Shown here piece by piece: positions 1 through 64,000 of a stretch of 64,000 nt of DNA. The position numbers were made by a program, and so were the translations under genes. The notes under the pieces were generated by a model, which was not told where the DNA came from, did not search any database, and saw only the letters and a list, made by a program, of their open reading frames with translations. Position 1 is the stretch's first letter. Every line of letters starts with the position of its first letter. Source of the DNA: Octopus bimaculoides (Eukaryota); NCBI RefSeq assembly GCF_001194135.2, contig NC_069006.1, positions 26,274,470 to 26,338,469 of the forward strand, written 5' to 3'.

Positions 1-1056
1 TACCCTTTCAGATATACTTACATTGTGATTTCTGCAATGTGGTGCATAAATTGTCAAGTAAATGAGACGCATCTTTGCCTCCACTGATTCACTTGCAAAG
101 TGTTGAGTAAAATTATTTCGTTGCAGACCTCCTTTGGGTCTTTTTATTATCACTGCGACACACATAGTCCCCAGTTGGTAACATTGATTTCAAGGCCCTC
201 CTAGATGAGAGACTGACATTCCACTTAATGTCTATGTTCCATGCTGGCATGGATTGGAGAGTTATTAATGTAGAAATATGGTATCGTAGCTACTAACAGT
301 TGAGGGTTGCGTAGTCTAGACGGCGTTTTTAGATTTCATTATTCTCTTTAACCCGGGCAAAGCCGGGTATTTCTGCTAGTAATATATATATATACATAAT
401 ATATATATATACATAATATATCTATATGAAACATCATTTAGCCTCCCACTTTTTGGGGGTAGGACTAGTATACAAAACATACACACAGACCCACATATAC
501 ACACACATAAATACATATATAAAATGTATATTTATTTTTTTTTAAATGGAATATAAAATGAAATACAATATATACACATAAATACATCATACATACATAT
601 AAATACATATATACATCATACATACATATAAATACATATATACATCATACATACATATAAATACATATATTCATACACACAATTACATATACATATACAA
701 TATATGTATAGAGATATACATAAACACACGCACATTACATATATATATACACATAATTACATATTTATACCATATATATACATAAATGTGTGTATATATA
801 TATATATATATATACATACATACATATATATATATACACACACACATTTTTGTTTATCATTTACACCAACAAATGTCTCGTTTGTTCCTTTTTTTAGGTA
901 TGAATATTCTTCGTGTTGAATTACATTTTAAAAATACTTTCATCAACTGGAATCAAGTTTTCCCATCGTTAACATATTTTTCTGTGTAGCTAATTACTGT
1001 CATTTTATAATTAACCAGCAACCATTTTCTCAGCCATTCCTGTTTCACTCTTTACC

Positions 1057-1418
1057 ATTCAGGCTACCCTTGTCAAAATAATGCTTATTATTCATTCATA
1101 TTGTTTTAAATTAATCATCTATTATCTCATTACTTTGAGATTTCAAAGATGTGATTGATTACTTTTAGAATGACATTGTAGGGTAGGTGTGAGAGGCAGG
1201 ATCTGGTCAGTTTGAACATAAAATAAGTAGAATATTTAGATTTCTCTGTCAAATGTAATCCTTATTTCTTCACAGTGTTTTAAATTAATCATGGATTATC
1301 CCATGGCTTTGAGAATTTGATGATGTGATAGTTCATTTTTAGAATGACATTGTAAGGTAGGTGTAAGAGGCCTGATCTGGCCAGGTTGAATGAGATATGT
1401 TCAGTTTAAATGCTAAAT
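1057..1418 (+). mobile_element. Two tandem copies of a piggyBac-type MITE family
   Basis: Same internal sequence as 40658-40864 (..agaatgacattgtagggtaggtgtgagagg..ctggccagtttgaacataaa..), ending in tgctaaa. Confidence 0.6.
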
Positions 1419-1699
1419 GAATTTTTTTTTTCTTCTTTCTGTTTCATTTTTCATTGTCTGAAGCCCAAAGAGAAAATTTATTCTGTATTTTGTAACCAAA
1501 GTCTGCAAACTGTGAAGAACAGATAAAGAAATCTTCACAAATAGTGCCAAGTCAGAATCTCACAACATTCTGGTTGTTCCCAGTCAAGAATCTTCCTTTT
1601 TTTTTAACTGACAGTAGAGATTTCTTTTGTGTGACAAAGCAATGGGCAAAAAAAAAAAATGAGTTAATGGCAAAAAGAAACTGAAGCAGTTTACTGCCA

Positions 1700-4600
1700 T
1701 CATAATTCCAGCCGAGTGTGGTCTGTAAAAAACCGAATCAACTGATGCGTGACGTGTTTGGTGTAGTATGACGCTTGAGTGGCAGCAAGTGAGAAATATA
1801 AGGAAAGGGGGAAGTCTCTGAGTAACACTATGAGGATGAGGACAACATTAACAGCGATGCTGAAGGCCAGGAACATTGCTTTACTTGTTGTGGGAGCTGA
1901 AAATAGATGGAAAAAGACATTAGAAGAAGAGACAGAGAAAGAAAGGAAAATATTCAAACATTTGGGAAAAATTACAATTTGAGGAAAAAGATTTGGCAGA
2001 AAATGTACTGAAAATATATTAGTCATGTCACCTATTTTGACCAACACAAGCTTGATTACAATGTTTTTCATAAGTGATATTTATTTTTTTTTTTAGAATA
2101 TATATTTATAGTGGGATGCCTTGTTTTTAAAGAAGCAAAAGTAGGTGACTATTCTTAAACACCTGGAAAACACTAATTAACTAACACACCTGGAGCTATC
2201 TATGGTACTACTTTCGTTCACAACCTACCTGTGCTACATGTGGTGCAATCTGTAGTAATTAATTCACCACTCACCTGTGCTACATGTGGTACTATCTGTG
2301 GTACTGTCTACTAAACAAGAATCTGTGTTTGATTTCTTCATTGAACTTTGAAAATCGTTTTGTCTGTCAGATTTCTCAAATTGGTCATCAGAACCAAACT
2401 CATGACAGCTTTTAGAATCCGAAGGTTTAATTGAGAAAGAATCCGAGAACACAGAAGCTGTATCGTTGAACTGGTTGGAAGAAGAGAACTTGGACGACGA
2501 CGATAGGCTGTTCTTGTCAAGATACGTACCTGGAAATTCGAGAGAGAGAGAGAAAGAGAGAGAGATGGTTTAAAACACACGGCATAAACTCAAACAAGGT
2601 GGGACACAACAAGCAAATCCATAAATACAAAATCAACAAGAGAAATATTCTACAGTTAAGTGACCTACACAATAGAGCCACTGTTTAGTATTTAAACCAG
2701 CCATATCCAGCCTAAATATTCTGTTTCAGGTTCAAACCAGCCAGATCTGGCTTCTAAGAATGATTTGAATACTAAAAGGTTAACCTTCCTGTTTTTAAAA
2801 GACGTCGACAATCGCTGTTGCCTGAATAGTAAAATCTACACCCTATCTACCTCCATAAACTCACATGGACTCTTCCTAACCAGATTTTGACTAAGTGCAC
2901 TGTACCTCACTACAGTTTATATATTTCTTAATATCCCTTAATAGGTACCATAGTGAGGTACAATCTACTTGTGTCAAAGTACTGCTGTATGTACATAGAC
3001 ACGCAGAATTATACTTCAACATTGTACTTAGGTGGACTTGTCATATTCTCCCTACAATGTCATTCTAAGAATAAAGCAGTCACACTGAAATCTCAAAGCT
3101 AGGAGATAATCCATGATCGATTCAAAACGTGAATAAATGAACATTTGACAGAGTAATGCTAAAGGGACACCCAGAGCTGGCCCCATTGGTTTCTAACACT
3201 TACCATTCTCCTCCCAGCATCTCCCCCATATATTTTCATTCCTCCCTTCATTAGCTTTTCTGGAACATTCCAGAGAACAGAAAGAGAGAGAGAGAAAAAC
3301 AAACAAGTACTTACCAGACGATGAGACGTTCTTCTTATCATAGAGTAACCTGGCAGGGGCAATGTCCCCTCGTGATAAAACAGATGAAGGACTGCGGGGC
3401 CACCTGTTGAATGAACCCATACCTGAAAGCAAATAGGAAGTGTCAGGCAGAATACCTCTTGGTGTTGGCTTCCATCTCTTTTTGCCATTTATATTAACAT
3501 TACCGATCTTACTTTGGACAAAAGTAAAATATTGACCAGGCAAAATACTGGAGGGGTGGAGATGTAAATGAAAATTGTTAAGGGGATACCCCAGCATGAC
3601 CACAGTAAAAAAAAAAAAATTTTTAATTAATCTACTCTTAATTAAAAAGGAGAAACAGATATGTGTGGTAATGTGCTTAATGAGGTTGTTAGGGTATGAC
3701 TTTTAATACTAACATGTCTGAGGCCAATCCCTCGTCTTATGATAAAAATAATCCTGAAACAAAATACACTTTGACCCTGCAGTATTTATTCCACCTCCTG
3801 TTCTGAATTCAGATCCCACTATGCTAAAGTTAGAATTCATCTTTCTGGGGTTAATAAAAAACTACACTAGGACAGGGGACTGGCAGAACCCCATTAGAGC
3901 AGGGAATGAGGTGCCTTGTGGTATTTCTTTTGACTTCAATTCCTGCCATGGCCTACTTGGGTGATAGACTTTCTAGTTTAACATCAAAACAGGGTCCTGG
4001 AGTCAATTTAACAACAGAGGCCACTTTGTGGCTAATATTTGAGACGAAGTCACCAGCCTGAGAATATCTTCTGCCCAACTTTAACCAGTCTTAGAGGCAT
4101 CACAACATAAAATAGAGAGTGTTTAGTGTTGCAGGAACGAAGAAACCCCACTGGTGCTGGTGTTATGATCAAAAGCACCCAGTATAGTCTGTAAAGTGGT
4201 TAATGCCAGGAAGGGCATGCAACCATGGAAAGCATAACAGGGCATGGTCATCCAAGCTAAGAGAACATAACTCCAAGTAAGAACTGTTTTGATCTGGGAA
4301 AACCCAACTGGTACAGAAAGCAGGCATAAAAATGATACACAGACATAGAAAAGGAAAATAACTTACTAGATTTAGAGGTATTAAAGGATCGTCCGAGGTT
4401 AATGCTGTCCATCTTCAGACCAAGGATTTTATCTGAGATACTGTTGTGTTGATCATCTGGAAGTGACTGATAATGGGACAATGGAGAAAGAGGAGAGAGG
4501 TTGGAAGCATTGAACTGGTTCAGTAATCCACTGGAAGAAAAACATTTTTTGATGGGGGAGGAATATGAGGAGAATAAGTTGGGCGAAGTGCTCCGACATC

Positions 4601-6444
4601 TGTTGAACGCAGACCCATCAGATGCTTTGCTAAGGGAACCAAAACTGGGAATGTCTGTCTGACTTCCAGAAGAAAACGGCGGAAAGTTTGTCTGAACAGA
4701 AAGTGGGCTCCATGATGACTTCCTGACGGGGAAATTGATTAGAGAAGCAGAGCTCTTACTCCTGTGTAGAGGACGAGTTGATGGGTAGAGGGGTTTGCAA
4801 CGGAGCAATGGTGATGCGGAAAAGGATTTATAGGAACTGGCAGATGAGTTGGCTGTATGGTAGCTTTTCACAGACCCTGGCTTTGGGGAACTGCATGAAG
4901 AATCACTGAGTGATGTCTGTGATGCAAAACTGTCAGAATAACTGAAAAGATTCAAGAAAAAAAAAAAGAGAAATATCCATTTAGCTGCTTGAAGGTGACA
5001 GTATGTGTCTGTGTCTATATAAATATATGTGTGTGTGTGTGTGTATACATATATAGTCTGTGGTGTGTATGAGCACAGATTCATTTGAAATGGAAACAAA
5101 CTTACTCTAATTCTTCTTGGCTTTGGTAATTCACTCTGGTCCAAACCAGACAAAGACAGGTAGAAACGGTGTTGACAATATGACAGAGACAGTGCAGGCC
5201 AACAGCGAGAGGGGAGGCAGGTCTGTCGTGGAGGAACATCAAGCCCACCACATTGAGCAGGAGCCAGAGGAGGGCATCGACCACGTCAGCAGCATATAAA
5301 CTGAAGCAAAAAGAAATTGAATACGGATAGAAATGGATAAGTGAATGCTTGCTACAAATTAGCGGTGCATGTGTGTGCATCCATATATATATATATATAT
5401 ATATGCGACACACACAAACACACATATGGCAACACATACGTCGACATACACACACACACATATATATATATGGCAACAAACACACATACACATGTATGGC
5501 GATAAACACACACATATATATATGGTCACACACAGATTTATTAATGAAGGGAGCCTTAAATCTGTCAGCAAGAAAATTCTGTAGTGAAGAAAAAACATTT
5601 TTCGTTAATAAACTAGCCCTATCAGGTGGCTTTTAAGCTAGCTCCTGTGGAGGGCTCTTCATTAGGTCTTGGGCCCAGCAATGACACTTCATGCATTGAG
5701 TACATTCTTTTATTCTTTTACTTGCTTCAGTCATTTCACTGCGGCCATACTGGAGCACCGCCTTTAGTCGAGAAAATCAATGTTAGCTTGGAAGGATTTC
5801 ACATCACACAATGATTATGGGCAAGGCATGAACATCATCAAAACTTCAATCCTAATCAAAGAGAAACTGGCAAAGTGGGATGAGAAGACTTACCTGACTC
5901 TTCCAAGAAATAAAAACTTTGATGCCAGGCAGAAGAAGAGACCAGAAATAGCAATGGGACAAACATTTCTGGTGAGCAGCTGACACAGATGAACTGACCA
6001 AACGGGCAACATCATTGTTGAGAAGAAGTTGAAAGAGACTTGGAAGATGCATACGATAAGGAGGATCATAGCCGAGACAAAACTGAACATTTGTAGGAGG
6101 GACGGCAGCTGGTCTTGAACACACGACAACTTGGATGACTGAAGTTAAAGCAACAACACAATGAATAGAATTAGTGAAACCTTCATTTCAATATAAATAC
6201 AGCAAAACCTCGGTTTAAGAATGTCTCTCGTCATCAACAAATCAGTTTACAAACAATTTTTCTAATTTAAAACATCTCAGGTGACAAACAGGTGTCTTGA
6301 GTAATAAACATATAAGCTGGCATTGACGGTTGGCAACAAGCTGGGAGGATTTATTTCTCACTGGACAGGTAATTTTTTTTGCTGATCCCATCTATAATGG
6401 AACAATAAACTATATATGTATATATATGTATATGTATATATATG

Positions 6445-6490
<46 letters not shown>

Positions 6491-9400
6491 GCACACATAT
6501 CTTGTACTGCTTGGTTCTTTTACTTGTTTCAGTCATAGGACCGTGGCCATGCTGGGGCATCACCTTCAAGAGTTTAGTCAAATTGATCCCAGGACTTATT
6601 TTTAAGGTTAACTACTTATTTTATTGGTCACAATTGTTGTTGTTGTTGTTTAGCCCCAGGTCAGTCTTAATCCACTGAGCCTATGACCAAAGATGCTCCA
6701 TCCATGCCCATCTCCTCTTTTATTCTAATTAGTGTACATCAGGGACTACAGCATCCAAATATATTTTTCTTAAGGCTTGAAGAGGGGAAGAAGAAACAAG
6801 ATAAGGAAAGCCTTTCCTCATAAAGTGAGCTCGTCCAACCCATGCCAGCATGGAAAGCAGATGTTAAATGATGATGATGAGTTTACCTGAGATGAGGTAG
6901 AAGTAGAGACTGTAGAGAGAGAAGATGTAGGGGACAAAGCACTGCCACTGAGAGTCTGGGGGTATTTCATCTTCAAAAACATATCGAGTTTCTCCAGCTC
7001 CTGTTGGACATAAAGTTTACACTTGTAGCAGAGATTGTAGATTTTCTCCAGGTGTTCTTTGTAATCGTTCACCTCTTTGTTGTAGTTGGCCTAAACAATT
7101 TGGAAAACAAGAAAATACTATTATTAATAAGAATCCTTTATTTGCCACCAGCGCAAAGGATTAGGGGGGACAATACAGACATAAAGAGGGGGTTTACATA
7201 TGAAATGATAAAATAAAGAAAAAATATATAAGCATACAATAAAGGGACGTATATATAGTATACAAAAGTAAAAAGAAAAAAGGATGATAGAGATACAGTG
7301 CTCCAGATACAAGAGAGACCTCTAAGGAAAGGGATAATCAAGGAACCCCACTGCCTAAGACCTCCCTGAACACCAAGGGTCCTCTCCAGTTCCTTTCCTC
7401 CAACTCACGGGTCTACACTTAGAGCAGTACCATCCACTCTTGCCGTTTAGGCTATTTTTCACCCAACTTTCAATAAATTCACTGAAGGACAGCACTTCCC
7501 CCGCCACCCTTACTTGCCTTTTCAAATGGAACTTGAAAAGTCAATAAGACCTTTACCAAAGAGGAATGTATCTGTCCTCATGCCTTTCAACCTTGACCAC
7601 CAGACAACTTCTTTCACCACAGGCAAAGAAAAACAGCCTTGCCTGCCCAATTAAAGGAGGGCAACAGGACAATCATCATTGAATTTGTATAACAGTATTA
7701 ATAATAATTGACACAACATTACAAGACTAACCTCAACAAATGGTTTAAAGACAGCCAACTGTTGAACTTTGAGAAGTTGTCTTTCATTGCAGGCAGAACA
7801 GAGACCATTGGATAAAGGAACCATTTTCTGTTTGGAACAGGAAATTGGGAAGTTGAGTTCGGGAGACCATTGAGCTGGAATTGGTTTATTGTAATCACCA
7901 TCCTAAATAACAAAAAGAAAAAAAAAATTAAGAAAAAATATATCAAAATTTGGAATAGAAAAAAAATAATCAAAAATATACCAAAAGCAAAACAAAATGA
8001 TACAGGATGAAGACCACAACTGGTGTATCCATTGTTTTTTGACATGGGACAAGACTTATGCTCATTGGTTTGTTCAGTCTCAGGTATCTTTATCTTTTAC
8101 TTACTGTGGCCATGCTGGGGCACCATCTTGAAGACACGCACACACAAACACACGTTGGGCTTCTTTCAGTTTCCATCTATCAAATCCACTCACAAGGCTT
8201 TGATCGGCTTGAGGCTACAGTAGAAGATACTTGCCCTGGGTGTCATCCAGTGGGACTGAACCTGGAACCATGTGTGTGGGAAGCAAACTTCTTACCACAC
8301 GGCCACGCCTGTTCTTATGTTAATATTATTTCTAACAGATGCAAAGCCACACAATTTGGTAGAGGTGAGGGCTTACAGTTACAACTGACATTCATATTCA
8401 ACAAGTACTTCAGTTTATTTGACCCCAGAAAGCCAAGTTGATCTTGGTAGAGTTTGAACACACAACATAAAGATAAACATTACTTCAAGACATTTTGTCT
8501 GTCCCCTTATCAATCCCCTCATTACTCACAAATGTATTAATGTCACCTTTATCTTCTTACCTTTTTAAATCCATTGTATTGTTCACAGTGGGGGCAATCC
8601 CAACAATTACAATTACCAAAGGGGACGGTGGATTTCTCACTACAAAACCAACACACAACTCGAACGGGGAACTTGGCCCTAAAAATAATAAATACAAAAT
8701 AATACAGTGATACCACCAAGCTCATCTTACAAATCAATTTTCCCCATTGAAATTAACTAAAATATAATTAATCCGTTCCAACCCCGTCAAAACCACTCAA
8801 AAATAATTTTTCATGGGTTTTAAAACAGAAAAGGTAGATACAAGTAACATGGCAATTATAAAAAGAGAATGCAAAAGAAATATGCCAAAACTGACATCGC
8901 CTGTGTCGCATAAAAAGCACCAGGTCCACCCTGCTGAGTGGTTGGTGTCAGGAAGGGCATCCAGCTGTAAAAATCCTGCCAAAACAGTCACAGAAGTCTG
9001 GTGCAGGCTTCTGTCAGGTTGGCTCTTGTGAAACCGTCGCACCCATGCCAGCATGGAAGGCGAACGTTAAATGATGATGATCGTGATATATGTTTGTGGA
9101 TCTGTGTCCCCACCGCCATCGCTTATCAACCGATGTTGGTGTGTTTACGTCCCCATAATATAGAGGTTCGGCAAAAGTGACCGATGAAATAAGTATTAGG
9201 CTTACAAAAAATAAGTCCTGGGATCGATCTAATTGACAACATAAATGATTCTCAGTCTTTTCAAAAACAAAAACACCTTTTATTTAAAGGAATTTTCCCC
9301 AGACACCCTATAAAACAATAACTGACTCAAACGAAATATTCGCCCAATCCTTGCAAGCATGGAAAAACAGGCGTAAGACAAACGAACAACTTCATCCCCG

Positions 9401-10939
9401 GTTTTGAAAAGTCTGCCTTGTCAACAAATTGTGAGCTCAGCTGACAAACCTTTAAAAGTCCGAGGGGCCCCCAGCCATCCTGCTTGGGCACCACTGGACT
9501 ATACCCAGCTCCCCAAATATCTACCGTCTCGTGTTAGAAATCAATAAATGCAGTTGCTGTCTTCGATCTGTCTCCGGGATCGGCAATGAAACAAGATCTA
9601 ATTCTATATCTGTGTGGTTGGTTTTGTTTCATCTACGTCCCAACTCATTTGATCAAAAGACAACCCTGCCAGGAACATCCCGATTTTTATTTCTAGGCAG
9701 ATAGTCTACCTTGGACTATACTACCAAATGTGTTTCATTTGAAATAGTAAAGTTTAATTAATTCCTTAACCCCAGGTCAGTCCCCAACGATCAGACCATG
9801 ATCAAAAGGCATTCTAACCATGACCGTCCCAACTTTTCAGACAACAGTAGACGTGATTTAAGGGAGTTGACTGCTGTTTCTAACAGATCGAACGTTCCAC
9901 GTGATCGAACGTCAGCACGTGTATTGGTGTAGATTTAACAATCCCAATACTAACACTGTGACAATTGCACGTATAAGAAATTAATATACTACCACATGTT
10001 GGGTGGTAATCGAAGGATCAAGCGATCGAATAGCTGTTGATCCTTCTAGCCATGTCCACCCCAATTTTAATTTTTTTCTTCTTTTCATGCATAGTGTACC
10101 TAAGACTACATTAACAAAAATGTCCTGCGAGAGTAGCCTGCGGTTCGAAGACAGAAAGGCGGGAAAGATTGGCTGCTATTTCTAACAGGTCTAGCGATCG
10201 CGTAAACGTTTCCTTGTAATGTGGTAAAGATTTAATTAATTTAAACAATCACTGCAAGTCGTGTGTGAGGTTTAAGGCAAGACAAAAGATACTTAATAGT
10301 GACAACCATATTTTTCTAGAAATGTCCGTGAAATATACATATCTGTCTGTCTCTGTTACTCGAAAACAGAAGCTAAAATCTATTGTTTCTAATGTTAAAT
10401 CCTTGCAATCGGTGATTAATTAAAGTATATAAAGAAAAGCGGTAAAGTGTTTCGTTCGGACTTTGGGAGTTTAAAAAGCAAAGATGCAGACATTCCGAGT
10501 TAATTAAAGTATTTAATGAGGTGTGTCGTGTTTTTATTAATGAAAATAAAGAAAATAATGGTCCAGATGGACTATACGTAATGTGAACCTAATAATAGAA
10601 AAGAGTAAAATTAGAGACGGAAGATATATATTTGTATAATATAGAGAGATATTTCTCTAATGCAGATATATCTTCCTAAATCTGTCGAGTGTCCGTCCAA
10701 GATCGTGGCTTCGTGACTCCGACACGTGTTGGCGCCAAATTAAAAGAAAAAAAACAAGAAAATAAAACAAAATTCTGAAAAAAAAAAAATTTCGATGCAA
10801 ATCAATTGAAAGAGTAACAACAAGAAGCTCACCTAATTAATTTAAATATTACAATAGTACAACCAAATAGTGCAAAAACTGCGAGAAAAGCGGCGACGAT
10901 CTGTAAATAAAAGAAATACTCCATGGTGGACATGGACAT
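1700..10939 (-). CDS. TMEM201: Transmembrane protein 201 (Samp1/Ima1-family inner nuclear membrane protein), 10 coding exons, 724 aa
   Basis: Exons: 10833-10939, 8561-8678, 7732-7902, 6887-7090, 5894-6138, 5106-5300, 4367-4941, 3315-3422, 2275-2529, 1700-1896 (2175 nt). All introns are GT-AG and phases are compatible. Ima1_N motifs are present: VCWFC..VPFGNCNCWDCPHCEQYNGF-DGDYNKPIPAQ, LCSACN, YKEHLEKIYNLCYKC. These are followed by TM segments, a Ser-rich region with IAPARL and CLVDSTT, and a C-terminal TM FSIAVNVVLIL. An alternative start at 10924 has a perfect CCACCATGG context. Confidence 0.93.
7330..7680 (-). mobile_element. Decayed L1/Tx1-type LINE 3' fragment in TMEM201 intron 3
   Basis: With frameshifts, the minus strand reads VVKEVVWWSRLKG..LIDFFKFHLKR.VRV..EVLSFSEFIE.W, resembling Tx1-clade ORF2 C-termini as I recall them. 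Confidence 0.5.
8130..8310 (-). mobile_element. tRNA-derived SINE, family B
   Basis: Head gtggtaagaagtttgcttcc..ggttcagtcccactg, body ending gaaactgaaagaagcc plus a (TG)n tail. Further copies at about 25965-26140(-), 33270-33470(+), 51030-51130(-), 60105-60180(+) and 60945-61045(+). Confidence 0.7.
8880..9082 (-). mobile_element. SINE/LINE-tail repeat, family D
   Basis: catcatcatttaacgt..ccatgctggcatggg..gctggatgcccttcct..gtgcttttatg. Copies at about 19770-19910, 27690-27845, 33855-34035, 51170-51295 and 51735-51900. Confidence 0.7.
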
Positions 10940-10940
10940 C

Positions 10941-10980
10941 TAACGGAAGTGTCGGCATCTATAACGGAAGTGACGTCAAT
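10941..10980. promoter_or_regulatory. TMEM201 proximal element: tandem ACGGAAGT (ETS) sites, the second overlapping a full CRE
   Basis: TAACGGAAGTG occurs at 10941 and 10962, and TGACGTCA at 10971-10978, immediately 5' of the TMEM201 ATG. Confidence 0.55.
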
Positions 10981-13900
10981 CAGCATGGCAGCTGATGGAC
11001 GACGTTTCAGGGTTTGGGGTTAAATTTTCCATCAAATATTGACTAAAACAAACACAGCGAGAGACTTTCGGGGGATTAGTAAATATTTTAGCCTTGACTG
11101 GTGGTGATTCGGGTTTTGCACGATAACGGTTTCGATTCCTGGACTGCGCGGTGCGTCTTGAGCAAAACACTTTATTTCAAGTTGCTTTGCGATCCGAGAT
11201 ATGGAACACCTTTGACCTGTTGTTTATATATATATACATACATACACTTGCTCGTTGTAACTACACATGTCTTTGTTTTTCTATAAATTTGAACCATATA
11301 TATATAGAAAATAAATCCCTAGACTCTCCAGCAAGAAATTAATGACCCGTCTTTCTCGGATTCAAGAGTCTACCATTATTATATAGGCAATGCTTGGTAT
11401 CGACAGACAAAATAGTCGAGTTCAAATCTCACCCAGGTCGACTTTACGTTTCATTTTTCGGTAAATTTTTATCCTTTCACCCGCACGATTTTCACTAAGA
11501 AAAAAAAATCTGATTTTTTGTGTGGAATCAAGTACCCTGACCGCCTAATATGCTGTAAACTCCTTATTTCCGTTCGGAGAAAAAAAGTGGGCGACAGGAC
11601 CACCACCCCGTCATCGTTGGAATATTTTTTTTCGTTGAATGAACTACGGTGACCTCTTAATACGCTACAATACTCTTTTGGGGGTCTGGAAAACGGAGTG
11701 GGGTGAGGTGGAAGCTTCGGAAATTTCACCCCCACCCCATTTAATCTTTTCACCCTCACGATTTTCACATCTCCGTATTTTTCGCAAAAAAAAAAATTGT
11801 AGAAGAGTAAAAATTGAAGAATTTTGGTCGGGGGGAATTAAAATTTGAAAGTACCGTTTTTAAATAAAGTTTTAAATATTTTTATGAACACTTTTCTGGA
11901 ACCTCCACAAGGTCCACATGAAAGGGATTGCACACATATACCTATATAAATTCCTGTACATATCAAATAATATATATCTCTCACTAAATAGAATACTTTT
12001 ATGTTGATCCCACTCATGACACAACAGTATACATGTATATATAAATGTGTGTGTGTGTGTAATATGTCAACATTATTTCACCACTTTACAGACAATGGCA
12101 GACTGAAGAACAATACATTGAAGAAATCAATGAGTTTGGAATGTGAAATATCTTTAGGAATTTGCTGCTATTGTTTGGGTACAGAATAAAAGAAAGCTTT
12201 TGATAGCACTAGTCCACCATGGAAACCAAAAACAGCAAGGATTGTGGAACCATTTCAAACAACAGGAGATATATTGAATGAAATGCCAAAACCAACCAGT
12301 TTCCACCTATCCATCTATCTGTCTATTTACCTACACATACACATAGACATGCATGTACACACATACACATACACATGTATCTATGCACTTTTAGCATTAC
12401 AAACGAAAAACAATATAGTAGAGGTTATTTACTTCAGCTTTAGTAATATTCTTCCGTCTTCTTCCTTGGTTCCATTCCTGGTTCTTGTTGTACTCCTGGG
12501 GTTTTAACTTTGGTTACATTTTAGTCTTTTTAACTTTGATTATATTGGTCATATTCTACTTTGACCACATACATTTTGTTCATCACACACACACACAAGA
12601 TTTATGCATTTACCTTGGAAAATCAGACAGATTAACACACATCCAAATACACACCTGTATTCATGTGTGTGTGTGAGTGTGTATTTGTAGGATACATGAT
12701 GCTTGCATCCCAAGTGTGAGATGATACATGTCGGAGAGACATGGACTGCAAATGTGGAAGAAGTATAGAGACTGGAAAACTTTGAGTTGGTTCTGCTGCA
12801 TATTTAAAGACAGTCGTGTGTGAATAATGAAGAGGAGGAGAGATGAGTGGAGGTTTCAGTTGTGTAAAAACAAGAGGAGAAGCAAAGGTGTGTGAACAAG
12901 GAAGAAGTGAGCCCAGTGGAAAGGGACCACAGAAAAGTGGATAGGGGCCATAGAAGAAGATGTGAAACAAGTGAAAAAGAGTCCCAAACAGGGAGATGGA
13001 AAGAGAAATGGCAAAACTGCAGCAGACAGTGAAATATCAGAGATAACACATCTGATGATTGGGAGCCTGGGAAAATAGATGTAAAATAGTGAGATTCTTT
13101 TCATTAATATGCTTGTGTGTGTGATTAAAAGCAAAAAATATTAGGTAAATAAAGAATTCAATAGGTGAAGTAAATGAAATATTTCATAAAATATCGATGA
13201 AATAAGCACACACACGAGTAATGTAGAGGAATAATGTAAAGGTTCAATGTATAGGGGTAATGTATAGGGTTGATTCAAAGATCTAAATATCGCAATGTAT
13301 AGGGAGAAAGGTATAGAAACATCAGACAAGAGAAAAGTCCAAAAGCGAGATAGATGAGGGGAAGAATTATTGATCTTGCTAGAGAGTTTGGCCCCAGATT
13401 AGTTTCCATCAACCTTAACACAATCAAGCCATGATGGAAGCTACTATAGGGTCACTTAGCCCACAAGAAATAGCAACTAAATTCCCTTTATGTCTTTAAA
13501 AGGTGAAGGATTTATTGGATATTGTGTTTATAGATATCTATAAAAACAAAAACAAGATGGTCATGGCTGGAAAGCCTTTAACTATAGTCTGCTCCATCAG
13601 GCATTATTTAGGAGTAAGTAATGGCAACAACTTCCGCACAATTTTCTTGACAGCTGTAAATATGTACCCTGTAAGGTACCGTGGATATCACTAGGTACCA
13701 CAGGAGATAGAACTGGCTCACTGGCAAATTCGTAACACTGAGTGAAACGCTTAGCGGCATTTTATCCGTCTTTATGTTTTACATTCTGAGTTCAAATTCT
13801 ACCTAGGTCAACTTTGCCTTTTATCTTTTCGGGGGTCGATAAATGAAGTCCCAGTTGAGCAGTGGGGTCAATGTAATCGACTTACCCACCTGCCTCAAAC

Positions 13901-14104
13901 ATTTGAAACCAATAGATTCAGGTGGTGGGCTGGTCAAATCATTAGGACATGGGCAAAATGCTGACCAATATTTCGTCTGCTTTAATTTCTGAGTTTAAAT
14001 TCCTCCACAATCCACATTGTCTCTCATCCTTTTGGGGTCAATAGAATAAGTACCACCTCAGCCCTGGGGTCATTGTAATTGACTTTCCTGCCTCTCCCAA
14101 ATAT

Positions 14105-14253
14105 NNNNNNNNNNNNNNNNNNNNNNNNNNNNNNNNNNNNNNNNNNNNNNNNNNNNNNNNNNNNNNNNNNNNNNNNNNNNNNNNNNNNNNNNNNNNNNNN
14201 NNNNNNNNNNNNNNNNNNNNNNNNNNNNNNNNNNNNNNNNNNNNNNNNNNNNN
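14105..14253. other. Assembly gap (N run)
   Basis: N run. Others at 25330-25357, 28062-28122, 33760-33769, 35708-35730 and 36715-36732, mostly beside (TA)n or G runs. Confidence 0.98.
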
Positions 14254-14403
14254 TATATATATATATATATATATATATATCAAGCTGTCTACAAGTAATT
14301 TGGAAAGTAGAACATCTCAGCTGTCAATAGTTATCAAACTTCCATTTTTTCTAACTTCCTTTCTCAGTAACAAATCTTCCATTCCTAGTTTCACAACCTA
14401 ATT

Positions 14404-15207
14404 TCATTCCTCTGCAGACGTCATTTTCTTCAACACCTCTTCTTCTAGATTTGCGTGATTCCCACTCATGGACTCCATTATGTCTTCCCCAGAAACTTCC
14501 AGAATAGTCTTCAATTGAGGGCAATATCCAAACATTCTCCTCTTCTGACATCTACAATTCAGCTGCTTACATTTTTGTCTGACCACATTTCTCCTTTGTG
14601 GAAGATTATTTAGTTTGCGTGTTGAATCAACAGTATATTGAAATACATTTTTCTTGCAGGCACCACACGATGTCACATATCTTCTGTTAAAAGCACACGC
14701 CGTATTTTCCCTCCTAATGTTACACGCGAACATATTTCTTCTGAAAGTACATGGTGATATGACACTCCTACTAAAACTGCACGCTGATATATTTGTTCGG
14801 GTGGCAGGACACATGAAAGCGCCTTGTCTGTTGATACTGCACAAAGAAACACTTCTTCGACACGAAACTATCTCATCTGTATAAAGAGAATCAACGTCAA
14901 TTGAACAACACATACACAAATTCTTGTTGGATGGAATATGGACTTGTTTGGGTGCACACTTGGGGTTACAGCCCACGGAAGTTTTCTTGCTGGGGCCACT
15001 ACATGAGTACATATCCCTCTTAACAATGATTTCATCGGCTGTGGAACTGGACTCAGAACCAACAGAACTTCTCCTGTTAAAGTTACATGAGAATAACCGA
15101 CTGCAAAGTCGCCTGAGACGAGAAAAGACATTGGTCAGGCGTCGCCGTCGACTAACTTTGTCTTCCATCCCCCCACACAGAGATGGAACAGGCGACAACG
15201 AGGACAT
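14404..15207 (-). CDS. Intronless Cys/Arg-rich orphan protein, 267 aa, with an internal 9-10 aa repeat
   Basis: 804-nt ATG-to-stop ORF in non-microsatellite sequence, much longer than background ORFs here. It has 22 Cys and 29 Arg, with periodic Cys at aa 123, 133, 143, 153, 162, 171 and 181. I recognise no family. Confidence 0.65.
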   Translation of the reverse strand: MSSLSPVPSLCGGMEDKVSRRRRLTNVFSRLRRLCSRLFSCNFNRRSSVGSESSSTADEIIVKRDMYSCSGPSKKTSVGCNPKCAPKQVHIPSNKNLCMCCSIDVDSLYTDEIVSCRRSVSLCSINRQGAFMCPATRTNISACSFSRSVISPCTFRRNMFACNIRRENTACAFNRRYVTSCGACKKNVFQYTVDSTRKLNNLPQRRNVVRQKCKQLNCRCQKRRMFGYCPQLKTILEVSGEDIMESMSGNHANLEEEVLKKMTSAEE

Positions 15208-16809
15208 TCGTCGTTTTTTTGGTGGGGGATAAGGGGGAGTGGCTTTCTTTTCTTTCTTTTTGTTTTGCTTTTTTTGTGTCCAATTAAAACGTAAGGAATG
15301 GTTGAGACAGTAATTAATTAATGAACTTAAGACAAAGATACAAATTAGTTTAAATGAATGGACTCATAAACGAGAAAAGCACTCAAGTGGAAGTTAAAGG
15401 AATGAGTTAATTAATTAAATATATTAATTGGAAGAGGGCAATAGATTAAGAAAGAAAGAAAGAAAAGGAAGTAATAGAGGGAGAAAGTTATCAACAAGTT
15501 AATCTGATGAGTGCGTGGATCGTTGAAATCAATAGATCGATAAGTAATCAATCAGTCGAACACATAAATGGAAGGATAGAGATAATAAAGAAAAGATGGG
15601 AAAAAATCAATTGACAGATGAAGTTTAAAATGGTAAATTAATGATAATAAAGAACAATGAATCAGTTGAAAGTAGAGAGATCGATAAGCCATGTTTAAAA
15701 ACATCGATCTGAGATCGATTTGAGGCAGAAAAGATGTGTGCAAAATCTTCTTCCCTTGTTAACTTTAGAAACGAACTAATTCAAATGTTTATCACAAACG
15801 GTTTAAATAAAAGATTCTGTTTAAAGTTTTGCAAACCCAATTTGTGTTAACCTCTTCCAATATTCCTGATAAAACTTTCATTTCGTTCTAAACGTATCGG
15901 AAAAACATCGTCGAGTTTTAGTCCTGGTTTCTTCCTTCTTGAATTTAACTGGGGAAAACTCAATAACAAACTGTTGCTAGATGGATCTTCTCCAAAACTA
16001 AGAAACTGGAAATATTAATTATTCATGTTTTAGGTGAGCAAAATAAGGAGGAAGAAGAAGACGACGACGACATGTGATGAGAGATTTTCTTAAAAAAAAA
16101 AAAAAAAGAGCGTCGCAAATTGTAACGTTTTTGTAACGATTCTTAAAACAAAAACAACTTCAAAAACAGAATATATTTCGTTGTAAGTGAAGAATAAGGA
16201 AATGGTACGAGAGCAGGTAAGAAAAATCAACAATGATAGATCTAAAGGACAGAAATTTAGCTTAAATAAATCATTAATGAAATTAAAAGATGTAATTAAA
16301 CATTAGGTTTTATAACCCCTGTTTTTATTATAAACTCTGTTAAATATTTCTGACGATAAACTTTTACCAGGAACCTAGGATGTGTTCAGAAAGTGTCACA
16401 GCTTCAAAGTTCTTTGGTTTTGGTCTTCTATTGTAAATCGATTGAATTTTTATTAACGAAATAAAATTGACCCTTAAATAGATTTTGTGTCCACATTTTC
16501 AAAGGTTAGACGGGTGGAAAATGGGTTCACAGACAACAAAAACGATGGTGAAGCGATGAGATTCAGGTAGGGACCGAGAAGGACCCTGTCGAAGTTGACA
16601 ACTACAGTACAAGACCACATTGTGGAACAAGGAGACGATTCCGACCTCAAGGCTGATTTTTATGTTAAAAATAATATAAACTTACTCTGAGGTTATCTTT
16701 CGGCATTAACGGACTGTCGGCATCAAAGGAGTCACCTTTTCCCTACTAGTCCGTTTAATTGCGAAGATACTGGTTTAGTGTGTGTAGATACTTATACAGA
16801 GATGTGTAT

Positions 16810-16995
16810 TCCAGAACCGTGTACTGCACCTGTGCACCAGAACCAAGGTCTGCAAGACAAGAAGCATGTCAAGCTGCTGGAATGCTTCCACAAGAGATGT
16901 CATGGAAGGAACACGTAACCAACAACGAAGGCCTCCATCTGTCCCGAATATTGAAGCCTTGCTGCTGTTCAGGCAGCTCAGATGGTTCGGATCCG
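16810..16995 (+). mobile_element. RTE-clade LINE ORF fragment
   Basis: Frameshifted HVKLLECFHKRC / SWKEHVTNNE / VPNIEALLLFRQLRWFG, the typical post-RT RTE signature. Confidence 0.75.
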
Positions 16996-17864
16996 GTTGT
17001 TTCTCTCTTTTCCTTTTGCCACTTATATTCATTTATCCTCTTTTCGTATTTTTATTTCTATCGACCGTGCGATGTGCTAAACGAACCATTTCCTCGTCAC
17101 CTCTCCTGATCGCACGCACTTTACATGCTCATGTCCAGAAGAACGGATGAATATCGGATAGATTCGACGGCTGTCTAGCAATAGCAGGGTCCCTCAGAAA
17201 TTACGGGTTGATGCCTGGCATATTGGAAGACCAGTGGGAGCGAAGCATCCCTTAGCTTTTACTAAAGCGTGTCTCTAGGAGAAGGTCAGTCTGATATAAA
17301 ACCAAACATGCAGGGAATGGCATTGGGCATTTTAGCGATCTTTTGCTTGCGCCTGAAGCCATGGCGCTCCCACAATTCTGAGCCTTCATATTAACACTGG
17401 ATGTGATAGCCTGGCTCGCCTCTGGAAGCGCTACTTTGGCCTGTGATCTACAAGGAAGATTACTTTAGGTTACTTTTTAGTTTACTGATTATTTTGAAAA
17501 CAATGAATAATATTTGTTTTTTTAGTAAATTTTTATTAAATTCATGAAAAGACATTAATTTTAACAGATCCCGCTTTGAGGAATCCAGCCATCACACTGA
17601 GACCTCGAAATAGGTCGACAAAACCATTATTAATAAAAGTTTATTACATTAAACGTAACACAAATCTTCAATCACGTGACTCTAGAAGTAATAATAGTTT
17701 CTTACAAACAGAACACTACAAGTTAATAGTCCTTTTTTAAGACAGCAGGACACTATTTGGCTGCTATTTCTACAAGATCAAGTATAGCGGAAGAGTTACC
17801 CCCCCCTGAATTTATAGTTACAGGCAGTTGATCTCTCTGTATATTTTTTGTATTCAAGAGAATA

Positions 17865-18025
17865 TGGTGCAGCAGCTGCTTCCTATCCCAATAAAAGAGT
17901 TCCAGGAATGCTTCCATCAATGGAAATGGTGCTGCATAAAGGACACTTACTTGGAAGGAGATTTAACACTGAATTGATACAGGTTGGAATTTTCTTTACA
18001 CAGCAGCAGTCCTGATGCTTTTAGA
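17865..18025 (+). mobile_element. Mariner transposase C-terminal remnant
   Basis: QLLPIPIKEFQECFHQWKWCCIKDTYLEGD matches the mariner C-terminal pattern FQxCFxQWKxRWxKC..YFEGD, followed by TIR-like cagtcctgatgcttt. Confidence 0.6.
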
Positions 18026-18949
18026 CAAGTCCCTTGTGAAGGTGCAGAGCCAAGTCATTAGGGGGCTGCATTCACAATCACTAGGTCATGGGTTCAATTT
18101 CTAGGCCAGGCTGAGTTTTGTGTTCTTGAGCAAAACAATTCATTTCAAGTTGTTCTAATGCTGTGTGGGGAATAAACCCAACGTTTTCTATGCATGTCAT
18201 TGAAAGGCAACTAGGATTTGCACTCTGACCTTGTAAAAAACCCTCACCAGCAGACCCATGGGTTGGAGGATTGTCACATGAATGGTGAAAAGGAGTCATC
18301 CACTGGAAGTAGTAGAGAATCATCAACAAATGGTGGATGCAGTGACACACTGTTACAGCGCATGCGCCCATACTGTTACTGCTGCTCTTTTGTCATATTC
18401 CAATCTTAGTCTCACCGTATCGTTTCACAAATTAAACCTGGCAGCAAATTTATCAATTATCTCACTTGAATCATACACTGTGAAATTAAGTCATGGGTAG
18501 CCTGCAGTTCATGGGACTTTCTGATTGATATACGGGACGAAAAATATTTTTTGTAGTAGTGTGTGCCACCTGATGATAAGCCCCCTCTCATAGTCTATTT
18601 CTTGTACAAGGTGGTTTGTGCCTAATTTAACTAACTGGATTTTTTTTTTCCCCCCTAACAATAGAATAGAATTTGCAGTGCTAAAAGCCAAGTATCACAA
18701 TGTCTGATGGTACAGGTTCAGATTTAAGTCGACCATTTTCAATTCTAGAGTAAAAATGGATTGAAAAAAGTATTTAGATATTTAACTGTAAAACAAAATC
18801 GAAGTCTTGAAACCAACTCAGTGTTCTGATACATGTAAATAGCTTCGTCTCTCACATACAATCATATTTTGTGGATCTGTTATGTTATTAACACTCATCA
18901 GAAGGTGCTTATTTTCCACTCATCAAAGTGAATGGTTAGCTTTGGCCAG

Positions 18950-19200
18950 GAGGAACTCATGTCATCAGACGATATCCAACAATCATTGGATGTTTCAACC
19001 CCTGAACCATAACCCCCCCCACCCCACCATTGCTGGCCAAATCACTGTTCGTTATCTTTTCCTGGCCTCCAGCTTCACTCCTCTCTCTTGCTCCATAATC
19101 AACAAGTCTCTTTCTGCTGCCTCTCCCATCTGGTGCACAGCAGCCCTTCGCTCGTTCCAATGGTTGTAAGCATTCTGCGTAGCAAGCAGATTGGTTGCTT
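18950..19200 (-). mobile_element. HERO-like RLE non-LTR retrotransposon 3' end
   Basis: ERRAAVHQMGEAAER then, after a frameshift, C*LWSKREE*SWRPG, followed by a 3' UTR-like ggttgaaacatccaatga..ctgatgac. Confidence 0.55.
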
Positions 19201-19599
19201 TTCTTCTTTGCAATTTGTCAAATCAATATAAACAACACCTCCGTTGAGAATTGGAAGAGTTGGAAATTTTTCAATCTATGGAGAAACAGCTAAATTAGCC
19301 TTGGTTATATATCTTCCTACTTGGGTAACATATATACACATACAGGCACACACACTTATGTACAACCATATATGCATACATTCACACACACATACGTTGG
19401 TGCAGAGAATGTCTATGGCAAACGTTAGAAGATCCTGGTGCTCTCACACCCCTGAGAGTGCAATTTGTATTGACCCCAGAAATTTCACCTGTTTCCCTCG
19501 GGATCATACCAACAGGGTAGAGAGGGTCTTTGAAGGATTATACAAGCCTTACTGATTTTTAATTTAGGCACCAAACAATTTTCAATTCATCTTTCTGAA

Positions 19600-19715
19600 A
19601 TTACGTGAAATCTTCCAAAAGTGGTTTAGAAAGAATTTCCAGATGCTGGGTCTCACTGAGGAAATGACAAGGGACCAGGGGCCGTGGCAATTTGCTGTAC
19701 TTGAGAAGACGAAGT
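19600..19715 (+). mobile_element. RTE LINE extreme 3' coding remnant
   Basis: VVxKxFQMLGLTEEMTRDQGPWQFAVLEKT-like translation. Confidence 0.6.
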
Positions 19716-20112
19716 AAAATTGCTGTCATCCATACATCCAGGTTTGTCTTTTATGGGTACTGGTGGCACTTAGCACCAGGACCCCTGTAAAGTGGTTGGC
19801 ATTAGAAAGGGCATCCAACCATAGAAACGATGTTACAACAGACAATTGGCAGTCTGGACAGCGCCATCCAACCCATGCCAACATGGAAAGCAGACGTTAA
19901 GTGATGATACACAAGGCCAATAAACTATGGGAGGTAAGGGGTTAGTCACTCGCACTGGCTCTAGTACTGTACTTGATCAGGCTTGAAACGATGGAAGATG
20001 TTGATAAAATGAAGTGCCAGTCGAATAGCGAGGTCACTGGTTCAAGTCTCCTGCATCACTCAGCAACGTCCAACACACCAAGTCACTGGCTTTGGCCAGG
20101 GCAAACAACATG

Positions 20113-20722
20113 TTGACCCCTTTAGCAATCAGATTACTCTGTCAAATATAAAGCTTATTTATTCACATTGTTCTTGATGATGTGATTGCTTGTTTTTAAA
20201 ATGACAAAGTAGGGGGGGGGGGCAGACGAAAATACAAGTAAAATATGTAAAGCATCAATAACCGGTAGAAGTTATACAGACTCGAGATTTGAGTTCTAAT
20301 TTCCTGTTTGCATCACCAAACCTGTCAACCCTTTAACATTCAGATTACTGTTACCAAATGTAATGCTTATTTATTCACATGGTTTTGAATTAATCATGGA
20401 TTATCTCTTAGCTTTGAGATTTCAATGACATGATTATTTTTAGAATGACATTGTAGAGTAGGTGTGAGCAGTAGAATCTGGCCAGTTTGAACATAAAACA
20501 GGAAGAATATAAGCATTAGATATGGCTGATTCAACCCTTTGGCATTCAAATTATTCTGTCAAATGTAATCCTTATTTATTCACATTGTTTTCAATTAATA
20601 GTGTCTTAACTCAGAGCTTCGAGATTTCAATGATGTGATTGCTTATTCTTTGAATGACACTGTAGGGCTGGTGTGAGAGGCCAGATGAGGCCAGTTTGAA
20701 CATAAAATTATAAATGCTAAAG
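20113..20722 (+). mobile_element. Head-to-tail array of three piggyBac-type MITE copies
   Basis: Left termini ccctttagca / ccctttaaca / ccctttggca at about 20117, 20329 and 20535, with shared internal sequence, ending aaatgctaaag. Confidence 0.65.
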
Positions 20723-20994
20723 TCCTAAGTGAAAACAAATATTTTCATGAAGATGATGATGATGATGATGATGATAATGATGATCAATGTATAAATAGTG
20801 GGGCCACAAAGAAGTTTCAGAAATATTCTGTTTAATATTTTTACCAATTTATCAGATTTTTTGTTTGTTTTGTTGTCTTTTTTTTTTTGGTGGATCTAAA
20901 ACATTCAGCAGAATCAAAAATAAAAAATAAAAATTCAAAGATTTACAAGAAAGAAGATTTTTTTAAAAAATTCAAAGTGAAAACAAATTACAAG

Positions 20995-21415
20995 TGTTTA
21001 TACACACACACACACACACACACGTGTGTGTGTATATATATATATACACACACACACACGCACATATGTATACACACACACACACACATACGCGTGTATA
21101 CAAATATATGTAGTTTTACATGTATATTTGTATATGTTGATAGTGATACTCACACGTATATACATGCATAAATAGGTAGACTCACATACCTGTGCATCTA
21201 TATGTATAGACACATACACAGACATGTATACATACTTGTACATATATTTCAACACACACCCACACGTGTAAACATGTATTTTTCATATTTCAAATGTGCA
21301 CAAATGCATGTGAATGCACACACACACAAACACATCAACATACATACGAGTGTGTATATATATAATATATATATATATAGACACTACTATGCACACACAC
21401 ACACACACACACGCA
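20995..21415. repeat. Compound (CA)n/(TA)n microsatellite tract
   Basis: Seen directly. Similar tracts at about 380-850, 5350-5540, 6410-6490, 53700-54050 and 54830-54970 generate most of the HT/IY/CV-rich ORFs in the track. Confidence 0.9.
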
Positions 21416-21477
21416 CCTAAAACTTATTTTAAAGAAAAAATTTCATTTAATAATAATAATAATCATAATAATGTGCT

Positions 21478-24400
21478 TCAGTTGCTTTCTCCTGTGACTA
21501 TGGCTGGTTTCTGAGTTATCTTACGTTTAAAATATCGTTCCTGTGCATCGAGGAGGGACTGGCCAACCGTGTGCTTGGCATATTTGGGGGGAATGTCATT
21601 TTTGGAGTCAGATTTCTCTTTAGCAATGTCACTGTTCACTTTTGACTCATTACTTGGAGGGGGTGAGGGCAGGCGTGGTGGGGGAGAGCAACGAGCAGAT
21701 GGAAGTGGAGGGGGGGAGGGAGAGGAAGAGACTGGTGGGGCAGGCAGACAGGGCTGCTCGGATACAATTGGGGGTGTGTCTAAATCGATAACCTCAGGGG
21801 TCTTGCTTTCTTTCTCTTTGTCATGATTGCGATGGTGGTGGTGACGATCACTGCTGCCACCACCATCACGGCTGTTATTATTATTATTATTACCCTGGTC
21901 ATCATCATGATTGTAATCGCGAGAACGGTGATCACGGGTATTGTCTTCACCATCGTCATCACCACCACCATCGGACGATGACGACGACGATGATGATGCG
22001 TTAATAGGTATGACCTTCACAGGGGTCCTGGATTTTGGTTTATCTCCCATTCTTGGTTGTCTTTCATTACTGCTCACGCGGGGCAGTTCTTTCTCTGCTG
22101 ATCGCTTCCGATCCCTTGATGATGGTCTTCCACTGTGCCTTTCCTCAGAGTGACCCCTGGCACTGGTGTGGCTTGAAGTGGATGCTTTGTGAGATGACGG
22201 TCGACTGCGTTCGTTCCTGTCTGACCTGTCTCTAGACCTTGAGCGAGATCTCCTCTCATATCTTTTCTCTCTCGAATGTGAACGAGATTTCCTCTCATAC
22301 CGGTTGAACCTGCCTCTGTTGCGAGATCGAGAGCGAGACCTTCGATTGTATCGGTCAAACCTGTTTCGATCCCTTGATCGAGACCGAGATCTGCGGTTGT
22401 ATCGAATGAACCGGGGTCTGTTTCTGAAGTTGAAGTAAGGCTTCCTTTTAAATCGGTCAAATCTCCCGCGATCTCTGGAACGCGACACGGAACGCCTGTC
22501 TCTAGACCGTGACCTCTTGTCCCTCGATCGCGACCGTTTGTCTCTTGATCGAGACCGTCTGTCTCTGGAGCGAGACCGTCTGTCTCTTGATCGGGATTTT
22601 CGGTCCCGTGAGTGAGACCGTGATGATTTCCTATCCCGATAATCCCTTCGGCGTACACGGTCATCTCTGGATCTTGACCGAGAGAATCTATCTCGACCCG
22701 AAGTCTCTGACTTCTTGTGTTGCGGCCTCCGCTCCTCAGATTTCGAACGAGAACGAGAGCGAGACTTTGATTTGGAGTGATGGTTACTACGACCATAGCC
22801 TCTTTCGTCAGTGTGCCTCGAGCGACTCACTGGGCTTGATCTTGTGACAGGGGCAGACTTCTTACGCTTCCGCCTGTCGTCATCACTCTGCGAGTCATCC
22901 GAATCTGAATATTTACTCCTCTGACTCGTAAAACTGCTGTGTTTCTTACTTCCGGAAAGCTCCGGCTTCTGTTTATCAGCAGATTTACCCCAACGACTTC
23001 CTTTGCTTTCTTTCCTCTCCTTAGCGCTGTCATTTGATGACGATGACGACGACGAAGAAGACGAAGAAGAAGATCTCCGTTTTGACCCTTTTTCACCTTT
23101 CGTCACATTCGGATGATGTCTGTCTCCGTCGTGGCTGCTCACTTTCATCTCAACATCTTCAATTTTCAAAAGATTTTTCTTTTCTGCCCTAAAATAGAAA
23201 ACAGAAATAAGACTAATTAATTAAACACATAATGATGCTCGTTAACTACAATAAATACAAACAAAAAAAACAATTCTAAAAGACCCAAACCTCTTCCTAA
23301 ACCTGCCAACTGCCATCAACCAACACCTTTTTTTTAACATTTTTGCTTGTTTCAGTCACTTGACTGTGGCCATGCTGGGGCACAGCCTTTGAAAATTGTT
23401 TTAGTCCAAATTTACGTCAACCAAATCCACTGAAGATGTTGTGAAAGCTTACCATAATGTTTAATCTAAATACAGTGGAATTTTTTTACCCTCACAAACA
23501 CTCAATGGGTGTATGTGTGTGGGGGGAGGTCAGTTTTAATTAGCATTCTTAAAGTATAATTAATCCAATCATCAACTTACAATCCTTCTTCGACATCCTC
23601 TGGTTCCTGTTTCACCGTTGTTGTCTTCTTACTGTAACAAAACGAAAAACAAAAGGTAAATATTGTTCCTGATAAAAACAGAGTCAAAAGACAAAATTTT
23701 TCTGTTCATCAAACAGAAAAAAAAATGTAATAATTTTCTCCCCAAAAGATAGAATTCTAACTACATCTGTTCTTGCATCCATTTTCAATGGTATGTCAAA
23801 TCTATGTGAAATGCCTCCCTATTCACAAAAAGAGTCTGTTACCCAATATATGACAAGCTTCTTTCAGTTTTCATCTACCAAATCCACTCACAACACTTGC
23901 TCAACATGCCACACCATGGGATCCAGAATCAGGTGGTTGGGAAGCAAGCTTCTTACCACACAGAGCCATGTTCCATTTTTATTGTTGTTGTTATTTACCA
24001 AAATAAGGAAACAACTATATTTACCTCCCATCACCTCCTCCTCCGCCATCGTCGTCAGCATTGTCAGCTTGTTGTGGGTCTGTGCCACTTGTCTGTTGAT
24101 ACAGGAACCTGTAGAAGCCACTCAGATCCTTCTGTTTGGTGACGTCCAACAAAGCTGGAGGGGACAAAAAAAAAAATGAAACAAAAGTCAGATAAAAAAA
24201 CAGAGAAATGCAAACAAAAAAACAAGTAAATAAAAATCAAATACATATGGTTGTTGTTGTTGTTTAGCCGAAGATCAGCCCAGATGATCCCTGGTCAAAG
24301 ATATTCCAGCCATGAATGATTATTATGATGATGATGATGACGACTATCAAAGCTGTTTTGTTTTTTACTAGATCTATGTCCTTCCATCTTTTAAGATGGC

Positions 24401-27400
24401 TGGGTGTGATTAGAGGGAAATTTGGCTGTTATCTTTAGCAGGTCTGCAAAAACTGAATAAATGTTTTCTTTGTTAGCTTGGACAAGTGTTCAGGTTATGT
24501 AAACATCATGTTCACAATATGCAAGGTATTATAACCCTACACCTTTCCAGCCATGGCTCTCATGCCATAGACACAGATTTAGAACAACAGCAGCAGTTTC
24601 TGATTCAGGTACAAGGTCAGCAATTTTGAGGGGAGGGGGTAAGTCAATTGACTTACCTCATAAGGCGGAGGTAATAAAATAATGATCGTTAACACCATCG
24701 CCTCACTAATTACAACCACAACAATTAGCACATCAAGCAACCTCCTTTACCTTCCATCTCGGCTTCTTTCTTCTCTCTCTCTTCTTCTTCCTGTAGTTCC
24801 AGTAACTTCTTCTTGTAGGCTGATGTAACAAACTCCTCCTTGTCTTTAAACTCTTCACCCTCCGCCTCACGTTCCTGCTGTATCTTCCTCTCCGTACGTT
24901 TCTCCTGTTCCTTTTTCCTACTCGCAGCTGCTTTCAATAGACCCTCAATATACTTGGGCTGCAAAAACAAACAGATTTACAGTGAACTAATTAAAAAGTT
25001 GCCAAAGAAGAGATTAACTAATTAAGCCATCATTGTAGGGTAGATGTGAAAGGCCAGATTAGGTCAGTTTGAACATACAACAATATATTTAAGCCAGAAA
25101 TGGCCAGTTTAAATGCTAAAGGCTTAAATACATACCTTTTTGTCTGCTTTGGTTTTTAACAAAAGATCAGTTTTGATTTTTTCTGATTGGATGTCATCAT
25201 AGATTTTGTCATATTCATAAACTGAAGGATCATCCTGCAGTGCTTTATCGATCTCTAGCTGTGCCTACAACACCAGAGATCAGAGGTTTTAATAATTGGC
25301 TTTTTAAAATGGAAAGATACTTTTGAGTTNNNNNNNNNNNNNNNNNNNNNNNNNNNNGGGGGGGCAAGAATTTCAAGAATTCAGAGGACAACATTTAAAG
25401 TAACACAGCACCAAAACCTTCAAAGTCACACCAAATGCCAGGCTTCACAATCTCTCAAAACCTTTCCTAGTGGGTCGACATACATAAATTAGCTAAACCT
25501 GCACCCCCCTAAAAGAAAAACCCTTCCTCTTCAAGACCACAAAATACTTGACCTCCAACCAGCAGCTGACCGTCATCGAAATTTAAGCAACACTAGAGGG
25601 CAGCACCTATACTCATTTGTTATAGAAGACGTACACCAGCTGGGATTGGGGACGGGGGGCACACCCATCCCTACATCTATTCTCTCTCTGGTTATATTTC
25701 ATTTAGGGTTTAAAAAGCAAAATATTTACAAATCATTTCTCACCTGTTTTTTCAGTTTGTTTTTTCGAGATTCTTTCTGTAATGACGTACTGAATACTCC
25801 TTGTTCATCCTAGAGAAGAGACAAACGACACAGATATTATTACTGTATCAATAATGGTTAGGGTTAGGGCACTCACCATTGCCAGATCAAACAGCATGTT
25901 GTGTTCTTGAGCAAAACCCTTTTATTTCACATTGCTCCAGTGCTGTGTGTGTGGACCAGCAAAAGGGGTCACACACACACAAACAGGCTTCTTTCAGTTT
26001 CCGTCTACCAAATCTGCTTGCAAGGCTTTGGTTGGTCCAGGGCTATATTAGAAGACACTTGCCTAAGGTGCCATACAGTGGGACTGAACCTGGAACCATG
26101 AGGTTAGGAAGCAAGCATCTTATCACACACCCATGCCTACATCTAATGAAAATGATGATGACAGTCAGCCTATGGTGATAATGATGATGATGATGATATA
26201 AAATAAACAAGTGTGTCACAGATGAACCACTTTCTGTGATTGAATAACTGTTTTGGACAATCACTTAGTCTGAATTTGGGTGTGGTCTTTCATCATGTTT
26301 TCTATATACAGCTTAGGGTATCAGGTTGGATGTAGGGGAGGGAGAGGGGCTTCTAGTATTTCATTTTGTGGTTAAGTAGTTAGCAAACATGGAAGGCCAT
26401 CTGAGCCAGCAGTTAGATAAAACAGACGAAAAATAATTGCTCTTCTATTATCACAGAGATTGTATATGTGAAAGGAATATGTGAGATGCTCCCCACCACC
26501 ACTTGTGCCACCACTGCAGTCAAACAAAGAAAGAATATTTGGAACAACCAAAAAAAAAAAAAAATGTTAAAATAAAAGTTGAATGGAATGAATTGTGCAG
26601 TCTGGCTTTTTGTTTCAGTTTAATTTAATGAAATAATTCAAAAAGAAAGGAATCACATTGTTAATGAAGTTTATATGAAAGAGGGCCACATCCAACACAG
26701 ATAATCGACCTGCGTTATGTTCAAACAAGCCAGATCCAGCCTCTTACACCAACCCTACAATGTTATTCTACAAATGAAAAAAATCACATCACCAAAATAT
26801 GGAAGCTTTGAGATAATACGATGAAATGAAAACGATGTAAAATAAATAAGCATCTGACAGCGTAATCGGAATGCTAAAGGGTTGAATGGTTATCGTTGTT
26901 GTTGTTGTTGGGGTGAGGTTTGACCTAGCTTCCCAGCTATGGTTCAACCATCTAATAGATGTCAGGATCATTGTACATCTCATACATTAGCTTATGTGTC
27001 ACAGCGCATGCCCCTATACTACTACTACTACTACTAACAGAACTAAAATAATGAAATGTCACCATTACAAGAGCACTACATTCAATATACTTCCATCATT
27101 ACAATAACGCCACATGGAGTATACATACATCACTGTCATCTCCAAAAATACTGGGTTTTCCACGAACAAATCCATTCTGTTTCTTTGAAAAGAACAATCC
27201 ATATCTAAAAGATAAAAATAAAATTTTCTTATATTTCACAAGAACGGATGTCATTTCACACACACACACAAAAGGTATCAGAAGACTACACAGGTATGAA
27301 CCAGTGATGTGAATGGATGAGGACAGTAGTTTGAAGAAATGGTGTTCATTTAATGTGGCTGGAACCCGCAGAAGACGAAGACATGTGAACAACGTGGTGA

Positions 27401-28132
27401 AAGCTGACCTGAGAACTGTGAGCCAGACAGATGACATAGCAAAGGGCTGGGATCCCTGGCAATGTGAGATTCTCAATAAGATTCGCTCTTCTAAGCCAAA
27501 CTGAGTTCTGGAAGTTCTATGTTTTGGGATGTCAAGGACAAGGAGATATAAACACATATATATAAATGTATATTATGCAACAGGCTTCCTCCTGTTTCTG
27601 TCTACCAAATCCTCTCATTGGGACTGCCCAGTGTCGCACAGCAGGACTGAACATGAAACCATTGATTGAGAAAGTGAACTTACTAACCACACACACACCA
27701 TCATTTAAGGTCTGTTTTCCATGCTGGTATTGATTGGATGGTCTGAGAGGAGCTGGCAAGCCAGACGACTATACCAAGCTCCACTGGCTGTCTTGGCAGG
27801 ATTTTTACAGCTGGATGCCCTTCCTAACACTAACCACTCAGCAGAGTGGACATATATATATATATATATTCATTCAAAGTTCTAGCCTTTTCAAATCCCA
27901 TCAGAAAATCTAGCTGAAAATTACATAATGACACATATGTCCATGGAATACTTAACCACTTGGCATGATAATTCAGTGAGTTGATCCTACAGCTGATCAA
28001 ACAAGTGGATGCTCCTATGTCAGAACCACCATAGCAATAGTCTACCATATATATATATATANNNNNNNNNNNNNNNNNNNNNNNNNNNNNNNNNNNNNNN
28101 NNNNNNNNNNNNNNNNNNNNNNTATATATATG

Positions 28133-28163
<31 letters not shown>

Positions 28164-31100
28164 GTATATATATATATATACACATAGAGAGAGAGAGAGA
28201 AATATACACAAATTTTCTTTATGAAACTATATTCAACATTCATGCTTTTCACACATTTGTTATATAACCCCACTAATTTCTAATTAGTTATAGAGCACTT
28301 TCGGTAAATAAATGCCTCAAATAAATGAATTAAGATGCACCTTGAGAGGCCAGTGTGCTTGACTCATTACAACATGTTTACCTTACTACAACCGTTGATA
28401 TTAATCGGGAGGTAACTCCAATGGTAAAACAAAATGATTAAACATCATTTTTTTGCTGTTGATTTTTTTTTAATTAGTAATATGCAATTTATTAAAAATA
28501 CGAACATTTCACACATGTAACAAGAGACACTAAATCGAGACAAGAGAGAGACACAGAAACATAAAGAAACTGCCAGACACTTCTAACTTTTGTTTGTGAA
28601 GATTTAACAAGACCAATCTCATTTTAACACTGTCATATAGTTTATCATGACTTTGTTTTGCACAGTATAACAGGATTATTTTTGTTTTGGTGTTTTTTGG
28701 GGGGGGAGGGGGGAAGGTGCCCTCCCCATTAAGTCTAGAATTTATAATTGGTTCCCAATGCAAGCACACACGTCTGTGTGGTTTCTTGTGATAAGCACAA
28801 GGCCACAAGGAAAGGTTAAAAGTTTGTCAATGGAAATTATTTCGGAGCAACTTTTCACTGACACACACAGATTTTATCTGATGAAATGCGTTTGTTTGCG
28901 TGTGTCGTTTAGCTCCAGATCAACTCTGTACAATCAGACCGGTCAATGAAGGACAATTCTAGATCTTCAGGAATATCTACTCCATTGTCTCAAACGACTT
29001 TGTCCTTATGCAAATGCAGTAGGATCTGATTGGAGAGTAGTTTGGCTGTTATTTCTAGCAAGCCAGGCACATTCATTATATGTTCGATTGGCCATAGGTT
29101 AGTCCCGAGAAGCAGACCTATGATCAAAGTTGTTCCAGACATGACCATCACGTTATATTTCCAAACAGTCTATATAGATCCAATGTGTTCTGTTTTAAAG
29201 ACACTGAGATGTGGTTTGAAGGAGATCTGGCCATATCTCCCTCCAGTTCGGCCAATGTTGAAGCAACGTATTAACGTATTGCTGAGAGTCAGCTTGGTTA
29301 TTTGCGAAGCAACGAGAAATTAGCGGCGAAACCCAAGCAACACGACAATGTGCAAGCAACAACAACAACAACAACAATAACGATAATTTATTCTTCAATA
29401 ATAAGTAGGAGGCCTGAAATTCTGGAGGGAGGGGCTAATCGATTCTGACCAACTGGACCCTTATTTTATCGACCCCGAAACAATGAAATGCAAAGCCGAC
29501 TTCGGCGGCGGCATTTGAATAATAGTAATGATGATGATGACGATGCCCACATCCTGAGAAAAACACTGTCGACCTGAGAACATCTGAGTCTTTTAAATTC
29601 GTTGGAAATAAGAAATATTACAGCAAACTTTTAACGAAATCATAATTGTCGGTGGCTGGTCTCTTTTGCTTGCAACAATATATCATAGCGAAATCATAAA
29701 TAACAGCCGTTGTAAAACGTTCAACTTGCTGTCATTTGACGTCTCTGGATGAAAGTTGGATCAGATCGAACAAAAGCCAAGTCACTACGATGGCACCGAT
29801 AATAATCATAATAATAATAATCTCCCAAGATGAATGTCCAAAGATACGATTAACATTAATATGGGTAAAACCCGCTTGAAACACCATGCTGCTTGTCTTC
29901 GTCAAATCTCACGAGGCATTAAATGGTGATAAATTATGTTAAACGAACACAGTGGTAGTGGCATGAATGCTTTTCCCATAGGATGAGAGGGAGGAAATAT
30001 TGGTTAAGGAAGTGTAAGTGGTATCGTTCCAACCATTGATAATCTGCAAGAATCAGATCGTCACCAAACTCAATTCTTCTTGATGACTTCAACCAAATAC
30101 ATTGAAGTTGCCTCCCATGAAAATAAGAAGAAGAAAAAGCAGCAATTTCGCTTTTTTTAAATTTTATTTTCATTCCTCGTTATCTTTATAAGGTGGGCAG
30201 AAAAAATGTTATCTGCTTTTGTTAAGGGGTGGAGGCTCGAATCTAATTTTATTTTTCTTTCGTCTGAACCTATTTCTATCCCTATTTTATATAATGGTTG
30301 CTGTAGAAATATCAGTGAAGAAATATGGTAAACTCACAAGATTTTAGCAAAATGGATTAACAGAAGGAAAAACAGAAATCTCGGTAACCCCCCGCAAATT
30401 ATACCTTCAAAACATAAAAAGGTGCCCTTCACCAGATCTCGACGTTTGCAACTGAATATCTAAAGAGCTATAACATTATTTTTATCAATAATTGTTAAAT
30501 TTAATCATAAAAATCATGGTGTTTTAGTTTTATTTTGTGGATTTGTAACAATATGTTGTTTATATAGAAATATATATTCCAGTAAACGAAGAGAGTCATT
30601 TTGTATTCTAAGCGACAGCAATTAAAAAATTATGGTAATTAACAGGTTTAGATGCATCTAAAAAAGAAAACAAAATTTGACTTTTTAATTCATGATTAAT
30701 AAAATTCAAATATTGTGTAAATAGTCGAAATCTACCAACGACAATATTGTAAAATCCTGCGTGTGCACAAATATATATACATACATATATATTTATATGT
30801 ATATATATATATCACTGTTTAAATGCCTCGTTTAAAATACAAGAGAATCGTCACAGATCAATTCTATAAATTGTTTATTTATTTACGAAAATCAATTTTC
30901 TTTTCAGTCGAAAATCCTATTTTTCCAATGATTCTACGTTGTTAAAAAAGGAAAAACCTGTCTTTCTCCCATTTTGTCTATAAATTTCTGATGCTTGTCC
31001 CAAAAGTAACTTTACATCCCTTTAGATATTGAAATAATTATATACACTTTGTAACAGATCGGTATAAGAGAAGGTGAGTAGGAGAGGAGACGATATGTAA

Positions 31101-31392
31101 ACCGTTAGAAAGAGAGAGAAGTCGACATTTGAAGCCGAAAAACGTTTTTTTTTTTTTGTGGAGAAGAAAAATGGGAAAAGTTGGGGAAGAAGAAGAGAGA
31201 GGGAGAGAAACAGGTTCTTTTTGAAGCCAGCACCGTCGGGTTTATATGGCCAGGTGTCAACATTTGCGATAGAGGTCCTTTGGTCAATGAAATATCTATT
31301 AAAACGAGTGTGGAGAGAGCCGAGGAAGAAATAAAGCAGAAGATAAACAACAAGTGAAAGACATCGACATACCGCTTTTTAGCATCAGCCAT
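21478..31392 (-). CDS. NSRP1: Nuclear speckle splicing regulatory protein 1 (CCDC55/NSrp70), 8 coding exons, 796 aa
   Basis: Exons: 31373-31392, 27129-27204, 25744-25809, 25136-25264, 24751-24958, 24025-24154, 23581-23631, 21478-23188 (2391 nt), GT-AG and in phase. Family motifs: RYGL, KPSIFGDDSD, ALQDDPSVYEYDKIYD, PKYIEGLLKAA..RKKEQE, DKEEFVTSAYKKKL, LDVTKQKDLSGFYR, and C-terminal KYAK..QSLLDAQERYFKRK. Confidence 0.95.
27300..27505 (+). mobile_element. RTE LINE 3' fragment in NSRP1 intron 1 (antisense)
   Basis: MDEDSSLKKWCSFNVAGTRRRRRH..VVKADLRT..W matches the RTE C-terminal GxRxRGRPRKTW..VVKxDL pattern. Confidence 0.7.
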
Positions 31393-33439
31393 GTTTGACG
31401 GAAAGGAGTGAATAATTGCTGCTCTCTCATTGGTGCAATCTTTACTAATTAGGACTGGCCGTAATTAGGCTTAATGAAAATTGTAGGGGTTAATTAATTT
31501 TTAGCTAGGAGTAAACATTTTTTTTTTAATGGAAATATTCAGAAAAAAAGGAAGGATACGATAAGAAAATAAAAAAATTAATCAAGAGACCTGAATCCGC
31601 AATAATTTTACTTACATTTTAAGAAGAAATCTTTAAACGTTGAAATCTGAAAATTTAATTAAAAACAAAGATTGTTTGATCAATCTGTGGATTTTTAAAT
31701 ATTCGTTGATTTTTAAAGAATCGAACACGCAGCCTTGAACTTTTGCTTAGATAAAAGTTTAGGCAGACTAATTTAAAGTTCGGGCAGGTGTAACAATGAT
31801 TCTTTTGTTTGTACGGTTTTTCTCTCTTGATTTTCTTCTTTTATTTTCCGATCTTCTTAGTTTTGCTTCCCTCTTCATCAATATCCACTTCTCTTAGACT
31901 TCGATCCACATCTAGCATTCCTATTAACAAGAATATCCTCGTCTTTAATGGGTGTACCTTTTCTACTCCGTTGTTAGGTCTGTTGACATCATTATACAAA
32001 TATCTGTGTTTTCTGCACAAACTCTCCCGCCTCTCACGATATTTCTGATATATTCCATTCTATATACATTATATTATATACACACAGAATCATCCTAGTG
32101 TTTATAGTTTAGGTTGTCGTAACAACCGCACTTGGTCGTGGTAGCATGTGTGTATGTGTGTAGTGTGTGTGTGAGGAACAAAAGCTATGAAGCTATCCAA
32201 AGAAAATCGAGCGCCGACCTCAATACTTACACACGATAGAGTTTCGTCCCTCGAGGTTGTATATTATGAGGGGGAGTGGCCACAACCCACTTTGTCTCTC
32301 TTTTAGATTCATCAAATGTAATTCTTAACCACGATAAAAAATTAAAAAAACACTTGGCTTATTATAATCCTCTCCACTTATACATCGCACCATTCCACCT
32401 AACCGACATGAAATATTTATTTTCGCTTGAGGCAAACAAATAAAAGTTTAAATCTCTCTTTTCGCCATAGGTAAAACCCGGTAAAAACTTTCGTTGCTGT
32501 TCTTAGCTCGTCCACAATGAGAGATCTAGTCGGAGTAGGTACCAGTTCTGAAACTGGGTCGATTCAATCAACTACAACTACACAATCTCAACATTGTTCA
32601 AAATGACGAAACTAAAAATATTTTTGAATATCGACAGCGGAATCCAAAATACGATTTCATGTGAGATTCGATAGAACAACAAATGATATTACCGTGTGCT
32701 GTTTAATTATGAACCTTTTTGTTATTTTCAAATCTCACAGCGATCAATTTTGCTTTTTCATCCTTCCGGAGCCGATACGATATTTATCAAGTACTGGCAT
32801 CGATTTAATAATACTCTACAACAAACGGAATTATAAAAAAAAAAAAAAAGATTTAAACCTGGACTAAGGTCGTCGCCGTTCAATGTGACACATCCAAGAA
32901 AGAAAAAAAAAGCCTGTTACATAGTTCCAGGACGTACTAGAAATAGCAGCTAAATCTCGTTCAAATCACATCCCCTACGTCTTAAAATGAAGTTTTAGAT
33001 GCTCCTAAACCCAGATCTTTGCGGCAATATTTTTAGACCCTGTGTCTGTCCTTCAAGATTGACCTGGGGTTAAACAATAACTCAACGAGGCGAAACAGTC
33101 TATTAATGTTCCCGAATGAAAATTTCCATTTGATTAATTAAATTTGGACAAAAGAGAAAGTTATAAAATTATTTTTAAAACGATTCAAAAAGAAGCGCAG
33201 GCATACATACATACATACGTATAAACACATACATATGTGCATGTATGTATGTGTTTATACATATACAAGCATGGCTGTGTCATAAGAAGTTCGTGTCCCA
33301 ACAAGATGGTTTGGGGTTTTTATGCCAGCATGGCATGGGCAAACGTCTTCTACGACGGTCCCAGGCCGATCAAAGACTTTAGAGTGGATTTGGTTGACAA
33401 GAACTGAATGAAGCCTATCCTAGATTTAGATGTATATGC

Positions 33440-33472
<33 letters not shown>

Positions 33473-33474
<2 letters not shown>

Positions 33475-33759
33475 GTGGCGGACTGGCCAGGCTGTCAGTT
33501 TGCCCGGTGGCAAGTGGGCCCCTGCGCTCGCCATTAGAATCCATATATGGGGTCCTATATTAGTATCTAAGGGGCCCATCCTCTCAAGTTTGAGAATTTT
33601 TTATTCACTCCTGGAAGAATGCATTAATTATTTCAGCCTGGCCGTGTTTGTGGACAGTTGAAAAGAATATTAAAAAAAAAAAAATCAAATGATAGCATTG
33701 TAGTTGCAGATTGGCCCCCTTAGTTTCCTGGCAACCAATATTTTTAGACCCAGTCCGCC
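33473..33759. mobile_element. hAT-like MITE
   Basis: Inverted termini tagtGGCGGACTGG (33473-33486) and CCAGTCCGCC (33750-33759); the right end runs into an N gap. Confidence 0.5.
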
Positions 33760-33769
33760 NNNNNNNNNN

Positions 33770-33809
<40 letters not shown>

Positions 33810-34787
33810 GAAGTCCATTCTGGCTGATTTGGCCTCTTTCACCGTCCCTTGGTGTCATCATCATCATTTAACGGTCCGTTTGCCATGCTGGCATGGGTTA
33901 GACGGTTTGAAAGAGCTGACTGTCTGGGGAACTCCATGTCTGTTTTGGCAAGGTCTCTGCGGTCGGATACCCCTCCTAACGCCAACCACTTTACAGAGAG
34001 TATTGAGTGCTTTTATGCAGCACTCGCACAGATGCTTTTTACTTCCAAGACCAGTGAGATGAAGGAAGGAATTTATTCTCAAGTGAAGACCTAGCCCAGA
34101 TGCTTGCAACAGGGTGGTTCTCTACAAGCTGCAGCCAAGAATCAGGTTGTGGGGTTGAACTGGATGACAACAAAGTGGATTCTTCCACTAAATCTATCTG
34201 AGAGGCAAGGGGTGGGTGTTAAACCTGGGTAACAGTTTTAGCTTACCCTTCAAGAACTTAGAACACAAAGAGCCATGACAAACAATACAAGGTACATTAT
34301 TCAATCCCTTCAATGAAAAGCCCTTCTTCTTTATTTTACCAATCCTTGAAAGGTTGAAAGGAAAAGTTGATTTCGGTTTTAATTGAGAAATTTCTTCTTT
34401 ACATTAAACAAAGAAAAATTCAAAAACAGTTAAAAACATTTCAATAAAAACACTTTATTAAATATTTAAAAATTACATTTCAAAACAAAAAAAAAAGAAT
34501 TCACCTACTCAGTTTAACGAGGAGAAAATTAATTTCATCTCCTTGTTTTACTCATCAAAAACATATTTCATTTCATCACTGGATATTTTGCACCAGAAAA
34601 ATATTTTTTAGATTTACTCAAAATCACCCTTGTTTTGTATTTGACTTGTTTTTGTTGATTTCTGTAGAAACATTCAGCTCGGGGAAAGTTATCTCAGAGA
34701 GAGACACAAGGGACAGTGAGTCGTGTACCAGGCAAGAAGTGGCAAACCATATTTTGATTGATTTGCTCGTTCTTGTTTTATTTAAAT

Positions 34788-35032
34788 CAGTGGAATTAAA
34801 CCCCTTTTAGGGGTCCATAAAAGATTTAGTTGTTAAAATTCATGTGCAATAAAATTACTTAGGCTTCTACAATATTAGAAAAATATTTAAACAATTTTTT
34901 ATACAATTCTTAATAATATTTAATTATAAAAATATAAGAGGACTTTTTAAATCATTGAATGGCTTTGAGGGTCCAGAAGAGGAAAATGGGAACCAAAGGG
35001 GTCCATAGGAAAAAAAGGGTAGAAAATCACTG
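34788..35032. mobile_element. hAT-Charlie-like MITE
   Basis: CAGTGG...CACTG termini with a near-matching 8-bp flank (atttaaat / atttgaag). Confidence 0.45.
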
Positions 35033-35673
35033 ATTTGAAGCAAAAAATTAGTTCAGTGCACACACATGTGTGTGAGGGGGGTGGGGTGATATCAATGTCT
35101 TGATTGAGTAAATCAATTTTGTTTCTGTAAACGAAAGATATTCTCAGCTGATGAACTAACAAATACTTAATTATTAGAAGTGAAGAAATAAAAATTAACG
35201 AATTGAGTTTTAAAACATTTGAACAAGGAGAGTTTGAGAATATAAATACTGAGGAAAGAACAAAAATGGAAATGACCGAAGACAGGGAATGCAAAGAATA
35301 ATTATTGAATAAATAAGGAATAAATAGAGTGAATGGATAGTTCAGCAAAATGCATGGAGACTAACGGATTGAGCCAATAATGCAACATTTTGTTTTGTTT
35401 TGTTTTTTTTCATTTTCTTTAGGTTGTTGTGTAATTTTTATTTTGACCTTCTTCCGTAGAACTAGGGTCTAAGTAGAAAGAAATCAATATAAATAGTAAA
35501 TAAATAATAATTATTATTATTATATCATTGGTTCACAAACATAAAAAAGTGATAATAAATAGGGATTAGTTTTGATGAGGCCAAAAGCTCATCTATGGAG
35601 TTATAGTCCCATGATGTTGATTGGTGTTGCTCTACGTTGATGACAAAAACCATTTACTGTAGACATACAACAC

Positions 35674-36071
35674 CAGTGGTTCTCAACCAGGGAGCCATAC
35701 AATATTTNNNNNNNNNNNNNNNNNNNNNNNCATGCTAGTAAAATAGTAAATTAGAGATCCACAATAATATTTGTAATGTACCTGAGCTTGGGTGCACCTG
35801 AGCACTGAATACAACAAGTCTGTTGTATCATTTTAGGGGGGGGGGGGGCTAAATTTTGGATTTAAATGTATTTATGGCAAGAAACAGCTAGGTTTCTTTC
35901 TCTAAACATTTTTACATAGTTAATAGGAATTTTGAAAGACATGGCCGCAGCTCTGAGCTGAAAGTTTGAAATGAAAATTAGTTTTTAACCATCGAATGAG
36001 CAGGAGTCTTGCAGCAGAATTAAATAGAAAACAATGGGGTCTAAAAGGCAAGAAATGGTTGAGAAACACTG
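35674..36071. mobile_element. hAT-Charlie-type MITE
   Basis: TIRs CAGTGGTTCTCAACC (35674-35688) and GGTTGAGAAACACTG (36057-36071). Confidence 0.65.
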
Positions 36072-37544
36072 CACTAGAGGAATACAACCCCCAACTATGC
36101 TTACTCTTGATTACCTGCCAATGGTATGCATTGGATCAAACATAGAGCTATGAATGATGAAGAACAGGATGGCAGTGAGTTCAATTCAATGAAGCATCAG
36201 CCTGTCTCCACCACCAAGGACCGAGTGAATAGTTGAATCAAATAAATATTTAAACAATAAATAGAAAGTGAATAGTAATAATAGACAGTTTGGTTGTGAC
36301 AGTTGACTTTAAACCTCACCCTATTACTGGTATCTCATCTGTCAAACTGATTCAAATATACAAATGGAAATACGAAGGGTGGAAGCAGGTATCTATCTTA
36401 CTTCTTTCTCCATTCTCAACACAAAACCGCTTTATTCTGTAGGTCAATAAATAACACTGACATAACATAAATCCATGCATGCACACACACACACACACAT
36501 ACATACATATAAACAGTATAAATATAACAAGAATGTATGTGTGAACATAAAACCTTAAAGTTACAGAAACAGAATAGGACATTGTAATATTTGCACTGTG
36601 CAAGGAAATCCTACTTAAATGAAAGAGGTTTCAATTAAACCACAAGTTAAATCTCAAATTCAACATCAAAGTCAGGCAATATAACCATTACTTACACACA
36701 CACACACGCGGCGGNNNNNNNNNNNNNNNNNNGGGGGGGGGGGGGAAGAATCGAGCAAAAAAATACATAGAGACTGAGTGATTATGAAGAGAACTGGTAA
36801 GTAGGGAACGACTAAGCAGTGAATGAAAATAGTGAATTCATTCTGAACAAATGGACATGTTTAGCTGAAACAATAGATTATCAGAGTTAAATGTAGGTAA
36901 AAAATAACTTTTATAAAAATGGTTGTATAACAAAATGAGGAATTTTTTTTATCATTAAAAAAATTTTTTGATGAATAACTTTTGTGGGTTTTTTTATTTT
37001 TATGAGAGTTGCACTGACAGAGCAGTTAAAGAGTGCTGGACACTAGGCAACGTGGACCACCAGTTTGTACTCTATCATGACTAGTAAAATGACGAGAGCT
37101 AAACAATAACTACAACCAAATATGTAGATTATTATGAGGCTTCAACACTATTTTTGTGTATGCAATGACACACACACACAAGATGCTTTTATTTGAACAT
37201 GTTCAAGTTTATAACATTACTGGGTGCCACTAACTAAATGTCTAGGGACAAATGTTAATCATTTCAATTCTTCTCCAAAGGTTAAACCAATGTTTGGAAT
37301 TAAGTTTTTGTCTGTCCCTGAATAAATTACTTCTTGGACTCCAACCATTTCTTACATTGACACAAAGTCATCCATTTATGAGAGAAAAGTGAAATCTCTC
37401 AAACACAAACAATCAAAACTCAGTTCACATTTAAATAATTTGTTATTTGTTCTACCAAAGCACATCAAGTGTTACTATTCGATCAATATAAATTACCTGA
37501 CGTTATTGCTTTCCCAATTATGTTACCTGCTGTTTCTCTACAGT

Positions 37545-37830
37545 CAGGTCAGGTCAGGAGTGGAGGCATGTGCCATTGCATTCACCATTTGTTGGTATAT
37601 TCCTGGGTTCTTCCAGGTGATCCTTTAAGTAGAGTCCCAGTCGGTCTCCAACTCCGTGAGATACTTCCTCATCTGCTGTGACTATGAGGCATGTGGTAGA
37701 CCCATGTGAGCCGTCAACCCAGCCAGATCCCCAGTGAAGAGAACACAGTAAGCAGGGTCTGACTCAGAAGACCGAGCAGCATGGCTGGGACTCCCGAATC
37801 ATATAGGGCTCATTTGGGATTTGATAAATT
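37545..37830 (-). mobile_element. RTE/RTE-X-like LINE 3' end with (CCTGA)n tail
   Basis: Degenerate QMRKYLTELETDWDST..ITWKNPGIYQQMVNA, ending in cctgacctgacctgac. Confidence 0.55.
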
Positions 37831-38443
37831 AGAGAAACATCACAAATCAAAGTGCATATGCACATAAATGCAATTGCTTTTTCTGCACAATAATTGAAGA
37901 AAAATCAGGAGGAAAGTAAGAATGAAACAGAATTAAATACAAAAGGAGGACATCGTTAATAATGCAATTTAAAAACTTTTAACAATGAAAGTTACAAAAA
38001 CTAAAAAAAGAAAACATGAGTTGAATAACAATAAGAATCATAACAAAACCTTTTGTGATATATTAAGTTTTTTTTGTTTTTTTTTAACTATGTATGGTTG
38101 TTTTTTTTTTATATAATAAAAATGGTAAAGTAAAGAGCAGTTACTTAAATTTGATATAAAATTCGATACAAAAAAATACTAAAAAGTTTGTTCAACACCA
38201 TTTATACATAATCTGCATTTTAGATAAAAATAATTAAAACAATTTCTATATCAATTGAAAGTACTTCTAAAATAGTCTACAAATAAAAACTCTAAAGTCA
38301 AAAAATGGTCTATATAAATATAAACTGTAAGTACTTCACATATAAAAGTTAATTTTCAAAGCGTTAAGCCAGTTTTAACTTAAAAATGTCAATTTTGTAA
38401 ATTGAGAGGAGAGGCTGTATAAGTTGATGGCAATATATATTTC

Positions 38444-38486
<43 letters not shown>

Positions 38487-39334
38487 GTGTTGTTTTATCA
38501 ACTTCAGCTAAGTGAAAATCGAATGAATTTCTGGAAGGACTTAACTTAAGCCATTAAACTAAATATCATCTAGCCTGCTCTCTCCTGTTATCCGTACTAT
38601 TTAAACCAAGCTTAAATAATTTTAAAAATTATATTATTTCCTTTGATTAGATACAAAGTCTTTAAAAAAATATATCTTTCATAAAGAAAAGAGCCATGTT
38701 AGACTAAATTGACCTCAGTATGTAACTGGCATTTTCTGTAATCTCACTGATTCACTGAGTGATGAAAGGTAAAGCTAACCTCAGTGGACGTAATGTAAAG
38801 GATTTAGTTTGATAGACAAGTGTTTCAGTCATATCAACCACACATCTAATCATAGTAACATTTTGATAATTACTAATTAATTACCGATACATTAACACAT
38901 TTTAATGACTTGATATGATACTTTTAAAAAATAGATAAAAAAATCTAAAATATTCAGATAAGAATGGTTTAATAAAAACAGCTGTTAGGAAAAAACAAAA
39001 AAAAAAAAGACTGGGTAATAGTTACATATGTTATTGATCTTTAAATGATTCTTATTGATTATTACATATCAGCTGTAACCCTAGTTTCTAGGTATCAAAA
39101 TAACTAATATAATATGCTAATATGCAATACCTGATTAGAGTTGTTCTGTAAAACACACACACACACACACACACAAACTGTGTTAAATCATTTTTAAATC
39201 AGTTAAAAGTTCTAACATAACCATACTTTTTTTATCAGGTACAGTATTGACTCATGTGTATCTGTATGTGTATGTATCTGTGTATGTGTATATCTATATA
39301 TGTAGTGTGCATATATAGCTTCCATGACTTTCAT

Positions 39335-39610
39335 AAACATTTTTTTTCACACTCAGAGTTGCTGAAGCATGGAACAAACTACCTGCATCAGTTGTTGGTT
39401 GGTGAGACATTGCATCCTTTAAAACTTCCATCATTTCTGAAAATTCGCCAACACTACACCTGATACCCCTCCCCCCACCATATGCATGCACACCTGTATA
39501 TCATGACTCATACACTGCTCACTTTCCTGACTTTTGTACATAATTCTATCTACTGTACATAACACCTTTGACGAGTTGTAGTGCACCTGAGCACTATACA
39601 CAATAATTTC

Positions 39611-39636
<26 letters not shown>
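39335..39636 (+). mobile_element. CR1-clade LINE 3' end with (ATT)n tail
   Basis: KHFFSLRVAEAWNKLPASVV..ASFKTS matches the CR1 FFSxRVVxxWNxLP motif, followed by a 3' UTR and an attattatt tail. Confidence 0.75.
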
Positions 39637-39642
<6 letters not shown>

Positions 39643-39671
39643 GTATATGTCAGTATAGTGGTGTGTGTGCA

Positions 39672-39713
<42 letters not shown>

Positions 39714-40095
39714 TAAGAATGTATGGTGACTGTGACTGAAGAAGTTACTGTATTAATCCCCCTCCCATCATGTGACAGGAAACGCAAGATCTATAGGGAA
39801 ATTTTTCTAAATTTCTCACTTGCATAATCCCCACATTTTTTATGGTTACTGCTCAAGTATCTGTCAATAAATATAATACATTGTACTTATATGTCTATAA
39901 ATATAAATACATATATAATATTATACATATGCACACATATATATATATCAATTTATAAATATCAGATCTATGAATCTATAAAGTATTTCTGATTTAAAAT
40001 AACAATCAATGAATCCAAACAAAAAAACAAACAATATCTTTTCTTCTTTTTTTTTTCCTTTCAATTTCCATGACCACCTGAAGTACACCTTGGAG

Positions 40096-43000
40096 TTATA
40101 CTTCTTCACCCCAGGTGGGCACAAGTTCACTTTCATTGTCAAACTCCATTCTATGTGAGGAACAAATTGAGGAGTAATGAGTTGATTGGTTGTTGATATT
40201 AGCCTGAGAAAAAGACAAAATATATAAAACACGTTTCAATGGTGGTTAAAACATCACAGATTTTAAAATATAATCTACCCCACTGCCTGACATCTTGGGC
40301 AAATATCTTCTCCTATAGCCCCAGACCGATTAAGGCCACACAAGTGGATTTGATAGAAGACAGAAACTAAAAGATGCCCGTCCTGTGTGTGTATGTGAAG
40401 AAACATCTACAAAAATGCCAGACCCGAGAGTTCACAGTGCACATCCGGGCAACACAGCACAACAGAGGCAACCTAAGAATCTCTGAAGCCATATTAAGAC
40501 ACCAACGGAAAGCAAACTATCAACAACAGAAGAGAGTTGCACTTCATCCTTCCACTGGTTTCTATGTTTGATGGAACATCAACCTTTACTGTCCCCAGTT
40601 CCTCTCTAAAATAAATGGAATTATCACACAATCAACCCCCCTTTGTAATGAATTTAACCCTTTAGCATTTAAACTGGCCATATCCAGTCCAAATATTCTG
40701 CTTTATGTTCAATCTGGCCAGACCTAGCCTCTCACACATACACTACAATGTCATTCTAAAAATAAACAATCATGCCATCGGAATCTTGAAGCTACGAAAC
40801 AGTGCAGGATTAATTCAAAACTAAATGAGCATTACATTTGACAGAGTAATCAGAATGTTAAAAGTTAAAAAAAGACAAAAGCTGACAAGATCACTGTGAA
40901 AGTGAAACCAAGACTACAAGCTGATGACAGAAGAGAGTGTGTATTTACCTTCCAAGTACAATGGTTGCTCGACCAATTCAAAGCTGTCAAAGATGGATTT
41001 TGGAAAATCTTACACGGATTATATTCTGGGACTTCACAATGAGAGTAATTTTGGTTGAAGTCTCTTGGGAATGTTGTTGTTGTTAGGAAACCTTCGTCTT
41101 TTGAGTGTCGCAAATTCATTTCAGGAACAATCTGGAAGCCATTTCCTGTATTTCTGCTAAAAAGTTGAGCTGTCAAGAGGAGGAGAAACAATTCAGTCCA
41201 AAAAGTTTGCTTTTATTTTTTTCAATCATTATTCTTGTAATTATCATGCTAATTATCATGCTAATTCAGCCAGTTCTCTGCCTTAGTAAGGAAAATTGCT
41301 TAAAACCATTTCATCAGTCTTTACATTCTGAGTTCAATTCTGCCAGGGTTGACTTTGGTTTTCATCTAATCTGGGGCTGATACAATAAGTACCAGTTGAG
41401 CATTGAGGTTGACGTAAACAACTTACCCACTGCCTTGAAATTGCTGGCCTTGTGCCAAAAATATGAAATCAATATTTTCATGTTTCTTTTACATTTAAAG
41501 GCAGAGCACTGGTGGAATTGCCGTAATCGACTGTCCCCTTTTCCCAAAACTTTAAGCCTTGTGCCTATATAAGTAGAAAGGACTTTCATATTTCCCAATT
41601 GAACAATCAAAATAAAAAAACTTACCATCATCAATATCATCAATATCAATTACTTTCTTCACATCAACATTTTGCAGGTCATCAGTCAGTTTACTGCACT
41701 GAGCATCATTCTTCTCCAAAGCAGCAAGTGTCACTAAGGTCTTCTTTTGTTCAGCAGATAAACCACGCCACATTTTGGACACTTTAGAGGCTATGTCCAT
41801 GTCATCTAATCGTTGTTCAAATGGTCGGTGTTTCATTTCTTCAACTATTTGTTTGTAAAAGAAGAAATAACTGGCAAAAAAAAAAAAGAGAGAGAGAGAC
41901 GTGTAGGGCATAATAATGAGATGTGTATAATAGCTTGCTTTTATTTCTGATACTTGAAAGCAAAATAATACAATAATAATAATAATAATTACACAGCACA
42001 TAGTTTGTAAATACAAAGCAAAATGTGACAGAATTCTGACAAGAAAATTTGGAAATGTTAATTATATAAGAATTAACCCTTTTGTTGCCATATCTATGAT
42101 GAATTATACCCTTGGTTCTATGATACAAGCTCTGCCTTATGTGCCTCATGGGCATGCTCAAATATTTCGACTTCAAGGATGATGTAGCATTACTATCATC
42201 CATCTACAAACGCATCCAGAGCAAAACATACAGACCAGCAGAGAACACTGATAGAATCGGATTTATGTTTACCAATGTAATATCTCATCTGCATCAAAAA
42301 ATTAGCTTAGCCATTTGCTGAAAATATATCAAAAAATTACCAAACAAAAAAAATTAGCACTGAGTGGAGGGGTCAACAGGATCAACTAAAACCTCTTAAA
42401 GCTGGTGTCCGTTCATGGCCATAGCTCAATAGCTGGAACCAGTAAGAGAATAATATAAAATACTTATACCAGGAAATGAATACATGAGACTTTGATATGA
42501 ACCATATTTTCTGTACAGGCATTTTAACTTGAAGGCCAGAAGATTTATTGGAAAAGCTGACCTAAATAATGTTATTCTTTCTTTAAACTACCAACTATTG
42601 ATTTACTTTTGTTCAATAAAAGCTATTTGCCTTGGTTCAATGTGTGTAGCTCTAGTCAAGGTACCACACACAGATCACTGCTGTGAACAGTAGGAACATC
42701 TTATAATAGACAAATGCTTTCATAGCTTCTATTGTTAGGTTGGAATTTTCTCATGAATTTGGTGTAGAGAATATCAAATTACTTCATTCTGTCAACAGGT
42801 ATTGAAAGAATCATTGAGAGGTCAGTGTTCCTAGGGACATCTTTGATGACATAAATCTGTAGAAAAACAAAGAGGGAAAAGGAAAGAGAATTACAATAAG
42901 AAACATTTTGTTTCTTACCCATCAAAGTCTAGACTGTCTGTGCTCTTATTTAAGTAATTATCAGGAGGCAATGGAGATGATTCCTGCTTTGATTCAGTAA

Positions 43001-46000
43001 AAAATCTGGAACAAACAACAAAAAATAAAAATTAAATATAAAATATTGTGTTTAAAATTAGAATTAAGTTTCTGGCTTTGGGAAAGAGGGATGGCCTTCT
43101 GGCATGGATATAAACCAATTGTATTATAAGAATCCTGGGCTATTCAGCTGTAAAGGGTCTTCTTTCTTGGTATTTGTAGCCAAAAAGAATGCAGTGACAT
43201 TCTTGAAACTAAACTGGATACAGGAGTGACAGAGAACAAATGAATGTTTCTCTTTCAGCAGCAATAGAATGATACTTTCCCAGGGTATTTATTGTATCTG
43301 ATGCAAAAACATTGATAATATTTGTAATAGACATGAGGAAGGAGAACTAGAAAATTGTGATTTTAAAACCTTGACAAATAATATTGACACAGAAAATAGG
43401 ACAACTTCATTGAAGGGTTCAAATTAGCAGAAAGATTCTGTTTAATTCACTCCTGAACTGAAACAACAGTGTCTGTGTGTGAGTGAAGTTCACATGAAGG
43501 GAAGCAGCTTCAACTGCACATCAAAATTACATTGTGGCCTAAGCTCCACAACGTCCTCCCTGCTCCTCATTCCTATTGTAGATGCCACTACATGGCTGTC
43601 CAACACACCAGAAATAGCAGCCAAATTTAAATTACACTTCAACATCTTAGAAAAGATGATATCTCATACTACGTTACATGATGTAGTCTTAGATACACAA
43701 CAGTTTCAAAAACAAGAGGACAAGAAATTCATAGCTAAAACACATTCAGTGATTGGGGTCTTCTCAGATAACAACAATAGAGAATTACTTTTAAATAATT
43801 AAATTCTACTCACTTATCCAGTCTTTTTCTGCAAGTTGTTCCATGTTTAATGTTTCTGGAAGTATTCAGTTTTGTAACAGAGCTGCCAACAGGAACAAGT
43901 CCCCAAAAAAAAATGTGTAACGATGATATATATACAGTAGACCTTTTTACAGGTTTTTACTTGTAAAAACAAAGTCCTGAAATAACTCCCCCTCACCCGT
44001 ATATCCAATAAGCCAATTAAAGAACTCATTAATAAAGCTCACTAGGGAAACGAGATGGAAAATTAGTAGCACATTGTTCTTTTTTGAAGTTGGGAAGATC
44101 TCGATACAGGAAAAAAAAGAAAAAGTAAAAAGTTTTTATTATCAAGATATCTTTAAAACCAGTTGATTTTGCAGATAATTACAGCATTTAAAGATAACAA
44201 TGTACAATGGATAATAAGCTAACGAACGAGGATCCCGATGACAATAAAGTATTGTCGTTGAAATCAATGAGAAAGAAGTTAACCTGTTTCTAGGATACCA
44301 AAGTAACTTAATGCAGTAAAATCAAGAAAATATGGAAGTTGTTTTACAGAACTAAATGGAAAAACAATAAACCCAATAAACAATTGAACCATCACAAAAA
44401 CTAAATGATGGGACTATTCTAAAAAGAATCCTCTATTGAATAGGGTATCCCAGGAAGCCATGTGCCTGACAGAAAGAAAAGCAGGTCAAAATGACCTTGG
44501 CTTAAATGCTTTTGATCACATTTACTTTCCAAGAGTATTTATTCAAACACTGTCTAAAGGTTGGAATGTTAATACTTAGCTCCCTTTTGTCGCTGCTTTG
44601 CTTTATCCCCTGCAGATGCAGATACTGAACTGTTGATGACCTTGGGCCTTGTCCAGCTCGACACACTACGGGATTTCTACGTCACCTCTCTACCACTTCC
44701 AAACTCATTGGATATTTTAGATTTGCAGCCAAATACCAGAGCTAACTACCTTGATGTGTATTAAGGAATTAACTCATGCCTCCTACACTCTGTTGTCTTG
44801 GACGATTATCTCTGTTGTGCCAGCAATTTCATGTGTGAGCAAGGAAGAAATATCGTTACCTTTATGTAAAACATGCATTTATACATTTCAAAGCTTCTTA
44901 CATACACACAGCTAAATATACTTCCTAAACCGGTAAAGCCCAACTCTTAATTGACTTCTTGTTACATCTGTTTCTAATAAAGAAAATTCCTCAGCTAAAA
45001 GAACCAGTTTAACACTTGAAAATACTAAGAAGTATTATGATCCCAACAAAACAAAATTATCAAATAGTATCTCAACTGTTTGAAGAGGTGCACTTTTTGT
45101 CTACAACTGAAAAGAATCAAGTTAGAAACAAAAGAATACCAAGATGTTGTCTTCAGCAAAGAAACACAAATATTATTTTCATTTTCCCAATAAACAGCAG
45201 TTTCAGTTTTTCATCTCCAAATGAGACTGAACAATAACAGTTTATATATCTTGCTAGACTAAGAAATAATGATTGCTCTTAATTTTTTTGTTCATTTTTC
45301 ATGAAAAAACAGAAAGAGAAAAATTGTTTCCTACCTTGAAGTAACTTTATCCATTTCATTGATATTTTCATTGCAAATCAGATATTTATTGGTATCATTA
45401 TCAGGACTCTAAAAATATTTCAAAAATAAAAGATTTCATGCTCTTATGTTTTTAACAAACTTTATAAATAATAAAACTTTAAATAAATTTTGAATGAACA
45501 AAAGAAAATTAATAATTGTATAACTGTGTTGTAAACAAAAGTAAACTATTTATTGATATAAAAAGAGAATGTATGAATTGTTTTTGATTTTCACTAACTT
45601 ATATATTTAGACAACAGTTTTGTAATTGAGAGATATGACCATGTACTAGAGGTTGTTTTTGTTGCTGTTGTCAATGAGTAGCTCTAATTAGTCGTGAACA
45701 AAGGTTCTTATAATTAAAGATAATCTAAAAACAAGGCTGGTCAGGCTTGTCCTAATGACTAATTATAGTCAATCACAACATTTAAATTAATTAGAAATAA
45801 AAATGCATTGAAATACAGTAACAAGTGAGGACATGTTCCAGTCTTGTAAGACCTCATCAGAAAAGTCTAATCTAACTGTTACACAACTTTAGAACGGAAA
45901 ATGTAATGTGATTAAACTTACTGGCACATAAAGACCACAAGGCAAATAGTTATTAAGTTGTTTTATGCAGGGAGTTGTTATTGGTGATAATCCCAAATCA

Positions 46001-49000
46001 AAAATGGGAGGGCTCTTTAAAGGAGTGAATGTAGAAGTTCCACAAGACAGCTGAAAAAAAAAACAAAAAAAAAAACTTTACAATTAGAAGTAATTAAGAA
46101 GTTTATTATACAATCAAATAACAGTGAAAGGGATGTGGACCAGGAATCAAACTCAGAAACCTGACAATCATAAGCTGAGTACCCGAACCACTAAACCATG
46201 CCCCTTCATTATAAATGACTAACTTTGACATAAGACCACAAATTGGTAGAAAAAGAATAAGACTAAAAAATTAAATGGCATAAGTTGTTTTGATTGGTAC
46301 TCTATTGTTTTGGAAAGAATTACAAGAACTGTTACCTGTCTTAATTGGAAATGGCTTCCGGAGATTGTAAAGTTGTCTTGATCTTTCTTTCCAGAAATGT
46401 CAAGCTTCTTTTTAGGGGTCTCAAATGTGGAAAATTGTAAGATATCAGAACTGGATGGGTGGGAAAAAGTAGACTCTTTTTTTATAATTGGCATTAACTC
46501 TTTCCCTATAAAAGGATCATATTTTTTAAGGAATTTGTCATCTTCTTTGGGTGTGCTATAACTATTATTATTATTATTATTATTAGATCCATAACAAAAT
46601 TTCTGATTTAACAACTCATCAAATTTCTTCTTTTTGACAGGTGAAATTATCTGAATCTCTTCTTCATTTGCAAAGCATTTAGGATTCTTGCTTGGCCAAA
46701 ATGGATAGTTGCTTCCAGTAATATTTGGGACCTCAGTTTCTTCAGATGCTACGGTTGAAGAGATTTGTTTTTCCTATAAGTAAAAAAAATATATCTATAT
46801 TTATAATACATCCATCAGTTTTGATATTATTTTTAAACAACTTTTTATGAACATTGATGTTAAATACAATTAAAAACACTGCATTCTGATATTTTTACTC
46901 TGTGTACGCAACTGAAACAACTTTAAATTAAAAGAGATATATGTGTATAATACACAATGTATATATATTAAGAATGATAAAAGATATGTATTGTCTAAAG
47001 AAATATACATGAAACCATATAAAGCTTGTATATTAACCTGTGTTTCTGAGGCACTTTGAGATAAATCAAAACATCCAGTTACTGGTGAAACTTGATTATC
47101 CAATTCAAATATTTCATTTAAAAGATCATCTAAAAAATTACATTTCCTCATCGTCGAACTACTGTAAAATATAATGGAAAGATGAGGCAGGTTCTTTTCC
47201 AGCAAGCAGATATTAAAATATATTCTGGGGGAGAATTTAAATAATTTGTTTTCTAACTTTGGCACAAAACCCCCAATTATATGATATAAATGTCTGCTGT
47301 CCACATTGGCACCCAGAGGGTTGAGAAGCTAAGTTAATCCAGATGGGATTTAAGTGAAGAATGTAGAAGTAATACTAAAATCACCAAGCAATAATTTTCC
47401 GTTATTAGTTTTGAAGTAATTTCAACCTGAATAATTTGAGAAAAAACACATTCACAGCTTTGCGATGAAGAATTACAGCTTTTGTGGTCAACTTGAATAA
47501 AGACATTTATACTTAACATTTAATTTTGAGCTTTGTGCCTAAGTTATAAAACAAATACCTGAGTATTTAAAAACAAGATAAAAAAATACATGGAGTTCCC
47601 TATTAGTGTAAGGGAGATAATCACTTCTCCATACTATTTAATGGGAATAGAAGTTTGAAATTTAAAATTGAGGAACAAGGAAGAAAAAACATAAAATACA
47701 CATATTTAATTTTCTTTTTTGTTTACATATTACTAAGATGTTAAAATTTCTAGTCTTAGGTAAAAATGTATAACATCATTTCATTTTTATTCGAAATCAC
47801 CAGCATAACATAACCCCGCCAAAAATATATTACTTAAAAATTAATCAGTAAATGTAATTAATATACCAACTGATTCACATTTGGAAATAATATGATTATT
47901 CTGATCGAAGCAAAACAAACAAACATTTAAAATTCAATTGCCATTTAAAGTAAGGAAGATTGCAACAAATTGACAAACATTTTCTGAAACATAATGAAAC
48001 AATTGCAAAAAAGGTCTAAAAACAAAACTTGTGCACTTATGGCCATATCCAGCCCAAATATTCTATGAGTTTTATGCATTAACTGGGCAGATCTTGCCTC
48101 TCACACCTATCCTACAATATCATTATAAAAATAAACAGTAACTTCATTGAAATCTCTGAAGCTATAAGAGAACGCATGATTAATTCAAAACAATACAAAC
48201 GAACAAGTATCATATTTGACCAATTAATCTAAATGCTAAAAGGTTAAAACCTTATTTACCTTGAAAATATTCCAGCTTGCTTTGCTGAAAATTCATTCCT
48301 GACCTCATTGATATCAGATAAAATATTACTTGTCTCTGGAAGTAAACCACTGTCAACAAATTTCTCTGAATAAAACAAAAATAGTCAAAATTATAATAAA
48401 TTATACGATGATAATGACAAAAGAATAATAGATTTTTGACAATTTTTAGCAATTCTAAAGTGGCAAGCTTGTAGAATCATTAGCAGACTCGACAAAATGC
48501 TTAGTGGCATTCTGTCTGTCTTTACATTGTGAGTTCGAATTCTGTCAAGGTCAACTTTGTGTTTCATACTTTCAGGGGTGATAAAATAAGTACCAGTTTA
48601 GTATTGGGGTTTACGTAATCAACTTACCCCTGACCCCAGAATTGCTAGCCTTGTGCCAAAATTTGAAACTAATATTTCTTAACAATTCTAAGTCAGCAAG
48701 CTGGCAAAAATCATCAACACACCAAGCAAAATGCTTAGCAGCATTTCATTCATCTTAATGTTCTGAATTCAAATTCCACTGAAGTCAGCTTTGCCTTTCA
48801 GCCTTTCAGGGCCAATAAAATAAGTACCAGTTGAGCACTGGGGTTGACTTACCCCCTCCTCTGATATTGCTGGCCTTGTGCCAAAATTTGGAATCAATAT
48901 TTTTTAACAATTCCATTCTCCAATAATTATTATAAGTTCAACACTAAAGACAATCTGGTGGTGGAACATATATTTTTATTTCATCTACTGGAGTTTTTTT

Positions 49001-50534
49001 AAAACATAAACCCCGAGAAAGAAGAGAAGTTTTAATCTCAATTTAGTGAAAATTTAACTAGATTCTCTAATTTACAGTAAGGATAAGAATATATTAAACA
49101 ACAAGACATAAGTTACAAATGATTTACACAGAATTACATTAAAAAAAAAACCAAGGATAATTTTTAGAAATAACTTTACTTTTTTCTGATAGGAAATTTG
49201 CTAAAATGGATTCCAAGAAGTTGATGTGATTGACAGTTTCTTGAAGTATATGGGCCTGAAAAATTCAACAGCATTCAATATTTTTGTGAAGGCAGTTTAA
49301 AACATCCCAAATAGCAATAACAGATAAAAAAAAAAAAGAAAAGAGAGAGAGAGAGAGAATTAAGTTCACAAGCATATCAATAATACATAAAAAGATTTGC
49401 TATGTTTATGCTGGAAAGAACAGAGGAAAGATCACTTCAAGAATGGGGGAGGATACATTTCTTTAAGATTTGGATGATTTTCTTCGAAAGAATTTTAAAT
49501 AGCAACATCTTAATTCATTTTGTATTTAATTACAAACAGTTCCATCTTTCATTCTGTGGAGATGCATAGCTTAGTGGTTAGGGATGTTGGACTCATGATC
49601 ATAAGACTGTGGTTTCAATTCCTGGACCAAGCAACACATTGTGTTCTTGAGCAAAACACTTCATTTCACATTGCTCCAGTCCTCTCAGCTGGCAAAAGTG
49701 AGTAATCCTGTCCAGATGGGGAACATATATGCCACAGAAACAGGGACTCTGGCCGTATGAGTTTATATAACTCAGGGAGGAGCTTTATTGTCTTTTATTC
49801 ATCTTTCCTTTTGGCTCCACACACAGATATGATTGGCTTTAATGCAGCATCTGTTTCTGCATGGTGTTATATTTAAAACAAGCAACTTCTATCACTGAAC
49901 CACGACATACCAGACACTGGTGTCAGTGGGTTTATATCCAGTAGCTAAGTTGACTTACAACATTCAACATGTATATTTTGAAAAACATTCCAATTCGCTT
50001 AGCAAATCTAATTAGTCCACTAGCTGGAAGTTAGCGACAGTTTAATGAGCAGAATGTGAAATGGTGGCGGAAATACAGGAAAATATTGCTCTAATGGCGA
50101 TAGGAGGGTTATCTGTTTTCCATATCAAGATGGATTAAGATCAAAGTATAATGGCATACAAAGTTGTAACAGGGTTGATAAAAGGACAAGACATCCAGTA
50201 AAGAGAAGTAAAATAGAGATAATGATGATTTTTGAATGTTTACACTATAAACAATGTCGACTTGTATACCAGAAAATATGGTAAAACAGAAGTAAAATAA
50301 GGTGGCATGGAATGTGTCATTTAACAGGCCAATCTTACCAATTCCAACATGAAGAGAGTCAGGATATTTAATAATCTGATAAAACCTAACCTTTGAGTAT
50401 TTCTTCTTGGACTTTTTCTTATTTGAAGCATCTGTTATCATTTTCAATGTGTTGTATCCATTGGCAACACTCGCACGCCATTTTGCATCTGACTGCCTTC
50501 GTCTTACACGGACTGAATTAGTGCGTCGAGCCAT
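40096..50534 (-). CDS. BHMG1: bHLH and HMG-box domain protein (BHMG1-like architecture), about 11 coding exons, about 563 aa
   Basis: Proposed exons: 50391-50534, 49180-49255, 48260-48365, 47038-47161, 46336-46773, 45335-45408, 43814-43882, 42919-43005, 41626-41870, 40949-41169, 40096-40203 (1692 nt, phases compatible). N-terminal bHLH: RRRQSDAKWRASVANGYNTLKMI...SK|AHILQETVNHINFLE. HMG box: DG|YFFFYKQ..DIASKVSKMWRGLSAEQKKTLVTLAALEK. Exons between 45.4 and 42.9 kb rest on splice sites and phase only. The symbol is assigned from domain architecture, not demonstrated orthology. Confidence 0.72.
40658..40864. mobile_element. Complete piggyBac-type MITE with TTAA flanks
   Basis: ttaa|CCCTTTAGCATT ... 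AATGTTAAAAG|ttaa. Related copies at about 2690-2780, 3030-3170, 25030-25125 and 48040-48247. Confidence 0.65.
48459..48900 (+). mobile_element. Two tandem tRNA-derived SINEs, family A
   Basis: Head ggcaagctggcagaatc..ttagc with B-box gagttc(g/a)aattc and core gataaaataagtaccagt. Other copies at about 13715-13900(+), 41270-41470(+), 50690-50890(-), 57150-57310(-) and 62838-63035(+). Confidence 0.75.
49562..49705 (+). mobile_element. tRNA-derived SINE, family C
   Basis: gcttagtggttagg..ggtttcaattcctgg..gttcttgagcaaaacac. Copies at about 11095-11200, 25853-25950, 56060-56225(-) and 56720-56875(-). Confidence 0.7.
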
Positions 50535-51672
50535 GTTGGGAAAATTTTTAATTTACTGTTCGAAAAGGTAAAATAGTTGAAAAATAAAAGAGATTTCAGT
50601 AAATAATTTACAGGTAATTAATTTAAATAATAATTCCTACCATACAACCATAAACCTTCACGCCATATGTCTTCCCTTATTATTGGCTTCAAATTTTGGC
50701 ACAAGGCCAGGAATTTCGGGAGATGGGTTAACTTGATCATATCAACTTCAGTACTCAACTGACACATTTTACTGACCCCCAAAAAATGAAAGGTAAATCA
50801 ACCCCAGCAACATTTGAACTCAGAAAGTAAAGTTAGATAAAATGCTGCTCAGAATTTTGTCCAACACAGTAACAATTCTGCCAGTTTGCCATCCTACCTT
50901 CTGTTGTAAAGTGGTCTTTTGCCATTATTGTATCTGTCCTTTGGCGACAGTTGTTGCTCTGACAGATATTGTTATATTTCAAGTCATCAATAGAATGGTT
51001 CTATCTGGCACTGTACGACCCCCCTATAAGAGAAGACACTTGATGCCCAAGATGCCACATAGTGGGACTGAACCCAGACCCATGTGGTTGGGAAGCAAAC
51101 TTCTTATCACATAGCCACACCTGCGCCTATTTAACTCAAACTTATATTAACTGCACATTATCATCATCTTCATCATTTAACGTCCATTATGGCATGGGTT
51201 GGACAGTTTGACCAGAGCTAGAAAGCTGGGGAGCTGCACCAGACTCCAGTCTGATTTGTCATGGATTTCCATGGCTGGATGCCCTTCTTAATGCCATTTT
51301 AGAAATTCTTACCAGTTGAATTAAGAAGCTATTAACAGAGATGTTTTTTTTCTACACTACTTTTATCACCAGTTTTATCATGAATTACTCTTGTTTCATT
51401 TTATTGTTTTTATCTCCACAACTTACAAACATTTGCACCATTTCAAAGTTAGTAAAACAAAGAATAGATTCATTATTATCAAAACACACCAACTTTGTTG
51501 AAATTATATTTATCAAATCTTGCTGAGATATATTTAGAAAAATTATATTTTAATACAAGAGAAAATTGTTCACATGCTATATACAGAGAGAGAGGGGGGG
51601 ATATCTACACTGGCGAGAGAGGGGGGTATCTAGACTGACGAGAGAGAGAGGAGGACGAAACACACACGCGCG

Positions 51673-51713
<41 letters not shown>

Positions 51714-52819
51714 GAGGTTGACACCACATAAAAACCATTCATCCTGCCGCCATGTAAAAGGTACCCAGTATATTCTGTAAAGGTTTGGCATTAGGAAGGG
51801 CATCCAGCCATAGAAACAATAGCAAAACAGATAATTGGACCCTGATGCAGCTTTTCAGCTTCTCTCGGACCGTCCAACTTATGCCGGCACAGAAAAAGGA
51901 CTTTACACACGCACAAGTTATTGGGTAATCGAAAGAAAGTAGCACTCAGCATGTTCGGCAGGAATTACGTATATTTAATTTTGACACAGATCTATAAGCT
52001 TTGTGAGTTGCAGATGTCTTTATGTATGTGTTCCCTCTCTACTCTTTGTCAACCGGTGTTGGTTTGTTTGTATCCCTGTGACTTATCCGTTTGGCAACAG
52101 AATAAGTACCAGACTTCAAAACAAAAAAAAAACAAAAATAAAAATAAACGTAAATCCAGGGTCGATTTGGTCAACTAATACCTTTCAAGGCAGTAACCCA
52201 GCATGGCCACAGCTCAAAAGATTTCCCCCCATTCATTTTGTTTTCTTGCCCCGTAACCCCCGTCTCTGTCTGTCTTTCTCTCATTTTCTCCTTTTATCTT
52301 ACACTCTCGTCACATCTTTATTTTTATTCTATTTTCTCTTTCCCTTCATTTTAATTCTTACTCTCCCTTCTTCTCCCTCCCTCTCTTTACCTATCCATCT
52401 CCACCTTTCTATCATTTTATGTATCTACGTTACATACCCCCCCCCACTATTTATCCACCCCCGTCCTGCCATCTGAGATCGTTTTCTAATTTGAATCTTT
52501 AACGGTTTTCGTCCTTGTTTATGATTGACCGTTGACATCACAAACAGCAACAGAACACGTCATATTTTATGTCAACCGTTTCTGACAGGCTTCTTTCAAA
52601 AGTCTTTCAATATAAACGTTGCTCTACTCAGATGATCGCAGAAAACTATAAACTGTTCGTCTGTACTTTAATTAGTTACAGTCGTTCGACCAAGAAATGT
52701 TAGAAACAACAGCCAAATCACCCTCAAACTTCACAATACACATCTAAACAATGGACGAAGATACAGTAAAAAGTTGTTTAACTGAAAACTGTCTTTATTT
52801 TCTAATAAATTAGTTTTAT

Positions 52820-53087
52820 ACAATAATTATTAAATCTTTTGACCCACAACCATCTTGAGGCCCTCTTTGCCCTCGATGTCCAAACTGCTGGAGGCTCTGG
52901 TCGGGGAACGGGCTGCGAAACCCCTGCATCCAACTTCCACTGGGAGACACCTCGCTCTCCAGCCAGCCCCCTGGCAGTCACTGACCAGAGCCGCGTACTT
53001 GGAGAGCTTCCTTTCAAAAGCTTCTTCCTGGCGATCTTCCCATGGGACATTCAACTCCAGCAGCACCACTTTCCAGAAGTTTATCAT
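52820..53087 (-). mobile_element. Restriction-like endonuclease (RLE) domain fragment of a HERO-like non-LTR retrotransposon
   Basis: VVLLELNVPWEDRQEEAFERKLSKYAALVSDCQGAGWRARCLPVEVGCRGFAARS, then after a frameshift AKRASRWLWVKR. This is the ELxVPWE / RKxxKY / VEVGCRGF RLE signature. Confidence 0.8.
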
Positions 53088-54536
53088 TTAAATATATATG
53101 AGCATCTCTAGGTATATAATTATACGCATGAGAAGACATACATAAAACGAAACATACAAATCTGCACACATACATACATACATATATACATACATGCATA
53201 CATACAAACAAAAATACCCTGTTGTTGATGTTGAAATTCCAATGAAGGAATCTTGGATCTAGGTTAGAAACCGGTTCTTTCTCTGTTGGCAAGAAATCTT
53301 GAAGTAAAACTGAATAATGACATACATACTCATATACATACATGCACATATACATACACATAAACACACACGGACATAAAGTCATTTACACACACACAAG
53401 CAATCTAAATAGAATATCTTTGAGAAATACTCTGACGAAGACATTGTTATTGTTTAGGGTTACGGTCATCTCTGAACGGACAGCCTTAGAATCACAACAT
53501 TCCAACCGTGATCATCCTTCCTCGGATTCAAGTATAAACGTATCTTGGACTACATCCTCACCTTTTAAGGGGGTCATTTAGCTGGGGTTTCTTTCTAGAA
53601 TGTCGATTAACCATTCAATTCGTACTCAAGATGTTATTAAAATACAAATTCTGATCGTTTTAAAAACAGATTTTTTTCTACTTACCTCCGGAGGGACTTT
53701 AAAACATATACACACACGTGTTTATATATATTTATGTATATATATATATATATTTATATCTGTGTATATGTATATATATGTATAACTATATGTATATGAT
53801 ATATATTTATGTATATATGTGTGTTCATATAAATATGTATATATTATATGTATGTGTGTGCATATAAATAAAATTAGAATATATATTCTGTGTATACTAT
53901 ATATATATATATGTATGTATATATGTATAAATGTGTTTGTGTGTGTTTAAGTGTATAAATATGTATATACTGTATATTATATGTGTGTGTGTAAATATAT
54001 ATATATATTATATATTATATACATGAGTATATATATATAAACATCTATGTATAGCAGAACCGAAGTGATTGATTGAGAGAAGGAACGTCTGCTCGAGATA
54101 ATGGCGCGCCAAAAGATGAAGTTGTATTTGGGAGATCGTCTGCTTAGGTTTACTCTCAACCAATCAAAATTCACCGTTCAACGAACAGAAGCGTTCAATG
54201 AAGTAGACGTCAAAGAAATTACGAAGGTTCACGTTATATGAACGGTTGTTGTTGCTGTTGTTTAACCCCAGGACAATCCAGATCAAGTAGAACTACGTTT
54301 GTTCAAAAGTATTCCACCGATGGCCCTTCCGTCTTTCTTTTTTTCCAGATAAATGTCTCTCTGACAACATTATCCAATATATTCTATTCTTTTTAAGGGT
54401 GTGATTTTGAAGGAAAGTTTGGCTGCTATTTCTAGCAAATCATGCAATCTTGATTTATTTCTTAATGTTTAGCTACTGGTGAGCGCTGACACAACAGAAT
54501 CCTGAACAGTGACCCTTTCAACCACTATGTCCTTAC

Positions 54537-54671
54537 TTTTCGAAAGACTGTAGAGTGCCATTTGAGAGAAACATGGCTGGTATTTTTAGAAGTTTGAGAA
54601 CCGTTTGTTGGCTCCTTTGACTTGATGTTTCCGTGAACCACCGCAGCTTCGTCACATGTAGCGGCCGTCAT
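54537..54671 (-). other. Candidate first exon / upstream ORF (MTAATCDEAAVVHGNIKSKEPTNGSQTSKNTSHVSLKWHSTVFRK)
   Basis: ATG in CAAGATGACGGCC context within a locally CpG-rich patch, 45 open codons, then a consensus donor AAA|GTAAGG. The partner acceptor is not proven. Confidence 0.4.
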
Positions 54672-54848
54672 CTTGAACGTCCGTATCTGACCAGTTTTAA
54701 AAGTTGTCTGCAATGTCTGAACATTTAATTTTATTTTATTTTTACGTGATTTTTTTCACTGATGACTTCTCTTCTTATATCGAACAACCTTTTATAGATA
54801 TAGATCTCTAATATAAGAACAAGTTCGGTGAGAGAGAGAGAGAGAGAT

Positions 54849-54919
<71 letters not shown>

Positions 54920-57489
54920 GGAAAGAGAGAGAGAGAAAGAGAAAGAAAGAGAGAATGAAAGAGGGAGAGAGAATAAGAAAGAGAGACAGAGTTGAAGCTA
55001 CTTTGGGACGAAGCCTTTTAGATAACAATAACCGGAGCTGATATAATAAGCGAAGTGTGTTTTGACATGACTGTTTGATAACGTTATCTATGAATATAAG
55101 AGGGTTCCACCTGATCCAGATTAGGGTGGAGAAGTTACTCGATCTGTTATTCGTATGAACAAAATGCTGATACTGTTGTTGTTTAGCCCTAGGTCAATGC
55201 TGGCTCAACAGACCTTTGGTCAAAGCTGTCCCAGCAATGACTTTTTTTTTCTTCAGTTAAGTTGAATCTGAGACTTCAGTAGAAACATGGGTTGTTCTCC
55301 CTCTCTCTTTCTACCTTTCTGGTTATCTGTCCGTCTGTCTGTCTGTCTGTCTACGTCTGAGTCTAATTCACCTGTCTGTTTATCTGTTTGTCTGTCTGTC
55401 TGTCAGCATCATACAAGAAATGAGCTTCTAGTTACTAAAACTGCTGGAAATAGCAGGCAAATGTCTCTTGAATCTTAAATAACAGGACTTCTTTGGCTGA
55501 TTTACATTGAAACCTATTTGATCATAGACCTGGCCAGTCAGGGCTGACCTGGGGCTAAACAAAAAAAAAATAACATTTTTAAAACTCATTGCATCATTCC
55601 AATCAATGGATCAATAATTTGCTACAAAAAATAAATGCAAGATAAACCAGAGTTTCAAGGTTAAACTATTGATTCCGCAAGGTCAGTTGTATTTGAACCA
55701 CTGTCCAAATATACTGACACAAATATGGGAGACAAACATCGTAGGAGCTCAAATGGACTGCACTCACATCACAACCAGTTAGGCTTTAGGAAAATGTAAA
55801 GAAACATGAAGGCAATGCACTTGTTTCTACCCCAAAACACAAGATGGTCATGGTTGGAACATCTTTGATCATAGGTTATCACAATCAGGAATGACCTGGG
55901 GCTAAACAATTACTGGTATTGTTATGTCTGCAGAACTTCATGATGGTCTTTTTTCTTCTATTCTTTTATTTGTGTGTCATTAGACTGTGGCCATGCTGGG
56001 GCACTGCCTTGAAGAACTTTTAGTTGACTGAATCGAACACAGAAAGGCAAAGGAGCCGATACAGCTTGGCACCAGTGACATCACAACTCATTTCTACAGC
56101 TGAGTGAACTGGAGCAATGTGAAATAAGGTGTCTTGTTCAAGAACACAACACACAATCCAGTCCAGGAATCGAACTCACTACTTCATGATTGTGAGCCCA
56201 GTGCTCTAACCACTGAGCCATGCACCTTCATATTTCATGTTATAATTACATTATTTTTCTCAGAAACCATTTCAGAATTGAGACATTCTGAGAATGGGAG
56301 ACCAAATAATAACAGATATGAAAGCTGTTTAAGTTTTGAACAAATTCCAACAGCCAAGTTTCCAATATATACCCACACAAGGAATCTCTTGCAAGGAGAG
56401 TCACTAGAATTGGTAAGTTAGGTTGAGGTGGAGAGGCATGTTGGACTGAATTGGAAATTAAACCAAAAGAAGCAAACCTTTTTGTCTTTTTTGCATGGAA
56501 ATTTTGTTTCTGTATATTTAAAGTGGATAGGAGGATCACATAAAGTTACTCAATGGTTTTCAGATTGACAAATTATTTGTTTATTATATTATGGTAAAAG
56601 GTAAAGACCCCCTTCGGCCATGAATGACCATGGGATAGCACTTAGAAAGTTCCCTTCTGGAAGACCAGTAGCCACCCTTGCATTCCGGCCTCCCCTCTTC
56701 ACACTACCGATGTTATCCAGCTGGCACCAGTGACGTCGCAACTCATTTCTACAGCTGAGTGATTTGGAACAATGTCAAAATAATGTATCGTGCTTCAAGA
56801 ACACACGCAGCCGGGTTCGTGAATCGATCTCACTACCTCATGATTGTGAGCCCGACGCTCTAACCATTGAGTCATGTTTAATATATTATTTATTGAGACT
56901 AATTTCTGTCTCTGACTTCGATTAAGTAACCACATTCCTGAAGATATATTGAAATGCCACGAGAAGAGACGAATTCTGAAAAGACATTATATCTAATGGA
57001 AACATTGAGTTCTCAACTATGTTAATTGCAATCGGCTCCCTATAGTGGACAGGTACTGGCTTCAGCGGGATCTGAACTCAGAACCTACGTAATCAAAGTA
57101 CTATAATTCCATTCATATTTCGGAAACTTTTTTTGGAGCATTATTAAATCGTCCCGGTACTTGACTGGTGCATTAGATTTACCGATCCCCAAGAAGATTA
57201 AAAATTAAGTTGACTCCGATGGGATTTAAACACGGAACGTAAAGTTACGAAACTTAAATCCCCACGACGCATCTTGTACGTCACTATACACTTCTGCCAT
57301 CGATTGGCTTAATGAGAAAATTATTATTTATTCTTGTTTCTATGGTAAAACTGAGTTTTAACGTCACTTAGCTTTTTCCCGTCCACGTATCAGTCGTGTT
57401 CCCTCCCCTCCTCCTTCCATTGACGTAGTCATTTCCTCCTCCTCCCCTTCTTAGCAGGTACTTTCGAAGGGAGGTAATCATGGCACAGC

Positions 57490-57530
57490 TATATAAAATC
57501 CCGAGTCTCTGCCTGCCGACCTTTCTTTGC
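57490..57530 (+). promoter_or_regulatory. NDK core promoter: TATA box plus pyrimidine (TCT/5'TOP-like) initiator
   Basis: TATATAAAA at 57490-57498 and CCTTTCTTT at 57520-57528, about 30 nt downstream and about 85 nt before the ATG. CRE half-sites lie upstream (about 57278, 57361, 57421). Confidence 0.6.
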
Positions 57531-57605
57531 CAGTTTGCATTTCAGCTGCCTTCATTCGTCCTCTTCTTATTCACAATTCTTGAGCACTTTTGAAGAACTT
57601 TTGTC

Positions 57606-60600
57606 ATGGAGCGCACATTTATTGCTGTCAAACCAGAAGGCGTCCAACGAGGGTTAGTTTTAACTGTTTCATAATATTTCAGCACTTCACTACGCTGTTT
57701 CTAGTCCCTTTAATTCGTCTCTCTTTATCCAGATTGTTTAGTCCTGAACTAATTAGATGTTCTTTTTTTGATTAATCAATTAAACTTTCCCAACAGCTAA
57801 CCTTTCGTTAGTTTTTAATCTTTATTAATAACATTTTCTAAATCTAAAATGTGATGAGAGACAAAGAGAAGGTCGACATGTCATTCACATTTTGATCAAA
57901 ATCTCAATGTCTCTTTGTATGAATTGTAACTAAATTAAAGAATTAATTTTGTATTATCTTTTTATATTTTTGTCAAGACTTAGAAAAACGCCAACTATTT
58001 TTTAATAAAAAAACAAAGAAATCGAAGCTTAAATACAAAGGTTTTTAGGCGATTTTATAACGGCATTTCGAGTCGTGATTGACATAAAAAAATCAAGACA
58101 GGATTTATTTCAGTCTTTGTATTAATGATCTAAATTAAATGTTTTAATCAATTATATTGCCCAATTTGTTTTTTGGGTTTTTATTTTGCAAAAATAAAAC
58201 TTGTATTTGTAATTTTATTTTCCATTTCATCTCGTGTGCGCACAGTTTCTTTTCCCCTTTGTGCGCGCGCACAACTGGGAGGGGATAGTCAATCTCTTTC
58301 TCTCTCTCACTTTATGTTGTCTGCGGAAATATTGTCTAGTTTTTAAAGAATTATATTTTTACTTTAAATATCTTTTTCTTCGTCCCTTGCATCACTGTGA
58401 TCGTGGATGTTTTAGTCATAATCGTTTTATGTCGGATTACATTCAATGTTCCCTTTCATTTTTAAAACAGAAGTTCGATTGCTGTTTCTAGCTGTCAGAA
58501 CAGCCTTGTAGACGATTCCGTTAGCAGAGGAGTGTACTGCTCCTTTTTCCCCCCTCTTCACAAACCCTTAATACCCCTTTTCCATTGGTTTATAGCCGGT
58601 TTCCTTTGTCCCTTTTAGACGTCACTTCGTTGTCTCATTTCACTCAGCGTGAAGCTGGTCGCTTCACTTGCTAGAAACAGCAGATAATTTATATTAACAT
58701 TGTTTTCTAAGAAAGTCGTAATGAATTTTTTCTTTAAGATGCTAAGACTACCTTGGTGTATTTAGATCGTTATGTCAGGCCATTGTAACTCACTTGATTA
58801 TAAGTCTATTCTTTCAGGATTGATCTGGAACTTAGCCTTGCTAAACAATTTTAACACCTAAAATTATTTGTCATGGTACCCGTTACAATGTCCTTGTCGC
58901 TATATACAATGGATAAAATCTTGCATGTTTTATTTATTGCCCATTTAACACCACACCTCTACAAAAAAAAATCTGTTACAATAAAAAAAATTTCCCGTTC
59001 GTTGGCTGCCATTCAAGACCGGTTTTAATGTTGTACTTATGTGACTGGAAATTTAGGCCCTGATTATTAATTTAACTGGATTTCAGATTAGCCGAGTTGA
59101 ATTAAAGGATTATCATCTCGAGGAAGTCTAAGATATTTAATATGGGATCTGGTATCGTTCTCATTAAATTACAACGGTAATCTGAGATGTTCTGCAACCT
59201 ATTGAGGTATATAATATTCAGTGGTATGGTGTGTATGTGTATATATATATTTTATAATGACATAAAGGGGGGTGGGGGTGATTGGGTTACTAAGTAGATA
59301 AGTATAAACAGATGAATTATGTGTGCAAGCGCCGCTCTCATCACTTTTAGATGAAATGTTTCCGGTAACGATTACCAGAAAATATAGTTGATATCTTGAT
59401 TCTAGTAAGAGGATCGTTCTTCATTCATTTTAAATAGTTTGAACTCACAAATTTTTGTTACATTGCCTGTGATTATGATGAATCTCTTTCTCTGCGATTC
59501 AGAGGCTATAGTCATTGCTTGTTAATTAGCTGCAAAATTTTAGTCCAATTGATGATCTGCAGGCTTTCCTCCTCGATTTCAAGTGACCCTCTCTTAGCAG
59601 GTCAGCCTGTGGGAGGTATGGCTTTTGTCATCGACTCTGTACTGGATTACAGTTGCCAGTAACACAGAGGAGTGGCCACACATGCATGGTATTTTCGTGT
59701 GTAATTTGGTGGTTTCTAAGCTTGCTAAATATAGATGAAGGACTTGAGAGTTGATGGTGAGTTTGGTGAGGAAATTAGTGTGGAGTTATGGTGTCTGAGT
59801 AGAATTTCTGTTTGGAATACACTGCATAATGATTAGAGTTCTGTTAGCTATAATTGATTTGAGGATACTGCTTGTTCCCCATAAACATTAACAGCTATTA
59901 ATCTTGACTGAGAGTTTGAGGTTTCTGTCTCAATCTTGAATTCATAAATTCATCAGTATGATAATTAGTTATATAAATAAAAGCATATCCAATAATTAGA
60001 CGATTAAATAACGAATGTATTCCTGTTCAGCTAGTCAATGCAGCAAGCTTCATTGCTAATTAGGAGTAATTACATTCATAGAGGGAAACCTAGTTATAAT
60101 TAGGTGCGGATGTGTGGTAAGAAGTTTGCTTCTCAACCTCATGGTTCTGGGTTCAGCCCCACAGCTTGGTGGCACCTTTGGCTGGCAGAATCATTAACAC
60201 GCCAAGCAAAATGCTTAGCTGCATTTCATCCATCTTTATGATCTGTTCAATATTAAACATTTTTCTATTAAAACTTTGGTAAATTTTTTCAATGTCATTG
60301 TAACTTTTGTCTTTAAATCTCATTTTTCCCTTTCTTTGCAGACTGTGTGGTGAAGTCATTACCCGTTTTGAGAAACGTGGCTTCCAGTTGGTTGCCTGCA
60401 AGTTGGTCCATGCTTCCAAGACCCTTTTGGAATCCCATTATGCAGAACACAAAGGAAAAGGGTTTTTTGATGGTCTCGTAGCCCACATGTCCTCCTCCCC
60501 TGTATTGGCGATGGTCTGGGAAGGTGCCAGTGTAATTTCAACTGCTCGCACCATGATGGGAGCCACTGACCCCAAGAAGTCCGCCCCTGGTACCATCCGT

Positions 60601-60744
60601 GGTGATTACGGTATTGATATGGGACGTAACATCATCCATGGTAGTGATGGAACTGAATCAGCCAATCATGAAATCAATTTATGGTTTACTAAGGAAGAGC
60701 AAATCACTTGGAAACCAGCTCTAAGCAACTGGTTGTACGAGTAA
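57606..60744 (+). CDS. NME1: Nucleoside diphosphate kinase, group I (NME1/NME2/awd-like), 2 coding exons, 149 aa
   Basis: Exons 57606-57652 (MERTFIAVKPEGVQRG|) and 60342-60744 (450 nt total). Catalytic NIIHGSD, HY, FF, ART, GAT, TIRGD and C-terminal WLYE are all present. The symbol indicates the family; it would be a co-ortholog of the vertebrate group I NME genes. Confidence 0.96.
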
Positions 60745-60817
60745 ATTGGTCAGTAAGTTTAACAAAGACATTATAGGAACACTTACTGCAACACAAAATC
60801 ATTTACATTTTACTGTG

Positions 60818-60823
60818 AATAAA
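60818..60823 (+). terminator. Polyadenylation signal of the NDK gene
   Basis: AATAAA about 75 nt after the stop codon, followed by U/GU-rich sequence. Confidence 0.5.
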
Positions 60824-61090
60824 TAAGAAAAAAAATAAAAACAGGTTTATGTAAATATTGTGTCATGTTATCTTTAACCTTTTGTTTCAATTTTTTTTAT
60901 CAAGTGATTCTGTGACTCTGTGGTTCTGGATTCAGTTTCATTGCATGTCAAATGTGGCAAGTGTCTTCTATAGCTTCAGGCTGACCAAAACCTTGTGGAT
61001 TTGGTTGATAGAAACTGAAAGAAGCCTGTGTGTGTGTGTGTATGTATAATATGAGAGCTGATTGTTGGACAGGCATGAAGGAAATATATA

Positions 61091-61299
61091 CAGTGGAACC
61101 TTGATTCATGAATGCCCCTCTTGAACAGTTTTTCTGAATATAAAACGTCCTGCATGACAGGGTCTTCAGTAAAAAATCACGCCAGCTGCAAGTGTCAGTT
61201 GCTGCCTAACTTTTACTCAGTGTCCATCCCTGCTTCAATTCGACATGCTTTGTCCTGAAATTACACACAAGAGAGAATTCATAAAGCGAGGTTCCACTG
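61091..61299. mobile_element. Tc1/mariner (Tigger/pogo-like) MITE
   Basis: About 23-bp imperfect TIRs CAGTGGAACCTTGATTCATGAAT / ATTCATAAAGCGAGGTTCCACTG, with TA on the left flank. Confidence 0.7.
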
Positions 61300-64000
61300 T
61301 GCATGTGTATATAATAAAGCCATTTTGCGATAAACTATTTGGTGCTTGGATTCTAGTAGGAGGATAATTTTTGGATAACTTTATCTTAGCATATTCTTCA
61401 TTCAAGCAACATCTACTAAGTGCTGCCCCCTACAAAGACATTTCATTAGTTTGCATTGCTAGTGTAGTCATGAGATAGCAATTGCTTTTGGTGTAATCCT
61501 GTCAAGACAGCCATTTGTGTCTGCTTCCCAGTACCATCAACAGTCACTCTTTGGTTTTATGAGCTATGACTTAAATAAGCAGTAAAATGAGAACCCAGAA
61601 TTTCAGCTCTAAATAGTTTTTGTGCATCCAGCTGTGTTTGGTCACAAATTAACCCAATGATGTCCATAGTAAGTTGTGTTTTCACACTTCCCGCTGTGTG
61701 TGTGTGTGTGCATATAAAGGAATTTATTTCTGTGTAGAATAAATGTTTATAACATTGGTTAGCTTATCCTGCTGCAAACCAAGTTTTGTACCTAAAGTTG
61801 AAATTTGAAAGAATATGGTGTGTGTCTTTATCTCTGCTTGTCTTCACATTGAAACTGCTGAGGCAGCCGTGATGATGTTTCATACATATCAGTACATTCT
61901 ATAGTTTGGTGCTTTCAATATGCAAACACCAGGAGGTAAAATAGTCGAAAGAGTACCCTAACATCAGAAATAGAATACTGCTTCAAGAACATTAGTCCAA
62001 TCCCGATCAACCTGAATAAAGTGATTTGGTTATACGGTGGTGGATGTAACTGTGGTGTAAATGAGTTCACTTTGCAACCCTGTTCCAGGTTTCACATCTT
62101 GTTTTCCATTTTGGCGTCTGCAATCATTGCAACAGGTGTGCCAAAATCTCAAAGGAAATTGGGTAGATTGAAACCTGTTGTATGTTGGTAAGAAAAATTA
62201 GAATCACAAACTGATGCTCTGTTGGTTATGCCAAGAGCTGCAATAATTTCCTGATCAGATCAAACATGCAAGTGGCTGAGCATTCCATAGCCTTAATGTA
62301 ATTCTCAGGGAGATTCAGAATGTGACAAGGTTGGCCTCTTTTCAATTGCAGGTACAACACAATTTTGCCGGCTGAGTGGACTGGAGTAAAGTGTCTTGCT
62401 GAGGGACACAACTGCCAGGTACCAAGTTCCCAGTTATAAACTGCAATACACTAAGCCATGTACCTTGGCACTGGAATTTTCAAATGAACCTCAAATAGCT
62501 TGTATTTGGTTCTGTCGTGATTACCTCCCTTCTACCGTATTTCTTACTTTTTGTCTCGAAATCAGAGCAGAGTCTTTCCATGTCAAATACTTAGCAGCAT
62601 TCCATCCAAATTTATGTTTTGAGTTCAAATTCTGCCATGGTCAATTTCAAGACAGTGGGCTGGCAGAATCATTAACATGCCTGGCAAAACGCTTAACAGC
62701 ATTCCATCCATCTTTATGTTCTGTGTTCAATAAATTAAGTAACTGTTGAGTCTTGGGGTCAATGTAATTGAATTTTACCCCGTGCCCCGAAATTGCTGGC
62801 CTTACGCCATAATTTGAACCCATTATTATTACCAAAAGTAGTGAGCTGGTAGAATCGCTAGCACGCTGGACGAAATGCTTTGAAGTATTTTTCCCATTGC
62901 TATGTTTTGAGTTCAAATTCTGTTGAGGTTGACTTTGCCTTTCATCCTTCCCGAGTCGATAAAATAAGTACCAGTTTAAACACTGGGGTCGATGTAACTG
63001 ACTCACCCCCACCTCCCACAAGCTGCCCCTGTGACAAAAATTATTATTATTATTAGTAGTAGTAGTAGTAAGGCAGTGAGTTGGCAGAATCTTTACCACA
63101 CTGGACAAAATATTTCACAGTTTTTCCTGCAACTTTACATTCTGAGTTCAAATGCTGCCAGGGTAGACTTTGCTTGTCATCCTTTCAAGGTCGATATAAT
63201 AAGAGTGATAAGTGTAGCTTGGACAGCTGAGAAAGTCTGTTGATTGGGGCCAAGAAGAGAGTGTGTGGTTTGTGTGTTTGTAAGAGGTGATGCATGAAAG
63301 TCTGGAGTGGATTGTAATATTTAGGCAGAATTTGAACTCAGAACATAGTAGCAAACAAAATACCATTTCACCCGGTGTGCAAATGATTCTGCCAGCCTGC
63401 CAACTCCTTTCTACTCTAATAATGATAATAATAAACTTTTTTGACTTCTCATTACTGTAATCAAGTAATGTAATACAGTCTGCAGTTAGGGAAATTGTGC
63501 CAAAAAATTGGTAATCAAAAAAAAAAAAAAAAAAAAAAAAGCACTCATTAGATTGCTAGGTTTTCATTCTAAATATATAAGGTGAGAAATAAGCTGGCAG
63601 TTAATTGCGTGATTTTAATTTAGAGACAGTTGTAAATATTTAATAATCTCAGGTAGACAGACATTAAAATATTTGTAACAATGAACATGAAATCTAGCTT
63701 TGGGATTTATGGAACTGCAGAATACCAATTTATTTTGGGAGAAATATTGTGTTAGCCTGAAGGAATAGTTTTAATAGTTTCAGGCAATGGATGTGGCCAT
63801 ACTGGAGCAGGCTGTCGAAGGGTTTTATCAATTTTTATTAAATCCAGCACTGTTTGTTTTGGTATCTTTCAAATGGAACTATCATTTTACTTTTGTCCCC
63901 GACCCCTGCTGGTTGTGAGTGGGGTCTGTTTCCAGTACAGTGTCTTAAAACAAACTTCATCAACATCTCCTTTTGTGGGATTCCCCATTCTAGAATCCTC

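What the first reader, a model, noticed from the sequence alone, without database searches (positions are those of the whole stretch)
14404..15207. Intronless orphan protein with a Cys-anchored pentapeptide-like repeat (possible beta-solenoid)
Seen: a 267-aa ORF with 22 Cys and 29 Arg. Residues 117-184 (nt about 14656-14859) repeat every 9-10 aa: CSINR-QGAFM-CPATR-TNISA-CSFSR-SVISP-CTFRR-NMFA-CNIRR-ENTA-CAFNR-RYVTS-C, with a further CNFNR at aa 41. Established: pentapeptide-repeat (Rfr-fold) proteins place a small residue (A/C/S/T) and, two positions later, F/L/I inward, giving C-x-F-x-x units. Inference: this may be a short lineage-specific beta-helix with an outward Arg ladder (nucleic-acid binding or disulfide-crosslinked structural role, for example in sperm). 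It lies between two intron-rich housekeeping genes yet has no introns.
Basis: partly seen in the sequence, partly recalled or inferred. Interest (0 to 1): 0.7.

Follow-up and report, generated by a model that had tools for sequence, protein, structure and literature searches.

The report
Octopod-only cysteine-rich repeat protein gene
This is a real but unannotated single-exon gene, found so far only in octopods, that encodes a basic, cysteine-, serine- and arginine-rich protein with a short repeat array; it shows no sign of the proposed beta-solenoid fold and its function is unknown.

Summary
The 267-aa ORF (14404-15207, minus strand; 22 Cys, 29 Arg) and its six tandem C-x-Φ-x-R units spaced 9-10 aa apart are real and far beyond chance. 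It is a genuine protein-coding gene. A sister-species contig keeps the ORF (75% aa identity, dN/dS 0.32, 0.17 in the repeat core). Argonauta hians has a 201-aa single-exon ortholog in the same place, between an NSRP1 gene and an Ima1/TMEM201 gene on the same strand. No other relative exists among 1.8 billion representative proteins, and there is no Pfam or PDB match. What the family shares is an N-terminal basic helix and a C-terminal VRQKCKxLNCRCQKRK motif. The repeat array is mostly absent from Argonauta. The beta-solenoid idea is unsupported: no pentapeptide-HMM hit, the 5-residue register is broken, half the pentads have bulky polar inward residues, and AlphaFold2 is unconfident (pLDDT 29-31). 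RNA covering the gene appears in only one of about 18 RNA runs. In that run the adjoining RNA is spliced onto exon 2 of the downstream TMEM201-like gene, so the transcription unit is not simply intronless. A germ-cell, disulfide-crosslinked or nucleic-acid-binding role is plausible but only inferred.

The parts
14404..15207 (-). Coding sequence of the orphan protein (267 aa plus stop), uninterrupted
   Evidence: ORF list. Colinear with sister-species contig L001 over 14254-15474, with no intron. dN/dS 0.32 and codon-position differences 44/33/71. Only 0.7% of neutral 17%-diverged copies keep the ORF open.
14656..14862 (-). Cys-anchored repeat array, aa 116-184: six 9-10-aa units with consensus C-[SNTA]-[FI]-x-R-x-[NV]-[IVM]-x-x, flanked by CRRSVSL and CGAC
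   Evidence: Every unit is orthologous in the sister species. All 9 Cys and 6 Arg anchors are unchanged against 14 changes elsewhere in the array (p=0.02). dN/dS is 0.17-0.18. The array is mostly absent in Argonauta.
15091..15159 (-). N-terminal basic amphipathic segment, aa 17-39 (RRRRLTNVFSRLRRLCSRLF), conserved in all three species
   Evidence: Alignment A2 invariant columns R20, R23, L24, F28, S29, R32, R33, C35, L38, F39. It is modelled as a helix in both AF2 runs, at low confidence.
14491..14601 (-). C-terminal conserved motif, aa 203-239 (PQRRNVVRQKCKQLNCRCQKRRMFGYCPQLKTILEVS), the best-conserved block of the family
   Evidence: Alignment A2 is nearly invariant from Q204 to S239 between this window and Argonauta. 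The only database signal here is a sub-threshold DTX3L_a-b match (18.9 bits against a cut-off of 27), which P0001 and P0002 do not share.
14284..16099 (.). Unspliced RNA contig of run X1 covering the whole ORF, 892 nt upstream and 120 nt downstream (depth 23); the contig itself is unstranded
   Evidence: Depth drops from 23 to 3 at a T18 tract at 16092-16109 on the minus strand. The putative 892-nt leader contains 8 upstream ATGs.
12433..14104 (-). X1-specific exon (depth 33) downstream of the ORF, ending in a GT donor that is spliced to exon 2 of the Ima1/TMEM201-like gene
   Evidence: Joint 8677/12432 (cut +1), CT..AC on the plus strand, which is GT..AG on the minus strand, seen in X1 only. 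The exon has an in-frame stop and no ATG before the junction. Among RNA runs only X1 holds it.
14105..14283 (.). Assembly gap (149 N, 14105-14253) plus a (TA)n microsatellite (14254-14283), 120 nt 3' of the stop. It breaks every contig, so continuity of the two X1 contigs cannot be shown
16686..17004 (-). Second X1-specific upstream exon (depth 7), spliced directly to exon 2 at 8678 and skipping the whole ORF region. It appears to derive from the antisense of a LINE reverse-transcriptase tail fragment
   Evidence: The loose end AACACACAACTCGAACGGGGAACTTGGC at 16685 matches the plus strand of 8651-8678. The donor is GTAAGT and the exon is non-coding in the Ima1 frame. The plus-strand ORF reads ...EALLLFRQLRWFG. 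Its words are shared with other species.
8560..8678 (-). Exon 2 of the downstream Ima1/TMEM201-like gene (zinc-finger part of Ima1_N), the acceptor for all three alternative upstream exons
   Evidence: Pfam Ima1_N, E=2e-24.
10833..10950 (-). Canonical first coding exon of the Ima1/TMEM201-like gene (ATG at 10939, MSMSTMEYFF..., a hydrophobic and probably transmembrane segment). It is used in X10, X5 and X6 and was not seen in X1
21481..24976 (-). Upstream neighbour: NSRP1-like gene (NSRP1_N exon at 24728-24976, RS-rich last exon at 21481-23220)
   Evidence: Pfam NSRP1_N, E=2.2e-24. The same gene order is found in Argonauta hians locus L002.

Best explanation
A genuine, taxonomically restricted (so far octopod-only) single-exon protein-coding gene lies between NSRP1 and Ima1/TMEM201. 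Its product is a 30-kDa, strongly basic (pI 9.6, net +24), Cys-, Ser- and Arg-rich, low-complexity protein with no signal peptide. The conserved family core is an N-terminal basic amphipathic helix and a C-terminal VRQKCKxLNCRCQKRK...GYxPxLxTI motif. The six-unit C-x-Φ-x-R decapeptide array is an elaboration of the Octopus-type lineage. It is held under purifying selection there and is mostly absent from Argonauta. These points are shown. Expression is confined to one library. In that library the locus is part of a library-specific transcription programme that also drives two alternative, non-coding 5' exons of the downstream TMEM201-like gene. One of those exons lies just 3' of the ORF. This is shown, except that the two contigs have not been proven to be one RNA. 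The mechanism is inferred. The protein is largely disordered on its own. It most likely acts as a cationic scaffold whose regularly spaced cysteines form intermolecular disulfides or bind metal, and whose arginines bind nucleic acid or acidic partners. This is the mode of action of Cys-rich basic proteins of differentiating male germ cells. The single expressing library is most likely gonad (testis). The confidence value covers the whole statement: about 0.9 for the gene-level claims and about 0.3 for the inferred mechanism and tissue.
For: Gene reality:
- The ORF is retained in a sister species at 75% aa identity with one in-frame 2-codon indel, while the flanks carry 13-18 gap columns.
- dN/dS is 0.32 (pN 0.14 against pS 0.35), and third codon positions carry 71 of 148 differences.
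- Only 0.7% of neutrally diverged copies keep the ORF open.
- The Argonauta hians ortholog P0002 (E=7e-14) is a single-exon gene between an NSRP1_N gene and an Ima1_N gene on the same strand. The same order in the window is confirmed by Pfam.

Lineage restriction:
- Exhaustive HMMER over 1.84 billion representatives and three seeded searches found no other relative.
- There is no Pfam or PDB match.

Not a transposon:
- Depth in DNA run X2 is about 9-11, the same as in the flanks.

Conserved core and array:
- Alignment A2 shows the conserved N- and C-terminal blocks and the missing array in Argonauta.
- Array constraint in the Octopus-type lineage: dN/dS 0.17, and 15 of 15 Cys/Arg anchors are invariant.

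Expression:
- X1 contigs cover the locus at depth 23-33, and introns of the neighbouring gene have depth 0, so this is RNA and not DNA contamination.
- X5, X6, X10, X11, X13 and X16, and raw reads of X7-X9, give nothing over the ORF.
- Splice joints 12433>8678 and 16686>8678 occur only in X1. All three pieces are held by X1 alone among RNA runs.

Disorder and basic character:
- AF2 pLDDT is 29-31; composition is.

Precedent:
- Octopod sperm chromatin uses a Cys-rich, disulfide-bonded protamine (Giménez-Bonafé et al. 2002, as cited in PMC11607694).
Against: - The tissue of X1 is unknown because labels are coded. 'Testis' rests only on analogy and on the restricted, read-through and TE-exon-rich transcription pattern.
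- The X1 contig over the ORF is unstranded. Its 5' edge abuts a genomic T18/A18 tract, so an antisense or internally primed RNA is not formally excluded.
- If the transcript starts near 16099, the leader has 8 upstream ATGs, and the ORF's ATG has a weak context with C at -3.
- There is no proteomic or ribosome-profiling evidence.
- Low AF2 confidence with 2-3 sequences does not prove disorder.
- Mean hydropathy and charge sit on the Uversky order/disorder boundary (0.448 against 0.446).
- Nonsynonymous divergence (0.14) is only modestly below the substitution divergence of the flanks (0.17-0.18).
Confidence: 0.6

Rival explanations
1. One reading: the array folds into a short pentapeptide-repeat-like (Rfr-type) right-handed beta-solenoid, with Cys and Phe/Ile pointing inward and an outward arginine ladder.
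For: A hydrophobic residue recurs about every fifth position across 12 consecutive 4-5-residue units (I, A, A, I, F, I, F, F, I, T, F, V), and Cys occupies i-2 of every second unit. The anchors are conserved between the two Octopus-type species. The second AF2 model puts a few short strands in aa 139-152, at pLDDT of about 30-36.
Against: - No Pentapeptide family is reported at E<=10 for the whole protein or for the isolated array of either species, and the PDB profile search is empty.
- Unit lengths of 10, 10, 10, 9, 9, 10 shift the pentad register twice.
- The intervening pentads have Q, T, S, N, E, R at i-2, and four of these six are too bulky or charged for the Rfr interior. This is read from the sequence against established Rfr-fold rules.
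- The array is only about 60 aa, roughly three coils.
- AF2 shows no solenoid, with pLDDT 21-39.
- The array is not conserved in Argonauta.
Confidence: 0.06
2. The ORF is mainly a regulatory upstream cistron. In the expressing tissue a promoter near 16.1 kb makes one long RNA (leader exon 16099 to 12433) spliced to TMEM201 exon 2. Translation of the 267-codon ORF, or the leader itself, serves to silence or redirect TMEM201 output, and the peptide matters less.
For: X1-specific RNA lies on both sides of the assembly gap at similar depth (23 and 33), and the downstream piece is spliced to exon 2. The canonical ATG-bearing exon 1 is not seen in X1. Both alternative exons lack an in-frame ATG, so full-length Ima1/TMEM201 cannot be made from them. 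All pieces are co-restricted to X1.
Against: The amino-acid sequence itself is under purifying selection (dN/dS 0.17-0.32), and specific motifs are conserved as far as Argonauta, which a purely cis-acting ORF would not need. Argonauta annotators called it as a separate gene 3.35 kb upstream of the Ima1 gene model. Continuity across the gap is unproven. Candidate poly(A) signals exist at 13986 and 13516.
Confidence: 0.12
3. A metal-binding protein: the regularly spaced cysteines, together with CMCC, CGAC and CKQLNCRC, coordinate Zn, Cu or Fe-S clusters, as in a metallothionein-like or zinc-scaffold protein, rather than forming disulfides.
For: The protein has 22 Cys and no signal peptide, so it sits in a reducing compartment where free thiols usually bind metal. 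Clustered C-x-C, C-x2-C and C-x4-C-x-C motifs are conserved (C98, C100, C101, C181, C184, C213, C218 and C220 are invariant between the two Octopus-type species; C213, C218 and C220 also in Argonauta).
Against: The protein has two His and no known zinc-finger spacing or Pfam zinc-domain hit. Array cysteines are single and 9-10 residues apart, which is unlike metallothionein C-x-C/C-C clusters. Cys content of 8% is far below metallothioneins.
Confidence: 0.12
4. Not a functional protein: a chance or decaying ORF inside a tissue-specific non-coding leader or read-through RNA.
For: It is expressed in a single library. The leader is long and rich in upstream ATGs, and the Kozak context is weak. 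The exact protein is absent from public protein collections. The segment aa 65-100 evolves neutrally, with dN/dS 1.05.
Against: The ORF is open in three octopod lineages. dN/dS is well below 1, third positions are enriched in changes, and the only indel is in frame. The neutral survival probability is 0.7% even for the closest pair.
Confidence: 0.04

Closest known systems
Pentapeptide-repeat proteins (Rfr fold; Pfam Pentapeptide families such as PF00805)
   Same: A small residue is followed two positions later by a hydrophobic one (C-x-F/I), and a roughly 5-residue hydrophobic periodicity runs across about 60 aa.
   Different: There is no HMM match. The register is broken by 9-residue units. 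Alternate pentads have polar or charged residues at the inward position. No solenoid is predicted. The organism is eukaryotic, and the array is not conserved within the family.
Cys-rich basic proteins of spermatids and sperm: the octopod Cys-rich protamine (Eledone cirrhosa), eutherian protamine P1, ODF1 and Drosophila Mst84D/87F (C-G-P repeats), cylicins and perinuclear-theca proteins
   Same: It is basic, rich in Cys, Ser and Arg, low in complexity, and has short Cys-anchored repeats. It evolves fast, is lineage-restricted, has an intronless coding sequence, and is expressed very narrowly. This comparison rests on my own knowledge plus the citation in PMC11607694.
   Different: There is no sequence similarity. 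Arg is only 11% (protamines exceed 45%) and the protein is 267 aa long. The repeat unit C-x-Φ-x-R-x-x-Φ-x-x is unlike C-G-P or CCxPx. Testis expression is not demonstrated here.
Twin Cx9C (CHCH) proteins
   Same: Cys-to-Cys spacing is C-x9-C or C-x8-C.
   Different: CHCH domains have two Cx9C pairs on antiparallel helices. Here seven cysteines follow one another in a Pro-containing, beta-prone segment that is not predicted helical, and there is no CHCH Pfam hit.
Argonauta hians hypothetical protein Ahia01_000490000 (P0002)
   Same: It is the ortholog: same position between NSRP1 and Ima1/TMEM201, single exon, shared N-terminal basic helix and a near-identical C-terminal VRQKCKRLNCRCQKRK...GYxPxLxTI motif.
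   Different: It is 201 aa and has at most two degenerate Cys-anchored units instead of six or seven. It is 30-39% identical. It is uncharacterised.
Read-through (conjoined) transcripts and TE-derived alternative promoters of germline tissues
   Same: A library-specific RNA runs past the ORF and splices into exon 2 of the next gene. A second alternative first exon derives from an antisense LINE fragment.
   Different: Whether the ORF-bearing RNA and the spliced leader are one molecule is unproven, because an assembly gap and a (TA)n tract break the contigs.

Membership tests
Pentapeptide-repeat (Rfr-fold) proteins | Significant match to a Pentapeptide profile (PF00805, PF13599, PF13576, PF01469) | tested here: not met
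   hmmscan at E<=10 on the whole protein and on the isolated array of both species returned no Pentapeptide family.
Pentapeptide-repeat (Rfr-fold) proteins | Uninterrupted tandem 5-residue register (four pentads per coil) | tested here: not met
   Cys-to-Cys unit lengths are 10, 10, 10, 9, 9, 10, so two units are 5+4 and shift the register.
Pentapeptide-repeat (Rfr-fold) proteins | Small residue (A/C/S/T) at i-2 and L/F/I at i in essentially every pentad | tested here: not met
   Position i-2 reads C, Q, C, T, C, S, C, N, C, E, C, R, and position i reads I, A, A, I, F, I, F, F, I, T, F, V. Only the Cys-led pentads conform, and Q, N, E, R at i-2 do not (read from the sequence).
Pentapeptide-repeat (Rfr-fold) proteins | Right-handed quadrilateral beta-helix structure | tested here: inconclusive
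   Two AF2 runs (MSA depth 2 and 3) gave mean pLDDT 29.3 and 31.2, with no solenoid and the array at pLDDT 21-39. The shallow MSA limits what this shows.
Twin Cx9C / CHCH | Two Cx9C pairs on a helix-turn-helix, with a CHCH profile match | tested here: not met
   There is no Pfam hit and no helix is predicted in aa 116-184.
Protamines / sperm nuclear basic proteins | Small size with very high Arg (or Lys) content | tested here: not met
   The protein is 267 aa, with Arg 10.9% and Lys 6%.
Protamines / sperm nuclear basic proteins | Spermatid-specific expression and presence in sperm chromatin | not testable with these tools
   Only one RNA library holds the gene, and its tissue label is coded.
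Transposon-encoded ORF | Multiple genomic copies and a TE protein domain | tested here: not met
   Depth in DNA run X2 is 9-11 across the ORF, as in the unique flanks. There is no Pfam domain. The syntenic position is conserved in Argonauta.
Retrogene (processed copy of an intron-containing parent) | A detectable parent gene elsewhere | tested here: not met
   No paralog or other homolog was found in 1.84 billion representatives or 5.8 billion clusters.
Octopod NSRP1-TMEM201 intergenic orphan family (defined here) | Single-exon ORF between NSRP1 and Ima1/TMEM201 on the same strand | tested here: met
   Window. Argonauta L002.
Octopod NSRP1-TMEM201 intergenic orphan family (defined here) | N-terminal RLxxVFSxxRRxCxxLF segment and C-terminal VRQKCKxLNCRCQKRKxxGYxPxLxTIxExS motif | tested here: met
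   These are invariant columns in the three-species alignment A2.

The most novel reading that the evidence does not exclude
The gene arose in the octopod stem inside the far-upstream, germline-specific leader region of TMEM201 and still shares a transcription unit with it, as the 5' cistron of a conjoined mRNA. In Octopus-type species its Cys/Arg decapeptide array forms a previously undescribed disulfide-stapled cross-beta or solenoid-like scaffold used in gamete architecture.
Probability: 0.08. Interest if true: 0.6.

Novelty: new variant of a known kind. Interest (0 to 1): 0.35.

Why it matters
The analysis adds a real, selected protein-coding gene that is missing from public protein sets for this genome. 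It defines a small octopod-restricted family by synteny, with two conserved motifs and a lineage-specific repeat expansion. Such taxonomically restricted, narrowly expressed, Cys-rich basic proteins are candidates for reproductive (gamete-structure) innovations in cephalopods. The locus also shows how a young gene can be entangled with alternative, partly TE-derived promoters of a housekeeping neighbour. It does not currently provide a new fold or mechanism.

Tried and rejected
- **Pfam and PDB searches.** I scanned the whole protein, both orthologs, and the isolated N-terminal, array and C-terminal segments against Pfam, and searched PDB sequences with the single protein and the profile. The only result was a sub-threshold DTX3L_a-b match (15-19 bits against a cut-off of 27) on the C-terminus of the window protein. 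The orthologs do not share it, so I treated it as noise.
- **P0003.** This third HMMER hit (E=6e-4) translates a perfect 30-bp x 9 minisatellite (LTLCGISRQG) in a metagenome contig. I rejected it as a homolog.
- **AlphaFold2.** I ran it twice and both models were unconfident. I did not run Foldseek, because matches to models at pLDDT of about 30 are meaningless.
- **DNA-level tandem repeat and recent unit duplication.** Both rejected.
- **Transposon ORF and retrogene.** Both rejected.
- **Identifying the sister-species run (SRR11869391) or its tissue from the literature.** Nothing was found.
- **Raw RNA reads of X7-X9.** They gave zero depth on the ORF, so strandedness could not be obtained.
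Full report
**1. Observation**

The window has an ATG-initiated ORF of 267 codons at 14404-15207 on the minus strand. It encodes 22 Cys, 29 Arg and 36 Ser, with pI 9.56 and net charge +24.

From C116 to C184 (nt 14656-14862) the cysteines follow each other at gaps of 7, 10, 10, 10, 9, 9, 10 and 3 residues. Six consecutive units start with C-x-x-x-R: CSINR, CPATR, CSFSR, CTFRR, CNIRR and CAFNR. A seventh, CNFNR, is at aa 41.

In 200,000 composition-preserving shuffles, a chain of six 9-10-residue Cys gaps appeared once. Seven C-x-[FILVMA]-x-R motifs never appeared.

Tandem Repeats Finder sees no DNA repeat in the ORF. The units do not share codons beyond what the amino acids require. The periodicity is an old, protein-level feature.

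**2. Is it a gene?**

Evidence from the sister species:
- The word-seeded search of 5.8 billion proteins found one relative, P0001 (265 aa, 75% identity), on a 1,216-nt Logan contig, L001.
- L001 is colinear with window 15474-14254 at 80.5% identity, so neither species has an intron in or near the coding sequence.
- Nei-Gojobori dN/dS is 0.32 overall (pN 0.14, pS 0.35). It is 0.17 in aa 101-185, 0.24 in the N- and C-terminal blocks, and about 1.05 in aa 65-100.
- Differences by codon position are 44/33/71. The coding sequence has a single in-frame 2-codon indel, while 267 nt and 150 nt of flank carry 13 and 18 gap columns.
- Only 0.7% of simulated neutral copies at this divergence keep the ORF open.

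Evidence from Argonauta:
- An exhaustive HMMER search of 1.84 billion representative proteins with the two-species profile added P0002 (E=7e-14) and P0003 (E=6e-4).
- P0002 is 'hypothetical protein Ahia01_000490000 [Argonauta hians]'. It comes from the chromosome-level assembly BAAFZT described in PMC12682272.
- It is a single-exon gene lying between an NSRP1_N gene and an Ima1_N gene on the same strand.
- The window has the same order, all on the minus strand. The NSRP1-like gene has its NSRP1_N exon at 24728-24976 (E=2e-24) and an RS-rich exon at 21481-23220. Then comes the ORF. Then comes an Ima1/TMEM201-like gene with exons at 10833-10950, 8560-8678, 7731-7901 and 7000-7089 (Ima1_N, E=2e-24).
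- Conserved synteny makes P0002 an ortholog.

What was excluded:
- P0003 is the translation of a perfect 30-bp x 9 minisatellite and is spurious.
- A three-species profile found nothing more.
- The exact window protein is absent from a 15-billion-protein collection, so it is unannotated.
- DNA-run depth over the ORF equals that of the unique flanks, so it is not a repeat or transposon.
- No paralog exists, so it is not a recognisable retrogene.

**3. What is conserved**

The three-species alignment shows two blocks shared by the family. One is an N-terminal basic amphipathic segment, R-L-x-x-V-F-S-x-x-R-R-x-C-x-x-L-F (aa 20-39). The other is a nearly invariant C-terminal block, QRRxxVRQKCKxLNCRCQKRKxxGYxPxLxTIxExS (aa 204-239).

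The Cys-anchored array is largely missing from Argonauta, which has at most two degenerate units. It is therefore an elaboration of the Octopus-type lineage, or was lost in argonauts.

Within the Octopus-type pair every unit is orthologous. All 15 Cys and Arg anchor positions are unchanged, while 14 of the other 54 array positions differ (p=0.02).

**4. Fold**

- No Pfam family reaches threshold. No Pentapeptide or CHCH family appears even at E<=10, for the whole protein or for the isolated array of either species.
- PDB sequence searches with the protein and with the profile are empty.
- AlphaFold2 with 2- and 3-sequence alignments gives mean pLDDT 29.3 and 31.2 (pTM 0.16 and 0.20). The array sits at pLDDT 21-39 and no solenoid appears. 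Only the N-terminal and C-terminal helices recur between runs.
- Read as pentads, the array does have a hydrophobic residue at most central positions. However, two units are 5+4, which breaks the register. The pentads that do not start with Cys carry Q, T, S, N, E, R at the inward i-2 position.

The Rfr-type solenoid is therefore not supported. The shallow alignment means it is not rigorously excluded. The sequence looks like a basic low-complexity protein that is disordered on its own.

**5. Transcription**

Which runs hold the locus:
- Among the runs of this organism, only X1 (a small 2015 transcriptome-sized contig set) holds the locus as RNA. X2-X4 are low-coverage genomic DNA.
- X1 has an unspliced contig over 14284-16099 (depth 23) and another over 12432-14104 (depth 33).
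- Introns of the neighbouring gene have depth 0 in X1, so this is RNA and not DNA contamination.
- Three 2026 raw-read RNA runs give zero reads over the ORF, and six other transcriptome contig sets laid on the locus give no contig over it.

Splicing onto the downstream gene:
- The 12432-14104 contig carries 28 nt of the TMEM201-like exon 2. This is a GT..AG (minus-strand) splice from 12433 to 8678, seen only in X1.
- A further X1-only exon, 16686-17004, is spliced directly to 8678. It skips the whole ORF region.
- That exon overlaps the antisense of a LINE reverse-transcriptase tail fragment and shares words with other species.
- The canonical first exon of the TMEM201-like gene (10833-10950) carries the ATG and the hydrophobic N-terminal segment. 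It is used in X10, X5 and X6 and was not seen in X1.
- Both X1-specific exons have in-frame stops and no ATG before the junction.
- All three X1-specific pieces are held by X1 alone among RNA runs.

So the coding sequence is intronless, but the locus is embedded in a library-specific transcription programme that reads into the downstream gene.

What remains open:
- An assembly gap (14105-14253) and a (TA)n tract (14254-14283) break all contigs. It cannot be shown whether the ORF-bearing RNA and the spliced leader are one molecule.
- The ORF contig is unstranded.
- Its 5' edge coincides with a T18 tract and a depth drop from 23 to 3.
- A transcript starting there would have 8 upstream ATGs.
- Candidate poly(A) signals lie at 13986 and 13516.

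**6. Mechanism (inferred)**

The protein has no signal peptide. It is strongly basic and has NLS-like Arg/Lys runs and 22 cysteines, many regularly spaced. It contains fast-evolving segments, is lineage-restricted, has an intronless coding sequence and is expressed very narrowly.

These are the hallmarks of structural and chromatin-associated proteins of differentiating male germ cells, which act through charge-driven binding and intermolecular disulfide cross-linking. Octopods are known to use a Cys-rich, disulfide-bonded protamine (Giménez-Bonafé et al. 2002, cited in PMC11607694).

I therefore favour a cationic scaffold that can be cross-linked through its cysteines, acting in gonad. This is an analogy and has not been tested.

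**7. Comparison and novelty**

The protein belongs to no described family. It resembles known Cys-rich basic sperm proteins in kind but not in sequence. It fails the tested defining features of pentapeptide-repeat proteins, CHCH proteins, protamines, transposon ORFs and retrogenes.

I rate it a new variant of a known kind: a taxonomically restricted, Cys-rich basic repeat protein. Interest is moderate. The gene is real, selected and unannotated, and its locus architecture is instructive. No new fold or mechanism is demonstrated.

Noticed in passing
window 16686-17004 (-) and 12433-14104 (-), joined to 8560-8678 (-): In run X1 only, the Ima1/TMEM201-like gene uses two alternative upstream exons in place of its ATG-bearing exon 1 (10833-10950). 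Both are non-coding in the Ima1 frame, so those transcripts cannot encode the normal N-terminal, probably transmembrane, segment. They may yield an N-terminally truncated isoform or no protein.
   Followed up: partly
window 16690-17150 (+): The plus-strand ORFs read like the C-terminal tail of a LINE reverse transcriptase (...KEHVTNNEGL...EALLLFRQLRWFG...). The X1-specific exon 16686-17004 lies antisense to it, and its 31-mers occur in RNA and DNA runs of three other organisms (codes B, C, D).
   Followed up: partly
window 13778-14060: A SINE-like high-copy element reaches depths of thousands in DNA and RNA runs, with many variant 'joints' and loose ends. It sits in the X1-specific exon just 3' of the ORF. 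Further high-copy repeats lie at about 8000-8400, 8800-9200 and 12000-12200.
   Followed up: no
window 14105-14283: An assembly gap of 149 N abuts a (TA)n microsatellite only 120 nt downstream of the stop codon. The sister-species contig also ends in a TA/TG-rich tract at the same place. The 3' UTR of the gene is therefore incomplete in the assembly.
   Followed up: yes
window 14908-15015 (aa 65-100 of the ORF): This segment evolves at dN/dS of about 1.05, and two of its cysteines (C80, C84) are not conserved in the sister species. It appears to be a neutral or rapidly changing linker between the conserved blocks.
   Followed up: partly
L003 10254-10524 (metagenome contig ERZ25084518): A perfect 30-bp x 9 minisatellite translates to LTLCGISRQG x 9 and mimics the SLCSINRQG unit, giving HMMER E=6e-4. 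This is a warning that short Cys/Arg repeats attract spurious profile hits.
   Followed up: yes
window 21481-23220 (-): A 580-codon open exon is extremely rich in Ser/Arg/Lys/Asp (RS-domain-like, with poly-Ser). It is presumably the C-terminal exon of the NSRP1-like gene and has no Pfam match.
   Followed up: no
window 60304-60741 (+): A single open exon encodes most of a group-I nucleoside diphosphate kinase (Pfam NDK, E=5e-48), ending ...SNWLYE.
   Followed up: no
window 14254-14403 and 15208-15474 compared with L001: Substitution divergence of the flanks (17-18%) is lower than synonymous divergence in the coding sequence (pS 0.35). Either the UTR-like flanks are constrained or synonymous sites are unusually mutable here.
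   Followed up: no
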